Origin: an uncultured Ignavibacteriaceae bacterium
Lineage (GTDB): Bacteria; Bacteroidota; Ignavibacteria; Ignavibacteriales; Ignavibacteriaceae
Assembly: GCA_964617905.1 (NCBI GenBank)
Contig: CAZTZZ010000001.1
Location: 28,080-92,079, forward strand
DNA: 64,000 bases
Direction: 5' to 3'
Shown here piece after piece: positions 1-64,000 of this stretch. Every line of letters starts with the position of its first letter. Position 1 is the stretch's first letter. The translations under genes were made by a program, and so were the position numbers. The notes beneath the pieces were generated by a model. That model did not search any database and was not told where the DNA came from. It saw only the letters and a program-made list of their open reading frames with translations.

Positions 1-2
1 TA

Positions 3-749
3 AAAGATAAAAATGCATTTGTAATTTTTGAATGTAATCCAAAATTATATCATCTTTTTAAAGGACATAAGTATATTGATGAATTAATTCTGCAAACTGA
101 GTTAAAAGAACCTCAAATAAAATATGATTATCAAACAGCCTTATTGAGTCTGCCTAAATATTTTGATATAAAATTGGAAACTATTCCAAATGAAACACCA
201 TATTTATTTGTTAAACCGGACGATATAAAAAAATGGGAGGAAATAATTTCTTGTCATGGAGTGATGAAGATTGGGATTGCTTGGTCGGGTGCCTCGAATA
301 ATTTGTACGGTAAAAACCGTTCTTGTAAATTAGATGATTTGCTTCCTTTGTTTTCAATAAATGATGTGGAATATTTTTCGTTACAAAAAGATGATGAAGA
401 TAATGTTATTGATTATAAAGGTTTACCTGTTACTTCATTTAAGAATATTGATGAAACGCCCTTCATAGACACATCGGCAATTATAAAAAACCTTGACTTG
501 GTAATTTCAATCGATACGTCAATCGCTCATCTTGCAGGGGCTTTGGGGATAGAAACCTGGGTAATGCTGTCTTATCATTCTGACTGGCGCTGGTTTCTTA
601 ATCGAGGTGATTCCCCATGGTATCCAAATATGAAATTATTCAGACAGCAAATAAACAATAGTTGGGAAACCACAATTGAACAGATAAAAGAAAAATTGGA
701 ATATAAATTACTCTTAAAAAATTTTCCACATAACTTTAATTTAAACTGA
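3..749 (+). CDS. GT9-like (heptosyltransferase-fold) glycosyltransferase domain protein, 5'-truncated at the window edge
   Basis: The frame is open from base 3. KDKNAFVIFECNPKLYHLFKGHKYIDEL precedes the TTG at 144 used by the ORF track, so the gene starts upstream of the window. Motifs IGIAWSGAS, DLVISIDTSIAHLAGALGIETWVML and WYPNMKLFRQ fit the C-terminal half of GT9-type transferases. Confidence 0.6.
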   Translation, partial: KDKNAFVIFECNPKLYHLFKGHKYIDELILQTELKEPQIKYDYQTALLSLPKYFDIKLETIPNETPYLFVKPDDIKKWEEIISCHGVMKIGIAWSGASNNLYGKNRSCKLDDLLPLFSINDVEYFSLQKDDEDNVIDYKGLPVTSFKNIDETPFIDTSAIIKNLDLVISIDTSIAHLAGALGIETWVMLSYHSDWRWFLNRGDSPWYPNMKLFRQQINNSWETTIEQIKEKLEYKLLLKNFPHNFNLN

Positions 750-765
750 AACTGAAAGAGACTTT

Positions 766-2277
766 ATGATTACTCTGAGTATGATTGTTAAAAACGAAGA
801 AAAACACATTAAAGACTGTCTTGATAGTGTTGTGAACATTGTTGATGAAATAGTTGTTGTGGACACCGGTTCTACAGATAATACCATTAATATTGCAAAA
901 ACTTTCGGAGCAAAAATTTATAAGTTTGAATGGATTAATGATTTTTCCGCAGCAAGAAATTATGCATTGGAAAAATCAAATGGAGATTGGATTTTATATT
1001 TAGATGCAGATGAACGATTACTTTACAAATCAAAAAAAGAATTAAAAAAACTAACCGAACAAAAAAGCAATGCGGCATATTATTGCCGAATTAATAATAT
1101 AGATAAAATCAATAACAGACCTTCTGTTATGGCATATGTTAGATTATTTCCAAACGATAAGAATTTAAAATTTGAAGGCTCAATTCACGAACAAATAGAA
1201 AGCTCTTTAAAAAAGAACAATTACAAAATTAAAAATTCTGCTTTAGAGATTGATCATATTGGTTATAGTTTGACTAAAAATGATTTAAAGTTAAAAGCTC
1301 ACAGAAACCTGAAAATATTGTTGAAAGATTACAAGAAAAAGAAGAGCGCATATATTTCGTTTCATTTGGGTCAAACATATGGAATACTTGATGAAAAAGA
1401 AAAAGCACTGTTATATTTTGATGAAGCCTTAAAAGATCAGGATTTAAAAAAAGAGTATAAAGCACTTTCTTACAGATATATAGGAATTAGTCTTGCAGAA
1501 AAACAGAACTTTTACAAAGCAGAAAATTATATAAAAAATAGTATTAAATGTGATCCGGATCAACCGTTAAATTTATTGGCAGCTTCGGAAATTTATTTTG
1601 CAACCGGAAAATATAAAGATGCCGGTACATTTTGTTATAAGGCATATAAAGTTAACAAAGAATTCTCTGATGGTAAAAAATTCTCTTTTCAAAGCATACT
1701 GTTAGATAATGAAAGTATAATTTATCAGGGATTAAAAATTGCTGTGTTGTCCGGGGATTCAGAGTTATTTAATCTTTTTTTTCCATTGCTTAAGGAAATT
1801 AAAAAATTAAAGAATGACGATTCTTTAAATGAATTACAATTCTATAATGATTTATTGAACAATAAAAAATTTAAAGCAATTAATATTGAACAATATTTAA
1901 ACTTTATTGATGACAAAAACCTGGAACTTGTAATCACACTACTTGAAAAGTATAACAATTATGATAATAAAGTATTATTACTAAATGCTTTGTGTAATAA
2001 ATTTCCTTCAAATTCAAATTTATTTAATAAGCTGGGCATTACGCTATTACAGTTAAAGGCTTTTGCAGATGCTGAAAAAATGTTGGAAAAAGCAAACAAC
2101 TTAAATGAAAGTAATCCTTCAACAATTTTTTATTTAGTTTCTGCATATTTACAGAACAATAATTATACAAAGGTAAATACATTAATTCAATCTGCAGAAA
2201 GTAAATATGCTTCTTCTCCTGAATTATTAAACCGTCTGAAAACTCTTAAAGAAAAACTAAAACCCCAAAACAAATAA
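766..2277 (+). CDS. GT2-family glycosyltransferase with C-terminal TPR repeats
   Basis: The N-terminus (ITLSMIVKNEE..CLDSV..VVVDTGSTDNT..ARN..WILYLDADE) is a GT2 signature with DAD as the DxD motif. The C-terminal ~300 aa are helical TPR-like repeats (YFDEALKDQ, YKAENYIKNSIK, FADAEKMLEKANNLN). Confidence 0.7.
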   Translation: MITLSMIVKNEEKHIKDCLDSVVNIVDEIVVVDTGSTDNTINIAKTFGAKIYKFEWINDFSAARNYALEKSNGDWILYLDADERLLYKSKKELKKLTEQKSNAAYYCRINNIDKINNRPSVMAYVRLFPNDKNLKFEGSIHEQIESSLKKNNYKIKNSALEIDHIGYSLTKNDLKLKAHRNLKILLKDYKKKKSAYISFHLGQTYGILDEKEKALLYFDEALKDQDLKKEYKALSYRYIGISLAEKQNFYKAENYIKNSIKCDPDQPLNLLAASEIYFATGKYKDAGTFCYKAYKVNKEFSDGKKFSFQSILLDNESIIYQGLKIAVLSGDSELFNLFFPLLKEIKKLKNDDSLNELQFYNDLLNNKKFKAINIEQYLNFIDDKNLELVITLLEKYNNYDNKVLLLNALCNKFPSNSNLFNKLGITLLQLKAFADAEKMLEKANNLNESNPSTIFYLVSAYLQNNNYTKVNTLIQSAESKYASSPELLNRLKTLKEKLKPQNK

Positions 2278-2292
2278 TTTTTTAATCAAGCC

Positions 2293-2319
2293 TAAACTTC
2301 TTATTTGTCCTTCCGATAA
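2293..2319 (+). promoter_or_regulatory. sigma-28 (FliA) promoter of the flagellin gene
   Basis: TAAA (2293-2296), a 15-nt spacer, then TCCGATAA (2312-2319). It lies about 80 nt upstream of the flagellin ATG in a 123-nt intergenic gap. Known consensus is TAAA-N15-GCCGATAA. Confidence 0.8.
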
Positions 2320-2356
2320 TATACTTGAGAGTTAAATCTCAATAACTAATTACAAA

Positions 2357-2374
2357 CTGCATAAGGATATGCAG
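2357..2374 (+). promoter_or_regulatory. Putative CsrA binding site 1: hairpin presenting GGA in its loop (flagellin 5' leader)
   Basis: CTGCATA-AGGA-TATGCAG forms a perfect 7-bp stem with an AGGA tetraloop. It lies between the sigma-28 promoter and the Shine-Dalgarno. Confidence 0.55.
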
Positions 2375-2386
2375 TATTAATAACCA

Positions 2387-2397
2387 ACAAGGAGGTT
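2387..2397 (+). promoter_or_regulatory. Flagellin Shine-Dalgarno / putative CsrA binding site 2
   Basis: The sequence is ACAAGGAGGTT. Its GGA (2391-2393) lies inside the SD, 26 nt downstream of the loop GGA and just 5' of the ATG at 2401. Confidence 0.45.
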
Positions 2398-2400
2398 CTT

Positions 2401-3225
2401 ATGGCTTTTCAAATAAATTCAAATATGGGCGCAACTGCTGCTTATAATGCACTTAGGCAAACAAGTGCCCAGACACAAAAGGCTCAGCTACAATTGGCTT
2501 CACAAAAAAGAGTCAATAGTGTAGGTGACGATACATCCGGTTACAGGGTAGGTAAAGAACTTACTGCTAAAGTTTCTTTATTTAAAGCGGCAATGACAAA
2601 CATTTCTTCGGCAAAAAATCTTCTCTCTACAGCTGAATCAGCTTTGTCAAGTATCAATGATCTTTTAATTCAGATCAAAGGTAAAATATCAGATTCATTT
2701 GATACAACCAAAAACCAAACATCACTGGCTAATGATATTAAGGCTCTCGGTGATGAAATAAGTGCAATTTTTACAAACACAAAATTCAATGATACTGCTT
2801 TATTGAGTGCTGCTTCGGGTTACTCAGCAGCTTTCACTTTCAAAACAGGTGAAACTGAGAACACAACAGTAAACTTTGGTACAATGAACACTCTAAGCCT
2901 TGCCTCAATATCTACTGGTGGTACAGGTGCTGTTGACGGAACTAGTACTCACGCAATTAGCAGCCTGAGTGTTGATTCTCTACAAACTGCAGTACAGGAT
3001 GCTTTAGGCAAAGTTGGTAACTTTAGCCAGAGAATGGATGTAAAAAGTGAATTCGTTTCTACTGCAATGGCTAATGCTAAATCTACGGTTGACGGTATAT
3101 TCGGCGCTGACATCGCTCAACAACAGTTAAACGCTACAAAAGGAAATATTGCGTCACAAATATCCACAACAATGCTTGCCCAGTTGAACTCAGCTCCGCA
3201 ATCATTACTTGGATTATTCAGATAA
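2401..3225 (+). CDS. fliC: Flagellin (short, 274 aa)
   Basis: N-terminus MAFQINSNMGATAAYNAL..LASQKRVNSVGDDTSGY. C-terminus QQQLNATKGNIASQISTTMLAQLNSAPQSLLGLFR. These are the conserved flagellin D0/D1 termini. A strong AGGAGG SD precedes it. Confidence 0.93.
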   Translation: MAFQINSNMGATAAYNALRQTSAQTQKAQLQLASQKRVNSVGDDTSGYRVGKELTAKVSLFKAAMTNISSAKNLLSTAESALSSINDLLIQIKGKISDSFDTTKNQTSLANDIKALGDEISAIFTNTKFNDTALLSAASGYSAAFTFKTGETENTTVNFGTMNTLSLASISTGGTGAVDGTSTHAISSLSVDSLQTAVQDALGKVGNFSQRMDVKSEFVSTAMANAKSTVDGIFGADIAQQQLNATKGNIASQISTTMLAQLNSAPQSLLGLFR

Positions 3226-3241
3226 TATATTATCTATACTG

Positions 3242-3276
3242 AATTCCCCCGGTATTTTCCGGGGGGATTATTAATT
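3242..3276 (+). terminator. Rho-independent terminator after flagellin
   Basis: CCCCCGG-TATTTT-CCGGGGG is a GC-rich 7-bp stem extended by flanking AATT/(G)ATT pairs. An A/T-rich tail follows. Confidence 0.7.
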
Positions 3277-3303
3277 GTAAAAACCGACAATAGGAATTGA
3301 TAT

Positions 3304-3636
3304 ATGCTTAATAAAAATTTGGCACAAAATAAAAACAAATTAAACCCGTATCTTATAAAAGAAATAATTGAAGCAACACCTCAACAACTTTTGATTAAAA
3401 TATACGATTTTGCTATTGTTAACTGCCAAAGACAAAATCTTGAAAAAACTAATGCCGCTTTACAACAATTAATCAATGCATTAAGTTTTGAAACAGAAGA
3501 GGTTAAAGATATTTCAATTGGTTTTTTAAAATTGTATTTATATTGCCAGAACCAAATGCGAAAAAAGAACTACGATGAAGTAATTAAAATTCTTACAGAA
3601 TTGCGCGATGAATGGATGAAAGCTTTTAATATGTAA
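3304..3636 (+). CDS. fliS: Flagellin-specific chaperone FliS
   Basis: 110 aa. LLIKIYDFAIVNC..LEKTNAALQQLINALSFE..ISIGFLKLYLYCQNQM..EVIKILTELRDEW fits the FliS four-helix pattern. It sits between the flagellin gene and fliD. Confidence 0.8.
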   Translation: MLNKNLAQNKNKLNPYLIKEIIEATPQQLLIKIYDFAIVNCQRQNLEKTNAALQQLINALSFETEEVKDISIGFLKLYLYCQNQMRKKNYDEVIKILTELRDEWMKAFNM

Positions 3637-3647
3637 ATGGTGATAAA

Positions 3648-5453
3648 ATGGATGCTTCTGCTATCGGATCTTCAAATATTGGTCAGCAAATCGACTCACT
3701 TGTTCAGCAGTTTACAACTGCTGAATCCGCAAAATTAGTCGATCCTCTAAAAACAAAGCAAAAAAAATATCAGAATTTGTCAGATGGTTATGATACACTT
3801 TCTACCAAACTTACCGCTCTTAAATCATCGCTTTATGTTTTAAAACAAACCGGTACCGAATCCATCTTTGCCTCAAAAGCGACGTCTTCATCAAACAATG
3901 ATTTTGTGGAAGCTACTGCTACCACTTCAGCTTCAGCAAGTGGATACGATATAAGAGTAGATCAACTTGCCAAAAGTGATGTTGCTATTTCTCCGGATAT
4001 GACATCTGCTTCAATAAATGCAACAGCCACAACAGGAACACATGATTTTGTTATTGCAAGCGGCGACGGGAAGGGTAGTCAATTTACAAGCAATGTATCT
4101 GTTACATTTGATGCAAGTGAAACAAATAAAACTGCTATGGAAAAGGTAAGAGACGCAATAATTCAGAACCGTGCAGTAGTAACATCAAGTGTAAAAACCG
4201 CTGCAGCTGCTTACTCTGGAGGTTCCAGCACTTTTACAATCGATCTGAACGGAACTAGCACTGATATATCTGTAGTAGGTGGAAGTACATACAGTGATTT
4301 AATGGATGAAATTACTAATGCAGTTGGACAATCCGTACCCGGAATAAATGCAGTTAAGGTTCTTGATCAGCCTACTTCCGGAGATGCTAAATTGACTTTT
4401 ACCGTTACTGATACTTCAAACTATTTATCAATAACTGCAAAAAGCGGTTTTGACGTAGTTTCGGATCTTGGAATTGGTACAACTAATTTAAAATCTGCTG
4501 CAGGTATTGTTACAGCATCTGTGTTTTCACCCACTAGCACAACAAGCCAGTTATCTTTAACTGCGACCAAGACAGGACTAGATTACAAAATAGAAAATGT
4601 TTCCGATACGGGTCCCTCAACAGCTTTAAGTGCTGTTGGATTGAATCTTGGCGCCACCAGACCGGTTTTTGATCAAGGGACAGATCCGGATACCGCAGGT
4701 TTTATTTATGCCGATACAACAACAGCCAATAACCAGTTAAATTCAAAGTTTAAATTTAATGGGTTGGACATACAGAGGAACTCTAATAGTGTAAATGATT
4801 TAGCAACCGGGGTTACGTTTCAGCTAAAATCAGTAATGCAGGTTACTGATAACAGTGCTAATATTGTTGTTTCAAATGATGTTAAAACAATTGAAGATAA
4901 TCTTAAAAAATTCATTTCTGATTTTAATGATGTTTATACAAATATTAAAAACAATAGTATTTCAAGTGAAACCGAAAGAGGGATTTTTGTAGGTGATTCC
5001 AATGCCTCGACTATGTTAAGTTTGTTATCTTCAGTCTCTTATTCAAAAGTACAAGGGATTGCTTCCGGTAATTTAAGTTACTTAACTCAAATTGGTATTT
5101 CTTTTGATCCAATTAATGGACTGAGTATTGCTGATGATTCTAAGCTTCAACAAAAAATAAAAGATAGCGCAGACCAGGTAGCAGCAATTTTTAATTCAGC
5201 AAATGGAGTTGCCACATCTTTATATTCTGATACTTCGAATTATCTTGGTGCCGGTGGATCACTGTCACTTTCAAAAAGTAATCTTGGTGTAAATATAAAA
5301 ACAATTAGTGATAGAATAACTTCTACAAATAACAGGATTGATAAAGAGGCTGAAGCCTTAAGGCAGCAATACGTTAACCTTCAGATTCAGTTATCAACTT
5401 TAACAAACACACAAAGGTTTTTTAGCATAGGCGGTAATCCGTCATTCTTTTAA
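3648..5453 (+). CDS. fliD: Filament cap protein FliD
   Basis: N-terminal IDSLVQQFTTAESAKLVDPLKTKQKKYQNLSDGYDTLSTKLTALKSSL and C-terminal NRIDKEAEALRQQYVNLQIQLSTLTNTQ coiled-coil segments are typical of FliD. The central region is Ser/Thr-rich. Confidence 0.88.
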   Translation: MDASAIGSSNIGQQIDSLVQQFTTAESAKLVDPLKTKQKKYQNLSDGYDTLSTKLTALKSSLYVLKQTGTESIFASKATSSSNNDFVEATATTSASASGYDIRVDQLAKSDVAISPDMTSASINATATTGTHDFVIASGDGKGSQFTSNVSVTFDASETNKTAMEKVRDAIIQNRAVVTSSVKTAAAAYSGGSSTFTIDLNGTSTDISVVGGSTYSDLMDEITNAVGQSVPGINAVKVLDQPTSGDAKLTFTVTDTSNYLSITAKSGFDVVSDLGIGTTNLKSAAGIVTASVFSPTSTTSQLSLTATKTGLDYKIENVSDTGPSTALSAVGLNLGATRPVFDQGTDPDTAGFIYADTTTANNQLNSKFKFNGLDIQRNSNSVNDLATGVTFQLKSVMQVTDNSANIVVSNDVKTIEDNLKKFISDFNDVYTNIKNNSISSETERGIFVGDSNASTMLSLLSSVSYSKVQGIASGNLSYLTQIGISFDPINGLSIADDSKLQQKIKDSADQVAAIFNSANGVATSLYSDTSNYLGAGGSLSLSKSNLGVNIKTISDRITSTNNRIDKEAEALRQQYVNLQIQLSTLTNTQRFFSIGGNPSFF

Positions 5454-5458
5454 AAATA

Positions 5459-5791
5459 ATGAATAGCCTTAAAAACAAAACAGAAAACCTAAAAGATGTT
5501 CTAAAAAAAATTTTAATATTTTTAGATAAGTTAAATGAAGAAAACTTCCTGTTCAATTTGAATAAAGCAAATGAATTGATTCAAAATTCTCATATTTTAA
5601 AAAAAGAGATTAAAGAAAAATATAGAGAAGAAGAAATAAAATTATTTGAAAAAGAATTATTTACTTTGGCTAAACAAATCTCCAGTAAATTCGATAATAT
5701 AATTACAAATAAAAGGACCAAATTGAAAATAGTATCAAAAAAACTTATATTGGTTCAAAATCAGAAGAAATTACTAAATTATAGCAGGTAA
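5459..5791 (+). CDS. Hypothetical helical protein (FliT-like by position only)
   Basis: 110-aa Lys/Glu-rich helical ORF immediately after fliD, where Bacillus-type loci place fliT. I recognise no sequence motif. Confidence 0.3.
   Translation: MNSLKNKTENLKDVLKKILIFLDKLNEENFLFNLNKANELIQNSHILKKEIKEKYREEEIKLFEKELFTLAKQISSKFDNIITNKRTKLKIVSKKLILVQNQKKLLNYSR
5671..5697 (+). promoter_or_regulatory. Candidate internal sigma-28 promoter upstream of flgM
   Basis: TAAA (5671-5674), N15, TTCGATAA (5690-5697). It lies inside the preceding ORF, about 100 nt upstream of the flgM ATG. Confidence 0.45.
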
Positions 5792-5795
5792 ATAT

Positions 5796-6059
5796 ATGCA
5801 CATTAAACCGGTGTCTAATAAAGTTTATTTAGGAAACGATGTTCCAGAAAATGTTAAAGGCAAAAAGGAAATAAAAGAAAATAAAGTTCATGACAAGCTT
5901 GAATTGTCTGAAGAAGCAAAAAACATTCAAAAGAAACAAGTACCTGATAAAAATCTTGAAAAGATTAAAGCCAGAATTGATAGCAAATATTATGATTCTG
6001 AAGAGATAATTAATAAAGTTGCTGAGAAAATGTTAAAGGATATTAACTCCGAGGGATAA
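5796..6059 (+). CDS. flgM: Anti-sigma-28 factor FlgM
   Basis: 87 aa. DKLELSEEAKNIQ...NLEKIKARIDSKYYDSEEIINKVAEKML matches the FlgM C-terminal sigma-28-binding region (D.V.LS..A ... KV..IK.AI..G.Y.VD...IA..L). Confidence 0.75.
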   Translation: MHIKPVSNKVYLGNDVPENVKGKKEIKENKVHDKLELSEEAKNIQKKQVPDKNLEKIKARIDSKYYDSEEIINKVAEKMLKDINSEG

Positions 6060-6174
6060 AAACTTTCTAATTTTCTGATATATTCAAAATTTGATTTGCA
6101 ACTTTCATTACAACTATTCATGTTAATTATTATATTGCACTTCATTTTTTTAGGATATTACTAAATAGTTTTGA

Positions 6175-6906
6175 ATGTTGGAAATCGAAAAAAAAATTCA
6201 GGAAAATAAACTTCAATTATTAGGAAAACTGACTGCAAGTTTAATACACGAAATCCGAAATCCCCTGTCTGCTATTAAATTAACTTTTGATTTTCTAAAG
6301 TTAATTGAAACCTCGCTTCCTGAAGAAGCCATTGAATCTGTAGAACTTAGTAAAGAAGCACTTAACCGCATTCAATATCTTATTGATAACGTTCTGACAT
6401 TTTCACGAAAAAATGCAAAATATCAGGATAATTGTTCTTTAAATGAAATATCAAGAACCGCTGTTAATTTAATTAAATCGAGCGCAAAGAAAAAAAATAT
6501 AAAAATTGAGCTGGAATTAGATAACACTTTGCCAAATGGATGTTTTGATAAAAACAAAATCCTTCAAGTTTTTATTAATTTAATTACGAATGCTTTAGAA
6601 TCCTGCAGTCAAGGAGGAAAAGTTAAAATTAAAACCAGAGGGGATGACCCTGATTACATAATATGGGAAGTTATTGACAACGGTGAAGGTATTAACGAAG
6701 AAATTAAAGAAAAAATATTTCAGGATTTTTACACAAGTAAAGAAAATGGTACAGGTTTAGGTTTAAGTGTCTGCAAAATGCTATTACAGCCATATCAGGC
6801 AAAACTTGATTTTATAAGTACTGAGGGTGTAGGAACAAAATTTTTAATAATGTTTAATCCAAACTTAATGCAGATTAATGATGAAGTTCAAAGTATTAAT
6901 AGTTGA
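6175..6906 (+). CDS. Minimal cytoplasmic sensor histidine kinase (DHp + CA only), FlrB/FleS/FlgS-like by context
   Basis: H-box LTASLIHEIRNPLSAI with the His at about residue 25. N-box INLITNALES, G1 VIDNGEGI, G2 GTGLGLSV. No TM or input domain. It overlaps the downstream sigma-54 activator gene. Confidence 0.85.
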   Translation: MLEIEKKIQENKLQLLGKLTASLIHEIRNPLSAIKLTFDFLKLIETSLPEEAIESVELSKEALNRIQYLIDNVLTFSRKNAKYQDNCSLNEISRTAVNLIKSSAKKKNIKIELELDNTLPNGCFDKNKILQVFINLITNALESCSQGGKVKIKTRGDDPDYIIWEVIDNGEGINEEIKEKIFQDFYTSKENGTGLGLSVCKMLLQPYQAKLDFISTEGVGTKFLIMFNPNLMQINDEVQSINS

Positions 6907-8275
6907 TGATGATGATCTCGTATGTATTTCATTACGAAAATTATTAGTTAAACTTGGCTATGAAGTTGAAATATGTTTAAATGCAGGTGAAATATTTAAA
7001 ATAACTCAAGATTTTGAACCCGACATTATTCTCCTCGACATATATCTTACCACTCACAACGGACTTCATCTTTTAAAAGAGTTAAGGAAAAAGTTTTATA
7101 ATATACCTGTTATAATGATTACGGGTTATGCCGATGTGAAGATTGCTGTTTCTGCAATTAAATCCGGTGCTTTTGATTTCCTTTTAAAACCGATTGATAT
7201 CGAACAACTTCAAATTGTAATAAACAAAGCCCTCGATAATTTAACTTTAAAAGCTGAGGTAAATAAGCTGCACGAAATTATGAAGGGTGATGTTCTTACT
7301 AAAGATGTATTTGGGAAAAGTTTAAAAACACAAAAGCTTTTGAATTATGTAGAAAAACTTGCTGCAAGTTCCGATACCACTATTCTGTTACAAGGTGAAA
7401 GTGGAACCGGGAAGGAAGTTTTTGCAAAATACATTTATCAGAACAGTCCAAGAAAAAATGATACCTTTATCCAAATTAATTGTTCGGCAATTCCAAAGGA
7501 ACTTGCTGAAAGTGAATTATTCGGGCATGAAAAAGGGGCTTTTACTGGGGCTTCACAGAAAACCAAACTTGGTAAATTTGAATTAGCTAATGGCGGAACT
7601 ATTTTGTTGGATGAAATAGGTGAACTTTCTCTTGATCTGCAGGTTAAATTACTCAGGGTTTTACAAGAAAAAAGGTTCTACAGATTAGGGGGAGAAAAAG
7701 AAATTTCGGTTGATGTTAGAATTTTAGCAGCAACAAACAGAAATTTAGAGGAAGAAGTTAAAAAAGGAAATTTTAGAGAGGATTTATACTACAGGTTAAA
7801 TGTTGCAAGAATTCAAGTTCCACCTTTACGTGAAAGAAAAGAAGACATTCCTGTTTTAGCTTTTTCATTTCTATCCGAATTTGCTAAAAAGCTAAACAAA
7901 AATGTAAAAAACATTGATCAAGATGCAATAAAAAAGCTTAAAGAATATCCTTGGAAGGGTAATATCCGTGAATTAAAAAATATTATGGAAAGAGCTGCTC
8001 TGTTGCTCGATGAAGAAGAACTGAAGGAACACCATCTTTGTTATTTATTGGATGTAGGAGGTGAAGAAAATAAGGACGATTCGACAAATTTTGAACTAAA
8101 AATTCCCCCTAAAGGCGTAAAAGTTGATTTAGTACTTCGTACATTAATACAACAAACATTGAAGATAACAAAAGGAAATCAAGTAAGGGCTGCTAAAGTT
8201 TTAGGACTATCCAGATCAAAGCTCAGATATAGGATGGAACAACTTAATATTGAAGTAACAAAAAATGTTAATTAA
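6878..8275 (+). CDS. Sigma-54-dependent response regulator (REC + AAA+ + Fis-type HTH), FlrC/FleR/FlgR-like by context
   Basis: REC (VLIVDDDD..ILLDIYL..LLKP), Walker A GESGTGKE, GAFTGA motif in ELFGHEKGAFTGA, EDLYYRLNV, and C-terminal HTH NQVRAAKVLGLSRSKLRYRM. Confidence 0.9.
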   Translation: MMKFKVLIVDDDDLVCISLRKLLVKLGYEVEICLNAGEIFKITQDFEPDIILLDIYLTTHNGLHLLKELRKKFYNIPVIMITGYADVKIAVSAIKSGAFDFLLKPIDIEQLQIVINKALDNLTLKAEVNKLHEIMKGDVLTKDVFGKSLKTQKLLNYVEKLAASSDTTILLQGESGTGKEVFAKYIYQNSPRKNDTFIQINCSAIPKELAESELFGHEKGAFTGASQKTKLGKFELANGGTILLDEIGELSLDLQVKLLRVLQEKRFYRLGGEKEISVDVRILAATNRNLEEEVKKGNFREDLYYRLNVARIQVPPLRERKEDIPVLAFSFLSEFAKKLNKNVKNIDQDAIKKLKEYPWKGNIRELKNIMERAALLLDEEELKEHHLCYLLDVGGEENKDDSTNFELKIPPKGVKVDLVLRTLIQQTLKITKGNQVRAAKVLGLSRSKLRYRMEQLNIEVTKNVN

Positions 8276-8301
8276 CACATCTTTTTTTTTCTTTATAAAT
8301 T

Positions 8302-10683
8302 TTAATCTGATTCATCTTTTGGAAGTGTAAATGTAATTGAAGTACCCACAGATTTTTGACTTTTCACAGAAATCTTTCCACCCTGTTTCTCGAGCAATTC
8401 TTTTGTAATTATAAGCCCAAAACCGGTACCACTTTCGTCCTCTGTACCCGGTGAAGATTGATGTGAATCAATTCTAAATAAGTTTTTAACTATTTCTTCT
8501 GTCATTCCAACTCCATTGTCGGCAATTGTAATGTATATATCTTTATCTTCAGTAACGGTTGAAAGTTTTATTTCACCGCCTCTATTTGTGAATTTTATTG
8601 CATTAGAAATCAGGTTTTGTAAAACGGAATTTAAAACATTTGTATCGCAATAAACGAAAGTATCTTCAACTATTTCATTTACTATTTTAATCTCTTTATT
8701 ATCTGCATTATTTTTTAATAGATTTATTATGTACAGCACTTCAGTATATAAATCAATTCTTTGCTTTTCTAAGCTTATACTTTCTCGCTGAAGCTTTGAC
8801 CATTTAAGCAAATTCTCTATTAAATTAAATAAATTTTTTATAGAATCATTCATATTTGCTATGTATGATTTTATCTCTTCTTTCGTAAAAGTATCAAATT
8901 CATCAACAAGCACGCTGGCTAAACCAAGTAATCCCTGGAAAGGACTTCTTAAATCATGAGAAATAATAGAAAAGAATTTATCTTTCGTTAAATTTATGTC
9001 TTGAAGATTTTCAGAATTTTTCTTGATAGCTTCTTCAGCTGCTTTTCTAACCGTAATATCAAAACCAAGCCCGATTATAATTGTAACATTACCGCTTTCA
9101 TCTTTAAGAGGAATTTTTCTGAAATCTACAGTAATAGTTTTTCCATTTTGCATTGAAAATTTTTTATCTTCAAAAATAGAGCATCCGGTATTAATTATCT
9201 GAATATCTTCATTAAAAGAAATTTCAGCTTCTTTAGCAGATAATAAATCTTTAGCTGTTTTACCCTTGATTTCTTCCTTCGTATACCCTAAAAAATTACA
9301 CATTTGTTGATTGACAATAATATACTTATGATCTAGATCCTTTAGAAAAGCAAAGCCCGGAATGCTGTCTAAAAGAGTTGTCATTTCCTTTTGTCTAATT
9401 TTTAGTTCTTCTTCCATTTTTTTTCTGTCTGTAATATCTCGGGATATACAGTGAAAGCCTGAAATTTCATTATTTTTAAATATTAAATTAGAAGCCTGTC
9501 CAAACCATTTTATCTTTCCGTCTTTAGTTCTAAAAGGATATTCTAAATAGGCTGAGCTTTGTTTGGACATATATTGCTTAACATAAAACTTTTTTACTAA
9601 ATCTTTATAATTTGGTAAAATGATATCTAATGAATTTAAACCTAATATTTCTTCTTCAGTAAATCCACTATTAATAATTCCGACTTTATTTACATAAGTA
9701 AAACAACCTTTCAAATCGGCAGTAAAAATAATATCAGAAGCATTCTCTATTACTTCTTGATATCTTTTTTCCGATTCTACTAATTTTCTGTAAATTTCTT
9801 CCTTTTTAATTTTTAGTTTTATATTCTTTAAAGAAATAATAACTTCATTTGCTATACTTTTAAGTATTTGTATTTCATCTGAGTGAAACGAATAATTATT
9901 AAGATAAAGAGATAATATTCCGTATTTATAGTTATTATCAAAAAGTTTTATGACGATAAAGTTTTTACCATTTAGTTCAATTTGTTGAAAGGCAATATCG
10001 TCTTTTTTAGTCCTATTAATTTTTCCATTGCGATTTGATAATTTACCGGAACTATATTCCTCTTTTTCTTTCCCAAACATTTCGATTATGGTTTGGTATG
10101 TATTATTGTCTATTCCTTCTTTTGCTGATTCAAAGATGTTGTGCTTTTTATCAAATAAAAGCAAGCAGGCTCCGTTAAATTCCTGTGCGGAAGTAAATAC
10201 TTGTGTTATTTGCTTAATCAGTTTTTTTGAATTATTAGTCCGGTTTATTATCTGGTCAACTTTTTTTTCTATTTTAAACAGAGAACAGAGACGCTCTCTT
10301 CTTTTTTCAATTTTCCTTTTATATAAAGCAATCTCAATTGCGGCATATAATTCCCTGTCATTAAAGGGTTTTAACAAATAACCAAGCGGTTTTGAAATTT
10401 TTGCTTTTTCAAGCAGATGTGTGTTAAAATATCCTGTTAAAAAAATAATAGGTATTTTAAATTTAGACCATATTTCCTCGGCGGCTTCCGTACCTTTCAT
10501 AGAACTGTCTAAGACAATATCCATAAGAACGAGGTCTATATCAGATTCCTTCACATTAGTTATTGCGGCTTCACCCGTAGTAACTGTTGATGAAACGTTA
10601 TAGTTATGGCTTTCAAGAGTGTCTTTTATTTCTTCGGCAACAATTCTTTCGTCTTCAACTATTAAAATATTTGGTTTTTTCAT
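8302..10683 (-). CDS. Hybrid signalling protein: N-terminal REC, undefined middle region, two PAS domains, HisKA and HATPase
   Basis: REC (ILIVEDE..LVLMDIVL..LLKPF). PAS-like segments (ASDIIFTADLKG.., LLDSIPGFAFLKDLDHKYI..). H-box FFSIISHDLRSPF, N-box LISNAIKFT, G1 DNGVGM, G2 GTGFGL. It is the only minus-strand gene in the window. Confidence 0.85.
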   Translation of the reverse strand: MKKPNILIVEDERIVAEEIKDTLESHNYNVSSTVTTGEAAITNVKESDIDLVLMDIVLDSSMKGTEAAEEIWSKFKIPIIFLTGYFNTHLLEKAKISKPLGYLLKPFNDRELYAAIEIALYKRKIEKRRERLCSLFKIEKKVDQIINRTNNSKKLIKQITQVFTSAQEFNGACLLLFDKKHNIFESAKEGIDNNTYQTIIEMFGKEKEEYSSGKLSNRNGKINRTKKDDIAFQQIELNGKNFIVIKLFDNNYKYGILSLYLNNYSFHSDEIQILKSIANEVIISLKNIKLKIKKEEIYRKLVESEKRYQEVIENASDIIFTADLKGCFTYVNKVGIINSGFTEEEILGLNSLDIILPNYKDLVKKFYVKQYMSKQSSAYLEYPFRTKDGKIKWFGQASNLIFKNNEISGFHCISRDITDRKKMEEELKIRQKEMTTLLDSIPGFAFLKDLDHKYIIVNQQMCNFLGYTKEEIKGKTAKDLLSAKEAEISFNEDIQIINTGCSIFEDKKFSMQNGKTITVDFRKIPLKDESGNVTIIIGLGFDITVRKAAEEAIKKNSENLQDINLTKDKFFSIISHDLRSPFQGLLGLASVLVDEFDTFTKEEIKSYIANMNDSIKNLFNLIENLLKWSKLQRESISLEKQRIDLYTEVLYIINLLKNNADNKEIKIVNEIVEDTFVYCDTNVLNSVLQNLISNAIKFTNRGGEIKLSTVTEDKDIYITIADNGVGMTEEIVKNLFRIDSHQSSPGTEDESGTGFGLIITKELLEKQGGKISVKSQKSVGTSITFTLPKDESD

Positions 10684-10879
10684 CTTATTTAATTCCCCCG
10701 GAATTATTTAGCACAAAATAATCAACAGCACTATTTGAAAGCCAATCAACTTAATGCACACAATTTCTTATCTCTTATATTCGAAAAAAAAAATGAAAAC
10801 TTAAGGTCTGTTTCGATATCGCCAATAATACCTATTACTTAAGGATGTAAAGAATTTGATAAAATCAGGTATCTGATAC

Positions 10880-10906
10880 TAAAGTAAGTTAAATATTTAT
10901 CGATAA
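10880..10906 (+). promoter_or_regulatory. Candidate sigma-28 promoter upstream of cheW
   Basis: TAAA (10880-10883), N15, ATCGATAA (10899-10906). It is intergenic and ends 28 nt upstream of the cheW ATG. Confidence 0.55.
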
Positions 10907-10933
10907 TACTTATTAACAAAAACTAAAAATTTT

Positions 10934-11437
10934 ATGGATTATCAAATGCAAAACATTAAAGAAAACAATGAAGAATCTTCTGAACTTCTTCAACTGGTAA
11001 GTTTTATGGTGGATAAAGAGGAGTTCGGTGTAAATATATTATGTGTTCAGGAAATTAACCGTTTAATGCAGATTACAAAGGTTCCGAATGTTCCTGATTT
11101 TGTAGAAGGAGTAATTAATCTTAGGGGAAGGGTAATTCCCGTAGTTGATTTAAGAACAAAGTTAAAAATTCAAAGAAAAGAAAGAGATAATAATACAAGA
11201 ATTATTGTAGTAGAAGTGGAAGGTAAAACTATTGGGTTTATTGTTGATTCTGTAAAAGAAGTATTGCGAATTCCTATTAGCATTACAGAGGCACCTCCTG
11301 AGATGGTAACCGGAGTAAATTCAGAATACATAATGGCAGTAGCAAAACTTGATGACAGATTAATTACACTATTAAACCTGGAAAAGATTTTGTCTAATAC
11401 CGAAAAGGAAAAATTAGAGGAAGTTGAACAAACATGA
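10934..11437 (+). CDS. cheW: Chemotaxis coupling protein CheW
   Basis: LVSFMVDKEEFGVNILCVQEINRLMQITKVPNVPDFVEGVINLRGRVIPVVDLR is the CheW-domain core. Confidence 0.9.
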   Translation: MDYQMQNIKENNEESSELLQLVSFMVDKEEFGVNILCVQEINRLMQITKVPNVPDFVEGVINLRGRVIPVVDLRTKLKIQRKERDNNTRIIVVEVEGKTIGFIVDSVKEVLRIPISITEAPPEMVTGVNSEYIMAVAKLDDRLITLLNLEKILSNTEKEKLEEVEQT

Positions 11438-11615
11438 TTGATTTAAAATATCGGTTTACTTTTTAAATAAATAGTGAAGAAAAAATTCTTTCTATGATAT
11501 CTAAATATTGAATTTCAATTAATATAAAGGCAACCGATTTATTTTAAAAAGGGTTAACAATTTTTTGAAAAATACGATTATAAATAAAAAATAATTCAAT
11601 TTTAAAGGTAAAAGA

Positions 11616-12002
11616 ATGAAAAAATCAGTTATAATAATTATTGTTGCATTTATCTTATCTATAGTAATCAATACTCAAACAACAATGGCACAAGCTGCTC
11701 AATATTTACCTTTTGCGCAAGAAATGCCCAAACCTGTAGGAGGGTTGAAATCTATTTACAGCAAAATTAAATACCCTGAAATGGCTAAGAAAGCAGGTGT
11801 GGAAGGGAAGGTTTATGTATTAGTTTATGTAAATAAAAACGGAAATGTTGATGATGCTAAAGTTATTAAAGGAATAGGTGCGGGTTGTGACGAAGCTGCA
11901 GTAAACGGCGTAAAACAAATAAAATTTACAGTTGGAAAAAACAAAGGGGTTCCTGTAAAAGTTAAAGTTTCGATTTCAATAAATTTTAAGATCAAAGCAT
12001 AA
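11616..12002 (+). CDS. Secreted TonB C-terminal-domain protein
   Basis: Signal peptide MKKSVIIIIVAFILSIVINTQTTMAQA. This is followed by PKPVGGLKSIYSKIKYPEMAKKAGVEGKVYVLVYVNKNGNVDDAKVIKGIGAGCDEAAVNGVKQIKF, a TonB_C fold pattern. There is no TM anchor or Pro-rich rod. Confidence 0.7.
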   Translation: MKKSVIIIIVAFILSIVINTQTTMAQAAQYLPFAQEMPKPVGGLKSIYSKIKYPEMAKKAGVEGKVYVLVYVNKNGNVDDAKVIKGIGAGCDEAAVNGVKQIKFTVGKNKGVPVKVKVSISINFKIKA

Positions 12003-12021
12003 ATACATTACTTAATTAGCA

Positions 12022-14115
12022 ATGGAGTTTAAATTGAAAAATTTTTTTAATAATATAAAGTTTGTAAGAAAAATTCAGGGTGGTTTTACTTTTCTTGCTC
12101 TAATTTCCACAATTATTTTAGTCATCAGTTTTGTGCAACTAAATAAAATGGGAAAAATAAAAGATAATATTTTTAACGAATTCGTTAAACCCGAAGGACA
12201 AGTAAATAATGTTTACTCCAATTTTCAGCGCACCCAATTTATTATGATGCAATTTTCAATGCCGGCATTTGCTAATAAATTTAATGATAACGCAAAAGAA
12301 TACAATATCTTAAAAGATTTTATTGATACAACTGTTGATTCTCTAATAAAAACAGATTTGAACGAAGATATTAAAAAAGAAATTGTTGAGGTAAAAAAAG
12401 TATGGACTGATTATAAAAATTTGGTTGCTGATGCTATTCTAAGTGCATCTGTTACACAAAACTATGATATGGCTGCCGATATAGCCACTTCATCTGGTGA
12501 AGAAGTGGGGGTGAAGTTGCTGAAGAAATTTGAAAAAGTTCATAAACAGTTATTACTTAAAGCAGAGCAGCTTGACAAAAATATTAACAGTTCTGTACAA
12601 ACATCATCTATAAATTCAATTGTCGGAGCAATTGCCGGTAGTATTGTGTTTTTAATATGTGTATTCTTGTTGGCACCTGCAATCACCAAACCGATAAACA
12701 AACTTAGAGATATTGTAAAAGAGTTTGCATTGGGTAACTATGATTTAGAAATTAAACAAAAATCTAATGACGAAATCGGTGAATTAACAGAATCGTTAAG
12801 AACACTTCAAAAAGCACAAAAAGATAAAATATTTGCAGCTGAACAAATTGCTTCAGGCTTAATTAACAAGGTAGAGCTTGCATCAGAAAAAGATGCTCTT
12901 GCAATTGCTTTTAACAAAGAAGTTGAAACGATTGACAATTTATTAAATGAAACAAAAAATTTGGTAAAAGCTAATAGACAAGGTGACATGAACCTTCGTA
13001 GTAAATCATCCAATTTTGAAGGTGAGTGGAGCAAACTGCTTGAAGGAATAAATTCAATACTTGATGCCGTAACAGCTCCTATTAATGAATCGGCAAATGT
13101 TCTTAAAATAATGGCAAATGGCGATTTTACAATAAGAGTTACCGGCAACTATAAAGGTGATCACCAGTTAATGCAAAAAAATATTAATACGGTCAGCGAT
13201 TCACTTTCTGATGCTCTTAGAAAAGTAGGAGAGGCTGTACTGGCTACCGCAAGTTCAGCAAACGAAATTTCAGCTAGTGTTGAAGAAATGGCAGCTGGAG
13301 CTGGTGAACAAACTCAACAAGTATCAGAAATTGCACATTCTGTAGAACAAATGACACAGACAATTCTTGATAATACTAAAAATGCTACCATTGCCGCTGA
13401 AAGTGCTAAAGGCTCGGGTGAAAAGGCAAAATTAGGCGGTCAGGTTGTAGAAGATACTATAAAAGGAATGGAAAGAATAGCTGAAGTTGTAAAAGAATCG
13501 GCAGAAACTGTTGAAACTTTAGGAAAGAGCAGTGATGCAATAGGAGAAATAATTCAAGTAATTGACGACATAGCAGACCAGACTAATCTGTTAGCATTAA
13601 ATGCTGCTATCGAAGCAGCCCGAGCTGGTGAGAAAGGCCGTGGTTTTGCAGTAGTAGCCGACGAGGTAAGGAAACTGGCGGAACGTACTACAAAAGCCAC
13701 TAAAGAGATTGCCGATATGATAAAGCAAATTCAAAAAGATACTAACGATGCCGTTCAATCAATGACACAAGGAAGAGAAGAAGTAGATAAAGGAAAAAAT
13801 CTGGCAAATAAAGCAGGTGAAGTACTATATGAAATTATAGAAAATGCGCAAAAAGTATCAGATGTGGTTGCACTTGTAGCTGCAGCCAGCGAAGAACAAT
13901 CTTCTACCGCCGAGGAGATAAGCAGGAATATTGACTCTATTAGTAGTGTGACTCAGCAGAGTGCAAGCGGTACGCAGCAAATTGCTCACGCTACAGAAGA
14001 CTTAAGCGGATTGACACAAAATCTTGAAAGATTAATAAGCCATTTCAAAGTTGATAGTGTCGAACAAATTGAGCAAACTTCCCAAGCTTTTGTTGCTGAG
14101 TACAAAAACAATTAA
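12022..14115 (+). CDS. Methyl-accepting chemotaxis protein (two TM segments, periplasmic domain, HAMP-type linkers, MA domain)
   Basis: Signalling hairpin tip [44 protein letters not shown]-like segment [28 protein letters not shown] segments lie near residues 20-40 and 195-215. Confidence 0.92.
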
Positions 14116-14142
14116 TTTGTTAAAAAATATTTTCTCTAAATA

Positions 14143-14179
14143 AAACCTGATTGATTTAAAAAATTAATCAGGTTTTTTT
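14143..14179 (+). terminator. Rho-independent terminator after the mcp
   Basis: AAACCTGATT, a 13-nt loop, then AATCAGGTTT form a 10-bp stem running into a T7 tract. Confidence 0.8.
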
Positions 14180-14303
14180 ATGCTATCGTTTTTCTTCCAG
14201 TTGGCTAATATTGCACAGCAAAAGGTAAAAATCGGGACGAATTAGACACATAATAAGTCTTTTTTAACGGCATTAAATTTGAATAATAATCAACAGGTTT
14301 ATC

Positions 14304-14330
14304 TAAAAAAAATTAAAAAAAATACGATAA
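14304..14330 (+). promoter_or_regulatory. Candidate sigma-28 promoter upstream of the HEAT-cheR-cheY-cheZ-cheA-cheB operon
   Basis: TAAA (14304-14307), N15, TACGATAA (14323-14330). It is intergenic and ends 51 nt upstream of the TTG start at 14381. The A-rich context makes the -35 match less informative. Confidence 0.5.
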
Positions 14331-14380
14331 TAGAAATTAGTAGTTCTCCTATTAAAAAATAAAATAAGGAAATAACAATT

Positions 14381-15808
14381 TTGAATGATTCTAAAGATAT
14401 ACAGATTGAAGGTTTACAGTTGAATGGGTTGAGCAATCTAAATTCAGAAGATCCTTCGGAAAGAAGTTCGGCTGTTGAATCTTTAATTAATGAAGACCTA
14501 AGCGAAGATGTTGTAAAAACTTTATGCAATATGCTTGATGACCCCGATAAAGGGGTTAGGAATTCAGTTGACTATCTGCTGTCATCAAATCAAAATTCTT
14601 ATATACCACATTATTTAGTAAAGTATATATCGTCAGATAATATTAATACAAGAAACCTTGCAGGTGAAATACTTCTAAAAATTGGTAGTTCTTCAACAAA
14701 AGCAATGCTTAAGAGGCTCAAAGATTCAAACGACGATGATATTAAATTTTTAGTTGATGTATTGGGATTGATAGGTGATGAAAAAGCAGCGCCGCCAATA
14801 TTGGAAATTTTACAAAAAAATAAAAATGAAAATGTAGTCTTGGCTTGTATCGAATCATTGGGCAATTTAAAATATCCCGAAGCTCTTGATACGATAATAT
14901 CTTTATATGATGTTAATGAACTTTATAGGGCAACTATCTTTGAAGCAATTGGTAAAATAGGCTCTTCTAAAGCATTAGATTTTATCACATCAAAATTTCA
15001 ATCGGAAGATGATTTAACGAAATTTTCAATGATTGAAAGTTTGGGATTGATAGGTAATGAAGAGACAATGTATTTTCTTATTTCAGTATTAACGGAATTA
15101 AACGGTCCATTAATTTGGCCTATTTTAGAAGCAGTATTCTCTTTGAAAGAAAAGTTCAATTTGGATGTGCCGTTTGATGAAAGGATGAAAAATTTAATCC
15201 TTAACACAATTGATGAAGCAGATACAAAATATAAAAAGACAGCAGCCAAATTAATTACAGCGTATGATAGTAAAGAAATAATGCCGGCGTGTTTGAAAAT
15301 ATATGGAGAAGATTTTGAAACTGATGAAATGATAAAGCCCAAAATATTTGAAGTCCCGGGAGAATTCTTTCAACTGTTACCTTCATATATTATCAAAGAT
15401 TCAAAAAACTTAATGAGCCTTCTGGAATTAACTCTTGAATTGCTTTCTTCTGAAGAATCAAATTACAGAGATTTAATACCATCAATACAAATTAGAGAGT
15501 TAGCTGATTCGTGTACAAAGTGTTTGGATAATCCTGATGAAGAAATAAGAAAAGCAGGCATTGAAATTCTATTTTCTATTGATCATGAAATAGCTTTACT
15601 TTTTCTGGATAAGATGTTGGATGACAACAGTATGTGGAATAAGCTAAGATTATTAGAAATTTTAAGTGAGATTAATTCACCCGAAGCAGAAGATGCAATT
15701 AAAGTACTTTCAGAAGATAGTGAAGAAATGATTAGTGACAGGGCAAAGTATATGTTGGAAGAAAGAATGGAAAATCAACAGGCATCTAAACCGGAAGGAA
15801 CATTATGA
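14381..15808 (+). CDS. HEAT-repeat (PBS-lyase-type) protein, first gene of the che operon
   Basis: Repeated ~30-aa units such as DPSERSSAVESLIN, DPDKGVRNSVDYLL, NTRNLAGEILLKIG, FLVDVLGLIGDEKAAPPILEIL, VVLACIESLGNLKYPEALDTII and EEIRKAGIEILF. Apparent TTG start after AAGGA. A 4-nt ATGA overlap joins it to cheR. Confidence 0.65.
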   Translation: MNDSKDIQIEGLQLNGLSNLNSEDPSERSSAVESLINEDLSEDVVKTLCNMLDDPDKGVRNSVDYLLSSNQNSYIPHYLVKYISSDNINTRNLAGEILLKIGSSSTKAMLKRLKDSNDDDIKFLVDVLGLIGDEKAAPPILEILQKNKNENVVLACIESLGNLKYPEALDTIISLYDVNELYRATIFEAIGKIGSSKALDFITSKFQSEDDLTKFSMIESLGLIGNEETMYFLISVLTELNGPLIWPILEAVFSLKEKFNLDVPFDERMKNLILNTIDEADTKYKKTAAKLITAYDSKEIMPACLKIYGEDFETDEMIKPKIFEVPGEFFQLLPSYIIKDSKNLMSLLELTLELLSSEESNYRDLIPSIQIRELADSCTKCLDNPDEEIRKAGIEILFSIDHEIALLFLDKMLDDNSMWNKLRLLEILSEINSPEAEDAIKVLSEDSEEMISDRAKYMLEERMENQQASKPEGTL

Positions 15809-16698
15809 ATCTAATGCCGAATGCTGTTCTGCCAAAAAATAATTTTAGCTTAAAAAAACCTTCGTCAATGTTATCTGATGCTACATATGAAATTTTCAGA
15901 AAGTTTATTTATGAAAATTGCGGAATATATTTCCAGGACAACAAAAAATATCTTCTTGAGAGTAGACTTCTGAAGAGAATAAATTTTTTAGGTCTGAATT
16001 CTTTTGAAAACTATTTTGATTACTTAAAATTTAATGTGCGTAAAGAACAGGAAAAGAAATATTTATACGAAGTTATTACAATTAACGAAACTTTCTTTTT
16101 TAGAAATCAACCGCAGCTCAATGCGTTGGTTTCAAAAATTATTCCTGAGATTCTTACCTCAAAAGCGAGAATTGGAAATTCTAAATTAAAAATATGGAGC
16201 GCTGCATCTTCCTCGGGTGAAGAAGCTTATTCGGTTGCAATGACAATTCAAGATCTTGTTAAACCAAGGCACCCGAATTTATCAGTTGAAATAATTGGCA
16301 CGGATATTAGTCAGGCGGTAATTGATACAGCACAATCGGGTGTATATAGAGAATATTCAATTAGAAACACCCCCTCATATTATTTAAAAAAATTTTTTAC
16401 AATTAACAACAATAATTATGAACTTAAGAAAGATATTAAGGACATGGTCTCATTTAAAATACTTAACCTGTTTAACGATCAAAGTATGAGGGCCATGATG
16501 AATTTTGATATAATATTTTGTGCAAACGTACTAATCTATTTTGATTCTAATTCAAAAATTAAAGTAATATCAAACATTTATAATTCGCTTAATAAAGGCG
16601 GATATTTATTTATCGGGTATGCCGAGACATTACATATGGTGTCAAAAGCATTTAGCATTGTAAGTTTTCCGAAGACGATCGGATATAAGAAGGAGTAA
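15805..16698 (+). CDS. cheR: Chemotaxis methyltransferase CheR
   Basis: ITINETFFFRN and SAM-binding IWSAASSSGEEAYSVAM..IIGTDIS..IFCANVLIYF. Confidence 0.9.
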   Translation: MNLMPNAVLPKNNFSLKKPSSMLSDATYEIFRKFIYENCGIYFQDNKKYLLESRLLKRINFLGLNSFENYFDYLKFNVRKEQEKKYLYEVITINETFFFRNQPQLNALVSKIIPEILTSKARIGNSKLKIWSAASSSGEEAYSVAMTIQDLVKPRHPNLSVEIIGTDISQAVIDTAQSGVYREYSIRNTPSYYLKKFFTINNNNYELKKDIKDMVSFKILNLFNDQSMRAMMNFDIIFCANVLIYFDSNSKIKVISNIYNSLNKGGYLFIGYAETLHMVSKAFSIVSFPKTIGYKKE

Positions 16699-16702
16699 TA
16701 TA

Positions 16703-17068
16703 ATGAAAAAAATAATCCTGGTAGCTGATGATTCGCCATCTATTAGGAAATTCGTATCATTTGCATTGAAATTAAAAGGGTATGAAATAATTTCCGCCTC
16801 TGACGGTATGGAGGCGTTGGAGAAGTTACCAAGCGCAAAAATAAATCTGGTTATTACAGATTTAAATATGCCAAACCTGGACGGGTTTGAATTAATAAAA
16901 GCTATTAGAAATAATGTAGAGTTAAAAGAAATACCTATAATAATTTTATCTTCTTTATCGGGGAATGAGGAAATTAAAAAAGGTATGGAGATTGGTGCAA
17001 ATTCATATTTGGCTAAACCTTTTGACCAGCAAAGAATTGCATATGAAGTTTCTAAATATTTAAACTAA
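16703..17068 (+). CDS. CheY-like single-domain response regulator
   Basis: ILVADDS..LVITDLNMPNLDG..IIILSS..YLAKPF. All REC active-site positions are present. Confidence 0.85.
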   Translation: MKKIILVADDSPSIRKFVSFALKLKGYEIISASDGMEALEKLPSAKINLVITDLNMPNLDGFELIKAIRNNVELKEIPIIILSSLSGNEEIKKGMEIGANSYLAKPFDQQRIAYEVSKYLN

Positions 17069-17079
17069 AGGAAAGTATT

Positions 17080-17457
17080 ATGAATCTTAAATTTCTTGTC
17101 GTTGATGACTCAGTTACTATGCGTAGAATAGTTATCAATTCGTTACGTAACTTAGGTTACAATAATTTTGTTGAAGCCGGTGAGGGTAAAGAAGCACTCG
17201 AAAAGCTTTCAACGGAAGCGGGTATAAATTTCATTGTAACTGATTGGAATATGCCTGTAGTTTCCGGTCTTGAGTTGGTTAAAGCAATCCGCGGTAATGA
17301 AAAACTATCAAGTCTTCCAATCCTTATGGTTACCACTCGTGGCGTAAAAGAAGACATTGTAGTTGCTTTACAAGCAAAGGTTAATAACTATATTGTTAAA
17401 CCCTTTACACCACAAATTTTAAAAGAAAAAATCGACCAAATTCTTCAAGTATCCTAA
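17080..17457 (+). CDS. cheY: Chemotaxis response regulator CheY
   Basis: KFLVVDDSVTMRRIV..FIVTDWNMPVVSGLELVKAIR..PILMVTT..YIVKPFT is a canonical CheY pattern (TDWNMP). Confidence 0.88.
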   Translation: MNLKFLVVDDSVTMRRIVINSLRNLGYNNFVEAGEGKEALEKLSTEAGINFIVTDWNMPVVSGLELVKAIRGNEKLSSLPILMVTTRGVKEDIVVALQAKVNNYIVKPFTPQILKEKIDQILQVS

Positions 17458-17467
17458 AAGGTAAAAA

Positions 17468-18223
17468 ATGAAACAGGTTTTAAATATGTCCGATCTATTT
17501 GAGAGGCTGAATGAATTAAAATATGCTTTTAAATATGGACAGGATCTTATCCCCATGATTCAGAGCATTATAGATTTTGTAAAAGAAACTGTTCCCATGT
17601 TAGAAGAAATAAATTCTTCAATTGCCGACAGCACGGTTAAAATACCCAGATTAAAAGATCAGATTAACAATATATCAGACGCTACGGAATTAGCAACGAC
17701 AGAAATTCTTGATATTGTAGATTCAATATCAAACGATATTTTTGGATTGGAAGAACAAATTAAAAACAGTAAAGAAACAGAGTTAAAAAGGCAGAAAAAC
17801 TGGAATGAAATAAAGAAAGTGTTAAATAAAACCGGCTATACTGATTTAGCTGAAAAATTCGAAGCATCAGATAATATGTTTACATTAACTTCCGGCATAC
17901 TTCAGACTCTTGACGGGATAAAGCAAAAAGTTTACAATATAACTTTATCACTTCAAGTACAGGATATCACTTCACAACAATTAGCTTCTGTTAATCATTT
18001 GATTGATTCGGTTAGAAATAAATTAGCTTCTCTAATTTTAGTATTTGATAAAAATGCGAGATCAGATGTTGAACTAACCAAGGTTGATGTTGTTGATAAT
18101 GGTACTTTTGATGCAAATGCTTCTTACACAAAATCACCCGAGAGACAGAAATTAGCGGATAATTTAGTCAAAACTAATCTTAATAAAACAACACAGGATG
18201 AAATAGATAAATTATTTTCATAA
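17468..18223 (+). CDS. CheZ-like CheY-P phosphatase (putative)
   Basis: LSLQVQDITSQQLASVNHLI carries the DxxxQ catalytic spacing (D-I-T-S-Q), comparable with E. coli CheZ QDLTGQ. The protein is helical and sits between cheY and cheA. Confidence 0.55.
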   Translation: MKQVLNMSDLFERLNELKYAFKYGQDLIPMIQSIIDFVKETVPMLEEINSSIADSTVKIPRLKDQINNISDATELATTEILDIVDSISNDIFGLEEQIKNSKETELKRQKNWNEIKKVLNKTGYTDLAEKFEASDNMFTLTSGILQTLDGIKQKVYNITLSLQVQDITSQQLASVNHLIDSVRNKLASLILVFDKNARSDVELTKVDVVDNGTFDANASYTKSPERQKLADNLVKTNLNKTTQDEIDKLFS

Positions 18224-18226
18224 ACT

Positions 18227-20017
18227 ATGAATACACAAAATAATTACCCTATGCTTACAGATCCCGAGATGAAGGAGATCGTTGAAAGTTTTATAATTGA
18301 GACAAAAGAAATATTGGAAAAACTTGACGTTGATTTAATTGATCTTGAAAATCGTTCAACAGATAGTGATTTGTTAAATGAAGTTTTTAGATCATTTCAT
18401 ACTATTAAAGGTACTTCAGGTTTTCTTGGACTCGATAAACTAACAAAAGTAACTCACCGGTGTGAAGATATCCTCAATAAACTACGCAAAGGTGAGGCTG
18501 TTCTTACTACCGAATTGATGGATGGAATTCTTGAAGCTTATGATTGCATAAAGGAATTACTAACCTGCATTGAAACAAAGCAAAATGAAGATGTAGAGAT
18601 TGATAAAACAGTTGAACATTTAACAAATTTGATAAATGAATTAGAGGGTAATATTAAATCGGAAGATAAAGTAAATGAGAATATTGTTGTTCCTGAAAAA
18701 TCAGTTTCAAAAGAATTAATTAAAAAAGAAAATTCCGATAAATCTGACAAAAAAGATTCTAACGAAAAAAAAATTGAGACAAAAACATCCTCTGTTCAAA
18801 AGAAAAACTCGGTTAAATCAGAAAGAAAAATCGAAAACAATATACGAGTTGATGTTGAAAGATTGGACGAACTATTAAACATTGCTTCTGAATTAGTACT
18901 TGGAAGAAATAGACTGGCACAAGTTAATTCTGATTTTTCAATTGAATATGAAGGTACCAAATTTTCACGTGATCTTGCAGATGCAACTAAATTGATTGAC
19001 CTAATGACTAATGAACTACAGCTTGTAGTTATGAAAACAAGGATGGTTAAAATAAGTAAAGTGTTTAACAGATTTCCACGTGTTGTTAGAGACCTTGCAA
19101 AAGAAAATCTTAAAGAAATAAAACTTACAATTAAAGGTGAAAACACAGAACTGGATAAAACACTAATAGAAGAAATAAATGATCCTCTTGTGCATCTGGT
19201 TAGAAATTCTGTCGACCATGGAATTGAAGAACCTGATGTTAGAAAAAAAGCCGGCAAAAATCCTGTTGGTTCTATCATTCTTTCTGCTGAGCAGGAAGGC
19301 AATCTGATTATTATTTCAATAGAGGATGACGGTAAAGGAATAAATCCTGATATTATAAAAGAGAAAGCAGTAAGTAAAGGTCTTATTTCAAAAGATAAAG
19401 CAAAAGAACTTTCACAACAGGAAATATTTAATTTAATATTTTTGCCCGGTTTTTCTACTGCCGAAGTAGTAACAAATGTTTCAGGAAGGGGTGTAGGTAT
19501 GGATGTTGTTAAAACAAATGTTACAAAACTAAGAGGATTAATTAACATTGAATCTGAATTAGGTAAAGGCACAAAGATAATTATTAAATTACCCCTAACT
19601 TTAGCTATTATACCCGGAATGGTTGTTAAACTAAATTCTGAAACAATAGTAATTCCTCTAAATTCCGTTATTGAAACATTTAGAATACATATAGAAGATA
19701 TTCATACAATAAACGGCCACGAAGCAATAAAAAGGAGAGACGGTGTAATCCCATTAATTGCCATTGATGGAATGCTGTATAATAAAGGGGAAAAAGATAA
19801 AATTAAAATATGGCATTACATAGTAGTTGTTGGTATAGCCGAGAAAAGGTTTGGTATTAAGGTTGATGAATTAGTCGGTCAAAAAGATGTGGTTATTAAA
19901 TCTCTCGGCAGTTACCTTGGTAACATTAACGGGATTGCAGGATCCACAATAATGGGAGATGGAACGGTTGTAATGATTATAGACATCGGGGAGTTAATAC
20001 ATAAAGTTGAAATCTAA
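18227..20017 (+). CDS. cheA: Chemotaxis histidine kinase CheA
   Basis: P1 FRSFHTIKGTSGFLGL, P3 IRVDVERLDELLNIASELVLGRNRL, N-box HLVRNSVDHGIE, G1 EDDGKGI, G2 GRGVGMDVV, and a C-terminal CheW-like domain. A Lys/Ser/Glu-rich linker sits where P2 normally is. Confidence 0.93.
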   Translation: MNTQNNYPMLTDPEMKEIVESFIIETKEILEKLDVDLIDLENRSTDSDLLNEVFRSFHTIKGTSGFLGLDKLTKVTHRCEDILNKLRKGEAVLTTELMDGILEAYDCIKELLTCIETKQNEDVEIDKTVEHLTNLINELEGNIKSEDKVNENIVVPEKSVSKELIKKENSDKSDKKDSNEKKIETKTSSVQKKNSVKSERKIENNIRVDVERLDELLNIASELVLGRNRLAQVNSDFSIEYEGTKFSRDLADATKLIDLMTNELQLVVMKTRMVKISKVFNRFPRVVRDLAKENLKEIKLTIKGENTELDKTLIEEINDPLVHLVRNSVDHGIEEPDVRKKAGKNPVGSIILSAEQEGNLIIISIEDDGKGINPDIIKEKAVSKGLISKDKAKELSQQEIFNLIFLPGFSTAEVVTNVSGRGVGMDVVKTNVTKLRGLINIESELGKGTKIIIKLPLTLAIIPGMVVKLNSETIVIPLNSVIETFRIHIEDIHTINGHEAIKRRDGVIPLIAIDGMLYNKGEKDKIKIWHYIVVVGIAEKRFGIKVDELVGQKDVVIKSLGSYLGNINGIAGSTIMGDGTVVMIIDIGELIHKVEI

Positions 20018-21098
20018 TTTTGAAAATAATAAAATTAAAGCATTAGTAGTGGATGATTCCGCATTTATGAGGAAATCCATTTCTATTTTACTTGAGAGTG
20101 ACCCAGATATTAAAGTTGTTGCCACGGGCAGAGACGGAGAAGAGGGGGTTGAACTGGCAAAAACCCTACGCCCTGATATAATTACACTTGATATTGAAAT
20201 GCCTCGCATGGATGGCTTGACTGCATTAAAAAAAATTATGTCTGAGTGTCCAACTTCTGTTATAATGTTGAGTTCGCTAACAACAGAAGGAGCAGATGTT
20301 ACTATAAAAGCTCTTGAATACGGCGCAGTTGATTTTATTCCTAAAGAATTATCTTTTGTTAATGTTAATATTGTTAATATCAAAGATGAATTAATTAGAA
20401 AAATAAAAGAAATAGTAAAACATCAAGCATTAAAAAACAGGTTAAAAAGAATTCAAAAATTAAATCCTTCTTCTACGCCTGCACGACATTATAGACAAAT
20501 TGAATTACCCAAAATAAGTTATTCAGCAATAGCTCTTGGAATTTCAACAGGAGGTCCATTTTCACTTCAAAAAATAATACCTGTTCTTTCAAACAAAATT
20601 AAATGTCCTATTTTTATAGTACAGCATATGCCTCCCAAGTTTACTAAGTCATTAGCCGATAGGTTAGATGGATTAACTCAGCTGGAAGTTAAAGAAGCTG
20701 AGGATGATGAGACAGTTAGAAATGGTGTTGTCTATATTGCTCCGGGCGGATATCACATGACGGTAGTTAAAAATTCAATAGGACAAAACAGAATTAGAAT
20801 TTCCGATGAACCTGCTACAACTTTAAATAAACCTTCTGTAGATATTATGACTAAATCAGTTATAGACATTTATGGTAAATATACTTTGGGAGTAATAATG
20901 ACCGGTATGGGAAAAGACGGGCTAAAAGGCATTTCTAAATTAAAATCTTTAGGCGGTTATTGCATTGCACAAGATGAAAAAACTTGTGTAGTTTACGGTA
21001 TGCCCAAGTCAATTGTTGATGCTGAACTGGCCGATGTTATAGCACCACTTGAAAAAATACCAAGAATTATTAATGAGGCTGTTGTTAATGAAAAATAA
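20007..21098 (+). CDS. cheB: Chemotaxis methylesterase CheB (REC + esterase)
   Basis: REC ALVVDDSAFMRKSI..IITLDIEMPRMDG. Esterase motifs GISTGGP, VQHMPP and GMGKDG. The TTG start overlaps the cheA end by 11 nt. Confidence 0.9.
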   Translation: MKSNFENNKIKALVVDDSAFMRKSISILLESDPDIKVVATGRDGEEGVELAKTLRPDIITLDIEMPRMDGLTALKKIMSECPTSVIMLSSLTTEGADVTIKALEYGAVDFIPKELSFVNVNIVNIKDELIRKIKEIVKHQALKNRLKRIQKLNPSSTPARHYRQIELPKISYSAIALGISTGGPFSLQKIIPVLSNKIKCPIFIVQHMPPKFTKSLADRLDGLTQLEVKEAEDDETVRNGVVYIAPGGYHMTVVKNSIGQNRIRISDEPATTLNKPSVDIMTKSVIDIYGKYTLGVIMTGMGKDGLKGISKLKSLGGYCIAQDEKTCVVYGMPKSIVDAELADVIAPLEKIPRIINEAVVNEK

Positions 21099-21333
21099 TT
21101 TTGAAGAACCTGTTTTTAATGAACTTAGTTATGACTCTATAAATAGTTCAGGCAATTATATTAAAAAAGAAAATGTAAGAGTTGTAGGTAAAACTAAAAT
21201 AAAAATTGAAGAAGAAAGTCACCAAGGGGTTAAAATAATTTTGAAAAAAGATGAAGATGAATCAATAAAAGAAATAAAATTTGTATGTTCCTGCGGACAA
21301 ACGAAAATGATACTTTTAAACTATTCTGAATAA
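21088..21333 (+). CDS. Hypothetical small protein (81 aa)
   Basis: ATG at 21088 (MKNNFEEPVF...) overlaps the cheB stop by 11 nt. The ORF-track start at 21049 would overlap by 50 nt. No recognisable motif apart from a C-terminal FVCSCGQTK. Confidence 0.35.
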   Translation: MKNNFEEPVFNELSYDSINSSGNYIKKENVRVVGKTKIKIEEESHQGVKIILKKDEDESIKEIKFVCSCGQTKMILLNYSE

Positions 21334-21410
21334 TAATTTCCAACTGAACAACTTTAGCCAATTTTTATACACACACACCTAATAATTAAGCAAAACAACA
21401 ACTCTTTAAA

Positions 21411-21425
21411 TGGCATTTAATTTGA
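21411..21425 (+). promoter_or_regulatory. Candidate sigma-54 promoter upstream of flgB (non-canonical -12)
   Basis: TGGCAT-TTAAT-TTGA has the GG-N10-G spacing of TGGCAC-N5-TTGC, but with A in place of the -12 C. It ends 34 nt upstream of the flgB ATG, in a 125-nt gap. Confidence 0.4.
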
Positions 21426-21458
21426 CTCTCTAATAGAGAATCAAAAATAGGTCAAAAT

Positions 21459-21848
21459 ATGCCACAATCGACAATTAAACTTTTGGAAAAATTTGCAAGC
21501 TATTGCTCAGTTAAACATAAAATTATTTCAAACAACATTGCAAACGTTGGTACTGAAAATTATAAGAGACTTGATGTTAAATTTAAAGATGTCTTAGAGG
21601 AAAATCTACAGGGAAATTTAAGAGCTACAGAAAAAAATCATATAGCTAATAATAATTTTGATTACAAATCGAACTTCGAAATAATTAAAGATACAAACCA
21701 GGATAATGTTTCTGGAATCAATAATGTTGATATTGATACAGAAATGGCTGAACTGGCTGCAAATAACCTGAATTTTAAATTCGCAACAATTAAAATCAGA
21801 AATTATTTTAAGATGATGCAGGGTGTAATTAGAGGAGGCAAATTATGA
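21459..21848 (+). CDS. flgB: Proximal rod protein FlgB
   Basis: IISNNIANVGTENYKRLDVKF is the rod N-terminal motif. It is the first gene of flgB-flgC-fliE. Confidence 0.85.
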   Translation: MPQSTIKLLEKFASYCSVKHKIISNNIANVGTENYKRLDVKFKDVLEENLQGNLRATEKNHIANNNFDYKSNFEIIKDTNQDNVSGINNVDIDTEMAELAANNLNFKFATIKIRNYFKMMQGVIRGGKL

Positions 21849-22345
21849 AAATTAGTTCACTATTTCCGGGATTTAAGATTAGTGCTAAAGGCTTGAGTAT
21901 TCAACGTAAAAGAATGAACCTGATTGCTGAAAACATTGCTAATGCTAATGTTACAAGAACATCCGAAGGTAAACCTTATGAAAGAAAATTTTTAACTGTT
22001 ACAGCAAAACAAAACTTGTTTAATGATAATCTTATAAATGAAGGAAATAATCTAAAACTTAATACTACAAACGGCTCACATATTTCATTTTCAAAAGCTA
22101 CACTAATTGATAATAATACGGGACAATACTCTTTAAATTTTAACGAGGTAGTTGATAAAACTCCAGGTGATATAGTTTATATGCCTGGTAATCCAAATGC
22201 AGATTCCGATGGTTACGTTCAAGAATCAAATGTTAATATTGTAAACGAAATGATAGATATGATTTCGGCCTCAAGAAGTTATGAAGCCAATCTTACTGCT
22301 TTAAATTCTTCCAAACAGATGATAAAAGATTCAATGGAGATATAA
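21845..22345 (+). CDS. flgC: Proximal rod protein FlgC
   Basis: MNLIAENIANANVTRTSEGKPYERK and C-terminal VNIVNEMIDMISASRSYEANLTALNSSKQMIKDSMEI. Confidence 0.9.
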   Translation: MKISSLFPGFKISAKGLSIQRKRMNLIAENIANANVTRTSEGKPYERKFLTVTAKQNLFNDNLINEGNNLKLNTTNGSHISFSKATLIDNNTGQYSLNFNEVVDKTPGDIVYMPGNPNADSDGYVQESNVNIVNEMIDMISASRSYEANLTALNSSKQMIKDSMEI

Positions 22346-22348
22346 CTA

Positions 22349-22618
22349 ATGAAAATATTAACTAACAGCGTAGGCAACTATTCACCGCACACAAATAATA
22401 ATTCGGTTAAACAAGCAAAGTTAACCCAAAAGAAAGAGGGTACTGATTTAGAAACTGTTGCAAAAACTAAAAACAATGATTTAACATCTGATGAGAAAAA
22501 TTATTTTATGAAAGTATATCCACAAAATACATCTGAGATAATTGATTATCATTTTTACCAGAAAAACGGGGAGATGTCCGGAGTAAAAATAGGTTCACTT
22601 TTAAATAGGAGAGGCTAA
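22349..22618 (+). CDS. Hypothetical 89-aa protein inserted between flgC and fliE
   Basis: ORF with a 3-nt gap after flgC and a 1-nt overlap (TAATG) with fliE. Hydrophilic, with no motif I recognise. Confidence 0.4.
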   Translation: MKILTNSVGNYSPHTNNNSVKQAKLTQKKEGTDLETVAKTKNNDLTSDEKNYFMKVYPQNTSEIIDYHFYQKNGEMSGVKIGSLLNRRG

Positions 22619-22911
22619 TGATTAAAATAAGTTCAATTCAGAATAATTTCCCTGAATTAAAAACACCAAAATCTACTGAAAATCCTTCAAATGAAAAATT
22701 TGGTAACGTGCTTTCAGATTTTCTGGGACAGGTTAACCAGCAGCAGTTTAAGGCTGATAATTTAACAAGAAGTTTTATAGCAGGTGAAAATGTCGAGATT
22801 CAGGATGTTATGATTGCAGGAGAACAAGCAAAAACAAGTCTTCAATTGCTTATGGAAATAAGAAACAAAGCACTTGATATGTACAAAGAATTAACTAGAA
22901 TGCAAATCTAA
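22618..22911 (+). CDS. fliE: Rod/MS-ring adaptor FliE
   Basis: FGNVLSDFLGQVNQQQFKADNL..AGENVEIQDVMIAGEQAKTSLQLLMEIRNKALDMYKELTRMQI. Confidence 0.88.
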   Translation: MIKISSIQNNFPELKTPKSTENPSNEKFGNVLSDFLGQVNQQQFKADNLTRSFIAGENVEIQDVMIAGEQAKTSLQLLMEIRNKALDMYKELTRMQI

Positions 22912-22916
22912 ATAAT

Positions 22917-24518
22917 ATGAAAGAAAATAAGTTAAGTTCAATTCTAAATATTTTCACAAAACTTTCCATCCAGCAAAAATTGGTTGTTGGTGGAACAGTA
23001 ATAACAACAATAATTCTCTTAATTGTTTTTTTATTTTTTCTAAACGAACCTAATTATGAACCGCTTTACACCAATTTAAATGAGCAGGATGCATCTAAAA
23101 TTATTGAAGAACTTAATTCGCAAAAAGCTCCGTATGAAATTAGTGATAATGGAAAAACAATTAAAGTTCCCAAGAACAAAGTTTATGAACAAAGATTAAA
23201 ACTGGCTTCAAAAGGAATTCCAAACAGCGGAGTAGTTGGGTATGAGATTTTTGATAAAATGACAATGGGAATGTCTGAGTTTATGCAAAAACTAAACTAT
23301 ATAAGAGCACTTGAAGGTGAATTATCAAAAACTATTTCAAGCTTAAACGGTGTTGAGGGAGCAAGAGTCCATATAGTTTTACCGAAAAAATCCGTATTTA
23401 AAGATGAACAAAAACTACCAACAGCGGCAGTTGTACTTAAATTGAAAAATAATAATTCTCTAACTAAAAATAATATTGATGCAATTGTCAATTTAGTTTC
23501 GAGCAGTGTAGAGGGGCTTCAAACAGGAAAAGTAACCTTAATAGATACCAAGGGTAAGTTATTATCTAAAGAAAACACGGAAGACCCTTTGGCTATATCA
23601 AGTACAAAACAATATGAAATAAAAAAATCTGTTGAAACATACCTTGCACATAAAGCACAAAGTATTCTTGATAATGTAATAGGATATGGGAATGGAATAG
23701 TAGAAATAAATGCGGATCTTAATTTCAACCAGGTTCAGAAAACAATGGAATCATATAACCCTGATTCCCAGGTAGCTATTAGTGAACAGACTATAAAAAC
23801 TTCCAATGGAGGTAAAAGTCTTGGAGATTCCACATCTCAGGTTAGTCAGAACACAACTACAAATTATGAAATCAATAAGACAATTCAGAAAGTAATTGAA
23901 AGCTCGGGTAATATTACAAGGTTGAGTGTTGCAGTAGTTGTAAATGAAATTCAAAAAAAAGTTAAAAAGGGAAATAAACAAAAAATTGTATTTGAACCAC
24001 GTTCACCTGAACAATTAAAAAAACTTGAAGAAATAATTAAAAATTCAGTAGGTATTAATTCCGAAAGGAATGATGTATTTACTCTAAAAAGTATTCCATT
24101 TGCTCCTAAAGAGATTGAACCTGTTGAGTTTTTAAAACCGGGAGTGATGGATGATGTAAATAAATGGTCAAATACTATATTATTGATTCTCGCTGCCCTG
24201 GCATCGTTAATATTTCTGAAAGGTCTTATGAAAAAATTAAAAACCCAAAAAATTCTAATAGGTTCTCTCGGTAACAATGAAATGGCAATAAACAGTTTTA
24301 CAACTGATAGTTTAATACAACCGCAGACTGTTCCGTCACTAATTGAAAAACAAATTCCTAAAAAGAATCTGCTGCCTCTTGGAAACCTGGAAGATGAGAT
24401 ATCTGATGAAGCCATCAGTAAACGAAATCAACAGGAAAGGATTTCAAATTATGTAGCTAAAAATCCGCTAGATGCAGCTAAATTAATTAACTCTTGGCTA
24501 CACGAAGATGAAATATAA
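22917..24518 (+). CDS. fliF: MS-ring protein FliF
   Basis: N-terminal TM, then YEPLYTNLNEQDASKIIEELNSQKAPYEISDNGKTIKVP (YscJ/FliF family), a second TM near LILAALASLIFL, and a C-terminal FliG-binding tail. Confidence 0.92.
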   Translation: MKENKLSSILNIFTKLSIQQKLVVGGTVITTIILLIVFLFFLNEPNYEPLYTNLNEQDASKIIEELNSQKAPYEISDNGKTIKVPKNKVYEQRLKLASKGIPNSGVVGYEIFDKMTMGMSEFMQKLNYIRALEGELSKTISSLNGVEGARVHIVLPKKSVFKDEQKLPTAAVVLKLKNNNSLTKNNIDAIVNLVSSSVEGLQTGKVTLIDTKGKLLSKENTEDPLAISSTKQYEIKKSVETYLAHKAQSILDNVIGYGNGIVEINADLNFNQVQKTMESYNPDSQVAISEQTIKTSNGGKSLGDSTSQVSQNTTTNYEINKTIQKVIESSGNITRLSVAVVVNEIQKKVKKGNKQKIVFEPRSPEQLKKLEEIIKNSVGINSERNDVFTLKSIPFAPKEIEPVEFLKPGVMDDVNKWSNTILLILAALASLIFLKGLMKKLKTQKILIGSLGNNEMAINSFTTDSLIQPQTVPSLIEKQIPKKNLLPLGNLEDEISDEAISKRNQQERISNYVAKNPLDAAKLINSWLHEDEI

Positions 24519-24523
24519 ATATT

Positions 24524-25546
24524 ATGGCAAGAGAATATAACCAGTCAGAAATAACAGGCGTTCAAAAGGCTGCATTATTAATGATTGCCTTGAATATAGA
24601 GAACGCATCACAGGTATTTAAACATCTGGATTCTTCTGAAGTTGAATTAATTTCAACAGAAATATCAAAGGTAAAAAATATTCCTTCTCAAACCGTAGAC
24701 TCTGTATTAGAAGAATTCTATACCATGGTAACTGCAAGAGAATATGTACTTGAAGGTGGATTGGAATATGCCGAAGCCGTTTTGGAAAAATCGTTTGGTA
24801 TAAATAAAGCGACCGAAATAATTGAAAAAGTAAGAAATCTTACCACGCTAAAAGGGTTTGACGTACTAAAAAAAGCAGATTCTACCCAACTGATAAATTT
24901 TTTAAGTAAAGAGCACCCGCAAACAATTGCATTAATACTTTCTCATCTTCATCCTGACCAAACAGCCTCAGCACTAAAAGAATTAACTGAACCATTAAGA
25001 ACCGAAGTTGTTTACAGAATAGCAACACTAGGTAAAATTTCACCTCAGACTCTAAAAAGAATAGAAAAAGTTGTTGATGAAATGGCAGGGTTAAATATGG
25101 GGCAGTCCTTAAGTAAAATTGGAGGAACGAAAAGTCTTGCCGGTGTTCTCAACAGAACAAATATCGGCTTAAGTAAAGAAATAATAGCAAGCCTTGAAGA
25201 AAAAGATGCTGACGTTGCTAATGAAATTAAAAGACTGATGTTTTTATTTGAAGACATAATAAATATTCAGGATAAAGATATACAGAAAATATTACGACAA
25301 GTTGACAGAAAAGATATTGCTATAGCACTGAAAATTGTAGATGACAAATTAAAAGATAAAATATTTTCTAATATGTCAGAAAGAGCATCGGAATTATTAA
25401 AAGAAGAAATTCAGTATATGGGAAAAGTGAAGCTTAAAGAAGTTGAGTCAGTACAGGCTAAAATTGTAGATTTAATAAAAAGTCTTGAAGAGACAGGGGA
25501 AATATCTCTTAATATGAGAGGAGGTTCAGAAGAAGTATATGTCTGA
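24524..25546 (+). CDS. fliG: Rotor/switch protein FliG
   Basis: GVQKAALLMIALNIENASQVFKHL, the MFLFEDI motif, and a C-terminal charged helix region (LKEEIQYMGKVKLKEVE). Confidence 0.93.
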   Translation: MAREYNQSEITGVQKAALLMIALNIENASQVFKHLDSSEVELISTEISKVKNIPSQTVDSVLEEFYTMVTAREYVLEGGLEYAEAVLEKSFGINKATEIIEKVRNLTTLKGFDVLKKADSTQLINFLSKEHPQTIALILSHLHPDQTASALKELTEPLRTEVVYRIATLGKISPQTLKRIEKVVDEMAGLNMGQSLSKIGGTKSLAGVLNRTNIGLSKEIIASLEEKDADVANEIKRLMFLFEDIINIQDKDIQKILRQVDRKDIAIALKIVDDKLKDKIFSNMSERASELLKEEIQYMGKVKLKEVESVQAKIVDLIKSLEETGEISLNMRGGSEEVYV

Positions 25547-26153
25547 TGTTTTAAACGTAAAATTAAAATCCAGAAGGATGAGTGTTACTTTATATAATCC
25601 AATGGAAATTAACGCTTTGGAAACTGAGGAAGAAGAGAATTATCTTAAACGGGAATTAGATATTCAATATAGAAGGGGCTTAAATGATGGAGAGATACTT
25701 ACGAAAGAAAAGTTAGAAAAGGAATTCACAGATAAAATAATGGAGAATAAGGAAGAGATTAATAAAAAGGAACAATTAATCGATAAAATAATACCTGAAT
25801 ATGAACGATCTTTTGAGCAAGCAGTGATAAACTTATCTATCCTTATAGCAGAAAAAATTGTTCAACGGGAAATTATAAAAGAATCCATAATTAATAATGT
25901 TTTAAAGGATGCAATTAAAAAAGTTTCTGGTGCAAATAATGTTATTGTCAAGTTAAATCCCCTTGATTATAAAATATTAGATTCAAAAAGTGATGAGTCC
26001 TTATCTATTAATTCATTTGATAAAATAAAATTTGAACAAGACGAAAATATTGAACAGGGTGGATGTTTTATAGAAACAGATATTGGTAGTGTTGATGCCA
26101 GAATATCTACTCAGTGTAGTGAAATACGCAAACAACTTGAAGCAAGTATATAG
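25539..26153 (+). CDS. fliH: Export ATPase regulator FliH
   Basis: Charged coiled-coil N-terminal half. C-terminal VIVKLNPLDYKIL...GGCFIETDIGSVDARISTQ. Position between fliG and fliI. Confidence 0.8.
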   Translation: MSDVLNVKLKSRRMSVTLYNPMEINALETEEEENYLKRELDIQYRRGLNDGEILTKEKLEKEFTDKIMENKEEINKKEQLIDKIIPEYERSFEQAVINLSILIAEKIVQREIIKESIINNVLKDAIKKVSGANNVIVKLNPLDYKILDSKSDESLSINSFDKIKFEQDENIEQGGCFIETDIGSVDARISTQCSEIRKQLEASI

Positions 26154-27482
26154 ATGGAAATAGCACAAAATATTTTAAAAAAATATAAAAGAGTAGTTCA
26201 AAAAATAGATCCGGTTATTGTCAATGGTAAAGTATCTGATGTTGTCGGATTGGTGATTGTATCGGTTGGACCGAATGTATCTCTTGGTGAAGTATGTATT
26301 GTTTTAGACAGGGATGGTAAAGAAGTATGCAAGTCCGAAGTAGTTGGATTTAAAGACGGTAAAGTACTTTCAATTGCTTTGGGTGAAGTTCATAACATCT
26401 CCCCTTCCTGTCAAATAAAAGCAACTGGAAAAAGTTTTACTGTTAATGTAGGCAAAGAATTATTAGGAAGAGTTATCGATGGCTTGGGGAACCCTATTGA
26501 TGGTAAAGGTGAAATATATTGTACTACTAATTCAACAATATATCGTGAGCCACCAAATCCAATGGAAAGGAATAGAATTACAAAACCTCTTCAAACAGGA
26601 GTTAGGGCAATTGATGGATTACTTACTGTTGGAAAAGGACAACGCATTGGAATATTTGCAGGAAGCGGTGTTGGTAAAAGTGTAACTATGGGTATGATTG
26701 CCCGTAATACAAATGCAGATATTAATGTGATAATATTAATAGGTGAACGCGGCAGAGAAGTTAGAGAATTTATTGAAAAGGATCTTGGTCCCGAAGGATT
26801 ACAAAAATCTGTTGTGATTGTAGCTACAAGCGATAAGAGTGCATTAGTTAGATTAAAAGGTGCATTTATTGGTACTACTATTGCAGAATATTTCAGAGAT
26901 AAAGGAAAGGATGTTGTGTTAATGATGGATTCAGTTACAAGGTTTGCAATGGCTCAAAGAGAAATCGGATTAACTGTAGGTGAACCACCAGCTACTAAAG
27001 GATATACACCTTCTGTATTTGCAATTTTACCCAAGCTTTTGGAAAGAGCGGGAAATACTGATAGAGGCTCTATTACAGGATTTTATACTGTGCTTGTTGA
27101 TGGCGACGATATGACCGAACCTATTGCTGATTCAGTAAGATCAATTCTGGATGGTCATGTAGTTCTTTCTAGAAAGCTTGCTAATAAAGGGCAATTTCCC
27201 GCTGTAGATCCGTTGCAGAGTGTGAGTCGTGTTATGCCGGATATTGTCACTGATGATCACAGAAAAAGAGCAATTATTTTTAATGAAATATTGGCAACAT
27301 ATAAAGAAGCAGAAGATCTTATAAATATTGGTGCTTACGTTAAGGGCAGTAATCCACAAATAGATCATGCTTTAACAAAAATAAAGATCCTGAGAAATTT
27401 TTTAAAACAAGATATGATGGAAGCTACTCATTATAATGAGACAATAAATCAACTTGAACAAATAATAGAACAACCGTTATAG
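26154..27482 (+). CDS. fliI: Flagellar export ATPase FliI
   Basis: Walker A GIFAGSGVGKS, Walker B VVLMMDSVTRFAMAQREI, and F1-ATPase-like LPKLLERAG. Confidence 0.95.
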   Translation: MEIAQNILKKYKRVVQKIDPVIVNGKVSDVVGLVIVSVGPNVSLGEVCIVLDRDGKEVCKSEVVGFKDGKVLSIALGEVHNISPSCQIKATGKSFTVNVGKELLGRVIDGLGNPIDGKGEIYCTTNSTIYREPPNPMERNRITKPLQTGVRAIDGLLTVGKGQRIGIFAGSGVGKSVTMGMIARNTNADINVIILIGERGREVREFIEKDLGPEGLQKSVVIVATSDKSALVRLKGAFIGTTIAEYFRDKGKDVVLMMDSVTRFAMAQREIGLTVGEPPATKGYTPSVFAILPKLLERAGNTDRGSITGFYTVLVDGDDMTEPIADSVRSILDGHVVLSRKLANKGQFPAVDPLQSVSRVMPDIVTDDHRKRAIIFNEILATYKEAEDLINIGAYVKGSNPQIDHALTKIKILRNFLKQDMMEATHYNETINQLEQIIEQPL

Positions 27483-27489
27483 AAAATAT

Positions 27490-27927
27490 ATGGCAAAATT
27501 TATTTACAAATTTGAATCTATTAAAAAAGTTAAGGGCGCACTAGAGAAAAAAGCGCAAAAAGAAGTTTGTGTTATAGATTTAGAAATTGAGAGGAAAAAA
27601 AAAGAATATGAAAAAATAGTTAATGAAGAAAATGAGAGTAGAAATAAATTTAAGAAAAGAGCTGTTTCGGTAGGCGAGTTGAAATTTATTAAAGGTTATG
27701 AACTTTGTCTTAAGAAAAAACGAGCGGGAATACTTAAAGATATTAAAAAACTTAATACTAAACGTGAAAAAAAGATGGTGGAACTGATTCAAAAAACTAA
27801 AGAACACAAAATTTTTAACAAACTGGAAGAAAAATATATAGAAGATTTTCGGCAGGTGCAGAATAATTTGGAACTTGGTGTGATAGATGAATTAGCGACT
27901 CAAAAATTTGTAAGGCGAAATAAATGA
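27490..27927 (+). CDS. fliJ: Export chaperone/stalk protein FliJ
   Basis: 145-aa coiled-coil protein beginning MAKFIYKFESIKKVKGALEKKAQ, directly after fliI. Confidence 0.7.
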   Translation: MAKFIYKFESIKKVKGALEKKAQKEVCVIDLEIERKKKEYEKIVNEENESRNKFKKRAVSVGELKFIKGYELCLKKKRAGILKDIKKLNTKREKKMVELIQKTKEHKIFNKLEEKYIEDFRQVQNNLELGVIDELATQKFVRRNK

Positions 27928-28526
27928 AAGAAAAAATCATCTATATTAGTTCATTCCTAGCTGCTTTTTTGATTGTTACAATGGGGGTTGTTTATTTGAA
28001 TTCTGAATACAAAGATATTTTCCATTTTAAATTTGATAAAATAGAAAAGATAGAACCTAAGGAATCAAAAATAGATACAACCAGCATCCAAATGAGTCAT
28101 CTAAAAGAATTTTTACAGCAGCAATTAAAAAGCTTTGTTCTTGATTCAATAAAAACATATGCAACTAGAACAAAAACAGATACTGTATTTAATGAAGTAG
28201 TGAATGATTCGTCATTAATTGACAGCCTGAAAAATCTAAAAAACAAATTAAAAGAAACAAATTCTGTATTAGCCAAACAGTTTAAAAAATCTAAAAACCT
28301 AGAAAAAATTCTAAATGTAAAACCAGATAGTCTTTATGTTTCTTGGAAAAAAAAGACGGCAAAACTTTACGAAACAATGGATCCCTCGAAGGCTGCTAAA
28401 ATAATTCAGGGTTATTCCGATAATATAGCAAGAGATATAATTTATACAATGAAGCAGAAAAAAGCTGCTGAAGTTTTAGCGGAATTTAATCCAAAAATTG
28501 CTAACAGAATTATGAGAGTTAAATAG
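27924..28526 (+). CDS. YlxF/MotE-family flagellar protein (MgtE_N-like C-terminus)
   Basis: N-terminal TM. C-terminal YETMDPSKAAKIIQGYSDNIARDIIYTMKQKKAAEVLAEFNPKIANRIM. It occupies the fliJ-ylxF-fliK position seen in Bacillus-type operons. Confidence 0.55.
   Translation: MKEKIIYISSFLAAFLIVTMGVVYLNSEYKDIFHFKFDKIEKIEPKESKIDTTSIQMSHLKEFLQQQLKSFVLDSIKTYATRTKTDTVFNEVVNDSSLIDSLKNLKNKLKETNSVLAKQFKKSKNLEKILNVKPDSLYVSWKKKTAKLYETMDPSKAAKIIQGYSDNIARDIIYTMKQKKAAEVLAEFNPKIANRIMRVK
28397..28423 (+). promoter_or_regulatory. Exact sigma-28 motif inside the ylxF-like gene, upstream of fliK
   Basis: TAAA (28397-28400), N15, TCCGATAA (28416-28423). These are the same 12 specified bases as at the flagellin promoter. 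It lies about 105 nt upstream of the fliK ATG. Confidence 0.45.
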
Positions 28527-28527
28527 A

Positions 28528-30696
28528 ATGATGTTCAACCCACTCTTTTTACAAAACAATTTACAAAACTCCTCAAATGGAAATTCTAAACTAACCAAGC
28601 TCAGTAATCCGGCTTATTTGTTCTCAGATATAATTAGGCTATTAAACGATACTTCAAAAGAACAAAACGTAAATGTTTCAAGTGGAAGTATTCAGGAACA
28701 AGGAAATAATAATTTTCTCTTTCCATTGTTAAATGAAAGTACAATTGACGATAGCGAAACTAAAAATCCTAATCAATCAGAAATTATTAATATGGTTGAA
28801 GAATCTGTTTTAAGCAGCGACTCAACTATTGAAATTGCCGGCATAAATGATTCCGATTCATTAAATCTTCTTCCTCCTAAAATAGATTTAGCAGCTTCTT
28901 TAGAAAAAATATTTAATGGTGTGCAAATAAATAAACTTAGTATTAACAATGTGGAATTGCTGAACAATTTAACATCGATATCAAGCATTGATAATGATAA
29001 TGAAAAAAATGAGCTGAATGTAAGCGGTAACCCTCTTAATACGATGGAGAATAATACCCCGGCTTTAAATTTTAACTTATTGAGTAGTGCTGCTTTGAAT
29101 TTTAATGATAAGCAACAATTGCTTATTAAAGTATTTAATTCTGGAAGTGATAAAAACTTAGTTTCAGAGAATCCTGAGATTACTGAAAAAAAATTCCTAA
29201 ATAAAGAAATTGAAAAAATAGCTTCTCTGTTATTTGGACTTTTAACTCAACAGAAAACTGTAACTGCTGAAAGTATTAATCAAGTAATATCTATTGACCC
29301 TGCAAAAGCTAAAACGATAGATGCTGACAATATTAATCAGCTGGATTTAAATGTAAAGGATACAATAATAAATCATCTTAGTTCTAATGAACCATTAATG
29401 TTGAATATTACTGTTGGCGGAGAAAAATTGAAAATTGAGGTTACTTCCGAACCTGTGCAAGAAACAAATAATAATTTAGAAATACCGGATAACTTAAGTG
29501 ATAATAATTTCTCTGTAAATACTGAAAAAACAAACAGTAAAGAAGTAAAAAAATCTATAAAAAATAATATCTTAAAAACTGTAACTCCTGAGACGAATAA
29601 GAAGCAGCTTAAAAAAGTTGATTTGATGAATACGGAAGAAGCTTTTTTAAGTAATAAAGATTCCGATATAAAAACAGAAAAATTAAAACCAGATAAAAAA
29701 TTCATATTAAAGATTATTCAGGAAAATGTTAATGAACATTCCAAAAGTATAAATGCTTTGAAGGAAATGCTCCAAAATATGGGCGTTAAAGAAGATATTG
29801 GAATTAAGATATTAACTCCCGAGAAAAGAAATTTTCGTAAAAATGTAACTCAGTTAATTGATGGATTATTATCAAAAGATAAAAAAGGAATTGTTAAAAC
29901 TAATAACGGTGTGCCTGTAAAAAACAAAATAAGTCAAAATATTCTTAATCAAGAAATCACAACAATTAACGAAATAACGAATGTTGAAAATAAAGTTTCT
30001 GGTGAATTGGTTGAAACAATTGATAAAATAAATCGGAAGTCTTCTGAATCAAAAAAGAAAATCAGTAATACAGAGATTAATTCTAAAAGAGCTGTATTTG
30101 AAAACCAAAACAAAAAAGTAGTTACTGATATTACCGAAACACCTGATAAAAATACCGAACAAGAGAAACAACCTGATAAAAAAGAATTACTAGATTTAAA
30201 ACCAGCCGATAATCATACAAATACGCAAAATCCAGAAATAATAAAAAATGAAAAACCACAAAAAATATTTAAGCTTTTTGGTGAAAATAATATAACGGTT
30301 AAAGCATCCAACTTGTTGAATGAAATATCCCGCTTGTTTGAGAAGGGAGAATCAAAAAGTATTATAATGAAATTAAAACCCGATACTCTCGGTAATGTTA
30401 AAATTGTTTTAGATGTAGTTGATAAAGCTGTTCACGCTAATATCCAAGTAAATAATGAATCCGTGAAACAGATGGTACAGAATAATATGAATACACTTAT
30501 TCAGACTCTTAATTCATCCGGATTACAACTCAGCAGTTTCAATGTATCTTTAAGCAATAATGAAAACAAAGAAAATCAATCCAACGGTCAGAAAAAGAAA
30601 TCTTCAAGTTTGCTCTTTAATCGTGAAATACCTGAAGATAATGATTCAATTAATTCGAAAAGTATGGGATATAATACCTACGACTTTTTAATATAG
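28528..30696 (+). CDS. fliK: Hook-length control protein FliK (long, 722 aa)
   Basis: C-terminal Flg_hook domain IIMKLKPDTLGNVKIVLDVVDKAVHANIQVNNESVKQMVQNNMNTLIQTLNSSGLQLSSFNVSLS. A long Asn/Lys/Ser/Glu-rich low-complexity ruler precedes it. Confidence 0.85.
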   Translation: MMFNPLFLQNNLQNSSNGNSKLTKLSNPAYLFSDIIRLLNDTSKEQNVNVSSGSIQEQGNNNFLFPLLNESTIDDSETKNPNQSEIINMVEESVLSSDSTIEIAGINDSDSLNLLPPKIDLAASLEKIFNGVQINKLSINNVELLNNLTSISSIDNDNEKNELNVSGNPLNTMENNTPALNFNLLSSAALNFNDKQQLLIKVFNSGSDKNLVSENPEITEKKFLNKEIEKIASLLFGLLTQQKTVTAESINQVISIDPAKAKTIDADNINQLDLNVKDTIINHLSSNEPLMLNITVGGEKLKIEVTSEPVQETNNNLEIPDNLSDNNFSVNTEKTNSKEVKKSIKNNILKTVTPETNKKQLKKVDLMNTEEAFLSNKDSDIKTEKLKPDKKFILKIIQENVNEHSKSINALKEMLQNMGVKEDIGIKILTPEKRNFRKNVTQLIDGLLSKDKKGIVKTNNGVPVKNKISQNILNQEITTINEITNVENKVSGELVETIDKINRKSSESKKKISNTEINSKRAVFENQNKKVVTDITETPDKNTEQEKQPDKKELLDLKPADNHTNTQNPEIIKNEKPQKIFKLFGENNITVKASNLLNEISRLFEKGESKSIIMKLKPDTLGNVKIVLDVVDKAVHANIQVNNESVKQMVQNNMNTLIQTLNSSGLQLSSFNVSLSNNENKENQSNGQKKKSSSLLFNREIPEDNDSINSKSMGYNTYDFLI

Positions 30697-30709
30697 GAGA
30701 GATAATAAA

Positions 30710-31399
30710 ATGTTTAACGGAGTAAATACAGTTGCAGCAACCCAGCCAAACAATACAACTCAAAACAAGGGTTCGCTAGGTAAGGATGATTTTATGAAAT
30801 TACTTATACAACAAATGAAACATCAAGATCCGATGAATCCGATGGACGGAACGCAATTTGCCGCTCAGCTAGCTCAATTCAGTTCCTTAGAACAATTGCA
30901 AAATCTCAATTCTTCGATGACCAGCAGTATAAATGCGAATTATTTATTGACTCAATCAATTAATAATACATTGTCTTCAACATTAATTGGAAAGGCTGTT
31001 AAAATCGGTGGCTCCGGATTTAGCAACTCCGGTCAGAATTTAGTACAACTTGGATATAAACTTCCTGCAAATGCATCTACCGTAAGTGTGAATATTTATG
31101 ATGAGAACGGAAATCTTATAAAAACAATTGATGATCTACCAGCTTCAAAGGGAGACCATAAACTTTCCTGGGACTTTTCCGATAATAACGGTAATAAAGT
31201 TCCCAAAGGGAAATATACATTTGAAGTAAAGGCAAAAGATATGTCAGGTAATAATTTAATAACAACATCATATAAATATGGAGTAGTATCAGGAGTACGA
31301 TTCACTAATTCAGGAACTTTATTAGTAGTTGATAATTCAGAATATAACTTCTCTGATATTCTGGAAATAATTAAAGCTGACAGCAAGGGAGGTAATTGA
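30710..31399 (+). CDS. flgD: Hook cap/scaffold protein FlgD
   Basis: LGKDDFMKLLIQQMKHQDPMNPMDGTQFAAQLAQFSSLEQL, plus a C-terminal FlgD Ig-like part (KGDHKLSWDFSDNNGNKVPKGKYTFEV). Confidence 0.92.
   Translation: MFNGVNTVAATQPNNTTQNKGSLGKDDFMKLLIQQMKHQDPMNPMDGTQFAAQLAQFSSLEQLQNLNSSMTSSINANYLLTQSINNTLSSTLIGKAVKIGGSGFSNSGQNLVQLGYKLPANASTVSVNIYDENGNLIKTIDDLPASKGDHKLSWDFSDNNGNKVPKGKYTFEVKAKDMSGNNLITTSYKYGVVSGVRFTNSGTLLVVDNSEYNFSDILEIIKADSKGGN
31159..31185 (+). promoter_or_regulatory. Exact sigma-28 motif inside flgD
   Basis: TAAA (31159-31162), N15, TCCGATAA (31178-31185). This is the third exact copy of the flagellin-type motif. It lies about 210 nt upstream of the next ORF and about 690 nt upstream of flgE. 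Confidence 0.4.
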
Positions 31400-31773
31400 T
31401 GACAGAACTTAACGGTATTAGTGTTCCTTTTATACCGATTACTCAAAATAAAAATTCTAACTCTGTTAAAATAAGGGACAATTCAGATAATTTCAGTAAT
31501 ATATTTCAAGAAGAACTTAGTAAAGTAAAATTTTCAAATCATGCTATGAAGAGACTTGAATCCAGACAGATTCAATTGAGTAATAATGAAATTGATAAGA
31601 TTCAGGAAGCTGTACAGCAAGCGGAACAGAAAGGGTCTAAAGATTCTTTGGTGATGATGAATAGCACTGCATTCATAGTAAATGTACCAAATCGAACTGT
31701 TGTTACGGCATTACCGGTTGAAGAAAATAACGAAAACATTTTTACGAATATTGACAGTGTAGTTTTTACTTAA
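31396..31773 (+). CDS. Flagellar operon protein of the flgD-flgE intergenic family (TIGR02530-like)
   Basis: VKFSNHAMKRLESRQIQLSNNEIDKIQEAVQQAEQKGSKDSLVMMNSTAFIVNVPNRTVVTAL fits my recollection of that family's pattern. An ATGA overlap joins it to flgD. Confidence 0.55.
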   Translation: MMTELNGISVPFIPITQNKNSNSVKIRDNSDNFSNIFQEELSKVKFSNHAMKRLESRQIQLSNNEIDKIQEAVQQAEQKGSKDSLVMMNSTAFIVNVPNRTVVTALPVEENNENIFTNIDSVVFT

Positions 31774-31790
31774 AAATAATAATAAATAAT

Positions 31791-31842
31791 CAAAGCGGGA
31801 CCTTTACAGGGCGCTTTGGAATCGGCTGATTGACTGAAGCCG
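31791..31842 (+). promoter_or_regulatory. Structured flgE 5' leader (two hairpins)
   Basis: Hairpin 1 pairs CAAAGCG (31791-31797) with CGCTTTG (31812-31818). Hairpin 2 pairs CGGCT (31823-31827) with AGCCG (31838-31842). A GGA lies between them (31818-31820) and another in the AGGAGG SD (31863-31868). Confidence 0.3.
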
Positions 31843-31873
31843 TTTCAATAATAGAAAAACCCAGGAGGTTAAA

Positions 31874-33502
31874 ATGGCACTTCTTAACTCACTATTTTCA
31901 GGCGTTTCTGGTCTGCAAAATTTACAAGCAATGATGGATGTTATTGGTAACAATATAGCCAATGTTAATACAATTGGTTTTAAAGGATCCAGAGTTACTT
32001 TTAGCGATACATTTAATCAATTTATTAAAGCAGGTACAAACCCATCGAGTTCAACAGGTGGTACAAACTCATTTCAAATTGGACTTGGAATGAAAGTCAA
32101 TTCTATAGACAGAAATTGGAATCAGGGAACTTTTGAAAGAACAGGTATTACTACTGATCTTGCATTACAAGGTCCCGGAATGTTTATTCTTAAAAGTAAC
32201 GGGCAGCAACTATACTCGCGTGCAGGTGCATTTATTTTTGACGCAGATGGTAAACTTGTAAATCCGCAAAACGGTGCTATAGTACAGGGAAAAGTAGCTG
32301 TAGACGGTCTTATTCCACCAGGAAATACAATTGAAGATGTAAAAGTGGATAAAAATCTTAGAATACCTGCTATTAAAACTACTAATACAAGTTGGGGAGG
32401 TAACCTGCAAAGTAGTTCAGATATTACACAAACAGAAAATATTGTTCAGGGTGGAACAATGGTTCCAGGTACTGCATATCCAAATATTACTTCTAAGGAT
32501 ACAACTATTTATGATAAAAATGGTAATGCATTCACACTTTCATTAAGATATACTGAAACTGCCGCGAATACTTTTGATTTGGATTATCAAATAACAAGTG
32601 ATACTACAGTTTTAAAAGACTGGACTTCACTAGATACTGGGGTCAATATTAATGCAACAAAAGGTCCATCTACGTATAAAATATCTGCATTATCAACAAC
32701 AATATCGGATAAAACAATTGATACAGGTGAGATTAATTTAGATGCTACGGCTGTAAGGACAGGAACTGATGACACGTTAAGTTATATTGTTGATGAAAAC
32801 AGAGTTCCGACAATAAATAATGGTTCTGTAACTGTATTTGATTCCCTGGGTAACTCGCATACTTTAACATTGAAATTTACAAAAACAGATCAAGGTACCT
32901 GGAGGTATAATGCATCTGTACCAACAACGGAAGGAACTGTATCAAATAATACCGGAACAATAATCTTTGATGCAAATGGTACAATACAGTCGATGTCTCC
33001 AAATCCCGCTATTCTTTCTTTTAAACCGTCAGGAGGTGCTGATACTCAGACAATAAAATTAGATTTTGGTTCAGGAACTTCGGGTATAACTCAAACTTCG
33101 TTAAGTTCACAAGTAGCTGCTCTAACCCAAAATGGTTCGGCTTCAGCATCACTTTCTAATATAAATATTGATCAATTTGGTAAGATAGAAGGAATTTTTT
33201 CTAACGGGCAATCCAGAGAATTAGCACAAATTATGGTTTCTACATTCAAAAACTTGAACGGTTTAGTTAGTGTTGGAGATAATATGTACAATGTTGCTGC
33301 AAACTCAGGAGATCCTAGAATTGAAGCTCCGGGTGAAATTTCTAATACTACAATACAGTCTGGTGCACTGGAACAATCTAATGTAGATTTATCAGAAGAA
33401 TTTACAAAAATGATTGTTTCTCAAAGAGGATTTCAAGCAAATGCCAGGGTTGTAACTACTGCGGATCAACTTTTGCAGGAAATTACAAGTTTGGTAAGAT
33501 AG
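31874..33502 (+). CDS. flgE: Hook protein FlgE
   Basis: MALLNSLFSGVSGLQNLQAMMDVIGNNIANVNTIGFKGSRVTF and C-terminal IQSGALEQSNVDLSEEFTKMIVSQRGFQANARVVTTADQLLQEI. Confidence 0.95.
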   Translation: MALLNSLFSGVSGLQNLQAMMDVIGNNIANVNTIGFKGSRVTFSDTFNQFIKAGTNPSSSTGGTNSFQIGLGMKVNSIDRNWNQGTFERTGITTDLALQGPGMFILKSNGQQLYSRAGAFIFDADGKLVNPQNGAIVQGKVAVDGLIPPGNTIEDVKVDKNLRIPAIKTTNTSWGGNLQSSSDITQTENIVQGGTMVPGTAYPNITSKDTTIYDKNGNAFTLSLRYTETAANTFDLDYQITSDTTVLKDWTSLDTGVNINATKGPSTYKISALSTTISDKTIDTGEINLDATAVRTGTDDTLSYIVDENRVPTINNGSVTVFDSLGNSHTLTLKFTKTDQGTWRYNASVPTTEGTVSNNTGTIIFDANGTIQSMSPNPAILSFKPSGGADTQTIKLDFGSGTSGITQTSLSSQVAALTQNGSASASLSNINIDQFGKIEGIFSNGQSRELAQIMVSTFKNLNGLVSVGDNMYNVAANSGDPRIEAPGEISNTTIQSGALEQSNVDLSEEFTKMIVSQRGFQANARVVTTADQLLQEITSLVR

Positions 33503-33523
33503 CACCCACAACACCCACCAAAT

Positions 33524-33560
33524 AAAGGGAGTACTTCTAAGCGGTACTCCTTTTTCTTTT
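33524..33560 (+). terminator. Rho-independent terminator after flgE
   Basis: GGGAGTAC, a 9-nt loop, then GTACTCC, running into TTTTTCTTTT. Confidence 0.8.
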
Positions 33561-33639
33561 AAAATCGACCATGTGTAGAATAATAACCAACCCTTATTGA
33601 AAAAAACTTCCATATTTATAAAATATTCTAATTATTTAT

Positions 33640-33654
33640 TGGCATATCAATTGA
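33640..33654 (+). promoter_or_regulatory. Candidate sigma-54 promoter upstream of fliL (non-canonical -12)
   Basis: TGGCAT-ATCAA-TTGA has the same architecture as the flgB site. It ends 28 nt upstream of the fliL ATG and lies downstream of the flgE terminator. Confidence 0.4.
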
Positions 33655-33681
33655 TTCAAGAATTAAAAAAAACAAAGTATT

Positions 33682-34236
33682 ATGCCATTACAAGAAGAAG
33701 AAAAATTAGAACAAAAAAACCCGGAAGAATTAGAGATAGATGAAAAAAAATCTTCTTTGAATATGAAGATATTAATGTTTGGACTTCCGGCTTTTATCGT
33801 ACAATTAATTATTGTCTACTTTATCACCGCAAATATTTTGGTTAAAAGATTTCAAAGCCAAAAAATTACAAAAGATAATGTGACAGAAGTTAAACAGGTT
33901 GAAACTGATGAAGATGAACCACAGGTTGAATTAGGAAAGTTTATCTATTCGATTCTTGACATAATTGTAAATCCCGCAAATACGGATGGTAAAAGATTAT
34001 TGTTAACCAATGTTGGCTTGGATGTAGGGCAAGAAGAAATGATTGAGAAACTTAAAAAAAGTGAAGCACTTGTAAAGGATGTAATTATATCAACTTTATC
34101 CAGTAAAGATATTGTAGCACTAAACAATACAGCATACAGGGACACATTAAAGATGGAAATTTCCGGTAGGCTGGCAAAACTTATTCCTGATATAAAAATA
34201 AACAGAGTTTATTTCAGTAAATATATAATTCAATAA
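33682..34236 (+). CDS. fliL: Basal-body-associated protein FliL
   Basis: Single TM (ILMFGLPAFIVQLIIVYFI), then ILDIIVNPANTDGKRLLLTNVGLDV..VKDVIISTLSSKDIVAL..LKMEISGRL. Confidence 0.85.
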   Translation: MPLQEEEKLEQKNPEELEIDEKKSSLNMKILMFGLPAFIVQLIIVYFITANILVKRFQSQKITKDNVTEVKQVETDEDEPQVELGKFIYSILDIIVNPANTDGKRLLLTNVGLDVGQEEMIEKLKKSEALVKDVIISTLSSKDIVALNNTAYRDTLKMEISGRLAKLIPDIKINRVYFSKYIIQ

Positions 34237-34242
34237 AACACT

Positions 34243-35229
34243 ATGGCTGAAGTTCTATCACAACAGGAAATTGACCAACTATTAAATAAGGTTAAAAGCG
34301 GAGAAGAACAAAATCCTGCTCAACCGGTGGAAAAAGAAGCTATCCTCTTTGATTTTCGACTTCCAAACAGAATATCAAAGAATCAACTTAGAACAATAAG
34401 AAACATTAATGAAACTTTCGCAGAAGGATTTTCCGGATTTTTGGTTTCCAAACTTCAAAGCATAGTTAATATTAATGTTACTTCAATTGATCAGATATAT
34501 TATTCGGAATATATATTATCAGTGTCAAATCCTGCCTGTTTATATACTTTTGAAATAAGGAATACCGATATAAAGGGAATACTTGAATTGAATTTGGATT
34601 TCTCATATGCACTTGTTGACAGGTTGTTAGGCGGCAATGGAGAAGGTTCAAAACAAAGCAATGTAATTACAACTATTGAGCAGAAAGTACTTGGTGTAAT
34701 TGCAGAGAGAGTAATGCTGGAATTAAAGAAAGCCTGGCAAATGGTGGATAATTTCGATTTTAAAGTTGAAAAATTTGAATCTGATATAGATTTCGCGCAG
34801 ATAACATCACAGAATGAGTCCGTGCTTTTAATTTCATTTGAAATAATGATTGGCGAAAAATCATATATGATGAATCTTTGTTTTGCTACTTTTGCTTTTG
34901 ATATTATCCTTTCAAAACTTTCTTCACAAAAGATGACTGCAATAAGACCCACAAGATATGCTGATACAACATCCAGTGAAATATTAACAAATCATTTATA
35001 TAAAACTAACTTACCGGTTACTGTAGAATTTGGTGTATCAAAATTAACCGTGCAGGATATTTTGGAATTACAAAAAGACGACGTTTTTAAGTTGGAGACA
35101 TTGATAAGTGATGAACAGAGTGTAAAAGTAGGAAATAAAATACTTTTTTATGGAAGGACAGGAATTGTTAACGGTCATAAAGCTATAAAAGTTACAAGAA
35201 AAATTGATATAAATAATAAAACAGAATAG
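34243..35229 (+). CDS. fliM: Switch protein FliM
   Basis: N-terminal CheY-P-binding peptide EVLSQQEIDQLL, then ILFDFRLPNRISK, and a C-terminal SpoA-like domain. Confidence 0.93.
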   Translation: MAEVLSQQEIDQLLNKVKSGEEQNPAQPVEKEAILFDFRLPNRISKNQLRTIRNINETFAEGFSGFLVSKLQSIVNINVTSIDQIYYSEYILSVSNPACLYTFEIRNTDIKGILELNLDFSYALVDRLLGGNGEGSKQSNVITTIEQKVLGVIAERVMLELKKAWQMVDNFDFKVEKFESDIDFAQITSQNESVLLISFEIMIGEKSYMMNLCFATFAFDIILSKLSSQKMTAIRPTRYADTTSSEILTNHLYKTNLPVTVEFGVSKLTVQDILELQKDDVFKLETLISDEQSVKVGNKILFYGRTGIVNGHKAIKVTRKIDINNKTE

Positions 35230-35237
35230 GCACTTAA

Positions 35238-35666
35238 ATGGAAGAAAAAGATTCTCAAGAAAACTTAACACCCGAAAACGGAAAAAGTACAGAACCCGAA
35301 GAAATAAATGATAACGGGAAAGATGAATCACAGGAATCAACAGTTGCTACAACTGTAGCTGAATTTGAAGAATTTGATGAATCTAAAATAAAAGATCTGG
35401 GCTCAAATGAAAAGTTGGAATTTCTTAAAGACCTTCAGCTGAATGTATATATTGAGTTGGGAAGGACACAAATGCAGATAAAAGAAATTCTTGAACTTGA
35501 AAGAGGTTATGTAATTGAAGTTGACAAGTTAGCGAGCGAACCTGTGGATATCTATGTAAATAATAAAAAAATTGCAGAGGGTGAGGTTGTTGTAATTGAC
35601 AAGCATTTCGGGATAAGGATTACAAATCTTAATGAAGTAAATAACAGGCTGAAAGGATTATATTAA
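35238..35666 (+). CDS. fliN: Switch protein FliN
   Basis: LQLNVYIELGRTQMQIKEILELERGYVIEVDKLASEPVDIYVNNKKIAEGEVVVIDKHFGIRITNL is a SpoA domain. The N-terminus is acidic and there is no CheC-like domain. Confidence 0.9.
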   Translation: MEEKDSQENLTPENGKSTEPEEINDNGKDESQESTVATTVAEFEEFDESKIKDLGSNEKLEFLKDLQLNVYIELGRTQMQIKEILELERGYVIEVDKLASEPVDIYVNNKKIAEGEVVVIDKHFGIRITNLNEVNNRLKGLY

Positions 35667-36013
35667 TGCAGATTATGGACATTGTAACAGCTGTTATTCC
35701 GCTTTTAGTAATAGTTGTGTTATTGTACGGTGTATTATTTTTTATAAAAAAATATGGTATAAAATTTAACAAAAACAAAAGCGGTGCTGTTTTAATAAAG
35801 GTAATCAGCTCTCAAATGATAATGCCAAAAAAATTTATATCTGTTGTAAAAGTTGAAGATAAACTTTTGGTTCTGGGAATAAGTGAGAATTCAATAACAC
35901 TGCTTAAGGAAATGGATGATAAAATAACACCAAATGATAAAACAGGTAATGAAGCAGAAAAGAATAATTTTTTTGATTTATTAAAGAAAAACCTGGGAAT
36001 TAAACATAAATGA
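35666..36013 (+). CDS. fliO: Export apparatus accessory protein FliO/FliZ
   Basis: 115 aa, single N-terminal TM, positioned between fliN and fliP, with overlapping stop/start codons. Confidence 0.65.
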   Translation: MQIMDIVTAVIPLLVIVVLLYGVLFFIKKYGIKFNKNKSGAVLIKVISSQMIMPKKFISVVKVEDKLLVLGISENSITLLKEMDDKITPNDKTGNEAEKNNFFDLLKKNLGIKHK

Positions 36014-36768
36014 AGAAAACATTGATATTAATAATCCTGGTTTTAGTTTTATCCAGTCCAGCTCTTTTATCAGCTCAACCGTCAACTCCGTTAACATTAC
36101 CAAAGGTTGGTATAACAATTGGGTCTTCAAATAATCCCGGAGATGTATCTACAACATTACAAATACTTTTACTTATAACAGTATTGTCTCTTGCCCCTGC
36201 ATTGATGATAATGACCACATCTTATCTGAGAATTATTATAGTGTTTCACTTTCTCCGTTCAGCCCTTGGCACACAACAAATGCCACCAAACCAATTAGTT
36301 GCCGGAATTACTTTGTTCATTACTTTCTTTATTATGGCACCTACTTGGAATAATGTAAATGAGCAGGCATTAAAGCCGCTAATGGATGGAAAAATAACTG
36401 CCCAGCAAGCCTACGATAAAGGGATCGAACCTGTAAGAGATTTTATGTTTCGAAATGTAAGAAACGAAGATGTGGAATTATTTATTGGTATGGCTAATCT
36501 TAGCAGACCAAATAAAAGAAAAGACCTTCCCACTTATGTTGTTATTCCTGCTTTTGTGCTAAGCGAATTAAGAGCAGGTTTTATTATAGGTTTTTTCCTT
36601 TTCATTCCATTTATAATGATTGATATGATTATTGCAAGTATATTAATGTCTATGGGTATGATGATGCTGCCACCAACATTGATATCATTACCTTTTAAAA
36701 TATTGTTATTCATTTTAGTAGACGGTTGGCGCCTAATAATAGGATCAGTAGTAAGGAGCTTTTCATAA
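36010..36768 (+). CDS. fliP: Export gate protein FliP
   Basis: Signal peptide, then MTTSYLRIIIVFHFLRSALGTQQMPPNQ as the FliP signature. Confidence 0.95.
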   Translation: MKKTLILIILVLVLSSPALLSAQPSTPLTLPKVGITIGSSNNPGDVSTTLQILLLITVLSLAPALMIMTTSYLRIIIVFHFLRSALGTQQMPPNQLVAGITLFITFFIMAPTWNNVNEQALKPLMDGKITAQQAYDKGIEPVRDFMFRNVRNEDVELFIGMANLSRPNKRKDLPTYVVIPAFVLSELRAGFIIGFFLFIPFIMIDMIIASILMSMGMMMLPPTLISLPFKILLFILVDGWRLIIGSVVRSFS

Positions 36769-37038
36769 ATGACAGAAGAAATTGTAATAGAAATTTTAAA
36801 AGAATCCTTTTATACAACTTTTATAATATTGTTGCCCATTTTAAGTGTCGGATTGATACTCGGTATTTCAATATCAATTTTTCAAGCAGCAACTTCAATT
36901 CAGGAAATGACGCTTACTTTTGTACCTAAAATTATGGTAACAATGATAGCAATTATCTTTTTGCTCCCTTGGATGATGGAAAAAATAATTTCTTTTACTA
37001 CTAAAATTTTAACAATGTTTAATACTGTATTAAAATGA
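36769..37038 (+). CDS. fliQ: Export gate protein FliQ
   Basis: 89 aa, two TM segments, between fliP and fliR. Confidence 0.9.
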   Translation: MTEEIVIEILKESFYTTFIILLPILSVGLILGISISIFQAATSIQEMTLTFVPKIMVTMIAIIFLLPWMMEKIISFTTKILTMFNTVLK

Positions 37039-37811
37039 CAAACATACCAGTAGGTGAATTTATTCTAGTGCTCCTTATTTTTTTAAGGATAATTTCAGCA
37101 TTAACTTCGGCTCCTGTATTCGGGCATCAGGTTGTACCGATTTTGGTAAAAATTTTTCTGTCTATGGTAACCGCATACGTGATATTTTTGACAATTGATA
37201 AATCAGATATTGTTATTGAAACTAATTTAGGCTGGTTGCTAACAAACGCTCTAAAAGAAATAATAACAGGTCTAATAATTGGTTTCACATTGAATATAGT
37301 ATTTCACGGAATTACATATGCCGGCAGCCTAATAGGATATGATATGCAATTATCAATGGCATCATCTTTAAATCCGTTTGATTTTACAAACAATAATGAT
37401 ATAGGGCAAGTCCTTTTTTTCGGAACTATTTTGATATTCTTGCTTATCAACGGTCATCATTATTTGATCAGTGCGCTTGTATCTTCTTTTTCTGTTGTTC
37501 ATATCGGCAAATTTCCGATCACAGAATCTGTTTTTCAATTACTTATAAAATATACGGGTTCTGTTTTCGTAATTGCTTTTAAAATAGCGTCACCAATAAT
37601 TGTTTCATATTTCTTGGTTTATTTAGCCGAAGGAATAATGACAAAAGTAATTCCTCAAATGCAGATATTTTTTGTATCACAGCCTTTAATTATTGGAATG
37701 GGTTTTGTGTTTTTATCAGGGTTAGTACCAATCTATGTTTATGTAATGAAATATTTATTAAAGGGTTATGAAAATAATCTGACTTTGTTAATTAAATCAA
37801 TGGGTCAATAA
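37035..37811 (+). CDS. fliR: Export gate protein FliR
   Basis: 258-aa polytopic membrane protein. ATGA overlap with fliQ and TAATG junction with flhB. Confidence 0.88.
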   Translation: MTNIPVGEFILVLLIFLRIISALTSAPVFGHQVVPILVKIFLSMVTAYVIFLTIDKSDIVIETNLGWLLTNALKEIITGLIIGFTLNIVFHGITYAGSLIGYDMQLSMASSLNPFDFTNNNDIGQVLFFGTILIFLLINGHHYLISALVSSFSVVHIGKFPITESVFQLLIKYTGSVFVIAFKIASPIIVSYFLVYLAEGIMTKVIPQMQIFFVSQPLIIGMGFVFLSGLVPIYVYVMKYLLKGYENNLTLLIKSMGQ

Positions 37812-38899
37812 TGGCAGAAGTAGACGGCCAGGAAAAAACCGAACAGGCATCAGGTAAAAAATTAAAGGATGCAAGGGATAAAGGTCAAGTTACAAAAAGC
37901 ACCGAAATAATTTCTTTTAGTGTTTTTTCTACCGGTATACTTATGGCTTATCTTACTCAAAAATATATAAGCAATCAACTGTCTGAATTCTCTATTAAAA
38001 TTTTTAGTACGCTTGATAAAATCAGTTTTAACGGAGAAATATTCCAGAATTTTACAAAAGAAACCCTTTTGTTTTTTATTGCAACATTAGCCCCTGTTTT
38101 GGGGGCGGTTTTTGTAATTAGCTTTATTGCTAATGTAGCTCAAGTTGGTTTTAAAATAAGTCCAAAAGCATTAGCTCCAAAGTTTAATAAATTAAACCCT
38201 CTAAAAGGGATAAAAAACACATTATTCTCATCTAAATCCTTTGTCGAATTAATAAAGTCTATACTTAAATTAATAATTATTAGCTGGTTTACCTATGTAG
38301 TTATTTCAAAGTTTATTCTAAGTTCCGGTTTATTGGTTGAACTTACTATTCCGGAAATTGTAAAATATATGATAGATGGAGCATTTGGTCTTTTGTGGAA
38401 AATCTCAATTGTTTACGTTTTAATAGCCGCTGTTGATTTTATTTTTCAGAAACATAAATTCAAAAAAGATATGATGATGACCAAACAAGAGGTTAAAGAA
38501 GAAAATAAACAGACAGAAGGAGACCCTGAAATTAAATCCAGAATTAAAAAAATGCAGTATCAGGCTGCAAAAAGCAGAATGATGCAAAGCATACCGGAAG
38601 CGGACGTAATAATAACCAACCCTACACATTATGCCATAGCACTAAAATATGATTTGAATCAGGACTCTGCCCCAAAGGTTTTAGCTAAAGGTGTTGATGG
38701 GTTAGCCCAAAGGATTAAAGAAATTGCAAAAGAAAATAACGTTCCGTTACATGAAGACCGTGAATTAGCAAGAGCACTTTATAAAATCTGTGATATTGGA
38801 GATGAAGTACCGGCATCATTGTTTAAAGCCGTAGCTAAAGTGCTGGCATATATTTATCAGTTAAAAAATAATGTTTATAAAAGAAATAGAATAATTTGA
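37811..38899 (+). CDS. flhB: Export switch protein FlhB
   Basis: EKTEQASGKKLKDARDKGQV N-terminus and the NPTHYAIAL autocleavage site. Confidence 0.95.
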   Translation: MAEVDGQEKTEQASGKKLKDARDKGQVTKSTEIISFSVFSTGILMAYLTQKYISNQLSEFSIKIFSTLDKISFNGEIFQNFTKETLLFFIATLAPVLGAVFVISFIANVAQVGFKISPKALAPKFNKLNPLKGIKNTLFSSKSFVELIKSILKLIIISWFTYVVISKFILSSGLLVELTIPEIVKYMIDGAFGLLWKISIVYVLIAAVDFIFQKHKFKKDMMMTKQEVKEENKQTEGDPEIKSRIKKMQYQAAKSRMMQSIPEADVIITNPTHYAIALKYDLNQDSAPKVLAKGVDGLAQRIKEIAKENNVPLHEDRELARALYKICDIGDEVPASLFKAVAKVLAYIYQLKNNVYKRNRII

Positions 38900-40944
38900 A
38901 ATTACCGGGAAAAAATACAGATATATTATTAGCATTTGGCCTTATATTTATTTTAGGGTTAATGATAATACCGCTTCCTGCAAGTATGTTGGATTTTTTC
39001 CTTGCCTTGAATATTACACTTTCGGTTTTAATTTTAATTGTATCACTTTATATTGAATCACCACTTGACATTTCCGTGTTTCCAGGTTTATTGCTTGTTT
39101 TAACACTTTTCCGTTTATCACTAAACATAAGTTCAACTAGATTAATTTTATTAAACGGTTTTGCAGGAAAAGTAATTGATACTTTCGGAGAGTTTGTTGT
39201 CGGAGGAAACTATGTTGTAGGATTTATAATTTTTATCATTCTTGTAATAATTCAGTTCATTGTAATTATAAAAGGATCAGGAAGAATTTCTGAAGTTGCT
39301 GCTAGATTTACTTTAGACGCTATGCCGGGTAAACAGATGGCTATTGATGCCGATTTAAATACAGGATTGATAAACGAATCTGATGCAAAGTTGAGGAGAG
39401 AAAAAATTAGCAGGGAAGCAGAATTTTACGGAGCAATGGACGGTGCCAGTAAATTTGTTAAAGGAGATGCTATAGCTGGTTTGCTTATAAACGGAATAAA
39501 TATAATAGGCGGGTTTATTATAGGTGTTGCAGGTAAAGGGTTATCTTTTACCGATGCAATACAAAACTATACAATTCTTACCATTGGTGACGGATTAGTA
39601 TCACAAATTCCCGCACTTTTAATTGCAACTGCAGCTGGACTGGTTGTAACAAGAAGTGCTGCAGGAACAGCACTGGATGTTCAAATGAAAACTCAACTGC
39701 TATCAAATCCACGGGTTCTTGCAACAGTTTCCGGTGCTATAGGTATGTTTGCATTTATACCCGGAATGCCGGTAGTTCCCTTCCTTTTTCTTAGTATTTT
39801 AATTGGTACGGCTGCTTATATTACAAATAAAAAGAAAGAGAAAGAAAGTACAAAACCAGAGACGCAAGAGGTTGAAGAAGTTGAAGTAGAAGAAAAAGTT
39901 GAACAGTATTTACAAGTGGATCCAGTAGAAATAGAAATTGGTTACGGACTGATCAGTCTTGTTGATGAAAAACAGGGAGGTAATTTATTCCAAAAAATTT
40001 CAGCAACAAGAAAATTTATTGCTTTGGAATACGGCGTACTAATTCCTCCTGTAAGGGTTCGTGATAACCTTCAATTGGAACCGAATGAATACATAATCAA
40101 AATTAAAGGAAATATTGTTGCAAATTATGAAATTTACACTGATAGATTTCTTGCTATGAATCCGGGAAACATAAAAGAAGTTTTAAATGGTATCCAAACT
40201 AAAGACCCTGCTTTTAATTTAACATGCTACTGGATAGATAAAGAAGAAAAAGATAAAGCAGAACTTCTTGAATATACTGTGGTTGATAGCATATCTGTTT
40301 TTTCAACTCATTTACAAGAGACACTAAAGAAAAACTTTGATAAAATATTAACACGGCAAGCTGTAAAGCAATTAATGGAAAATTTAAAGAAAGAATATCC
40401 AGCTGTTATAGAAGATATAAATACCGAAACTTTAACATTAGGTACAATTCAAAAAGTACTTCAAAATTTGTTAAGAGAATTAATTCCAGTGAAAGATCTT
40501 GTGCAGATATTAGAAGCACTAATTGATTACTCAAAAGTTACTAAAAATATCGATGTTCTTACTGAATATGTTAGACATGCAATGGGCGATACAATTGCCA
40601 ATATTTATAAAGATAATAACGGAGTAATTCATGCCGTTGCACTCGGTGAAGAAAATGAAGATATGATAACCGATGCTTTACAGAGTCAAAAAGAAGCAAC
40701 ACAAACACTCGGACTTAGCCCCAACACATTGAAAGAACTAAATGGAATGCTGCAGGATTATGTGGAACATTTTAAAATATTAGGATATATACCCGTAGTT
40801 ATAACATCCGCAACAATAAGACCATATTTCTACCGATTAATTAATGCAAGTTTTCCAGATGTTGCAGTTCTTTCATATTCTGAACTTCCATCGAATATAG
40901 AAATAGAGTTTATAGAAAAATTAGAGGTAGCAGATGCAAATTAA
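38896..40944 (+). CDS. flhA: Export gate protein FlhA
   Basis: FIVIIKGSGRISEVAARFTLDAMPGKQMAIDADL plus a large C-terminal cytoplasmic domain. The apparent TTG start overlaps flhB. Confidence 0.95.
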   Translation: MKLPGKNTDILLAFGLIFILGLMIIPLPASMLDFFLALNITLSVLILIVSLYIESPLDISVFPGLLLVLTLFRLSLNISSTRLILLNGFAGKVIDTFGEFVVGGNYVVGFIIFIILVIIQFIVIIKGSGRISEVAARFTLDAMPGKQMAIDADLNTGLINESDAKLRREKISREAEFYGAMDGASKFVKGDAIAGLLINGINIIGGFIIGVAGKGLSFTDAIQNYTILTIGDGLVSQIPALLIATAAGLVVTRSAAGTALDVQMKTQLLSNPRVLATVSGAIGMFAFIPGMPVVPFLFLSILIGTAAYITNKKKEKESTKPETQEVEEVEVEEKVEQYLQVDPVEIEIGYGLISLVDEKQGGNLFQKISATRKFIALEYGVLIPPVRVRDNLQLEPNEYIIKIKGNIVANYEIYTDRFLAMNPGNIKEVLNGIQTKDPAFNLTCYWIDKEEKDKAELLEYTVVDSISVFSTHLQETLKKNFDKILTRQAVKQLMENLKKEYPAVIEDINTETLTLGTIQKVLQNLLRELIPVKDLVQILEALIDYSKVTKNIDVLTEYVRHAMGDTIANIYKDNNGVIHAVALGEENEDMITDALQSQKEATQTLGLSPNTLKELNGMLQDYVEHFKILGYIPVVITSATIRPYFYRLINASFPDVAVLSYSELPSNIEIEFIEKLEVADAN

Positions 40945-42064
40945 AAAATTTACAGCCCCCACACTAAAAGAAGCTTCATCAAACATGAAACTGGAATTGG
41001 GAGATGATGCTGTAATTTTAGGCACAAGAGTTATATATGATGATAACTTAAAAGGATCACAAAGAAAATTTGAAATTACGGCAGGAATTGAAACTAATTA
41101 TAATGAACCTGCTTTGAGTATGCCATTGAAGGAAAATAAAATTCCAACGGCAGTGAAGAATTACACAAATGAAATAAACAATCTCCGTAACAAGATTTTT
41201 ATTAATCCACAGACAGAAAGAAAAACACAAACACGTAATTCTAAAAATTCTAAAACTTCAACAAAAGTAAAAACCAATATTGAAACCGATCTAAGGGAAA
41301 TTATAGATACACTTATTACAAGAGAAGTTCAAAGACCTATTATCTCATCAATAATAAATCAACTAAAAAAATTTAGAACGTATTTACATTCAACAAATAT
41401 TGATAGTTATGTATTGTCAAGTATTGCATCGATGATACCGACATATCATTTTGAAGTACACAAAAGCAAGGGACCAAAAGTTGTAGCTTTAGTCGGTCCA
41501 ACCGGAGTGGGAAAAACTACCTGTATTGCTAAGCTTGCAGTTATATCCAAAATATTGCACAATCTTAATGTAGGTTTAATTTCTATTGATACATATCGTT
41601 TAGGTGCTTTGGACCAACTGAGGATTTTTTCTGAAATAAGCAATGTTGATATGCTAGTAGCCTATGAAGAGAAAGAAATACCCGGTTTATTAAATTCATT
41701 TAAGGATAAAGATATTGTATTTATAGATACAGCAGGCAGGAGTCAGAACAATAAGGAACATCTAAAACAAGCCAGTGATTTTTTATCTTCGGCAAATGTT
41801 GACGAAACCTACCTGGTATTAAGTTCAACTGGTACAACCAAAAACCTTTTAGATGTATCAGAAAAATTTAAAATATTTAATTATAACTCAGTAATATTTA
41901 CAAAAATAGATGAAGCGGTTAGTTATGGAAATATTTTAAATATTGTAAGTAATTTCGATATTCCTGTAGCGTTTTTAACAAACGGGCAGGTAATACCGGA
42001 TGATATTATATCCGCTGATCCCGAATATATTGCAAATATGATATATACAGGAAAATTAAGCTGA
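40934..42064 (+). CDS. flhF: SRP-type GTPase FlhF
   Basis: G1 LVGPTGVGKTTCIAKLA, G3 IDTAGRS and G4 TKIDE. Confidence 0.9.
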   Translation: MQIKKFTAPTLKEASSNMKLELGDDAVILGTRVIYDDNLKGSQRKFEITAGIETNYNEPALSMPLKENKIPTAVKNYTNEINNLRNKIFINPQTERKTQTRNSKNSKTSTKVKTNIETDLREIIDTLITREVQRPIISSIINQLKKFRTYLHSTNIDSYVLSSIASMIPTYHFEVHKSKGPKVVALVGPTGVGKTTCIAKLAVISKILHNLNVGLISIDTYRLGALDQLRIFSEISNVDMLVAYEEKEIPGLLNSFKDKDIVFIDTAGRSQNNKEHLKQASDFLSSANVDETYLVLSSTGTTKNLLDVSEKFKIFNYNSVIFTKIDEAVSYGNILNIVSNFDIPVAFLTNGQVIPDDIISADPEYIANMIYTGKLS

Positions 42065-42891
42065 TGATTGGACAAACCGAAAGAATATTAGAATTAAAAA
42101 ATTTAAGTAACAACCAAAATGAAACCGTGGGAAATAAAATTATTGCATTTACTTCCGGTAAGGGAGGTACAGGCAAAACTTTTCTTTCTATAAACATAGC
42201 CTATTCTTTAGCTGAACTGGGGAAAAAAATTTTATTTGTCGACCTGGATTCAAATCTGTCTAATGCTAATATAATGCTGAACATAGTTGCTGAAAAAACA
42301 ATTTATGATTTTTATACTGAAAAAAAATTATTGAAAGATATAATTACAAAAGTGAATCCTAATTTACATTTTATTTTTGGAGATTCGGGTAAACTTAATT
42401 ACCCGGATGCTCATGAAAATTTAATTTCCAAATTATACAATCAGATTATTTTCTTACAAAATTCCTACGATTTTGTTTTTTTTGATACCGGCTCTGGTGC
42501 CGGTAGAAGTATAATAAATGTTTTATTAAAAGCAGAAAAAGTTGTTATTGTAACATCACCCGAGCCGACAGCCGTAATGGATTCCTATGTAATGTTAAAA
42601 TTGTTAAGTGCTTCCGAATATAAAGGTGAAAAATTTGTAATAGTAAACAAAAGTTTTGGGGAAAATGACAAGCAATCGACTTTTAATAATCTTTCCAATG
42701 CTTCAGAACATTTCTTAAAAAAATCTATTTCGTATTTAGGTGGTGTCAAATTTGATGGTATTGCCAGTAAGTCAATTATAGAGCAGGAATTAGTTGTTAA
42801 AAAATATCCTGAATCAGAAATCACAAGGCAAATTAGAGTAATCGGAAGCAGTATTATTGAATTCACTCATATGGCTAATATTCTCCATTAG
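42064..42891 (+). CDS. flhG: MinD/ParA-type ATPase FlhG (FleN/YlxH)
   Basis: Deviant Walker A FTSGKGGTGKTFLSINIA, directly after flhF. Confidence 0.88.
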   Translation: MIGQTERILELKNLSNNQNETVGNKIIAFTSGKGGTGKTFLSINIAYSLAELGKKILFVDLDSNLSNANIMLNIVAEKTIYDFYTEKKLLKDIITKVNPNLHFIFGDSGKLNYPDAHENLISKLYNQIIFLQNSYDFVFFDTGSGAGRSIINVLLKAEKVVIVTSPEPTAVMDSYVMLKLLSASEYKGEKFVIVNKSFGENDKQSTFNNLSNASEHFLKKSISYLGGVKFDGIASKSIIEQELVVKKYPESEITRQIRVIGSSIIEFTHMANILH

Positions 42892-42969
42892 GGGATAAAA
42901 TAGAATAATAAATTTCTTCTAAAACCGCATTTTATAAACCTTCTTTACAAATTATAAATTCAACCCCTT

Positions 42970-42984
42970 TGGTATGGTATTTGA
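42970..42984 (+). promoter_or_regulatory. Candidate sigma-54 promoter upstream of the small ORF-fliA operon (non-canonical -12)
   Basis: TGGTAT-GGTAT-TTGA has the same spacing as the flgB and fliL sites. It ends 29 nt upstream of the ATG at 43013. Confidence 0.35.
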
Positions 42985-43012
42985 CTTTTTACTATAAAAT
43001 AAAAAGACGAAC

Positions 43013-43237
43013 ATGAACAAAATAGTATTACAATTTGGCCTATTAGTTTTTTCACTTTCACTTATTTTTTTTAGCCGTATAGGGCTGACTTTCGATCAAG
43101 TAATATTAAAGGCTTTTTTCGTCTTTGTTATCACAACAATCTTATTAAGCATAGTAGTATTGGTTTTTATTCGTGCAATTAATAAAGAATCATATAATAA
43201 GAAGATAGAATATTCAGAAAAAATTAACAGGAAATAA
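43013..43237 (+). CDS. Hypothetical small membrane protein (74 aa, two predicted TM segments)
   Basis: Hydrophobic stretches VLQFGLLVFSLSLIFF and AFFVFVITTILLSIVVLVFI. It ends 5 nt before fliA. Confidence 0.4.
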   Translation: MNKIVLQFGLLVFSLSLIFFSRIGLTFDQVILKAFFVFVITTILLSIVVLVFIRAINKESYNKKIEYSEKINRK

Positions 43238-43242
43238 TAAAA

Positions 43243-43869
43243 ATGAATAACGCAACTTTATGGGCTGAATTTAAATCCTCACCGAGCGTAGATCTAAAAA
43301 AACAAATTGTTTTAAATTATGTAAAGTTAGTCCATTATGTAATTCATTATTCAAAATTTGCAACACCTGGCATACTAGACGAAAGAGATTATTTTCAATT
43401 TGGTATTGAAGGATTAAGTGAAGCTATTGACCGTTTTGATCCGGACTTCGGAACAAAGTTCGAAACTTATGCAATACAAAGAATTAGGGGTAAAATTATT
43501 GATAAGTTGAGAAAAATTAAGATTAAAAAAAAGAAGACAATTGAAGACCAAAAACCTTCCTATTATAATAATGTTTCATTAACAAGTCCTGTTGACGGTG
43601 AAGACGGATATATGCTCTACGAGATTATTCCGGAAGACACAGAATTGCCAGATGAAACAACAGAAAAAAATGAAGCAAAGGAAATTTTACTTGAAGCAAT
43701 TAAAGATATGGAAGAAAGGGATAGAATGATAATTACTCTATATTATTATGAAAACCTTACATATAAAGAGATTGGTAAACTTCTTAATATTTCTGTTTCC
43801 CGTGTTTCGCAAGTACATACAAGAATAGTGAAAATGTTAAAAACTAAACTTCAATATTTAAATGCATAA
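43243..43869 (+). CDS. fliA: Flagellar sigma factor FliA (sigma-28)
   Basis: Region 2 FETYAIQRIRGKIIDKLR. Region 4.2 HTH YYYENLTYKEIGKLLNISVSRVSQVHTRIVKMLK. Confidence 0.9.
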   Translation: MNNATLWAEFKSSPSVDLKKQIVLNYVKLVHYVIHYSKFATPGILDERDYFQFGIEGLSEAIDRFDPDFGTKFETYAIQRIRGKIIDKLRKIKIKKKKTIEDQKPSYYNNVSLTSPVDGEDGYMLYEIIPEDTELPDETTEKNEAKEILLEAIKDMEERDRMIITLYYYENLTYKEIGKLLNISVSRVSQVHTRIVKMLKTKLQYLNA

Positions 43870-44740
43870 TCAATCGTCAGAAAATAATCCGCAAAGGCAA
43901 AGAACATTAAGATTATTATCTTCTATAAGAAACTTACCTTCTGTTCCTTCCATAATATTTGAAGTATCAAGATTATTAAACAATTCAAAAACAAGCGCAA
44001 CAGATCTTGGAAAAGTAATTAGTAAAGATCAGGGGCTTGTAGCAAGAATATTAACTGTTGCTAATTCACCATTATATGGATTACCAAGAAGAGTCTCCAC
44101 AATAGATTTTGCTATAGTTATTCTTGGATTCGATCATATTAAAAATATTGTAATGGCTCTTTCTATGATAGAATCCTTTAGAAGTAATCAAACACATAAT
44201 TGGGACAGTATGGCTTATATGAATCATTCATTATTTACGGCAAGCGCCACAAAGAGGATTGCCGATGAACTTGGATTTTCTAGAGCCGGTGAAGCTTTTA
44301 TTGCTGGTCTGCTGCACGATATAGGTATTATAATTATTCAAAAATATTTTAATAAAGAATTCAATCAAATTTGCGAAATTGTTGAGTCGCAGGAAATGCT
44401 TTATCTGAAAGCCGAAGAACAAGTCCTAGGACTTACACACCAAGAAATTGGTCAATTTATAGTTAGTAAATGGAATTTTCCCGAATCACTTGGTGACTCT
44501 ATTGCACATCATCATAAACCATCAATCTCAGAAAATAATAAGGTGCTTTCATCTGTAATTCATCTTGCGGATTATATGACTCAAAATTTATGTGCTGGTC
44601 ACTTTTATTGGGATGATAATATACAGTTGGACGAAAATATAATTCAAATATTAAGATTCGGAGACGAAAGCAAATTAAACAATTTTATTGAAAGCCATAC
44701 AGAGTTATTCAATAACAATTTAGAAGCAATAGAAACATAA
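43862..44740 (+). CDS. HDOD-domain protein (paralogue 1)
   Basis: LPSVPSIIFEVSRLLNNSKTSATDLGKVISKDQGLVARILTVANSPLYGL and AGLLHDIGIIII. The start overlaps the fliA stop by 8 nt. Confidence 0.8.
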   Translation: MHNQSSENNPQRQRTLRLLSSIRNLPSVPSIIFEVSRLLNNSKTSATDLGKVISKDQGLVARILTVANSPLYGLPRRVSTIDFAIVILGFDHIKNIVMALSMIESFRSNQTHNWDSMAYMNHSLFTASATKRIADELGFSRAGEAFIAGLLHDIGIIIIQKYFNKEFNQICEIVESQEMLYLKAEEQVLGLTHQEIGQFIVSKWNFPESLGDSIAHHHKPSISENNKVLSSVIHLADYMTQNLCAGHFYWDDNIQLDENIIQILRFGDESKLNNFIESHTELFNNNLEAIET

Positions 44741-44750
44741 AGATAATATT

Positions 44751-45635
44751 ATGATAACATTAGCATCAGAATTACAAAAAAGAAAAGAAAAGACAGAGTT
44801 GGTTTTAAGAAACATAACTAACCTTCCAACAACTCCAAGAATATTGGCAGAAACGATGGAGTTATTGAATAATCCAACTCTTAATAACCATAATCTGGCA
44901 AAAGCAATTTCTAAAGATCAGGGATTGGTTGTAAAAATATTGATGATTGCAAATTCTCCTTTGCTTGGTTTGCATAGAAAAGTTACAACTATTGATTATG
45001 CAATACTTGTTCTTGGTCATATTGAAATAAAGAACATTGTATCGGTTTTATCTGTAATTGAATCGTTTAAAAATAAAACGGATAAATATCTTAGTGAAAG
45101 AGATTTTTGGACACATTCATTTTTAACAGGAATAACATCAAGACGACTTGCGGATGATTTTGGCTTTCAAAATGAAGGTGAAGCTTTTGTTGCAGGATTT
45201 TTACACGATTTAGGAGTTTCTGTTATTCATAAATTTTTCCACTCTAATTTTATTGATATTTATAAACAAGTAAACGAACTTAATATTACTTTCCAAGAAG
45301 CTGAATTGAATGTGCTTGGTATGACACACCAACAAATTGGACATTATCTGATAGAAAAGTGGAATTTCCCGGATCAACTTTGCGATGCAATTTTAAACCA
45401 TCATAATCCCGAGAATTCAGTTAACAACAAAACCCTTTCAACAATTATTCATTTTGCAGATTATATGACTCAAAAATTAAATAGGGGGAGTGTTTTCTGG
45501 GATGATAATATACAGCTTAAAATAGAAGAATTAGGAATGTTAAAAATTAATAATATGGATGAAGTGGAAGATTTTATAGGTAAATATGAAAACTTATATA
45601 AAAATCAAATTGAATCTATAAGGTATTTTAATTGA
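44751..45635 (+). CDS. HDOD-domain protein (paralogue 2)
   Basis: LPTTPRILAETMELLNNPTLNNHNLAKAISKDQGLVVKILMIANSPLLGL and AGFLHDLGVSVI. Collinear with the upstream paralogue along its whole length. Confidence 0.8.
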   Translation: MITLASELQKRKEKTELVLRNITNLPTTPRILAETMELLNNPTLNNHNLAKAISKDQGLVVKILMIANSPLLGLHRKVTTIDYAILVLGHIEIKNIVSVLSVIESFKNKTDKYLSERDFWTHSFLTGITSRRLADDFGFQNEGEAFVAGFLHDLGVSVIHKFFHSNFIDIYKQVNELNITFQEAELNVLGMTHQQIGHYLIEKWNFPDQLCDAILNHHNPENSVNNKTLSTIIHFADYMTQKLNRGSVFWDDNIQLKIEELGMLKINNMDEVEDFIGKYENLYKNQIESIRYFN

Positions 45636-46933
45636 GAGTAATAAAAGAAATAGAATTATATTATGAGCCTTTTCACGAAACTCTGCCAATACTAACAAGA
45701 GATGCTGTATTAACAGGAATTAAACCGCTTAGTAAAAAATTCAAGGAAATCAGAAAATACGAAAAGAATAATAACTACGATAAATTTTCAGAACTATTTG
45801 CATTACAATATAGAATTAGCCGTTCCAGTGACTTTGTAGAATTAGAACAAATATTTTCGGGTTATGTAAAAAATTCATTAAAGTTTGCAGAAGCCAATTT
45901 GTTTTTTATAGATGAAAAATTTACTGTTATAGAATCCCTTTCTGGTAAAGAATCTTTTAAGACAAAAACATTTCTAAATACTTTACTTTCTTCAGGCGTA
46001 ATTAAACAATTGATTGAGAAAAAAAACAGTAAAATTCTTCCAGCCAATTTAGAGAAAAACAATAAAAAAGATAAAACTTTTTATTTGTTGATGCCTTTCT
46101 TTTTTAGTCCCAAAAATAATGGATGTCTAGTAGTTAAAGTTAATCCTACAATAACTACAAATTCACCGGAAATCAATTTACTTAAAATAGGGCTTGAAAT
46201 TATTTCAAAAAGAATTGAATTCCTGGATAAACAGAAAGAGCTAAAGAATGTTTATAACGACCTTCAATTATTCCAGTCCAAATTGGCGAATGATTATAAA
46301 CTATCTGCAATTGGAGAACTTACTACAGGTATTTTAGAAGACATACTATCACCCTTGCAGGTTATAACTAGTTATATAGATTTCATTAAAAAGGAAAATG
46401 ACCCGGATTATAATTCCGCACTTAATACAATTAACTTACAAGCAAAAAAAATAAACCGGGTTGTTAACAGGCTGATAAATTTTGCTAAACCCGTAGAAGG
46501 TAAACTTAAACTTCGCCCTTGTAATGTAAATGAAATAATTACGGAATTTTATAATATGGTTATCTCTACTCTGAAGAAAGATAACTATGAATGCATACTA
46601 GACCTTGATGAAAATATTCCGGGGATTCTTTCCCATCCTAATTACTTAAATCAAGCTTTGATGAACATGTTTCTTCTTTTAAAACCAGATGAAAACAAAG
46701 TGGGAGGTGTGTTGCTGCAAAGTAAGTATCGGGTTGGACAGGTACTTTTAAGACTTTTTACTACTGATTATTATAAAAATCTTGAGAAATGTAGCGTCAC
46801 GGATACAAATGACGTAAACATTAAAATTATTAAAAACATTATCTCTCAACACCAAGGGAAATTGGAAATAGATTCAGAAAAAAATAAGGGAACAATAATA
46901 ACTATTTCATTTCCAATAAAAAGGAAGATGTAA
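45632..46933 (+). CDS. Histidine-kinase-like protein with degenerate H-box and ATP-binding motifs (putative pseudokinase)
   Basis: The DHp-like segment reads LSAIGELTTGILEDILSPLQVI where kinases have G.AHE..NPL, placing Glu at the His position. The CA-like end (LNQALMNMFLLL ... NIKIIKNIISQHQGKLEIDSEKNKGTIITISFP) shows no DxGxG or GxGxG. The TTG start overlaps the HDOD stop. Confidence 0.55.
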   Translation: MRVIKEIELYYEPFHETLPILTRDAVLTGIKPLSKKFKEIRKYEKNNNYDKFSELFALQYRISRSSDFVELEQIFSGYVKNSLKFAEANLFFIDEKFTVIESLSGKESFKTKTFLNTLLSSGVIKQLIEKKNSKILPANLEKNNKKDKTFYLLMPFFFSPKNNGCLVVKVNPTITTNSPEINLLKIGLEIISKRIEFLDKQKELKNVYNDLQLFQSKLANDYKLSAIGELTTGILEDILSPLQVITSYIDFIKKENDPDYNSALNTINLQAKKINRVVNRLINFAKPVEGKLKLRPCNVNEIITEFYNMVISTLKKDNYECILDLDENIPGILSHPNYLNQALMNMFLLLKPDENKVGGVLLQSKYRVGQVLLRLFTTDYYKNLEKCSVTDTNDVNIKIIKNIISQHQGKLEIDSEKNKGTIITISFPIKRKM

Positions 46934-46934
46934 T

Positions 46935-47651
46935 ATGAGATATATTCTATTTTTCTTTCTTATTTGTTCGTTTGTAACATCAGACTTTGGGCAGAATAAA
47001 AGTGATACAATAAGTAAAATAAAATCCATATCTGACACATCAAGAACGACAGATACACACACATCTGTAGACAGTATAAATATAAAGCAAATTGTAGAAG
47101 GACAAATCAGAGCTATTAAAGAGAAACAACTTTGGAAAACAAAAAAACAAATTATTGTTACGGCTTTGAAAAATGAAACAACTCAACCCGAAATTAAAAA
47201 AGGATTAAATAACATATGGAGTAATTTTGTACAGAATACTTTAGCACCATTTTTTGCTAAAATACAAAATGTAATTTTTTACTCCGAAGGAATTTCCAAT
47301 CAATTGTCAATTTTAGGTATTGCATCCTTAATTACATTTTTAATTGTAATAATCAGAAGAAAAATCATAAATAAAAAACCACTAAGGAAGAACGGACTTA
47401 AAGATAGCATAAGACTACTTAGGGAAGAAAGAGTGGGTAATAAAGTGGACATAAACTTAAAAGGAATAAGGAATAGATTAGTTAATAACACCTTAACATA
47501 TAGAAACACTAAAGCCGGAATTACTAAAGTTGCAAAAGAAATGAATATTTCAAAGGGAGAAGTATTGCTGGCTGCAAAAATAAAATCATACGAGTTAGAC
47601 AATAACTGGTTAGGACGTATTAATAAAAAAATGTATTGGAGAATTTTTTAG
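46935..47651 (+). CDS. Hypothetical membrane protein
   Basis: N-terminal signal/anchor MRYILFFFLICSFV. Internal TM LSILGIASLITFLIVII. The basic C-terminal part includes an HTH-like stretch, ITKVAKEMNISKGEVLLAAKIK. Confidence 0.4.
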   Translation: MRYILFFFLICSFVTSDFGQNKSDTISKIKSISDTSRTTDTHTSVDSINIKQIVEGQIRAIKEKQLWKTKKQIIVTALKNETTQPEIKKGLNNIWSNFVQNTLAPFFAKIQNVIFYSEGISNQLSILGIASLITFLIVIIRRKIINKKPLRKNGLKDSIRLLREERVGNKVDINLKGIRNRLVNNTLTYRNTKAGITKVAKEMNISKGEVLLAAKIKSYELDNNWLGRINKKMYWRIF

Positions 47652-47686
47652 AATAAATGAAAAAAATTTATAAAAAGGAATTTTAA

Positions 47687-48394
47687 ATGATTAAAGGTAT
47701 TTATACAGCCGCAAGGGGATTAAACAGCAGGATGAAAAATCTTGAGATAGTTGCAAATAATCTGGCAAATCTTAATACCACAGGTTTTAAACGCGAACTA
47801 CCTTTTTCTGAAATAATGAATCAATATGGAAAAATAGATATTAAAAAAGCTACTGATTTTCAGCAGGGTAATCTTACTGAAACTTCGAATCCTCTTGATT
47901 TTGCAATATCGGGGAACGGGTTTTTTGTAATTCAGACTGAAACCGGCACAGAGCTTACACGCGATGGCAAGTTTAATATTTCAATTGACGGGTACTTAGT
48001 AACCCAGCAGGGAAATAAAGTATTAGGAAAAAACGGACCAATTAGTGTTAACAATTTATCACTGGATAATAATAAAAAATTAACAGTTTCTTCTGACGGC
48101 GAAATCAAATATGGAGATGATGTTATTGATACTCTTCTTGTAGCTAATTTGAATAACCCAGAGCAATCTGTGAGATCTACTGGTGTAAATTTTAAAACCG
48201 GAGATGACGGATTTAAAATTGCATCACCAAATTCATTTATAATCAAACAAGGTTTCCAGGAAGAATCAAATATAAATCCGATAATGGAAATGCAGGCAAT
48301 GATACAGCTAAACACAGAATATGACTCCGCACACAAGATGATAAATTATTTAGATCGGTCACTTGGTCAAGCAAATCAAATTGGGAAAGTCTAA
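47687..48394 (+). CDS. flgF: Proximal rod protein FlgF
   Basis: IYTAARGLNSRMKNLEIVANNLANLNTTGFKRE and C-terminal QGFQEESNINPIMEMQAMIQLNTEYDSAHKMI. Confidence 0.85.
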   Translation: MIKGIYTAARGLNSRMKNLEIVANNLANLNTTGFKRELPFSEIMNQYGKIDIKKATDFQQGNLTETSNPLDFAISGNGFFVIQTETGTELTRDGKFNISIDGYLVTQQGNKVLGKNGPISVNNLSLDNNKKLTVSSDGEIKYGDDVIDTLLVANLNNPEQSVRSTGVNFKTGDDGFKIASPNSFIIKQGFQEESNINPIMEMQAMIQLNTEYDSAHKMINYLDRSLGQANQIGKV

Positions 48395-48410
48395 AAAAAG
48401 GAGATAAGAT

Positions 48411-49208
48411 ATGCCAAACAGAGCTTTAAGAACTGCAGCATCCGGAATGTATGCACAAGAGTTAAATATTGAAGTAATCTCAAACAATATTGCAAATATT
48501 AATACTACGGGATACAAAAGGAATAAAGCAGAATTTCAGGATTTAATGTATCAGCAAGTTAATGTAAATCCTGTAAATTCTTCAATACCGGGCGTTAATG
48601 ATAATCCTGCTAATTCAATTCAGGTTGGGAACGGCGTTGTTCCAACATCAACGGCAAAGATATTTACTCAGGGAGACATTACTCCTACGAATAATCAAAT
48701 GGATTTCGCAATTCAAGGTGATGGTTTTTTTCAAGTAAGAAAAGAAGATGGAACATTTGCGTATACTCGTGACGGGTCATTCAAGGTAAATGCTGATGGG
48801 AAAATAGTAACCTCCAGCGGTTATGTTGTTGATCCGGAATTATCTATTGATGAAAATGCGATTGGGATATCTGTGGGAAAAGAGGGTACTGTTACTGTAC
48901 AAGAAGCAGGCGGTAATTCATATGTATTAGGAAATATTGAACTTGCACGATTTATGAATCCCGGCGGTTTGAAAGCATTAGGTAATAATTTATATGCTCA
49001 GACAGAATCCTCAGGAACACCAATAATAGGTGCACCTGGCAAAGACGGTTTTGGTAATATTAGTCAAGGTTATCTGGAATCTTCTAATGTAGATATTGTT
49101 GAAGAAATGATATCAATGATAGCAGCACAAAGAGCTTACGAAATAAATTCTAAAACTGTACAAACAGTACAGGAAATGATGCAGATGGCAAATAACCTGA
49201 AAAGATAA
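48411..49208 (+). CDS. flgG: Distal rod protein FlgG
   Basis: ALRTAASGMYAQELNIEVISNNIANINTTGYKRNKAEFQDLMYQ and C-terminal GYLESSNVDIVEEMISMIAAQRAYEINSK. Confidence 0.93.
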   Translation: MPNRALRTAASGMYAQELNIEVISNNIANINTTGYKRNKAEFQDLMYQQVNVNPVNSSIPGVNDNPANSIQVGNGVVPTSTAKIFTQGDITPTNNQMDFAIQGDGFFQVRKEDGTFAYTRDGSFKVNADGKIVTSSGYVVDPELSIDENAIGISVGKEGTVTVQEAGGNSYVLGNIELARFMNPGGLKALGNNLYAQTESSGTPIIGAPGKDGFGNISQGYLESSNVDIVEEMISMIAAQRAYEINSKTVQTVQEMMQMANNLKR

Positions 49209-49211
49209 ATT

Positions 49212-49871
49212 ATGAGCACATTAATATTAGTAATATTTTCGTTTTTTATTCAAACCGGCACCCCTTTAAAAAGTCAGCTGGAAAATTATATGAATAAAAA
49301 CCTTACGAATTATACAAATTCCGGTGAGTATGAGTTCGAAATCATAAAACTGCCTAAGTTATATAAAGAGATTGTTTTATTAAAACCGAATGAATTCAAT
49401 ATAAAAGGAAATTTTGTTTATCTGCCGGTTAAAATTGTTAAGAATAGCGGAAGAGTTGTTAAAACATTTTTAACTATTAAAGTAAAAATATTCCGTAATG
49501 TACTTGTAACCAAGAAAAGAATTAACAGAAAAGAAAATCTTAAACCCGAAAATTTTAGATACGAGAAAAGGGATATTACTATAATAAAAGGAACTCCCAT
49601 TTATAAGTTGGATAGAATCCGCTTGTATAGAAGCAAGGTACTTAAACAACCCGATAATGTTTTAACTTCTGAGATTATAGAAAAAATTCCTATTGTAAAT
49701 GTGGGGGATGAGTTGATGGCAAAATATGTAACCGGAAATATTCTTGTTACTTTCAGGGCTTTTGCAAGACAGGAGGGGGCATCTGGCGATGTGATTTCAG
49801 TAATTACTAAAGATAAAAAACTGTTTAAAGGTAAAATATTTGATTCAAAAAATTTAAATATAGTAGAGTGA
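49212..49871 (+). CDS. flgA: P-ring assembly chaperone FlgA
   Basis: C-terminal SAF-type segment VNVGDELMAKYVTGNILVTFRAFARQEGASGDVISVITKDKKLFKGKI. Position before flgH-flgI. Confidence 0.75.
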   Translation: MSTLILVIFSFFIQTGTPLKSQLENYMNKNLTNYTNSGEYEFEIIKLPKLYKEIVLLKPNEFNIKGNFVYLPVKIVKNSGRVVKTFLTIKVKIFRNVLVTKKRINRKENLKPENFRYEKRDITIIKGTPIYKLDRIRLYRSKVLKQPDNVLTSEIIEKIPIVNVGDELMAKYVTGNILVTFRAFARQEGASGDVISVITKDKKLFKGKIFDSKNLNIVE

Positions 49872-49873
49872 AT

Positions 49874-50437
49874 ATGAAAGCCATAATTACATTAAGCATT
49901 TGCTTGCTCGCGTCAAATATGTTTGCACAGGATATGAGACAAAACATTTTTTCTTCTCTTTTCTCAGACCAAAAAGCAAATAAAATTGGAGATGCTATTA
50001 CTATCCTTGTCATTGAATCTTCACAGGCATCAAATAATGCAGAAACAAGTACGGGAAGAACAAGTGACCTTGGTTTTACACAAAAAATGCAGGACGGGAC
50101 TCCCGGTACAGGAATTACAATTGGATCAAATAATAACTTTAAAGGTTCGGGGTTTACAAAAACCCAAGGAATTGTCAGAACAAAAATCAGTGCTACGGTA
50201 GATTCTGTCTTGGCTAACGGTAATCTTGTTATAAAAGGTGAGAGAAAGATAATAATAAACGGTCAAGAACAGAAAGTATTTATTAAAGGTATTGTAAGAA
50301 TATCTGATATCGCTCCTGATAATTCAGTGTTATCATATAATATTTCAAATGCAGAGATAGTTTTTAGCGGTGAAGGATCAATTAATAGCTCGCTTTCTCC
50401 CGGTTGGTTAACCAAGTTTTTCCATTGGATTTTTTAG
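49874..50437 (+). CDS. flgH: L-ring protein FlgH
   Basis: LFSDQKANKIGDAITILVIESSQASNNAETSTGR and VLANGNLVIKGERKIIINGQEQKVFIKGIVR. I prefer the ATG at 49874 to the GTG at 49868. Confidence 0.88.
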   Translation: MKAIITLSICLLASNMFAQDMRQNIFSSLFSDQKANKIGDAITILVIESSQASNNAETSTGRTSDLGFTQKMQDGTPGTGITIGSNNNFKGSGFTKTQGIVRTKISATVDSVLANGNLVIKGERKIIINGQEQKVFIKGIVRISDIAPDNSVLSYNISNAEIVFSGEGSINSSLSPGWLTKFFHWIF

Positions 50438-50445
50438 GAATTATA

Positions 50446-51534
50446 ATGAAAAAATTAATTGTAATATATCTGTTGTTAGGTATAAGCCTTTTATACGGGC
50501 AAAGAATTAAAGATATCGCTTATTTAAACGGTGAAAAATCCGAACAGATAATTGGTTACGGATTAGTTGTAGGACTAGCAAGCACGGGAGATACTCAACG
50601 TTCTACATTTACTATTCAATCAATCACAAGTATGTTAAAAAGATTTGGAATTACTGTACCGCAAAATAATTTACGTGTAAGGAATGTAGCAGCAGTTATG
50701 GTTACCGCCACTTTAAGTTCATATCTGAAACCGGGTGCAAAATTTGATTTAACGGTTTCTTCGATGGGTGATGCAACTAGCCTTCAAGGGGGCACATTAT
50801 TGATGACTCCTTTGTCTGGGATGACAGGTGGTGTTTACGGATTCGGGCAGGGGCCTATTTCAGTTGGAGGTTATGATTTTAGAACTCGTACAGGAAACCG
50901 TATAGCAAAGAATCATACTCTTGGAGGAAGAGTTCCATTGGGAGGGATATTACAAACAACTATGCGCCAAAATAATGTTTCAAAAACTGAAGTCAGTGTT
51001 TATTTACGAGAGCCGGACATAACAACTTCTAATAATATTGCGGCGGCAATTAATAGCAAATTAGGCAAAGACATAGCAATTCCTAATGATGCTGCTGAAG
51101 TAAAAGTAAAAGTTCCTTCAGACAAGCAGAAAAATTTTATTTCTTTCTTAGCAGAGCTTGAAAACATTGAGGTGGAAAAAGATAATATTGCAAAGGTAGT
51201 TTTGGATGAAAGAAGCGGAACTATAGTTGCAGGTAATAAAGTGAAAATATTACCTTCTTCAATAACTCACGGTAGTCTTAATATTACTATAAGATCCTTT
51301 CCAATAATTTCGCAGCCAAATGCTTTTTCAAATGGAACCACAACTGTGTTTAATAACCTGGTCCCTTATGTTTCACAAGATTCCACCAATACAATTGCTA
51401 TTGAAGGAGCTTCAAATGTGCAACAGGTAGCTGCAGCGCTTAACTCATTAAAGGTTTCACCCAGGGATATAATTGCAATTTTTCAGGCATTAAAAAAAGC
51501 AGGTGCTCTTATCGGTGAACTGGAGGTAATATGA
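50446..51534 (+). CDS. flgI: P-ring protein FlgI
   Basis: Signal peptide MKKLIVIYLLLGISLLYG, then QRIKDIAYLNGEKSEQIIGYGLVVGLASTGD. The ORF-track start at 50404 adds 14 non-signal residues and overlaps flgH. Confidence 0.92.
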   Translation: MKKLIVIYLLLGISLLYGQRIKDIAYLNGEKSEQIIGYGLVVGLASTGDTQRSTFTIQSITSMLKRFGITVPQNNLRVRNVAAVMVTATLSSYLKPGAKFDLTVSSMGDATSLQGGTLLMTPLSGMTGGVYGFGQGPISVGGYDFRTRTGNRIAKNHTLGGRVPLGGILQTTMRQNNVSKTEVSVYLREPDITTSNNIAAAINSKLGKDIAIPNDAAEVKVKVPSDKQKNFISFLAELENIEVEKDNIAKVVLDERSGTIVAGNKVKILPSSITHGSLNITIRSFPIISQPNAFSNGTTTVFNNLVPYVSQDSTNTIAIEGASNVQQVAAALNSLKVSPRDIIAIFQALKKAGALIGELEVI

Positions 51535-52346
51535 TAAAAAATCTGCAGTTAAAAATTACCGATAACCATAGACATATTAATTCTCCGACTTCTGTGGGTA
51601 ATCGTTATTCAAACAAACAAAAAGCTAAAATAGCTGATGCATCAAAAAAATTCGAAAGTCTTTTAACATCAATGATGCTTAAAAGTATGAACCAAACTTC
51701 AGGCGGAATGTTCGGGAAGAACAGTTATGGCGGTGATATGTTTGATTCAATTTTTCAAAATGATATGTCTCTTTTTATTTCAAAAAACCATTCTCTCGGA
51801 GTTGCAGATATTCTTTATAAAAAAATTACTGGCGAGAATATTAACTCGTTGAACAATAATCCAAATGATTTTCAGCTTAATAAAATTTTTAATTTGAAAA
51901 AGAATAAAGCAAAAAATATTCATGCAATTGTTCCCACCAATAGCGCAATTAAAAGACTAAATAAATATGAGAAAATAATAGAAAAAGCATCTGTTAATTA
52001 CGGTGTAGATAAAAATCTCATTAAATCTGTAATTCTAACTGAATCCTCTGCAAGGGCAGATGCACTTTCCAAATCAAAAGCAAAAGGATTAATGCAGCTG
52101 ATTGATTCAACCGCGATAAAGGTAGGTGTTGAAAATGTATGGGATCCGTCACAAAATATTCTTGGGGGTACTAAATACCTTGCGGAATTACTTAGAAAAC
52201 ACGACGGGAATATAAAGCTTGCTTTGGCTTCCTATAATGCAGGACCATTAAATGTTGATAAGTATGGGGGAATTCCTCCTTTCGAGGAAACTCAAAATTA
52301 TGTAACAAGAGTTATTGGTTATCTGAATCATTTAAAAGGAGAATAA
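51531..52346 (+). CDS. flgJ: FlgJ-like rod-assembly protein: N-terminal rod-binding domain fused to an SLT-type lytic transglycosylase
   Basis: Rod-binding motif ASKKFESLLTSMMLKSM..GGDMFDSIFQNDMSLFISKNHSLGVADILYKKI. SLT motifs VILTESSARADALSKSKAKGLMQL (catalytic Glu-Ser), LALASYNAGP and PPFEETQNYV. Confidence 0.8.
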   Translation: MIKNLQLKITDNHRHINSPTSVGNRYSNKQKAKIADASKKFESLLTSMMLKSMNQTSGGMFGKNSYGGDMFDSIFQNDMSLFISKNHSLGVADILYKKITGENINSLNNNPNDFQLNKIFNLKKNKAKNIHAIVPTNSAIKRLNKYEKIIEKASVNYGVDKNLIKSVILTESSARADALSKSKAKGLMQLIDSTAIKVGVENVWDPSQNILGGTKYLAELLRKHDGNIKLALASYNAGPLNVDKYGGIPPFEETQNYVTRVIGYLNHLKGE

Positions 52347-52347
52347 A

Positions 52348-52800
52348 ATGGAAATGAGCGATTTGTTTAAGGCCCTTAAAGAGCAATATGAATTTCTTCA
52401 TGCTTATTTAGGTACTTTAATCCAACATCAAAAAGCTATAATAAGCGGCAACATTGAAGAGCTGGAAGAAACAATTAAAGGTGAGGGTGCTTTATTAATT
52501 ATTGTAGAAAATTATCAAAACAAAATTGTTGATGTAATTAAAAATTTATCCGATAAATATTTACTTAAACTACAAAATTATAAACTCTCTGATTTCATAG
52601 CCGCAATTAAACATGAAAACAAATATGATACTACCAGTCTTAGTAAAATGCAAGATTCTCTTGTCAAAATGGGGGATGAGATAATCAAAGTTAATAATCA
52701 AAATAAATTACTTGTAAATCAAGCAAGATATTTAATTAAAGAAACTATATCTACAATTGTGAATGAAAATAATGTGCCAATACTTGATAGGACAATTTAA
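52348..52800 (+). CDS. flgN: FlgN-like export chaperone (putative)
   Basis: 150-aa helical protein (LFKALKEQYEFLHAYLGTLIQHQKAIISGNIEELEE) immediately upstream of flgK-flgL. The call rests mainly on position and helical character. Confidence 0.5.
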   Translation: MEMSDLFKALKEQYEFLHAYLGTLIQHQKAIISGNIEELEETIKGEGALLIIVENYQNKIVDVIKNLSDKYLLKLQNYKLSDFIAAIKHENKYDTTSLSKMQDSLVKMGDEIIKVNNQNKLLVNQARYLIKETISTIVNENNVPILDRTI

Positions 52801-54158
52801 TGGGAATAAGCAGAATATTTAATATTGCACAAAAAAGTCTTTCGGTTTATCAGGGAGCGCTTGATGTAACTGCAAATAATATTGCCAATTCATCAAACCC
52901 AAATTATTCAAGACAGCGTGCAGTAATTACTAATGAAACTGCCCAGCAAATAGGCCATCTTTCTTGGGGTGTAGGTGTAAAACTGGATGATATACAAAGG
53001 GTTAGGGATTCTTTAATTGATCAGCAATTCCGTGCAAATAATCAACAATATTCTGATTTAGATCAGAGAAACATAATACTAAGTGAGATAGAAAATCTTT
53101 TTTCAGAACCATCGGATATCGGTCTGTCAAGTTTATCGACTGCATTTTATAATTCTTGGCAGCAACTTACAGTAACTCCTAATTCGGTAGTGTTGAGAAA
53201 TAATGTTATTCAAGCAGCACAAAATCTGAGCACTAAAATTAAAAATATAAATGATGGCTTAGATACAATAAAATCCAATATTGTATCGGAAACAACAGAC
53301 AAAGTAAATTCATTAAATTCAAATATAAAACAGATTCAAAGTTTAAATTCTCAAATTTTAAAAAGTAAATCTTCCGGTGTAAATGCAAATGATTTAATTG
53401 ATAAAAGAGATGAAGTGATTGATGATTTAAGTAAATTAGTTAACATTAGTGTCTCTTATGATTCTAACAATTCTGCTATTGTTACAATTGGAGGCGTATT
53501 TATAGCTGATAAGGCAAGTTTTGTTCAGTTTAAATCAACAGTAGAAGGTGGAAAATTAAAGATAACCTCTTCCGACGGAACTTCATCGCCAAATATAAAT
53601 AGCGGCCAGTTGTTTGCATTAACCGATACGTTTAATAAAACAATTCCGGGTTACCAATCATCACTTGACAGTTATATTAACAGTTTAGTTGATTCATTAA
53701 ATAAACAGCATACTAAAGGATACACAATTACAAACCCTCCGGTAACATCTGTTAATTTTTTTGACGGTTATGCTAATGGTGAACTTAAAATTAATTCACA
53801 AATACTTAATGATCCGAATAAAATAGCAATATCTAAAGACGGAACTTCAGGCAACGGTGATATTGCATTGAATATTGCCAATCTTTATACACAAAAAGAT
53901 GCGAACGGGGTAACGCTCCAAGATAATTATATAAATTTAATTGCACAAATTGGAAATGATAAAAAATCAGCAGCCGATTCTTCAAAAGCATATAAATTAT
54001 CAATAGATCATCTTCAAAAACAAAAGATATCTGTCTCCGGTGTTTCTATAGATGAAGAGATGTCAAATGTAATTCGATTTCAAAGGTCTTACGATGCATC
54101 GGCAAAATTAATTAAAGTAGCTGATGAAATGTTACAAATTCTTTTAAGAATGTTTTAG
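52800..54158 (+). CDS. flgK: Hook-filament junction protein FlgK (HAP1)
   Basis: IFNIAQKSLSVYQGALDVTANNIANSSNPNYSRQR and C-terminal VSIDEEMSNVIRFQRSYDASAKLIKVADEML. Confidence 0.92.
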   Translation: MGISRIFNIAQKSLSVYQGALDVTANNIANSSNPNYSRQRAVITNETAQQIGHLSWGVGVKLDDIQRVRDSLIDQQFRANNQQYSDLDQRNIILSEIENLFSEPSDIGLSSLSTAFYNSWQQLTVTPNSVVLRNNVIQAAQNLSTKIKNINDGLDTIKSNIVSETTDKVNSLNSNIKQIQSLNSQILKSKSSGVNANDLIDKRDEVIDDLSKLVNISVSYDSNNSAIVTIGGVFIADKASFVQFKSTVEGGKLKITSSDGTSSPNINSGQLFALTDTFNKTIPGYQSSLDSYINSLVDSLNKQHTKGYTITNPPVTSVNFFDGYANGELKINSQILNDPNKIAISKDGTSGNGDIALNIANLYTQKDANGVTLQDNYINLIAQIGNDKKSAADSSKAYKLSIDHLQKQKISVSGVSIDEEMSNVIRFQRSYDASAKLIKVADEMLQILLRMF

Positions 54159-54162
54159 AATT

Positions 54163-55419
54163 ATGAGAATAACTGACTTAATGTTAAATAATGATTTTGT
54201 TACGAATTTCAACAATTCAAAGACAAGAGTTAATGATCTTCAAACAAAAATCACAACCGGTAATAAATTTAATAAACCTTCGGACTCACCGGAAGGAACT
54301 TCCAGGTTACTCGGTTTAAAAAATCAAACATTACAAATTGATACGTTCAATAAAAATATTGAGAGTGGTTTATCGAATATGCAGGACACAATTACGGCAA
54401 TGGAAAGTATTCAGGGTGAGGTTACTGATGTAATGGTAAAATTAAGCAACCTTAGTAATGTTGCTGCAAGCAGCAATCTCAATAATTTTGCAGATCAAAT
54501 TGATGCTTCACTTAATGAGATATTAAACTTTTCTAATCTTAAATCTAATGGAAAATATTTATTTGGCGGTACTGATTTTTCTTCCGTTCCTTATGGCTTT
54601 TCATCGGATAAGTCAGCTATATTGGTAAAAGCAGGAGATGTATCAGGTAAACAATCAATAAGAACTTCTCAGAACACTTTTCAAAAAATTAATATGACAG
54701 GGACAGAAGTTTTTGGTACTATTGTAAATCAAAATGGAAATATTGATTCTACTACTGCGATTGGTTCAACGGTTACAAATCAAACTGATGTTTATGATGC
54801 TGCTGGTGTTAAATACACACTTAAAGTAGATTATAAAAAAACAGCGGCAAACAAATACACAATGAGTTACGATATTACCGATGGAAGCAACAACTCTGTT
54901 TTTACGCAGACACCTGCAACAAAAGCCTTGATTTTTAATTCAACTTCGGGTTATTTAGAAACAGTAGATGGTCAATCCCCCGAACAAATTCATATTAAGG
55001 CTGATAAAGCAAACATTGATTTTAATTTAGACCAAACTTCAATTAAAGTGGCAAGCGGAAGTTCTAGTCTTGCTTTTTCAGTAAATCAAAAAACTGACAT
55101 TTTTAATATCCTGCTTAATATTAGAAACGATCTTAGAGCCGGAAAAATTCCTACGGATGAACAGATAAAAAGTGTCTCTGATTTTAACAATCATTTATTA
55201 GACAACATTGCAAAAGCAGGAAATAATACCAATCAATTGAATAATGCTAAGGATGTGTTGAATAACCAGAAAACACAAATAGAAAAAGTTGCCGCCTCTA
55301 TTCAGGGGGTAGATATGGCAAAGGCTATAATGGATCTTCAAGCACAAAATTATTTATTGCAAGTTTCATATAAACTTGCTGCATCTATTTCAACAAAAAC
55401 ATTAATAGATTTTTTATGA
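54163..55419 (+). CDS. flgL: Hook-filament junction protein FlgL (HAP3)
   Basis: MRITDLMLNNDFVTNFNNSKTRVNDLQTKITTGNKFNKPSDSPEG and a flagellin-like C-terminus, VDMAKAIMDLQAQNYLLQVSYKLAASI. Confidence 0.88.
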   Translation: MRITDLMLNNDFVTNFNNSKTRVNDLQTKITTGNKFNKPSDSPEGTSRLLGLKNQTLQIDTFNKNIESGLSNMQDTITAMESIQGEVTDVMVKLSNLSNVAASSNLNNFADQIDASLNEILNFSNLKSNGKYLFGGTDFSSVPYGFSSDKSAILVKAGDVSGKQSIRTSQNTFQKINMTGTEVFGTIVNQNGNIDSTTAIGSTVTNQTDVYDAAGVKYTLKVDYKKTAANKYTMSYDITDGSNNSVFTQTPATKALIFNSTSGYLETVDGQSPEQIHIKADKANIDFNLDQTSIKVASGSSSLAFSVNQKTDIFNILLNIRNDLRAGKIPTDEQIKSVSDFNNHLLDNIAKAGNNTNQLNNAKDVLNNQKTQIEKVAASIQGVDMAKAIMDLQAQNYLLQVSYKLAASISTKTLIDFL

Positions 55420-56195
55420 TAAAAAAAGTAGGAACATTTTACGGACTTTTACTCGGGTTTCTTTCTATTTTCGGTGCCTTTATACTGGAAGGTGGGACAT
55501 TTAAATCATTGTTTTTAATTTCTCCTTTAATAATTGTTTTCGGTGGAACATTCTCGGCAATTATTATTGGGTTTGGATTTGACAGATTTAAAAATATACT
55601 ATCCCTGATAAAGTTAGCCTATTTCCCCCAAAAATATAATTTGAATAACATCATAAATAATTTGGTGGATTTTTCGATAATATCTAGAAAAGAAGGCTTA
55701 TTATCTATTGAAAAGAAAATAGATAGGTTGGAATATTTATTTCCCAAAAAGCTTATAAAATATGTTATTGACGGCTCAGAGGAAGATGCTTTGCAAAATC
55801 TTGCTGTATTAGAAATTAATGCAATGCAGGAAAGGCATTTTTCTAACATTTTTATTTTTACAAAAATGGGCGGATATGCCCCTACAATGGGAATTATAGG
55901 TACGGTGATGGGCCTGATTATGACACTTGCTGGTGCAAGCGGCGATCCAAGTTCTTTAATAAAAAATATCGCTTCTGCATTTATAGCAACATTATGGGGT
56001 GTTTTTAGTGCAAATATTTTATGGTTACCAATTGGTGATAAGTTAAAAAAATGTCATATGGAAGAGAAAAAAATGATGGAACTTTCTCTGGAGGGAGTGT
56101 TAGCCTTACAGAGCGGGGAGATTCCCTCGGTGGTAAAAGCCAGGTTAGTAAGCCTAATGCCACAAAAAGAGCAACAAAAAATGTTGAATCTTTAA
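55416..56195 (+). CDS. motA: Stator channel protein MotA, set 1
   Basis: Four TM segments. MGGYAPTMGIIGTVMGLI and ASAFIATLWGVFSANILWLPIGDKL are MotA/TolQ/ExbB family motifs. Followed by an OmpA-like MotB. Confidence 0.85.
   Translation: MIKKVGTFYGLLLGFLSIFGAFILEGGTFKSLFLISPLIIVFGGTFSAIIIGFGFDRFKNILSLIKLAYFPQKYNLNNIINNLVDFSIISRKEGLLSIEKKIDRLEYLFPKKLIKYVIDGSEEDALQNLAVLEINAMQERHFSNIFIFTKMGGYAPTMGIIGTVMGLIMTLAGASGDPSSLIKNIASAFIATLWGVFSANILWLPIGDKLKKCHMEEKKMMELSLEGVLALQSGEIPSVVKARLVSLMPQKEQQKMLNL
55654..55680 (+). promoter_or_regulatory. Sigma-28-like motif inside motA (set 1)
   Basis: TAAA (55654-55657), N15, TTCGATAA (55673-55680), in the sense orientation, 370-530 nt upstream of the possible motB starts. 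Confidence 0.25.
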
Positions 56196-56209
56196 ACTCT
56201 TCCGGACCT

Positions 56210-56905
56210 TTGTTTGACGAAGATAGCGAAAAAGATCGTTATCTAATTACATATGCTGATTTAATAACTTTATTATTAGGATTATTTATTATTTTATATT
56301 CTATTTCAAATATTGACACCGGCAAATACAAAAAAATGCTTTCCGCTATGGAGAGTGTATTTGGTAATAAAAACAAGGTTGTTTCTACTGAATCGAATGT
56401 TTTACCAAATATAAATTATAAGGATGGCATTTTAAAAACTAAATTAATTAAACTTATTGATAAATATAATTACGGTAATTCAATCAGATTAGATGAAAAT
56501 GAAAGGGGAATTACTATTCATATTTTAGAAAATATTCTCTTTGCCTCCGGTAATGCTATTCTGAATAATGGATCCAAAGAAGTTTTAAATAGACTTGCTG
56601 TCATTTTAAAAGAATTACCAAATGATATAAGGATTGAAGGGCATACCGACAATATACCTATCCATAATTCAATTTTTATTTCTAACTGGCACCTTTCTGT
56701 TACCCGGGCTTTAAATACCGCATATTATTTTATAAATAAACAAGGACTTTCAGCCGAAAAAATTTCAATAGTTGGTTATTCAAAATATAAACCTATTGAT
56801 AATAACAATTCCGTAAAAGGAAGAGCGAGTAATAGAAGAGTAGATATTGTAATAATAAGAGACACTAAAAATGGAAATAATAAAATATCAATTTGGAAAA
56901 ATTGA
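56210..56905 (+). CDS. motB: Stator protein MotB, set 1 (start uncertain)
   Basis: TM/plug region RYLITYADLITLLLGLFIILYSI. OmpA-like domain FASGNAILNNGSKEVL..IRIEGHTDNIPI..SNWHLSVTRAL..NRRVDIVI. The only in-frame ATG (56051) gives a 145-nt overlap with a motA C-terminus that looks genuine. A TTG at 56210 is the first canonical start after motA, but it has no obvious SD. Confidence 0.8.
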   Translation: MFDEDSEKDRYLITYADLITLLLGLFIILYSISNIDTGKYKKMLSAMESVFGNKNKVVSTESNVLPNINYKDGILKTKLIKLIDKYNYGNSIRLDENERGITIHILENILFASGNAILNNGSKEVLNRLAVILKELPNDIRIEGHTDNIPIHNSIFISNWHLSVTRALNTAYYFINKQGLSAEKISIVGYSKYKPIDNNNSVKGRASNRRVDIVIIRDTKNGNNKISIWKN

Positions 56906-56970
56906 AATAAAATAATTATAAAAATTCTTATTCAGGATTATTTTGTTTTTAATTCCTGAGGTATTATAAA

Positions 56971-57396
56971 ATGATTAATGAAGGAAAAAAAACAACTATA
57001 CTAATTGTTGATGATTCAGAGATAATAATAAGAGTACTGAAACATTTTTTTAAAGATTATAATATTGAACTTTTGACAAGTAAAAATGGACTTGAAGGAA
57101 TTGAAATGGCTGAAAAATATAAACCGGCATTAATTTTTTTGGATATTATGATGCCGAATATTGATGGAATTAAGGTGCTGCAGATATTGAAAATATTTGA
57201 AAGTATTAAAAAGATACCTGTAATAGTAATAAGCGGAAATACTAATCGTGAAAATACAATGACATCCATAGAAGCAGGTGCAGAAAGAATAATGTCAAAA
57301 CCGTTAGATAAAAATGTTGTTATAAAATTTATCAATGAAATTTTAGGTAGTAATTTTCTAGAAAAACTTAAAAAAACAAGAATAGCTGAGGCATAA
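56971..57396 (+). CDS. Single-domain response regulator (REC), paralogue of the REC in 58136-58861
   Basis: ILIVDDSEIII..LIFLDIMMPNIDGIKVL..PVIVISGNTNR..IEAGAERIMSKPL. Confidence 0.85.
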   Translation: MINEGKKTTILIVDDSEIIIRVLKHFFKDYNIELLTSKNGLEGIEMAEKYKPALIFLDIMMPNIDGIKVLQILKIFESIKKIPVIVISGNTNRENTMTSIEAGAERIMSKPLDKNVVIKFINEILGSNFLEKLKKTRIAEA

Positions 57397-57494
57397 TAAA
57401 TAAAGGTTATAAAAATAAATTTGCAGATAAATACAAAAAACAAAAAAATAAAATAATTTAAGAGCAGTTATTTTAATAATTAGAAGTAATAAAA

Positions 57495-57875
57495 ATGAAA
57501 ATAAAAACATACCAATTTGGCGAAATTGAATATAAACAGGAACACCTGATCAATTTTTCATCAGGTTTATTTGGTTTTGAACATCTGAAGGAATTCCTGC
57601 TAATAAAAATTGAAGAAGAATTATTTTATTGGCTTACTTCTGTAGAAAAGCCTGAAATAATTTTCCCTTTAATCGGGGTAAGAGCGATTGATGATAAATA
57701 TCCCGAGGTGGAAAAACATGAAGCCTTCGGTATAGTTACGTTGAATTCTGATTTATTAAATGTTACTGTCAATCTGAAATCACCTGTTTATATTGATGAG
57801 GGAACAAAAACCGGTTTTCAGAAAATATTAGATTCTGAAACATACAAAGTAGAATATAACTTATTTAAACAATGA
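57495..57875 (+). CDS. fliW: Flagellar assembly factor FliW (CsrA antagonist)
   Basis: FGEIEYKQEHLINFSSGLFGFEHLKEFLLI...FYWLTSVEKPEIIFPLI...VTVNLKSPVYI, immediately upstream of csrA. Confidence 0.85.
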   Translation: MKIKTYQFGEIEYKQEHLINFSSGLFGFEHLKEFLLIKIEEELFYWLTSVEKPEIIFPLIGVRAIDDKYPEVEKHEAFGIVTLNSDLLNVTVNLKSPVYIDEGTKTGFQKILDSETYKVEYNLFKQ

Positions 57876-57891
57876 TGAGTGTGGATTATAT

Positions 57892-58149
57892 ATGCTTGTT
57901 TTAACTAGAAAGACTGATGACGAAATAAAGATTAATTCGGAAATTACAATAAAAGTATTGGCAATATCTGAAGGACAGGTAAAACTTGGTATTTCGGCTC
58001 CGGATAACGTAGAAATATACAGAGGTGAGATCTACGAAAAAATTAGGCAAGCAACTATCGAAGCTTCTGAAAGTAGTAAACTAAAGCCTAAAGACTTATC
58101 AGCTTTATTAGTAAATAAAATCAGGAAAATAAAAAATGATAAACGATGA
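57892..58149 (+). CDS. csrA: Carbon storage regulator CsrA
   Basis: MLVLTRKTDDEIKINSEITIKVLAISEGQVKLGISAPDNVEIYRGEIYEKI. Confidence 0.93.
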   Translation: MLVLTRKTDDEIKINSEITIKVLAISEGQVKLGISAPDNVEIYRGEIYEKIRQATIEASESSKLKPKDLSALLVNKIRKIKNDKR

Positions 58150-58861
58150 AAAAAAATTGACGATTCTTGTTGTAGATGATTCAGATTTAATAAGGACCTC
58201 ACTAAAAACATTTTTTGGTGACTATAACATAAAAGTTATTACAAGTAATGACGGGTTGGACGGCATTCAAAAGGCTGTTAAATATAAACCGTCATTAATA
58301 TTTCTTGACTTATTGATGCCGAATTTTGACGGCATAAAAATGCTTCAGGTAATTAAAGTTCTCGATCATATAAAAGTTATACCTGTAATAGTAATAAGCG
58401 GAAATACAAATAGAACAAATGTAATTGCGTCATTAGAAGCAGGTGCAGAAAGAGTAATCTCAAAACCGTTAAAAAAAGAAATATTGTTAAAAAACATAAA
58501 TGAAATTTTAGGCAGTAATTTCCTAAAGAACGCTAAATTATCTTCAAAGGAATCCAATGTTAATAATGATGAATTAAAACAAAAATTAACGGAATCATTT
58601 TTAAATACTTTTTCCGATAGAAAAAATATTATTGAAAGATCTTTGTTTAATCATAATGTAGCGGAAATACAAAAAATAGCTCACGAATTAAAAGGTGAAG
58701 GAGGGATGATTGGGTTAAATAAATTAAGTTTATTAGGCGGAAAAATTGAAGATCATCTTTCTAAAAAAGATATTGATTGGAATAATATAAAAAAAATGTA
58801 CAATCAAGTATTTGCAATAGTATCTAACTTAGAAGAATTAAATTTTAAAAATATGGAATAA
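58136..58861 (+). CDS. REC-Hpt fusion protein
   Basis: REC (ILVVDDSDLIR..LIFLDLLMPNFDGIKML..PVIVISGNTNR..LEAGAERVISKPL) plus a C-terminal Hpt motif, IAHELKGEGGMIGLNKL. The ATG overlaps the last 14 nt of csrA. Confidence 0.8.
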   Translation: MINDEKKLTILVVDDSDLIRTSLKTFFGDYNIKVITSNDGLDGIQKAVKYKPSLIFLDLLMPNFDGIKMLQVIKVLDHIKVIPVIVISGNTNRTNVIASLEAGAERVISKPLKKEILLKNINEILGSNFLKNAKLSSKESNVNNDELKQKLTESFLNTFSDRKNIIERSLFNHNVAEIQKIAHELKGEGGMIGLNKLSLLGGKIEDHLSKKDIDWNNIKKMYNQVFAIVSNLEELNFKNME

Positions 58862-58864
58862 ATT

Positions 58865-59719
58865 GTGTTTGTAATAGTCGGCATAGTAGTAGTAGTTTTA
58901 TCAATAGCTGTAGGTTTTTTAATTGCAGGAGGAAATTTATTATTGCTCATTCAATGGTCAGAATTCCTTGTAATTGGCGGAGCTGCACTTGGTAGTCTTT
59001 TAATTTCTGCACCTCTTTCTTTATTAAAAAAAATCTTTGCGGAAATTCTTAAAATTTTAAAACCGGACCATTTTAACAAAGAAGATTATCTGGAATTACT
59101 AAAATCATTTAATGAATTATTCCAGATAGCACAAAGAGATGGATTAATTTCAATAGAATCACATATTGAAGAACCACAGGAAAGCGAGATATTGTCAAAG
59201 AACAAAAAATTTGTTGAAAATGAAATGCTTCGAAATTTCTTTTCCGATACTATGAAAGTTATGCTTTCGGGAGGTGTTCCTCCTCACGAACTCGAAGATT
59301 TAATTGATACAGAAATAGAAACATTTGAGTTGGAGAATAAACCTATAGGCGGAACAATTGCAAAAGTTGGAGATTCTTTACCCGGGTTGGGTATTGTTGC
59401 TGCCGTATTAGGAATTATAGTTACAATGGGTTCAATTAACGAAGGAGCCGAAGTGGTAGGGCATCACGTTGCTTCTGCTCTTGTTGGTACTTTTTTAGGT
59501 GTTTTAATGGCTTATGGATTTGTTAATCCTCTGGCTTCTAATGTTGAGCACAGTTTTGAAAATAAAACCAGGTTACTACAAACAATTAAATCTTGTATTG
59601 TTGCTTTTGCCAAAGGAAATCCACCGATTGTAGCTGTAGAAATTGCAAGAAGGACAATCTTTTCTGATAACAGACCAACATTTAGTGAATTAGAAAATTA
59701 TGTAAGAGGGAAAAAATAA
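58865..59719 (+). CDS. motA: Stator channel protein MotA, set 2 (proteobacterial-type)
   Basis: 284 aa. GDSLPGLGIVAAVLGIIVTMGSI and HHVASALVGTFLGVLMAYGFVNPLA. GTG start. Confidence 0.85.
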   Translation: MFVIVGIVVVVLSIAVGFLIAGGNLLLLIQWSEFLVIGGAALGSLLISAPLSLLKKIFAEILKILKPDHFNKEDYLELLKSFNELFQIAQRDGLISIESHIEEPQESEILSKNKKFVENEMLRNFFSDTMKVMLSGGVPPHELEDLIDTEIETFELENKPIGGTIAKVGDSLPGLGIVAAVLGIIVTMGSINEGAEVVGHHVASALVGTFLGVLMAYGFVNPLASNVEHSFENKTRLLQTIKSCIVAFAKGNPPIVAVEIARRTIFSDNRPTFSELENYVRGKK

Positions 59720-59722
59720 GTA

Positions 59723-60505
59723 ATGTCCGAAGAGAAAAGCAGCCAACCGATAATTGTTAAGAAAATAAACAAGCATGGAGGACATCACGGCGGTGCGTGG
59801 AAGGTTGCTTATGCTGACTTTGTTACGGCTATGATGGCATTATTTATTGTTTTATGGATATTAGGACAAGATCAAAAAATCAGAAATTCTGTTGCCCACT
59901 ATTTTAAAAACCCAATTGGATTTTCTAATAAAGGAAAGAATATTTTAGTTGGTGATAATTCCGGTTTATCAGGGGCTAATGATGCACAAAAAAACAGCAA
60001 ATTAATATCCCGATTACAAGAAATGAAAATTTTAAGAGAAATGGGCGAGAAACTTCTGGGGGAATTAAAAAAAAATGAAACTTTTAAATCTCTGGCCGGA
60101 CAAATAAAAATTGATTTTGTTAAAGAAGGTTTAAGGATAGAAATATTAGAATCATCTAAAGACTTTTTTTTTGAAATAGGTACGGCTAAACTTAAAAAAT
60201 CAGCAAGACTTCTTTTAGCACAAATTGGAAATAACCTTGCGAAATTACCGAATAAAATAATTTTACAGGGTCACACAGATTCACGCCCTTATTCAGGAGG
60301 AGGTAAAGGTTATACTAATTTTGAACTGAGTGCAGACAGAGCAAATTCGGCAAGACGAGCTTTAATTGCCGACAGTTTATCTGAAAAACAAATATTCGAA
60401 GTTAATGGTTTTGCTGATAGTAAATTAAGAGACCCCAAACATCCATACAGTTTTATAAACAGACGAATAAGTATTATAGTCAAATATACGGACGAAGGAA
60501 AATGA
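59723..60505 (+). CDS. motB: Stator protein MotB, set 2
   Basis: HHGGAWKVAYADFVTAMMALFIVLWIL, closely resembling the E. coli MotB N-terminus. OmpA-like LQGHTDSRPY..NFELSADRANSARRAL..NRRISIIV. Confidence 0.88.
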   Translation: MSEEKSSQPIIVKKINKHGGHHGGAWKVAYADFVTAMMALFIVLWILGQDQKIRNSVAHYFKNPIGFSNKGKNILVGDNSGLSGANDAQKNSKLISRLQEMKILREMGEKLLGELKKNETFKSLAGQIKIDFVKEGLRIEILESSKDFFFEIGTAKLKKSARLLLAQIGNNLAKLPNKIILQGHTDSRPYSGGGKGYTNFELSADRANSARRALIADSLSEKQIFEVNGFADSKLRDPKHPYSFINRRISIIVKYTDEGK

Positions 60506-60894
60506 AAAAAATTCTTGTTGTGGAAGATAATCAGTTAATTATTGATTTTTATAAAATTATTCTAAAAAATGCCGGTTATTATCCTGTTGTTCTTGAGGAC
60601 GGAGAAAAAATTATGAGTTTACTGGCTCAAGATGAGGTTAGTTTAATTATTATGGATATAAACTTGGGCAATTGTTATCTTTCAGGTGAAAAAATTGATG
60701 GTATCAAACTTTCTAATCATATAAAGCAAGATGTAAGGTTCTTTAGTATTCCATTAATAATGGTTTCTGCCTATACACCTGATATTTTAGAAGGAAGGAT
60801 TGATGGCAACTACAAACCGGATTGTTTTTTGACTAAACCAATTTTAGATTTTGACATATTAATTAATAAAATAAATCAGTTAGTATTAAATTGA
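60502..60894 (+). CDS. Single-domain response regulator with an insertion after the phospho-acceptor Asp
   Basis: ILVVEDN..LIIMDINLGNCYLSGEKIDGIKL..LIMVSAY..FLTKPI. ATGA overlap with motB set 2. Confidence 0.8.
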   Translation: MKKILVVEDNQLIIDFYKIILKNAGYYPVVLEDGEKIMSLLAQDEVSLIIMDINLGNCYLSGEKIDGIKLSNHIKQDVRFFSIPLIMVSAYTPDILEGRIDGNYKPDCFLTKPILDFDILINKINQLVLN

Positions 60895-61544
60895 ATACGA
60901 ATAAAATTCTCGTTGTGGAAGATGAAAAGGATACACTTTTTATCTTAGAAAGGCTCCTTTTGAAAAATAATTACCAGGTTTTTACTGCAACCAACGGTCA
61001 GGAAGCACTAGAGATGCTAAAAAAAATGATGCCAGATGTAATTATTGCAGATTGGACTATGCCGATAATAGATGGGATTGAATTGTGCGATATTATTAAA
61101 AAAGATGAAAAATACAAACTGATTTATTTTATATTATTAACTGCAAGGGCTTCTTTGAAAGACCGAGTTGCGGGTTTAGATATTGGTGCAGATGATTTTC
61201 TTGTAAAACCGGTTCAGAATCAAGAAATTATGGCACGAATTAGGTCAGGTATTAGAATTCATAATTTACAGAATGAATTAAAAAGAATTGAACATGGTAA
61301 AGTACTTTTAGAGATGGCAGCAACAATCGGTCATAAAATTAATAATCCTTTAAGCAGCTTGTTGATGACTATTAAAAGTCTTGAAGATGATTTAAAAAAT
61401 GATGAAAATAAATTTGAAGAGGATTTTCAAATAATTAATGCATCTATTGAAAGAATTAAAAAGCTTGCGAACGACCTTTCCCAAATTAAAGTTCCGGAAA
61501 TAATTGATTACACAGCCGATAGCAAAATGATAAAATTAGAATAG
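60891..61544 (+). CDS. REC + DHp (HisKA-like) protein with no ATPase domain
   Basis: REC (ILVVEDEKD..VIIADWTMPIIDGIEL..FILLTA..FLVKPV), then LLEMAATIGHKINNPLSSLLMTI (H-box). The protein ends about 70 aa later with no N/G1/G2 boxes. The TTG start overlaps the previous stop. Confidence 0.75.
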   Translation: MNTNKILVVEDEKDTLFILERLLLKNNYQVFTATNGQEALEMLKKMMPDVIIADWTMPIIDGIELCDIIKKDEKYKLIYFILLTARASLKDRVAGLDIGADDFLVKPVQNQEIMARIRSGIRIHNLQNELKRIEHGKVLLEMAATIGHKINNPLSSLLMTIKSLEDDLKNDENKFEEDFQIINASIERIKKLANDLSQIKVPEIIDYTADSKMIKLE

Positions 61545-61589
61545 CTGCCCTTAATATTTTACCCATTTTTTCGATTATAAGGTAGGGAA

Positions 61590-62252
61590 ATGGGTATGTT
61601 AGATAAAATTAATAAAATAAATTCAGGCAGTGATTTTTCTAAATCAACGGGACCTAAAGTATACAGATCAGGTATTCACTCAAAGAATAAACCTGAAATA
61701 GATTATCATGATTCTGTTGATATCTCTCCTGCATTTAAATATATAATTAACGTTAACTGGAGATTAAAAAATTTTAAATATGATAAAGATGAAAAATTAT
61801 TAATTGATTTTATTGTTTCCGGTATTGAATTTCAATTGTCCGTTGATTTAATGAATTATAAAAACCTTTCTTCTTTTAATTATAGGTTATATAAAGTTGT
61901 GGTAAAAGGTACGGAAAATTATAAGATTGTTGCGGATGTTAATTCTAAGATTGAATCGATAAATTATGAACATGATTCAGAGTTATTAAATTTTTCAGCG
62001 TTAAATATATTCTTTAACCGTATTTTTGAGCAAAATATTTATGTTGGTCTAATTAAAGATGACAAATATTTCTTTGATGATTTACTTGAAGGAATTTTTC
62101 AAGGAATTAAAGAAGAATTTAAGCAACTAAATAACCAGGTACTTGTTTTTTTTAATAGGTTAACAGGAAAAAAAATTCTAAATAATATCTCAACAAATCA
62201 AGATTATCTTGAGCCAATATTGATTAAAAAAATTAAAATTATAGATGTCTGA
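61590..62252 (+). CDS. Hypothetical protein
   Basis: 220-aa ORF with no recognisable motif. An alternative ATG lies at 61596. Its stop overlaps the start of the following kinase gene. Confidence 0.4.
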   Translation: MGMLDKINKINSGSDFSKSTGPKVYRSGIHSKNKPEIDYHDSVDISPAFKYIINVNWRLKNFKYDKDEKLLIDFIVSGIEFQLSVDLMNYKNLSSFNYRLYKVVVKGTENYKIVADVNSKIESINYEHDSELLNFSALNIFFNRIFEQNIYVGLIKDDKYFFDDLLEGIFQGIKEEFKQLNNQVLVFFNRLTGKKILNNISTNQDYLEPILIKKIKIIDV

Positions 62253-64000
62253 AATCATTCCCCCAAAAAATTTGTATAATACAACTTATAATGATATACT
62301 TACTGAAGTTGAATCGTTTGATGTGTTGCCGGAAAGTGATCCGTTAATAGTTGTAGATGATTCTTGTGAAGTAATGTTTTCTAATAATTCATTTAAGAAA
62401 ACGTTTCGCTTAAATAACGAGCAAGATTTTTTTAACTTAACAACCGAACCCGATCTTAAAGCATTGGTTAAAAATTTAAGCAGTAGAAACTACACCAACT
62501 TTCAGATTGATTTGACCATATCATCAGAAAATGATTTTGATGGTAATCTATTCAATTTGGAATTAGAACGGCTTACCCTTGAAAACAAAAAATACAACAC
62601 AATTAAGTTAAAATCATTAAAAGAAAATTCCAGATTTGAAGAGAGAATTAATAACCTTCATTTTGCGCTTGAATATGGGAAAGTTCCTGTAATATTTATT
62701 GATAAAGACGGAATAATAAAATATTCAACTGCTTTTTTTGAAGATATATTAAAATTTAATATCGAAGAATTATTTAATAAGTCTATCTCGGAAGTATTGT
62801 TTGAATTTCTAACTTATAAGGAAAAAGATCGTTTTGATAAAGCTATTCTTGATAAAAAAGAATGGTCGAAAACAATTTCAAGAAAATTAGTGAATGGAAA
62901 CGTGGAATATTATGATTTAAAACTTCTGCCTATTTATAAAGGAGTGGATGATAAACCAAGTTTTCTTTTAACAGCTAATGATATAACTGATTATGTATTG
63001 AAAAACTTATTCGTAAAAAAATCTGAAAAAAGACTTAAATCAATTATTAATAATATTACTGACCTGTTATTGATATTTCAGAAAAAAGGTAACGAATACT
63101 TATTTGAAAATGCTAATGATAATTTCTGCAAATCGTTTTCTATTGATAAAAATAAAGTATTAAGGAAAAATCTTAATTTATTTTTAGATAAGTCTTTCTT
63201 TCTACAACTTCAACTTTCAATTCAAGAATTTTATACAAGTAAAAGTATGATTGTTGAATTTAACTATAGAAGTAAACAAAACAGAACATTCAGCGCTAAG
63301 ATTACTTTTATAGGGCCTAAATCATTTGACAATACGTTGTATATATTAAGTATGGAAGATATAACAGATCAGGTTTTATACAGGGAGCAACTTGAAATAG
63401 CTTATAAGAAAGAAATTAATCTAAATAAACTTAAGACAGCTTTTCTTGAAAATATGTCTCACGAAATACGGACACCTTTCAATGCTATACTTGGCTATTC
63501 AGATATAATTGATGATTGCATAAAGGATAAAGATTATGAAACTATTTTGGAATTGATGTCTTCTTTTAAAGATGTTTTAAACAGAGTACTTAAGTTGTTT
63601 AATAATATTGATGAAGTTTTTCAAATTACCTCCGGTGAATTGGAGTTAGATTTTGTTACACTTAATATTAACCAGGTGTTAAAAGCAGTATATAATAAAA
63701 GGATTCAAGAAGTAACTAGTAAAAACCTAGATTTCAAATTGGAGCTTTATAAAAATGATTTGTGCATTGATACTGACTGGGTAAAATTTGAAAAAATTAT
63801 AAACTCTCTTATAGATAACGCAATTAAGTATACTAATGAAGGACGTATAAAATTAATTTCAAGATTCTTAAATGATAAAGCCGAAATAGTAATTTCCGAT
63901 ACAGGCAAAGGAATTAAGACGGAAAATATGAAAAAGTTATTTGAACCATTTGTACAAGAGGAAGAAGCTTATATAAGAAACTATGAAGGTGCAGGTCTTG
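62245..64000 (+). CDS. PAS-type sensor histidine kinase, 3'-truncated at the window edge
   Basis: Not in the ORF track because no stop is reached. From the ATG at 62245 I saw no in-frame stop to the window end. The translation contains PAS-like segments (VPVIFIDKDGIIKYSTAFFEDIL), H-box FLENMSHEIRTPFNAILGYSD, N-box LIDNAIKYT and G1 ISDTGKGI. The window ends within G2 (GAGL). Confidence 0.75.
   Translation, partial: MSEIIPPKNLYNTTYNDILTEVESFDVLPESDPLIVVDDSCEVMFSNNSFKKTFRLNNEQDFFNLTTEPDLKALVKNLSSRNYTNFQIDLTISSENDFDGNLFNLELERLTLENKKYNTIKLKSLKENSRFEERINNLHFALEYGKVPVIFIDKDGIIKYSTAFFEDILKFNIEELFNKSISEVLFEFLTYKEKDRFDKAILDKKEWSKTISRKLVNGNVEYYDLKLLPIYKGVDDKPSFLLTANDITDYVLKNLFVKKSEKRLKSIINNITDLLLIFQKKGNEYLFENANDNFCKSFSIDKNKVLRKNLNLFLDKSFFLQLQLSIQEFYTSKSMIVEFNYRSKQNRTFSAKITFIGPKSFDNTLYILSMEDITDQVLYREQLEIAYKKEINLNKLKTAFLENMSHEIRTPFNAILGYSDIIDDCIKDKDYETILELMSSFKDVLNRVLKLFNNIDEVFQITSGELELDFVTLNINQVLKAVYNKRIQEVTSKNLDFKLELYKNDLCIDTDWVKFEKIINSLIDNAIKYTNEGRIKLISRFLNDKAEIVISDTGKGIKTENMKKLFEPFVQEEEAYIRNYEGAGL

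What the first reader, a model, noticed from the sequence alone, without database searches (positions are those of the whole stretch)
58865..61544. Second stator operon translationally coupled to a REC and a REC-DHp protein
motA2 and motB2 are followed without gaps by two signalling genes. One is a stand-alone REC whose ATG overlaps the motB2 stop (ATGA). The other is a REC fused to an H-box helix (ATIGHKINNPL) with no ATPase domain, and its start overlaps the previous stop.

Immediately upstream, 4 nt away, sits a REC-Hpt gene. Downstream lies a PAS histidine kinase. Together these supply the parts of a phosphorelay (kinase, Hpt, several receivers, a DHp-only module) packed around one of two stator sets.

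The stator regulators I know of are c-di-GMP brakes and clutch proteins. I know of no described receiver proteins co-translated with MotB. The arrangement suggests phosphorylation-dependent recruitment, braking or swapping of this stator.
Basis: partly seen in the sequence, partly recalled or inferred. Interest (0 to 1): 0.7.

Follow-up and report, generated by a model that had tools for sequence, protein, structure and literature searches.

The report
Stator genes wired to a phosphorelay
In Ignavibacteria the genes for the main flagellar stator are almost always fused into one tightly packed unit with several two-component signalling proteins, including a receiver joined to a kinase-less, probably phosphatase-only histidine module, which points to an undescribed motility control pathway whose target (stator, rotor or something else) remains unproven.

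Summary
REC-Hpt (58136-58861), motA2, motB2, a single-domain REC (ATGA overlap with motB2) and a 217-aa REC-HisKA protein with no ATPase domain (TTGA overlap) lie head to tail. An unknown 220-aa gene and a soluble PAS kinase follow. The organism is an Ignavibacterium.

The arrangement is conserved: 68 of 72 species genomes seeded on REC-DHp have the full set, and 39 of 39 metagenome loci seeded on MotA2 have motB2 followed by REC-DHp.

New points:
- MotA2B2 is the E. coli-type stator and the one always kept; MotA1B1 is missing from some clusters.
- The DHp box is H-(K/Q/R)-x-x-N in about 124 of 125 loci. The kinase-essential acidic residue is lost and the phosphatase-essential Asn is invariant.
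- The REC-to-His spacing is a fixed 42 residues, as in Rec-controlled kinases.
- The unknown gene and the kinase have their own conserved sigma-28-type promoter.
- Three genomes keep REC-DHp next to fliA with no mot genes at the locus.

Most likely this is a flagellar-regulon phosphorelay with a REC-gated phosphatase. Direct stator control is possible but unsupported: E. coli motAB-cheAW shows the same packing without it. I rate it a new variant of a known kind, of moderate interest.

The parts
58136..58861 (+). REC-Hpt protein (241 aa). It looks like the detached REC-Hpt C-terminal half of an unorthodox kinase.
   Evidence: Pfam Response_reg and Hpt. It aligns over residues 5-230 with the REC-Hpt ends of BarA, LetS and TorS. 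The acidic pair, the phospho-Asp, the Ser, the Lys and the Hpt His are conserved in at least 95% of 72 sequences. The junction to motA2 is at most 15 nt or overlapping in 101 of 114 loci.
58865..59719 (+). motA2, an E. coli-type stator A subunit (284 aa, GTG start).
   Evidence: NCBIfam TIGR03818 MotA equivalog scores 333.8, above the 303.8 cut-off. It is 35% identical to E. coli MotA, gapless over 284 residues, with E98, P173 and P222 kept and an Arg at 91. Median identity across loci is 72%.
59723..60505 (+). motB2, an E. coli-type stator B subunit (260 aa).
   Evidence: Pfam MotB_plug and OmpA. The best NCBIfam match is PRK09041 MotB at 7.9e-74, 248.4 bits, which is below that model's curated cut-off of 277. 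It is 36% identical to E. coli MotB and keeps the channel Asp (WKVAYADF).
60502..60894 (+). Single-domain receiver (130 aa). Its ATG overlaps the motB2 stop.
   Evidence: Pfam Response_reg 3.9e-12. E8, D9, D52, T/S89 and K112 are present in essentially all of 105 distinct orthologues (103-105), and a 7-residue insertion after the phospho-Asp is conserved. The closest solved structure is DivK, and no CheY equivalog match reaches its cut-off. It is absent from a sublineage: 7 of 39 MotA2-seeded loci.
60891..61544 (+). REC-DHp protein (217 aa, TTG start overlapping the REC stop). It is a Rec-controlled DHp dimer without a catalytic ATPase domain.
   Evidence: Pfam Response_reg and HisKA. The AF2 model shows a REC fold, a continuous helix 108-149, two further helices and a short beta tail. 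The fold search finds receivers only. The H-box is G-H-(K/Q/R/N)-x-N-N-P-L, with an acidic H+1 residue in 1 of about 125 loci. The K106-H148 spacing is 42 residues with no gaps. Median identity is 67%.
61550..61578 (+). Conserved sigma-28 (FliA)-type promoter in the REC-DHp/unknown spacer: CTTAA-N16-TCGATTAT.
   Evidence: A spacer longer than 15 nt (most often 45-58 nt) is present in 99 of 99 loci. The motif T.AA-N-TTCGAT(A/T)AT is at least 80% conserved in 82 distinct spacers. The same consensus CTAAA-N15-YCGATAAT lies before the flagellin gene, the FlgM-like ORF and cheW in the window.
61590..62252 (+). Conserved protein of unknown function (220 aa), translationally coupled to the kinase.
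   Evidence: No Pfam or NCBIfam match even at E=10. The AF2 model is unusable (pLDDT 34.5). It is present in 103 loci at a median 30% identity, with an invariant HDSxxISPA motif. It overlaps the kinase start in 55 of 74 loci.
62245..64000 (+). Soluble PAS histidine kinase, 5' part (runs off the window; 624 aa in a near-identical contig).
   Evidence: Pfam PAS, HisKA and HATPase_c. The H-box SHEIRTP is of the canonical kinase-competent type. The full length, and a convergent MCP gene after it, are seen in L085.
55416..56905 (+). Context: motA1 (55416-56195) and motB1 (TTG at 56210-56905), the MotCD/MotPS-type stator.
   Evidence: The best NCBIfam matches are PRK08124/PRK09109 for MotA1 and MotD PRK09038 for MotB1. 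The start was fixed from the sequence and the L085 gene call. Both genes are absent from the cluster in L074, L079, L084, L128, L129 and L150.

Best explanation
This is the distal end of the class-wide Ignavibacteria flagellar and chemotaxis super-cluster. An E. coli-type proton stator (MotA2B2) is co-expressed, by overlapping or near-touching reading frames, with the components of a CheA-independent multistep phosphorelay.

Most likely flow (inferred):
1. The soluble PAS kinase is made with its unknown partner from a separate sigma-28-type promoter. It autophosphorylates and passes phosphate to the receiver of REC-Hpt.
2. REC-Hpt and the kinase together amount to a split BarA/TorS-type unorthodox kinase.
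3. The Hpt histidine then feeds the terminal receivers: the single-domain REC and the receiver of REC-DHp.

REC-DHp is a Rec-controlled histidine-kinase core that has lost its ATPase domain and its kinase-essential acidic residue, but keeps the histidine and the phosphatase-essential Asn. Phosphorylation of its receiver would zip the fixed 42-residue (six-heptad) linker. That would switch the DHp dimer into a phosphatase or phosphate sink for a partner receiver (the single-domain REC and/or REC-Hpt), a reset device analogous to CheZ or CheX.

The output is a protein-protein contact with the flagellar motor. By analogy with every characterised single-domain receiver, the rotor switch is the more likely target, and the stator is a possible one.

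Shown: gene order, coupling, domains, catalytic residues, the promoter motif and conservation. Inferred: the direction of phosphate flow, the phosphatase role and the target.
For: Structure of the locus:
- Domain architecture and junctions.
- Class-wide synteny: 68 of 72 REC-DHp-seeded genomes and 39 of 39 MotA2-seeded loci.
- Conserved overlaps at the gene junctions.

Competence of the parts:
- All receivers and the Hpt keep their catalytic residues.
- REC-Hpt aligns to the REC-Hpt end of BarA, LetS and TorS.
- The kinase has a canonical H-E-x-x-T box.

REC-DHp as a phosphatase:
- Its box is H-(K/Q/R/N)-x-x-N in about 124 of 125 loci.
- Willett and Kirby showed that the acidic H+1 residue is needed only for kinase activity and the T/N at H+4 only for phosphatase activity (PMC3510030).
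- There is no ATPase domain.
- The REC-to-His spacing is 42 residues, invariant even in 40-50% identical relatives. This fits the multiple-of-seven alphaS rule of Rec-controlled kinases (PMC13269768).

Link to the flagellum:
- A sigma-28-type promoter lies before the unknown gene and the kinase.
- None of these response regulators has a DNA-binding domain.
- REC-DHp (median 67% identity) is as conserved as MotA2 (72%) and far more so than typical signalling partners (REC 42%, kinase 42%). This suggests contact with a conserved machine.
Against: - There is no biochemical or genetic evidence.
- The direction of phosphate flow is assumed.
- The histidine of the DHp is invariant, which phosphatase activity alone would not require. 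This also fits a phosphotransferase role.
- Some lineages lack the single-domain REC (7 of 39 loci). One divergent lineage lacks both it and the adjacent kinase (L150). The proposed substrate and input are therefore not universal.
- REC-DHp persists beside fliA in three genomes whose locus has no flagellar genes, so a motor is not strictly needed for its retention.
- Distant REC-DHp relatives sit in non-flagellar contexts.
- The AF2 model is only moderate (pLDDT 65.7, below 50 for residues 85-137).
Confidence: 0.45

Rival explanations
1. One reading: the receivers act directly on the stator. Phosphorylated REC or REC-DHp binds the MotA2 cytoplasmic loop or the MotB2 N-terminus and recruits, brakes or exchanges MotA2B2 units.
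For: - Gene fusion-like packing with motB2 is conserved in more than 100 loci.
- REC-DHp follows motB2 in 39 of 39 MotA2-seeded loci.
- REC-DHp is as conserved as MotA2.
- The REC is not a CheY orthologue and carries a conserved insertion near the active site.
- A literature search found no receiver-stator regulator, so this would be new.
Against: - Context alone is weak evidence. E. coli motA-motB-cheA-cheW has the same tight junction, and there the signal goes to the rotor.
- The module is complete where only one stator is in the cluster, so exchange cannot be its core function.
- REC-DHp is retained without motA2B2 in L028, L050 and L054.
- Every characterised single-domain receiver that acts on a motor binds the switch complex (established knowledge of CheY and Cle proteins; PMC5677366 listed).
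Confidence: 0.18
2. REC-DHp is a Spo0B/ChpT-like histidine phosphotransferase. Its His148 receives phosphate from a receiver (its own or the single-domain REC) and passes it to another response regulator, for example REC-Hpt, the sigma-54 activator at 6878-8275, or a CheY.
For: - His148 is invariant in the 15-sequence alignment, and the G-H...N-P-L box is found in nearly all of about 125 loci.
- Loss of the ATPase domain and of the kinase-essential acidic residue is what a pure transfer module would show.
- The locus holds three or four receivers and two His modules.
Against: - The invariant Asn at H+4 is the phosphatase signature.
- Spo0B and ChpT keep a C-terminal pseudo-ATPase alpha/beta domain, whereas here only about 20 residues follow the helices.
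- An Hpt module is already present for the His2 step.
Confidence: 0.2
3. Co-regulation only, with a non-motor output. The module is a late flagellar-regulon signalling circuit that controls something else, such as FliA/sigma-28-dependent expression, CsrA-FliW, or a lifestyle switch. It sits behind motB2 simply because that operon has the right timing.
For: - REC-DHp sits directly after the fliA orthologue (56-65% identity) in L028, L050 and L054, and after a sigma-70-family factor of similar size in the P0158 contig (orthology to fliA not tested there), with no flagellar genes at the locus.
- The Rec-controlled kinase LvrB signals to an anti-sigma factor (PMC13269768).
- The locus also holds csrA and fliW.
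- There is the E. coli mocha operon precedent.
Against: - Association with motA2B2 is near-universal where flagellar genes exist.
- The sigma-28 promoter before the kinase is lost in L028.
- A canonical FlgM-like gene exists elsewhere in the window, so no missing anti-sigma role needs filling.
Confidence: 0.15
4. Split kinase: the His-less, ATPase-like pseudokinase at 45632-46933 phosphorylates the ATPase-less REC-DHp in trans, as CheA4 phosphorylates CheA3 in Rhodobacter sphaeroides.
For: Both carry the same HEINNPL-type DHp box subfamily. One lacks the His (GILEDILSPL) and the other lacks the ATPase.
Against: - The pseudokinase's HATPase match is below Pfam threshold (20.7 against 26.4 bits), and by eye it lacks the DxGxG and GxGxG nucleotide-binding boxes (sequence).
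- REC-DHp lacks the acidic residue needed for His phosphorylation by ATP.
Confidence: 0.03

Closest known systems
E. coli/Salmonella 'mocha' operon motA-motB-cheA-cheW
   Same: E. coli-type MotAB genes are followed within a few bases by two-component signalling genes in one late flagellar transcription unit. In K-12, motA and motB overlap by 4 nt and the motB-cheA gap is 4 nt. MotA2 and MotB2 are 35-36% identical to the E. coli proteins.
   Different: The signalling genes here are not CheA and CheW. They are a single-domain receiver, a REC-DHp protein and an upstream REC-Hpt. A complete CheA/W/Y/Z/R/B set lies about 40 kb upstream in the same cluster.
Rec-controlled histidine kinases (LvrB of Leptospira, REC-alphaS-DHp-CA)
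   Same: An N-terminal receiver is joined through a continuous helix to a HisKA DHp. The KP-to-His spacing is a multiple of seven (42), as reported for this class.
   Different: There is no CA/ATPase domain. The acidic residue next to the His is replaced by K, Q or R. A conserved about 20-residue C-terminal tail (PExIxYxxDxKMIKLD) replaces the catalytic domain.
HisKA bifunctional kinase/phosphatase DHp domains (CrdS, HK853, EnvZ)
   Same: The H-box fold and the conserved T/N at H+4 that is required for phosphatase activity.
   Different: The kinase half is missing altogether. The protein would be a constitutive non-kinase whose phosphatase state is set by its own receiver.
Spo0B / ChpT histidine phosphotransferases
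   Same: A dimeric helical His module without kinase activity, inside a multi-receiver relay.
   Different: Those proteins keep a degenerate ATPase-like domain and have no receiver. They are not HisKA by sequence (established knowledge; not tested here beyond length and Pfam).
Unorthodox kinases BarA/GacS/TorS/ArcB (HK-REC-Hpt)
   Same: REC-Hpt aligns with their REC-Hpt ends. Together with the PAS kinase it supplies the H1-D1-H2 steps.
   Different: The module is split into two genes in two transcription units that flank the stator genes.
Known stator or motor modulators: YcgR/PilZ brakes, MotI, EpsE clutch, Cle CheY-like proteins, CheY
   Same: Small soluble proteins that tune motor output. 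Cle and CheY are single-domain receivers.
   Different: There is no PilZ, glycosyltransferase or Cle-type match in the region. The REC does not reach any CheY equivalog cut-off. None of the known modulators is co-translated with MotB.

Membership tests
Flagellar stator MotA/MotB (E. coli type) | MotA matches the curated MotA equivalog model above its cut-off | tested here: met
   TIGR03818 scores 333.8 bits against a cut-off of 303.8, covering residues 1-281.
Flagellar stator MotA/MotB (E. coli type) | Functional residues: MotA rotor-facing charges (R90/E98), P173 and P222; MotB channel Asp32, plug and OmpA-like peptidoglycan-binding domain | tested here: met
   In a gapless alignment with E. 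coli MotA, E98, P173 and P222 are identical, and the Arg is shifted by one position (Q90-R91). MotB keeps YADF and has Pfam MotB_plug and OmpA.
Flagellar stator MotA/MotB (E. coli type) | Generates torque on the flagellar rotor | not testable with these tools
   Indirect evidence only. It lies inside the flagellar cluster and is the only stator in some clusters.
Response-regulator receiver domain (phosphorylatable) | Acidic pair, phospho-acceptor Asp, Thr/Ser and Lys at the canonical positions | tested here: met
   REC: E8, D9, D52, T/S89 and K112 in essentially all of 105 sequences (103-105). REC-DHp: E10, D11, D54, T84 and K106 are invariant. REC-Hpt: conserved in at least 95% of 72 sequences.
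Histidine kinase (HisKA family) | Phospho-acceptor His in a HisKA DHp | tested here: met
   Pfam HisKA 38.8 bits against a cut-off of 26.9. H148 is invariant.
Histidine kinase (HisKA family) | Catalytic ATP-binding (HATPase_c) domain | tested here: not met
   No Pfam match. The protein ends 20 residues after the DHp. The model shows helices plus a short beta tail, and the fold search returns receivers only.
Histidine kinase (HisKA family) | Acidic residue at H+1, required for autophosphorylation | tested here: not met
   The residue is K, Q, R or N in about 124 of 125 loci and E in one. The rule is from PMC3510030.
HisKA phosphatase-competent DHp | Thr/Asn at H+4 | tested here: met
   N152 is invariant (NNPL). 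Phosphatase activity itself was not tested.
Rec-controlled histidine kinase (LvrB type) | REC joined to the DHp by a coiled-coil alphaS whose length is a multiple of seven | tested here: met
   K106 to H148 is 42 residues with no gaps in the family, and the same 42 in P0133, P0166, P0224 and P0251. The model has a continuous helix 108-149. The rule is from PMC13269768.
Rec-controlled histidine kinase (LvrB type) | DHp followed by a CA domain that is released on activation | tested here: not met
   No CA domain.
Spo0B/ChpT phosphotransferase | Helical His bundle plus a C-terminal pseudo-ATPase alpha/beta domain, with no receiver | tested here: not met
   A receiver is present, and only an about 20-residue tail follows the helices.
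Hpt phosphotransfer domain | Pfam Hpt above threshold, with a His in an HxxKG motif | tested here: met
   33.2 bits against a cut-off of 24.6. AHELKGEGG is present, with the His conserved in at least 95%.
CheY chemotaxis regulator | Match to a CheY equivalog model above its cut-off | tested here: not met
   No CheY model appears among the best matches for the 130-aa REC. It is 29% identical to E. coli CheY over 89 residues, with a 7-residue insertion. The best solved relative is DivK. Two CheY-sized single-domain receivers lie at 16703 and 17080, between cheR and cheZ; they were not scanned against CheY models.
c-di-GMP brake / clutch (YcgR, MotI, EpsE) | PilZ or glycosyltransferase domain | tested here: not met
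   No such Pfam or NCBIfam match in any gene from 58136 to 64000, and none in the unknown gene even at E=10.

The most novel reading that the evidence does not exclude
A receiver-based, phosphorylation-dependent regulator of the stator itself. The REC-DHp dimer (or the single-domain REC), made stoichiometrically with MotB2, docks on the MotA2 cytoplasmic domain and gates stator engagement or ion flow. The DHp-only module acts as a REC-gated phosphatase. This would be the first two-component control of a flagellar stator and the first function for ATPase-less Rec-DHp proteins.
Probability: 0.15. Interest if true: 0.85.

Novelty: new variant of a known kind. Interest (0 to 1): 0.5.

Why it matters
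Known fast controls of flagellar motors are CheY at the rotor switch and c-di-GMP brakes or clutches. A CheA-independent phosphorelay that is genetically welded to the main stator across a whole bacterial class would add a new input to motor control, whether it turns out to act on the rotor or on the stator.

It also gives a first testable function for a widespread but uncharacterised architecture: a receiver plus a HisKA DHp with no ATPase. The residue pattern (His kept, acidic residue lost, Asn kept, linker fixed at six heptads) predicts a receiver-switched phosphatase.

The natural deletions and the one-stator genomes found here already narrow the hypotheses.

Tried and rejected
- **Cryptic ATPase in REC-DHp.** Rejected on length, Pfam, the AF2 model and the fold search.
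- **MotA2B2 as a non-flagellar MotAB-like motor.** Rejected by the MotA equivalog score, the conserved residues, and its being the only stator in some clusters.
- **The unknown 220-aa protein as an FlgM-like anti-sigma factor** (its DSVDISPA motif resembles the FlgM box). There is no Pfam FlgM match even at E=10, and a canonical-looking FlgM ORF lies at 5796-6059. Dropped.
- **The unknown protein as PilZ.** The motifs do not fit and there is no match. Its structure prediction failed (pLDDT 34.5), so no fold search was run. The homology search returned only 12 relatives, none named beyond 'hypothetical protein'.
- **Sigma-70 promoter and terminator scans of 52-64 kb.** At or below chance, so uninformative.
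- **Exact look-ups of several window proteins.** These failed; the source contig is not indexed under these exact products.
- **Relatives outside Ignavibacteria.** The 50%-identity library shows the whole stator-linked family as one cluster. The next REC-DHp relatives are in non-flagellar contexts. No motB-REC-DHp adjacency was found outside this class, but no unbiased survey of all phyla was possible.
- **Literature.** No paper on receiver proteins acting on stators, or on REC-DHp-only proteins, was found. The I. album genome paper mentions only 'signal transduction' genes in the 71-gene cluster.
- **Sigma-28 promoter in the reduced locus L028.** Not retained.

Full report
**1. What is in the sequence**

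The last 12 kb of the window is one run of + strand genes:

| Gene | Coordinates |
|---|---|
| flgK | 52800-54158 |
| flgL | 54163-55419 |
| motA1 | 55416-56195 |
| motB1 | 56210-56905 |
| extra REC | 56971-57396 |
| fliW | 57495-57875 |
| csrA | 57892-58149 |
| REC-Hpt | 58136-58861 |
| motA2 | 58865-59719 |
| motB2 | 59723-60505 |
| REC | 60502-60894 |
| REC-HisKA | 60891-61544 |
| 45-nt spacer | 61545-61589 |
| unknown 220-aa gene | 61590-62252 |
| PAS histidine kinase | 62245 to the end of the window |

The ATG of REC overlaps the motB2 stop as ATGA. The REC-HisKA start, a TTG, overlaps the REC stop as TTGA.

Small corrections:
- The REC-Hpt/motA2 gap is 3 nt, not 4.
- An unknown gene, coupled to the kinase by an 8-nt overlap, lies between REC-HisKA and the PAS kinase.

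The rest of the window is a giant flagellar and chemotaxis cluster. It contains flagellin, a FlgM-like ORF, a sigma-54 activator, cheW, an MCP gene, cheR, two CheY-sized receivers, cheZ, cheA, cheB, the fli/flh/flg genes, fliA and two HDOD genes. The receivers near the stator are therefore additional to a full Che system.

**2. Organism and conservation**

Homologues of REC-HisKA number 2429. The best 120 are 67-100% identical, about 217 aa long, and named as Ignavibacteria wherever a name exists.

- A scan of one genome per GTDB species found a relative in 222 genomes. The 80 best are all Ignavibacteria-type bins.
- Of the 72 loci with enough upstream sequence, 68 carry the full REC-Hpt/motA2/motB2/REC/REC-DHp set in this order.
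- Because that sample was seeded on REC-DHp, I ran the reverse test from MotA2 in metagenomes. All 39 loci with enough downstream sequence have motB2 followed by REC-DHp, 32 of them with the single-domain REC in between.
- Junction statistics over about 110 loci: motB2->REC overlaps in 73 of 110 and is within 15 nt in 106 of 110. REC->REC-DHp overlaps in 83 of 114. REC-DHp->unknown always has a spacer longer than 15 nt, most often 45-58 nt (99 of 99). Unknown->kinase overlaps in 55 of 74.

**3. The stator**

- MotA2 passes NCBI's MotA equivalog model (333.8 against 303.8 bits). MotB2 best matches E. coli-type MotB at 248.4 bits, below that model's cut-off of 277.
- MotA2 aligns without a gap to E. 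coli MotA at 35% identity. E98, P173 and P222 are kept, and there is an Arg at position 91.
- MotB2 keeps the channel Asp.
- MotA1B1 is instead of the MotC/MotD/MotPS type.
- In L074, L079, L084, L128, L129 and the more divergent L150, the cluster goes straight from flgL to fliW with no motA1B1, yet the signalling genes still bracket motA2B2.

The 'second' stator is thus the primary, always-retained one. Stator swapping cannot be the core function of the module.

**4. The signalling proteins**

All receivers keep the acidic pair, the phospho-acceptor Asp, the Thr/Ser and the Lys. The Hpt His is conserved.

- *REC-Hpt* aligns with the REC-Hpt C-terminal ends of BarA, LetS and TorS.
- *The 130-aa REC* is not a CheY orthologue. 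Its closest solved relative is DivK, and it carries a conserved 7-residue insertion after the phospho-Asp.
- *REC-HisKA* has no ATPase. Only 20 residues follow the DHp. The AF2 model (pLDDT 65.7) shows a receiver, a continuous helix 108-149, two more helices and a short beta tail. The fold search finds receivers only.
- *Its H-box* is G-H-K-I-N-N-P-L. Across about 125 loci the residue after the His is K (84), Q (28), R (5), N (3) or E (1), while the His and the NNPL are constant. Willett and Kirby showed for four HisKA kinases that the acidic H+1 residue is needed only for kinase activity and the Thr/Asn at H+4 only for phosphatase activity (PMC3510030). This family has therefore systematically lost the kinase determinant and kept the phosphatase determinant.
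- *The distance from the receiver's K106* to H148 is 42 residues with no indel in the family. It is also 42 in relatives only 40-50% identical. Rec-controlled kinases such as LvrB use a coiled-coil linker whose length is a multiple of seven to transmit receiver phosphorylation to the DHp (PMC13269768). REC-HisKA is best described as a Rec-controlled kinase core stripped of its catalytic domain.
- *Conservation.* It is as conserved as MotA2 (median 67% against 72%) and much more so than REC (42%), the kinase (42%) or the unknown protein (30%).

**5. A second transcription unit**

The spacer before the unknown gene carries a motif conserved in 82 distinct spacers: T.AA-N15/16-TTCGAT(A/T)AT. In the window it lies at 61550-61578.

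It matches the sigma-28 consensus and the other CTAAA-N15-YCGATAAT sites in the window, which lie before the flagellin gene, the FlgM-like ORF and cheW. The unknown gene and the PAS kinase are therefore probably a FliA-dependent unit of their own. REC and REC-DHp have no room for a promoter and are read with motB2. In a near-identical contig the kinase is 624 aa and is followed by a convergent MCP gene, so the cluster ends there.

**6. Natural experiments that cut against a strictly stator-bound role**

- In L028 the order is cheR, fliA orthologue (65% identity), REC, REC-DHp, kinase.
- In L050 and L054 the order is two large kinases, fliA orthologue (56-57%), REC-DHp.
- None of the three has a flagellar structural gene or mot gene within 10 kb, yet REC-DHp is still 68-70% identical.
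- A similar sigma/REC-DHp/REC-DHp arrangement surrounds P0158.
- More distant REC-DHp proteins sit next to a small kinase or a lone receiver in unrelated contexts.
- A sublineage lacks the single-domain REC. L150 lacks both it and the kinase. The minimal conserved core is REC-Hpt, MotAB, REC-DHp and the unknown protein.

**7. Interpretation**

The tight packing of signalling genes behind motB has a textbook precedent. In E. coli K-12, motA and motB overlap by 4 nt and cheA starts 4 nt after motB, yet CheA signals to the rotor through CheY. Context therefore proves co-expression, not a stator target.

My best reading (confidence 0.45) is a CheA-independent phosphorelay of the flagellar regulon:
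1. The PAS kinase passes phosphate to REC-Hpt, which passes it to the terminal receivers.
2. REC-DHp acts as a receiver-switched phosphatase or sink.
3. The output is a protein contact at the motor.

Rival readings:

| Reading | Confidence |
|---|---|
| Direct stator control | 0.18 |
| Spo0B-like phosphotransfer role | 0.20 |
| Non-motor output linked to FliA | 0.15 |
| Split kinase with the His-less pseudokinase at 45632-46933 | 0.03 |

**8. Novelty**

[quoted passage not shown] Literature searches found no receiver-stator regulator and no study of ATPase-less REC-DHp proteins.

The parts are all known kinds. The combination, its class-wide fixation to the main stator, and the kinase-dead, phosphatase-competent Rec-DHp module are new. 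I rate it a new variant of a known kind, with interest 0.5.

Noticed in passing
window 56971-57396: An extra single-domain receiver sits right after motB1. It is 64% identical in protein to the receiver half of REC-Hpt, down to the GSNFL tail. It is absent from all 140 other loci examined, including relatives at 86-90% identity, and present only in the near-identical contig L085. This looks like a very recent duplication that gives the first stator its own trailing receiver.
   Followed up: partly
window 61550-61578, also 2293-2320, 5670-5698, 10880-10907, 28397-28424 and 31159-31186: Sigma-28-type promoter motifs (CTAAA-N15/16-YCGATAAT). They lie before the flagellin gene, the FlgM-like ORF, cheW and the unknown-kinase pair. 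Two lie inside coding regions upstream of the hook-length and hook genes. The pattern TAAA-N14-16-CCGATA gives 5 matches against 0.6 expected.
   Followed up: partly
window 45632-46933 (after two HDOD paralogues at 43862-44740 and 44751-45635): A 433-aa kinase-like protein. Its HEINNPL-type box reads GILEDILSPL, so there is no phospho-acceptor His. Its HATPase match is below threshold, and by eye it has no DxGxG or GxGxG boxes. It is a likely pseudokinase embedded in the flagellar cluster downstream of fliA.
   Followed up: partly
L028 7876-12292; L050 and L054 2474-10645: These are collapsed versions of the cluster. L028 reads cheR-fliA-REC-REC-DHp-kinase. L050 and L054 read kinase-kinase-fliA-REC-DHp. 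The genes keep the same relative order as in the window but all flagellar structural genes are gone, which looks like regulatory relics of flagellar loss.
   Followed up: partly
L002/L018 5163-6619; L031, L051 and L075 motA1 region: motA1 is truncated or frameshifted and motB1 is split into two ORFs in several long-read MAGs, while motA2B2 is intact. This is either decay of the MotCD-type stator or homopolymer sequencing errors.
   Followed up: no
window 5796-6059: An 87-aa ORF with FlgM-like motifs (DKLELSEEAKNI; KIKARIDSKYYDSEEIINKVAEKML), preceded by a sigma-28-type motif. Pfam gave no match at E<=0.001.
   Followed up: partly
window 8302-10683 (minus strand): A REC-PAS-PAS-HisKA-HATPase protein, that is, a full Rec-controlled kinase. 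It is one of the very few large minus-strand ORFs in the 64-kb cluster (the others of 100 aa or more listed overlap + strand genes). It is adjacent to a sigma-54 activator response regulator (6878-8275). It is a possible further partner of the relay.
   Followed up: no
REC-DHp C-terminus, window about 61488-61541; P0133, P0158, P0166, P0224, P0251, P0139, P0277: A short tail after the DHp (P-E-x-I-x-Y-x-x-D-x-K-M-I-K-L-D, predicted as a beta hairpin) is recognisable in REC-DHp proteins only 40-50% identical, and in REC-REC-DHp and REC-GGDEF-REC-DHp proteins. It may be an undescribed small module that replaces the catalytic domain.
   Followed up: partly
L037, L038 and L049, about 6430-7970: Two tandem REC-Hpt genes lie upstream of motA2 in one sublineage.
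   Followed up: no
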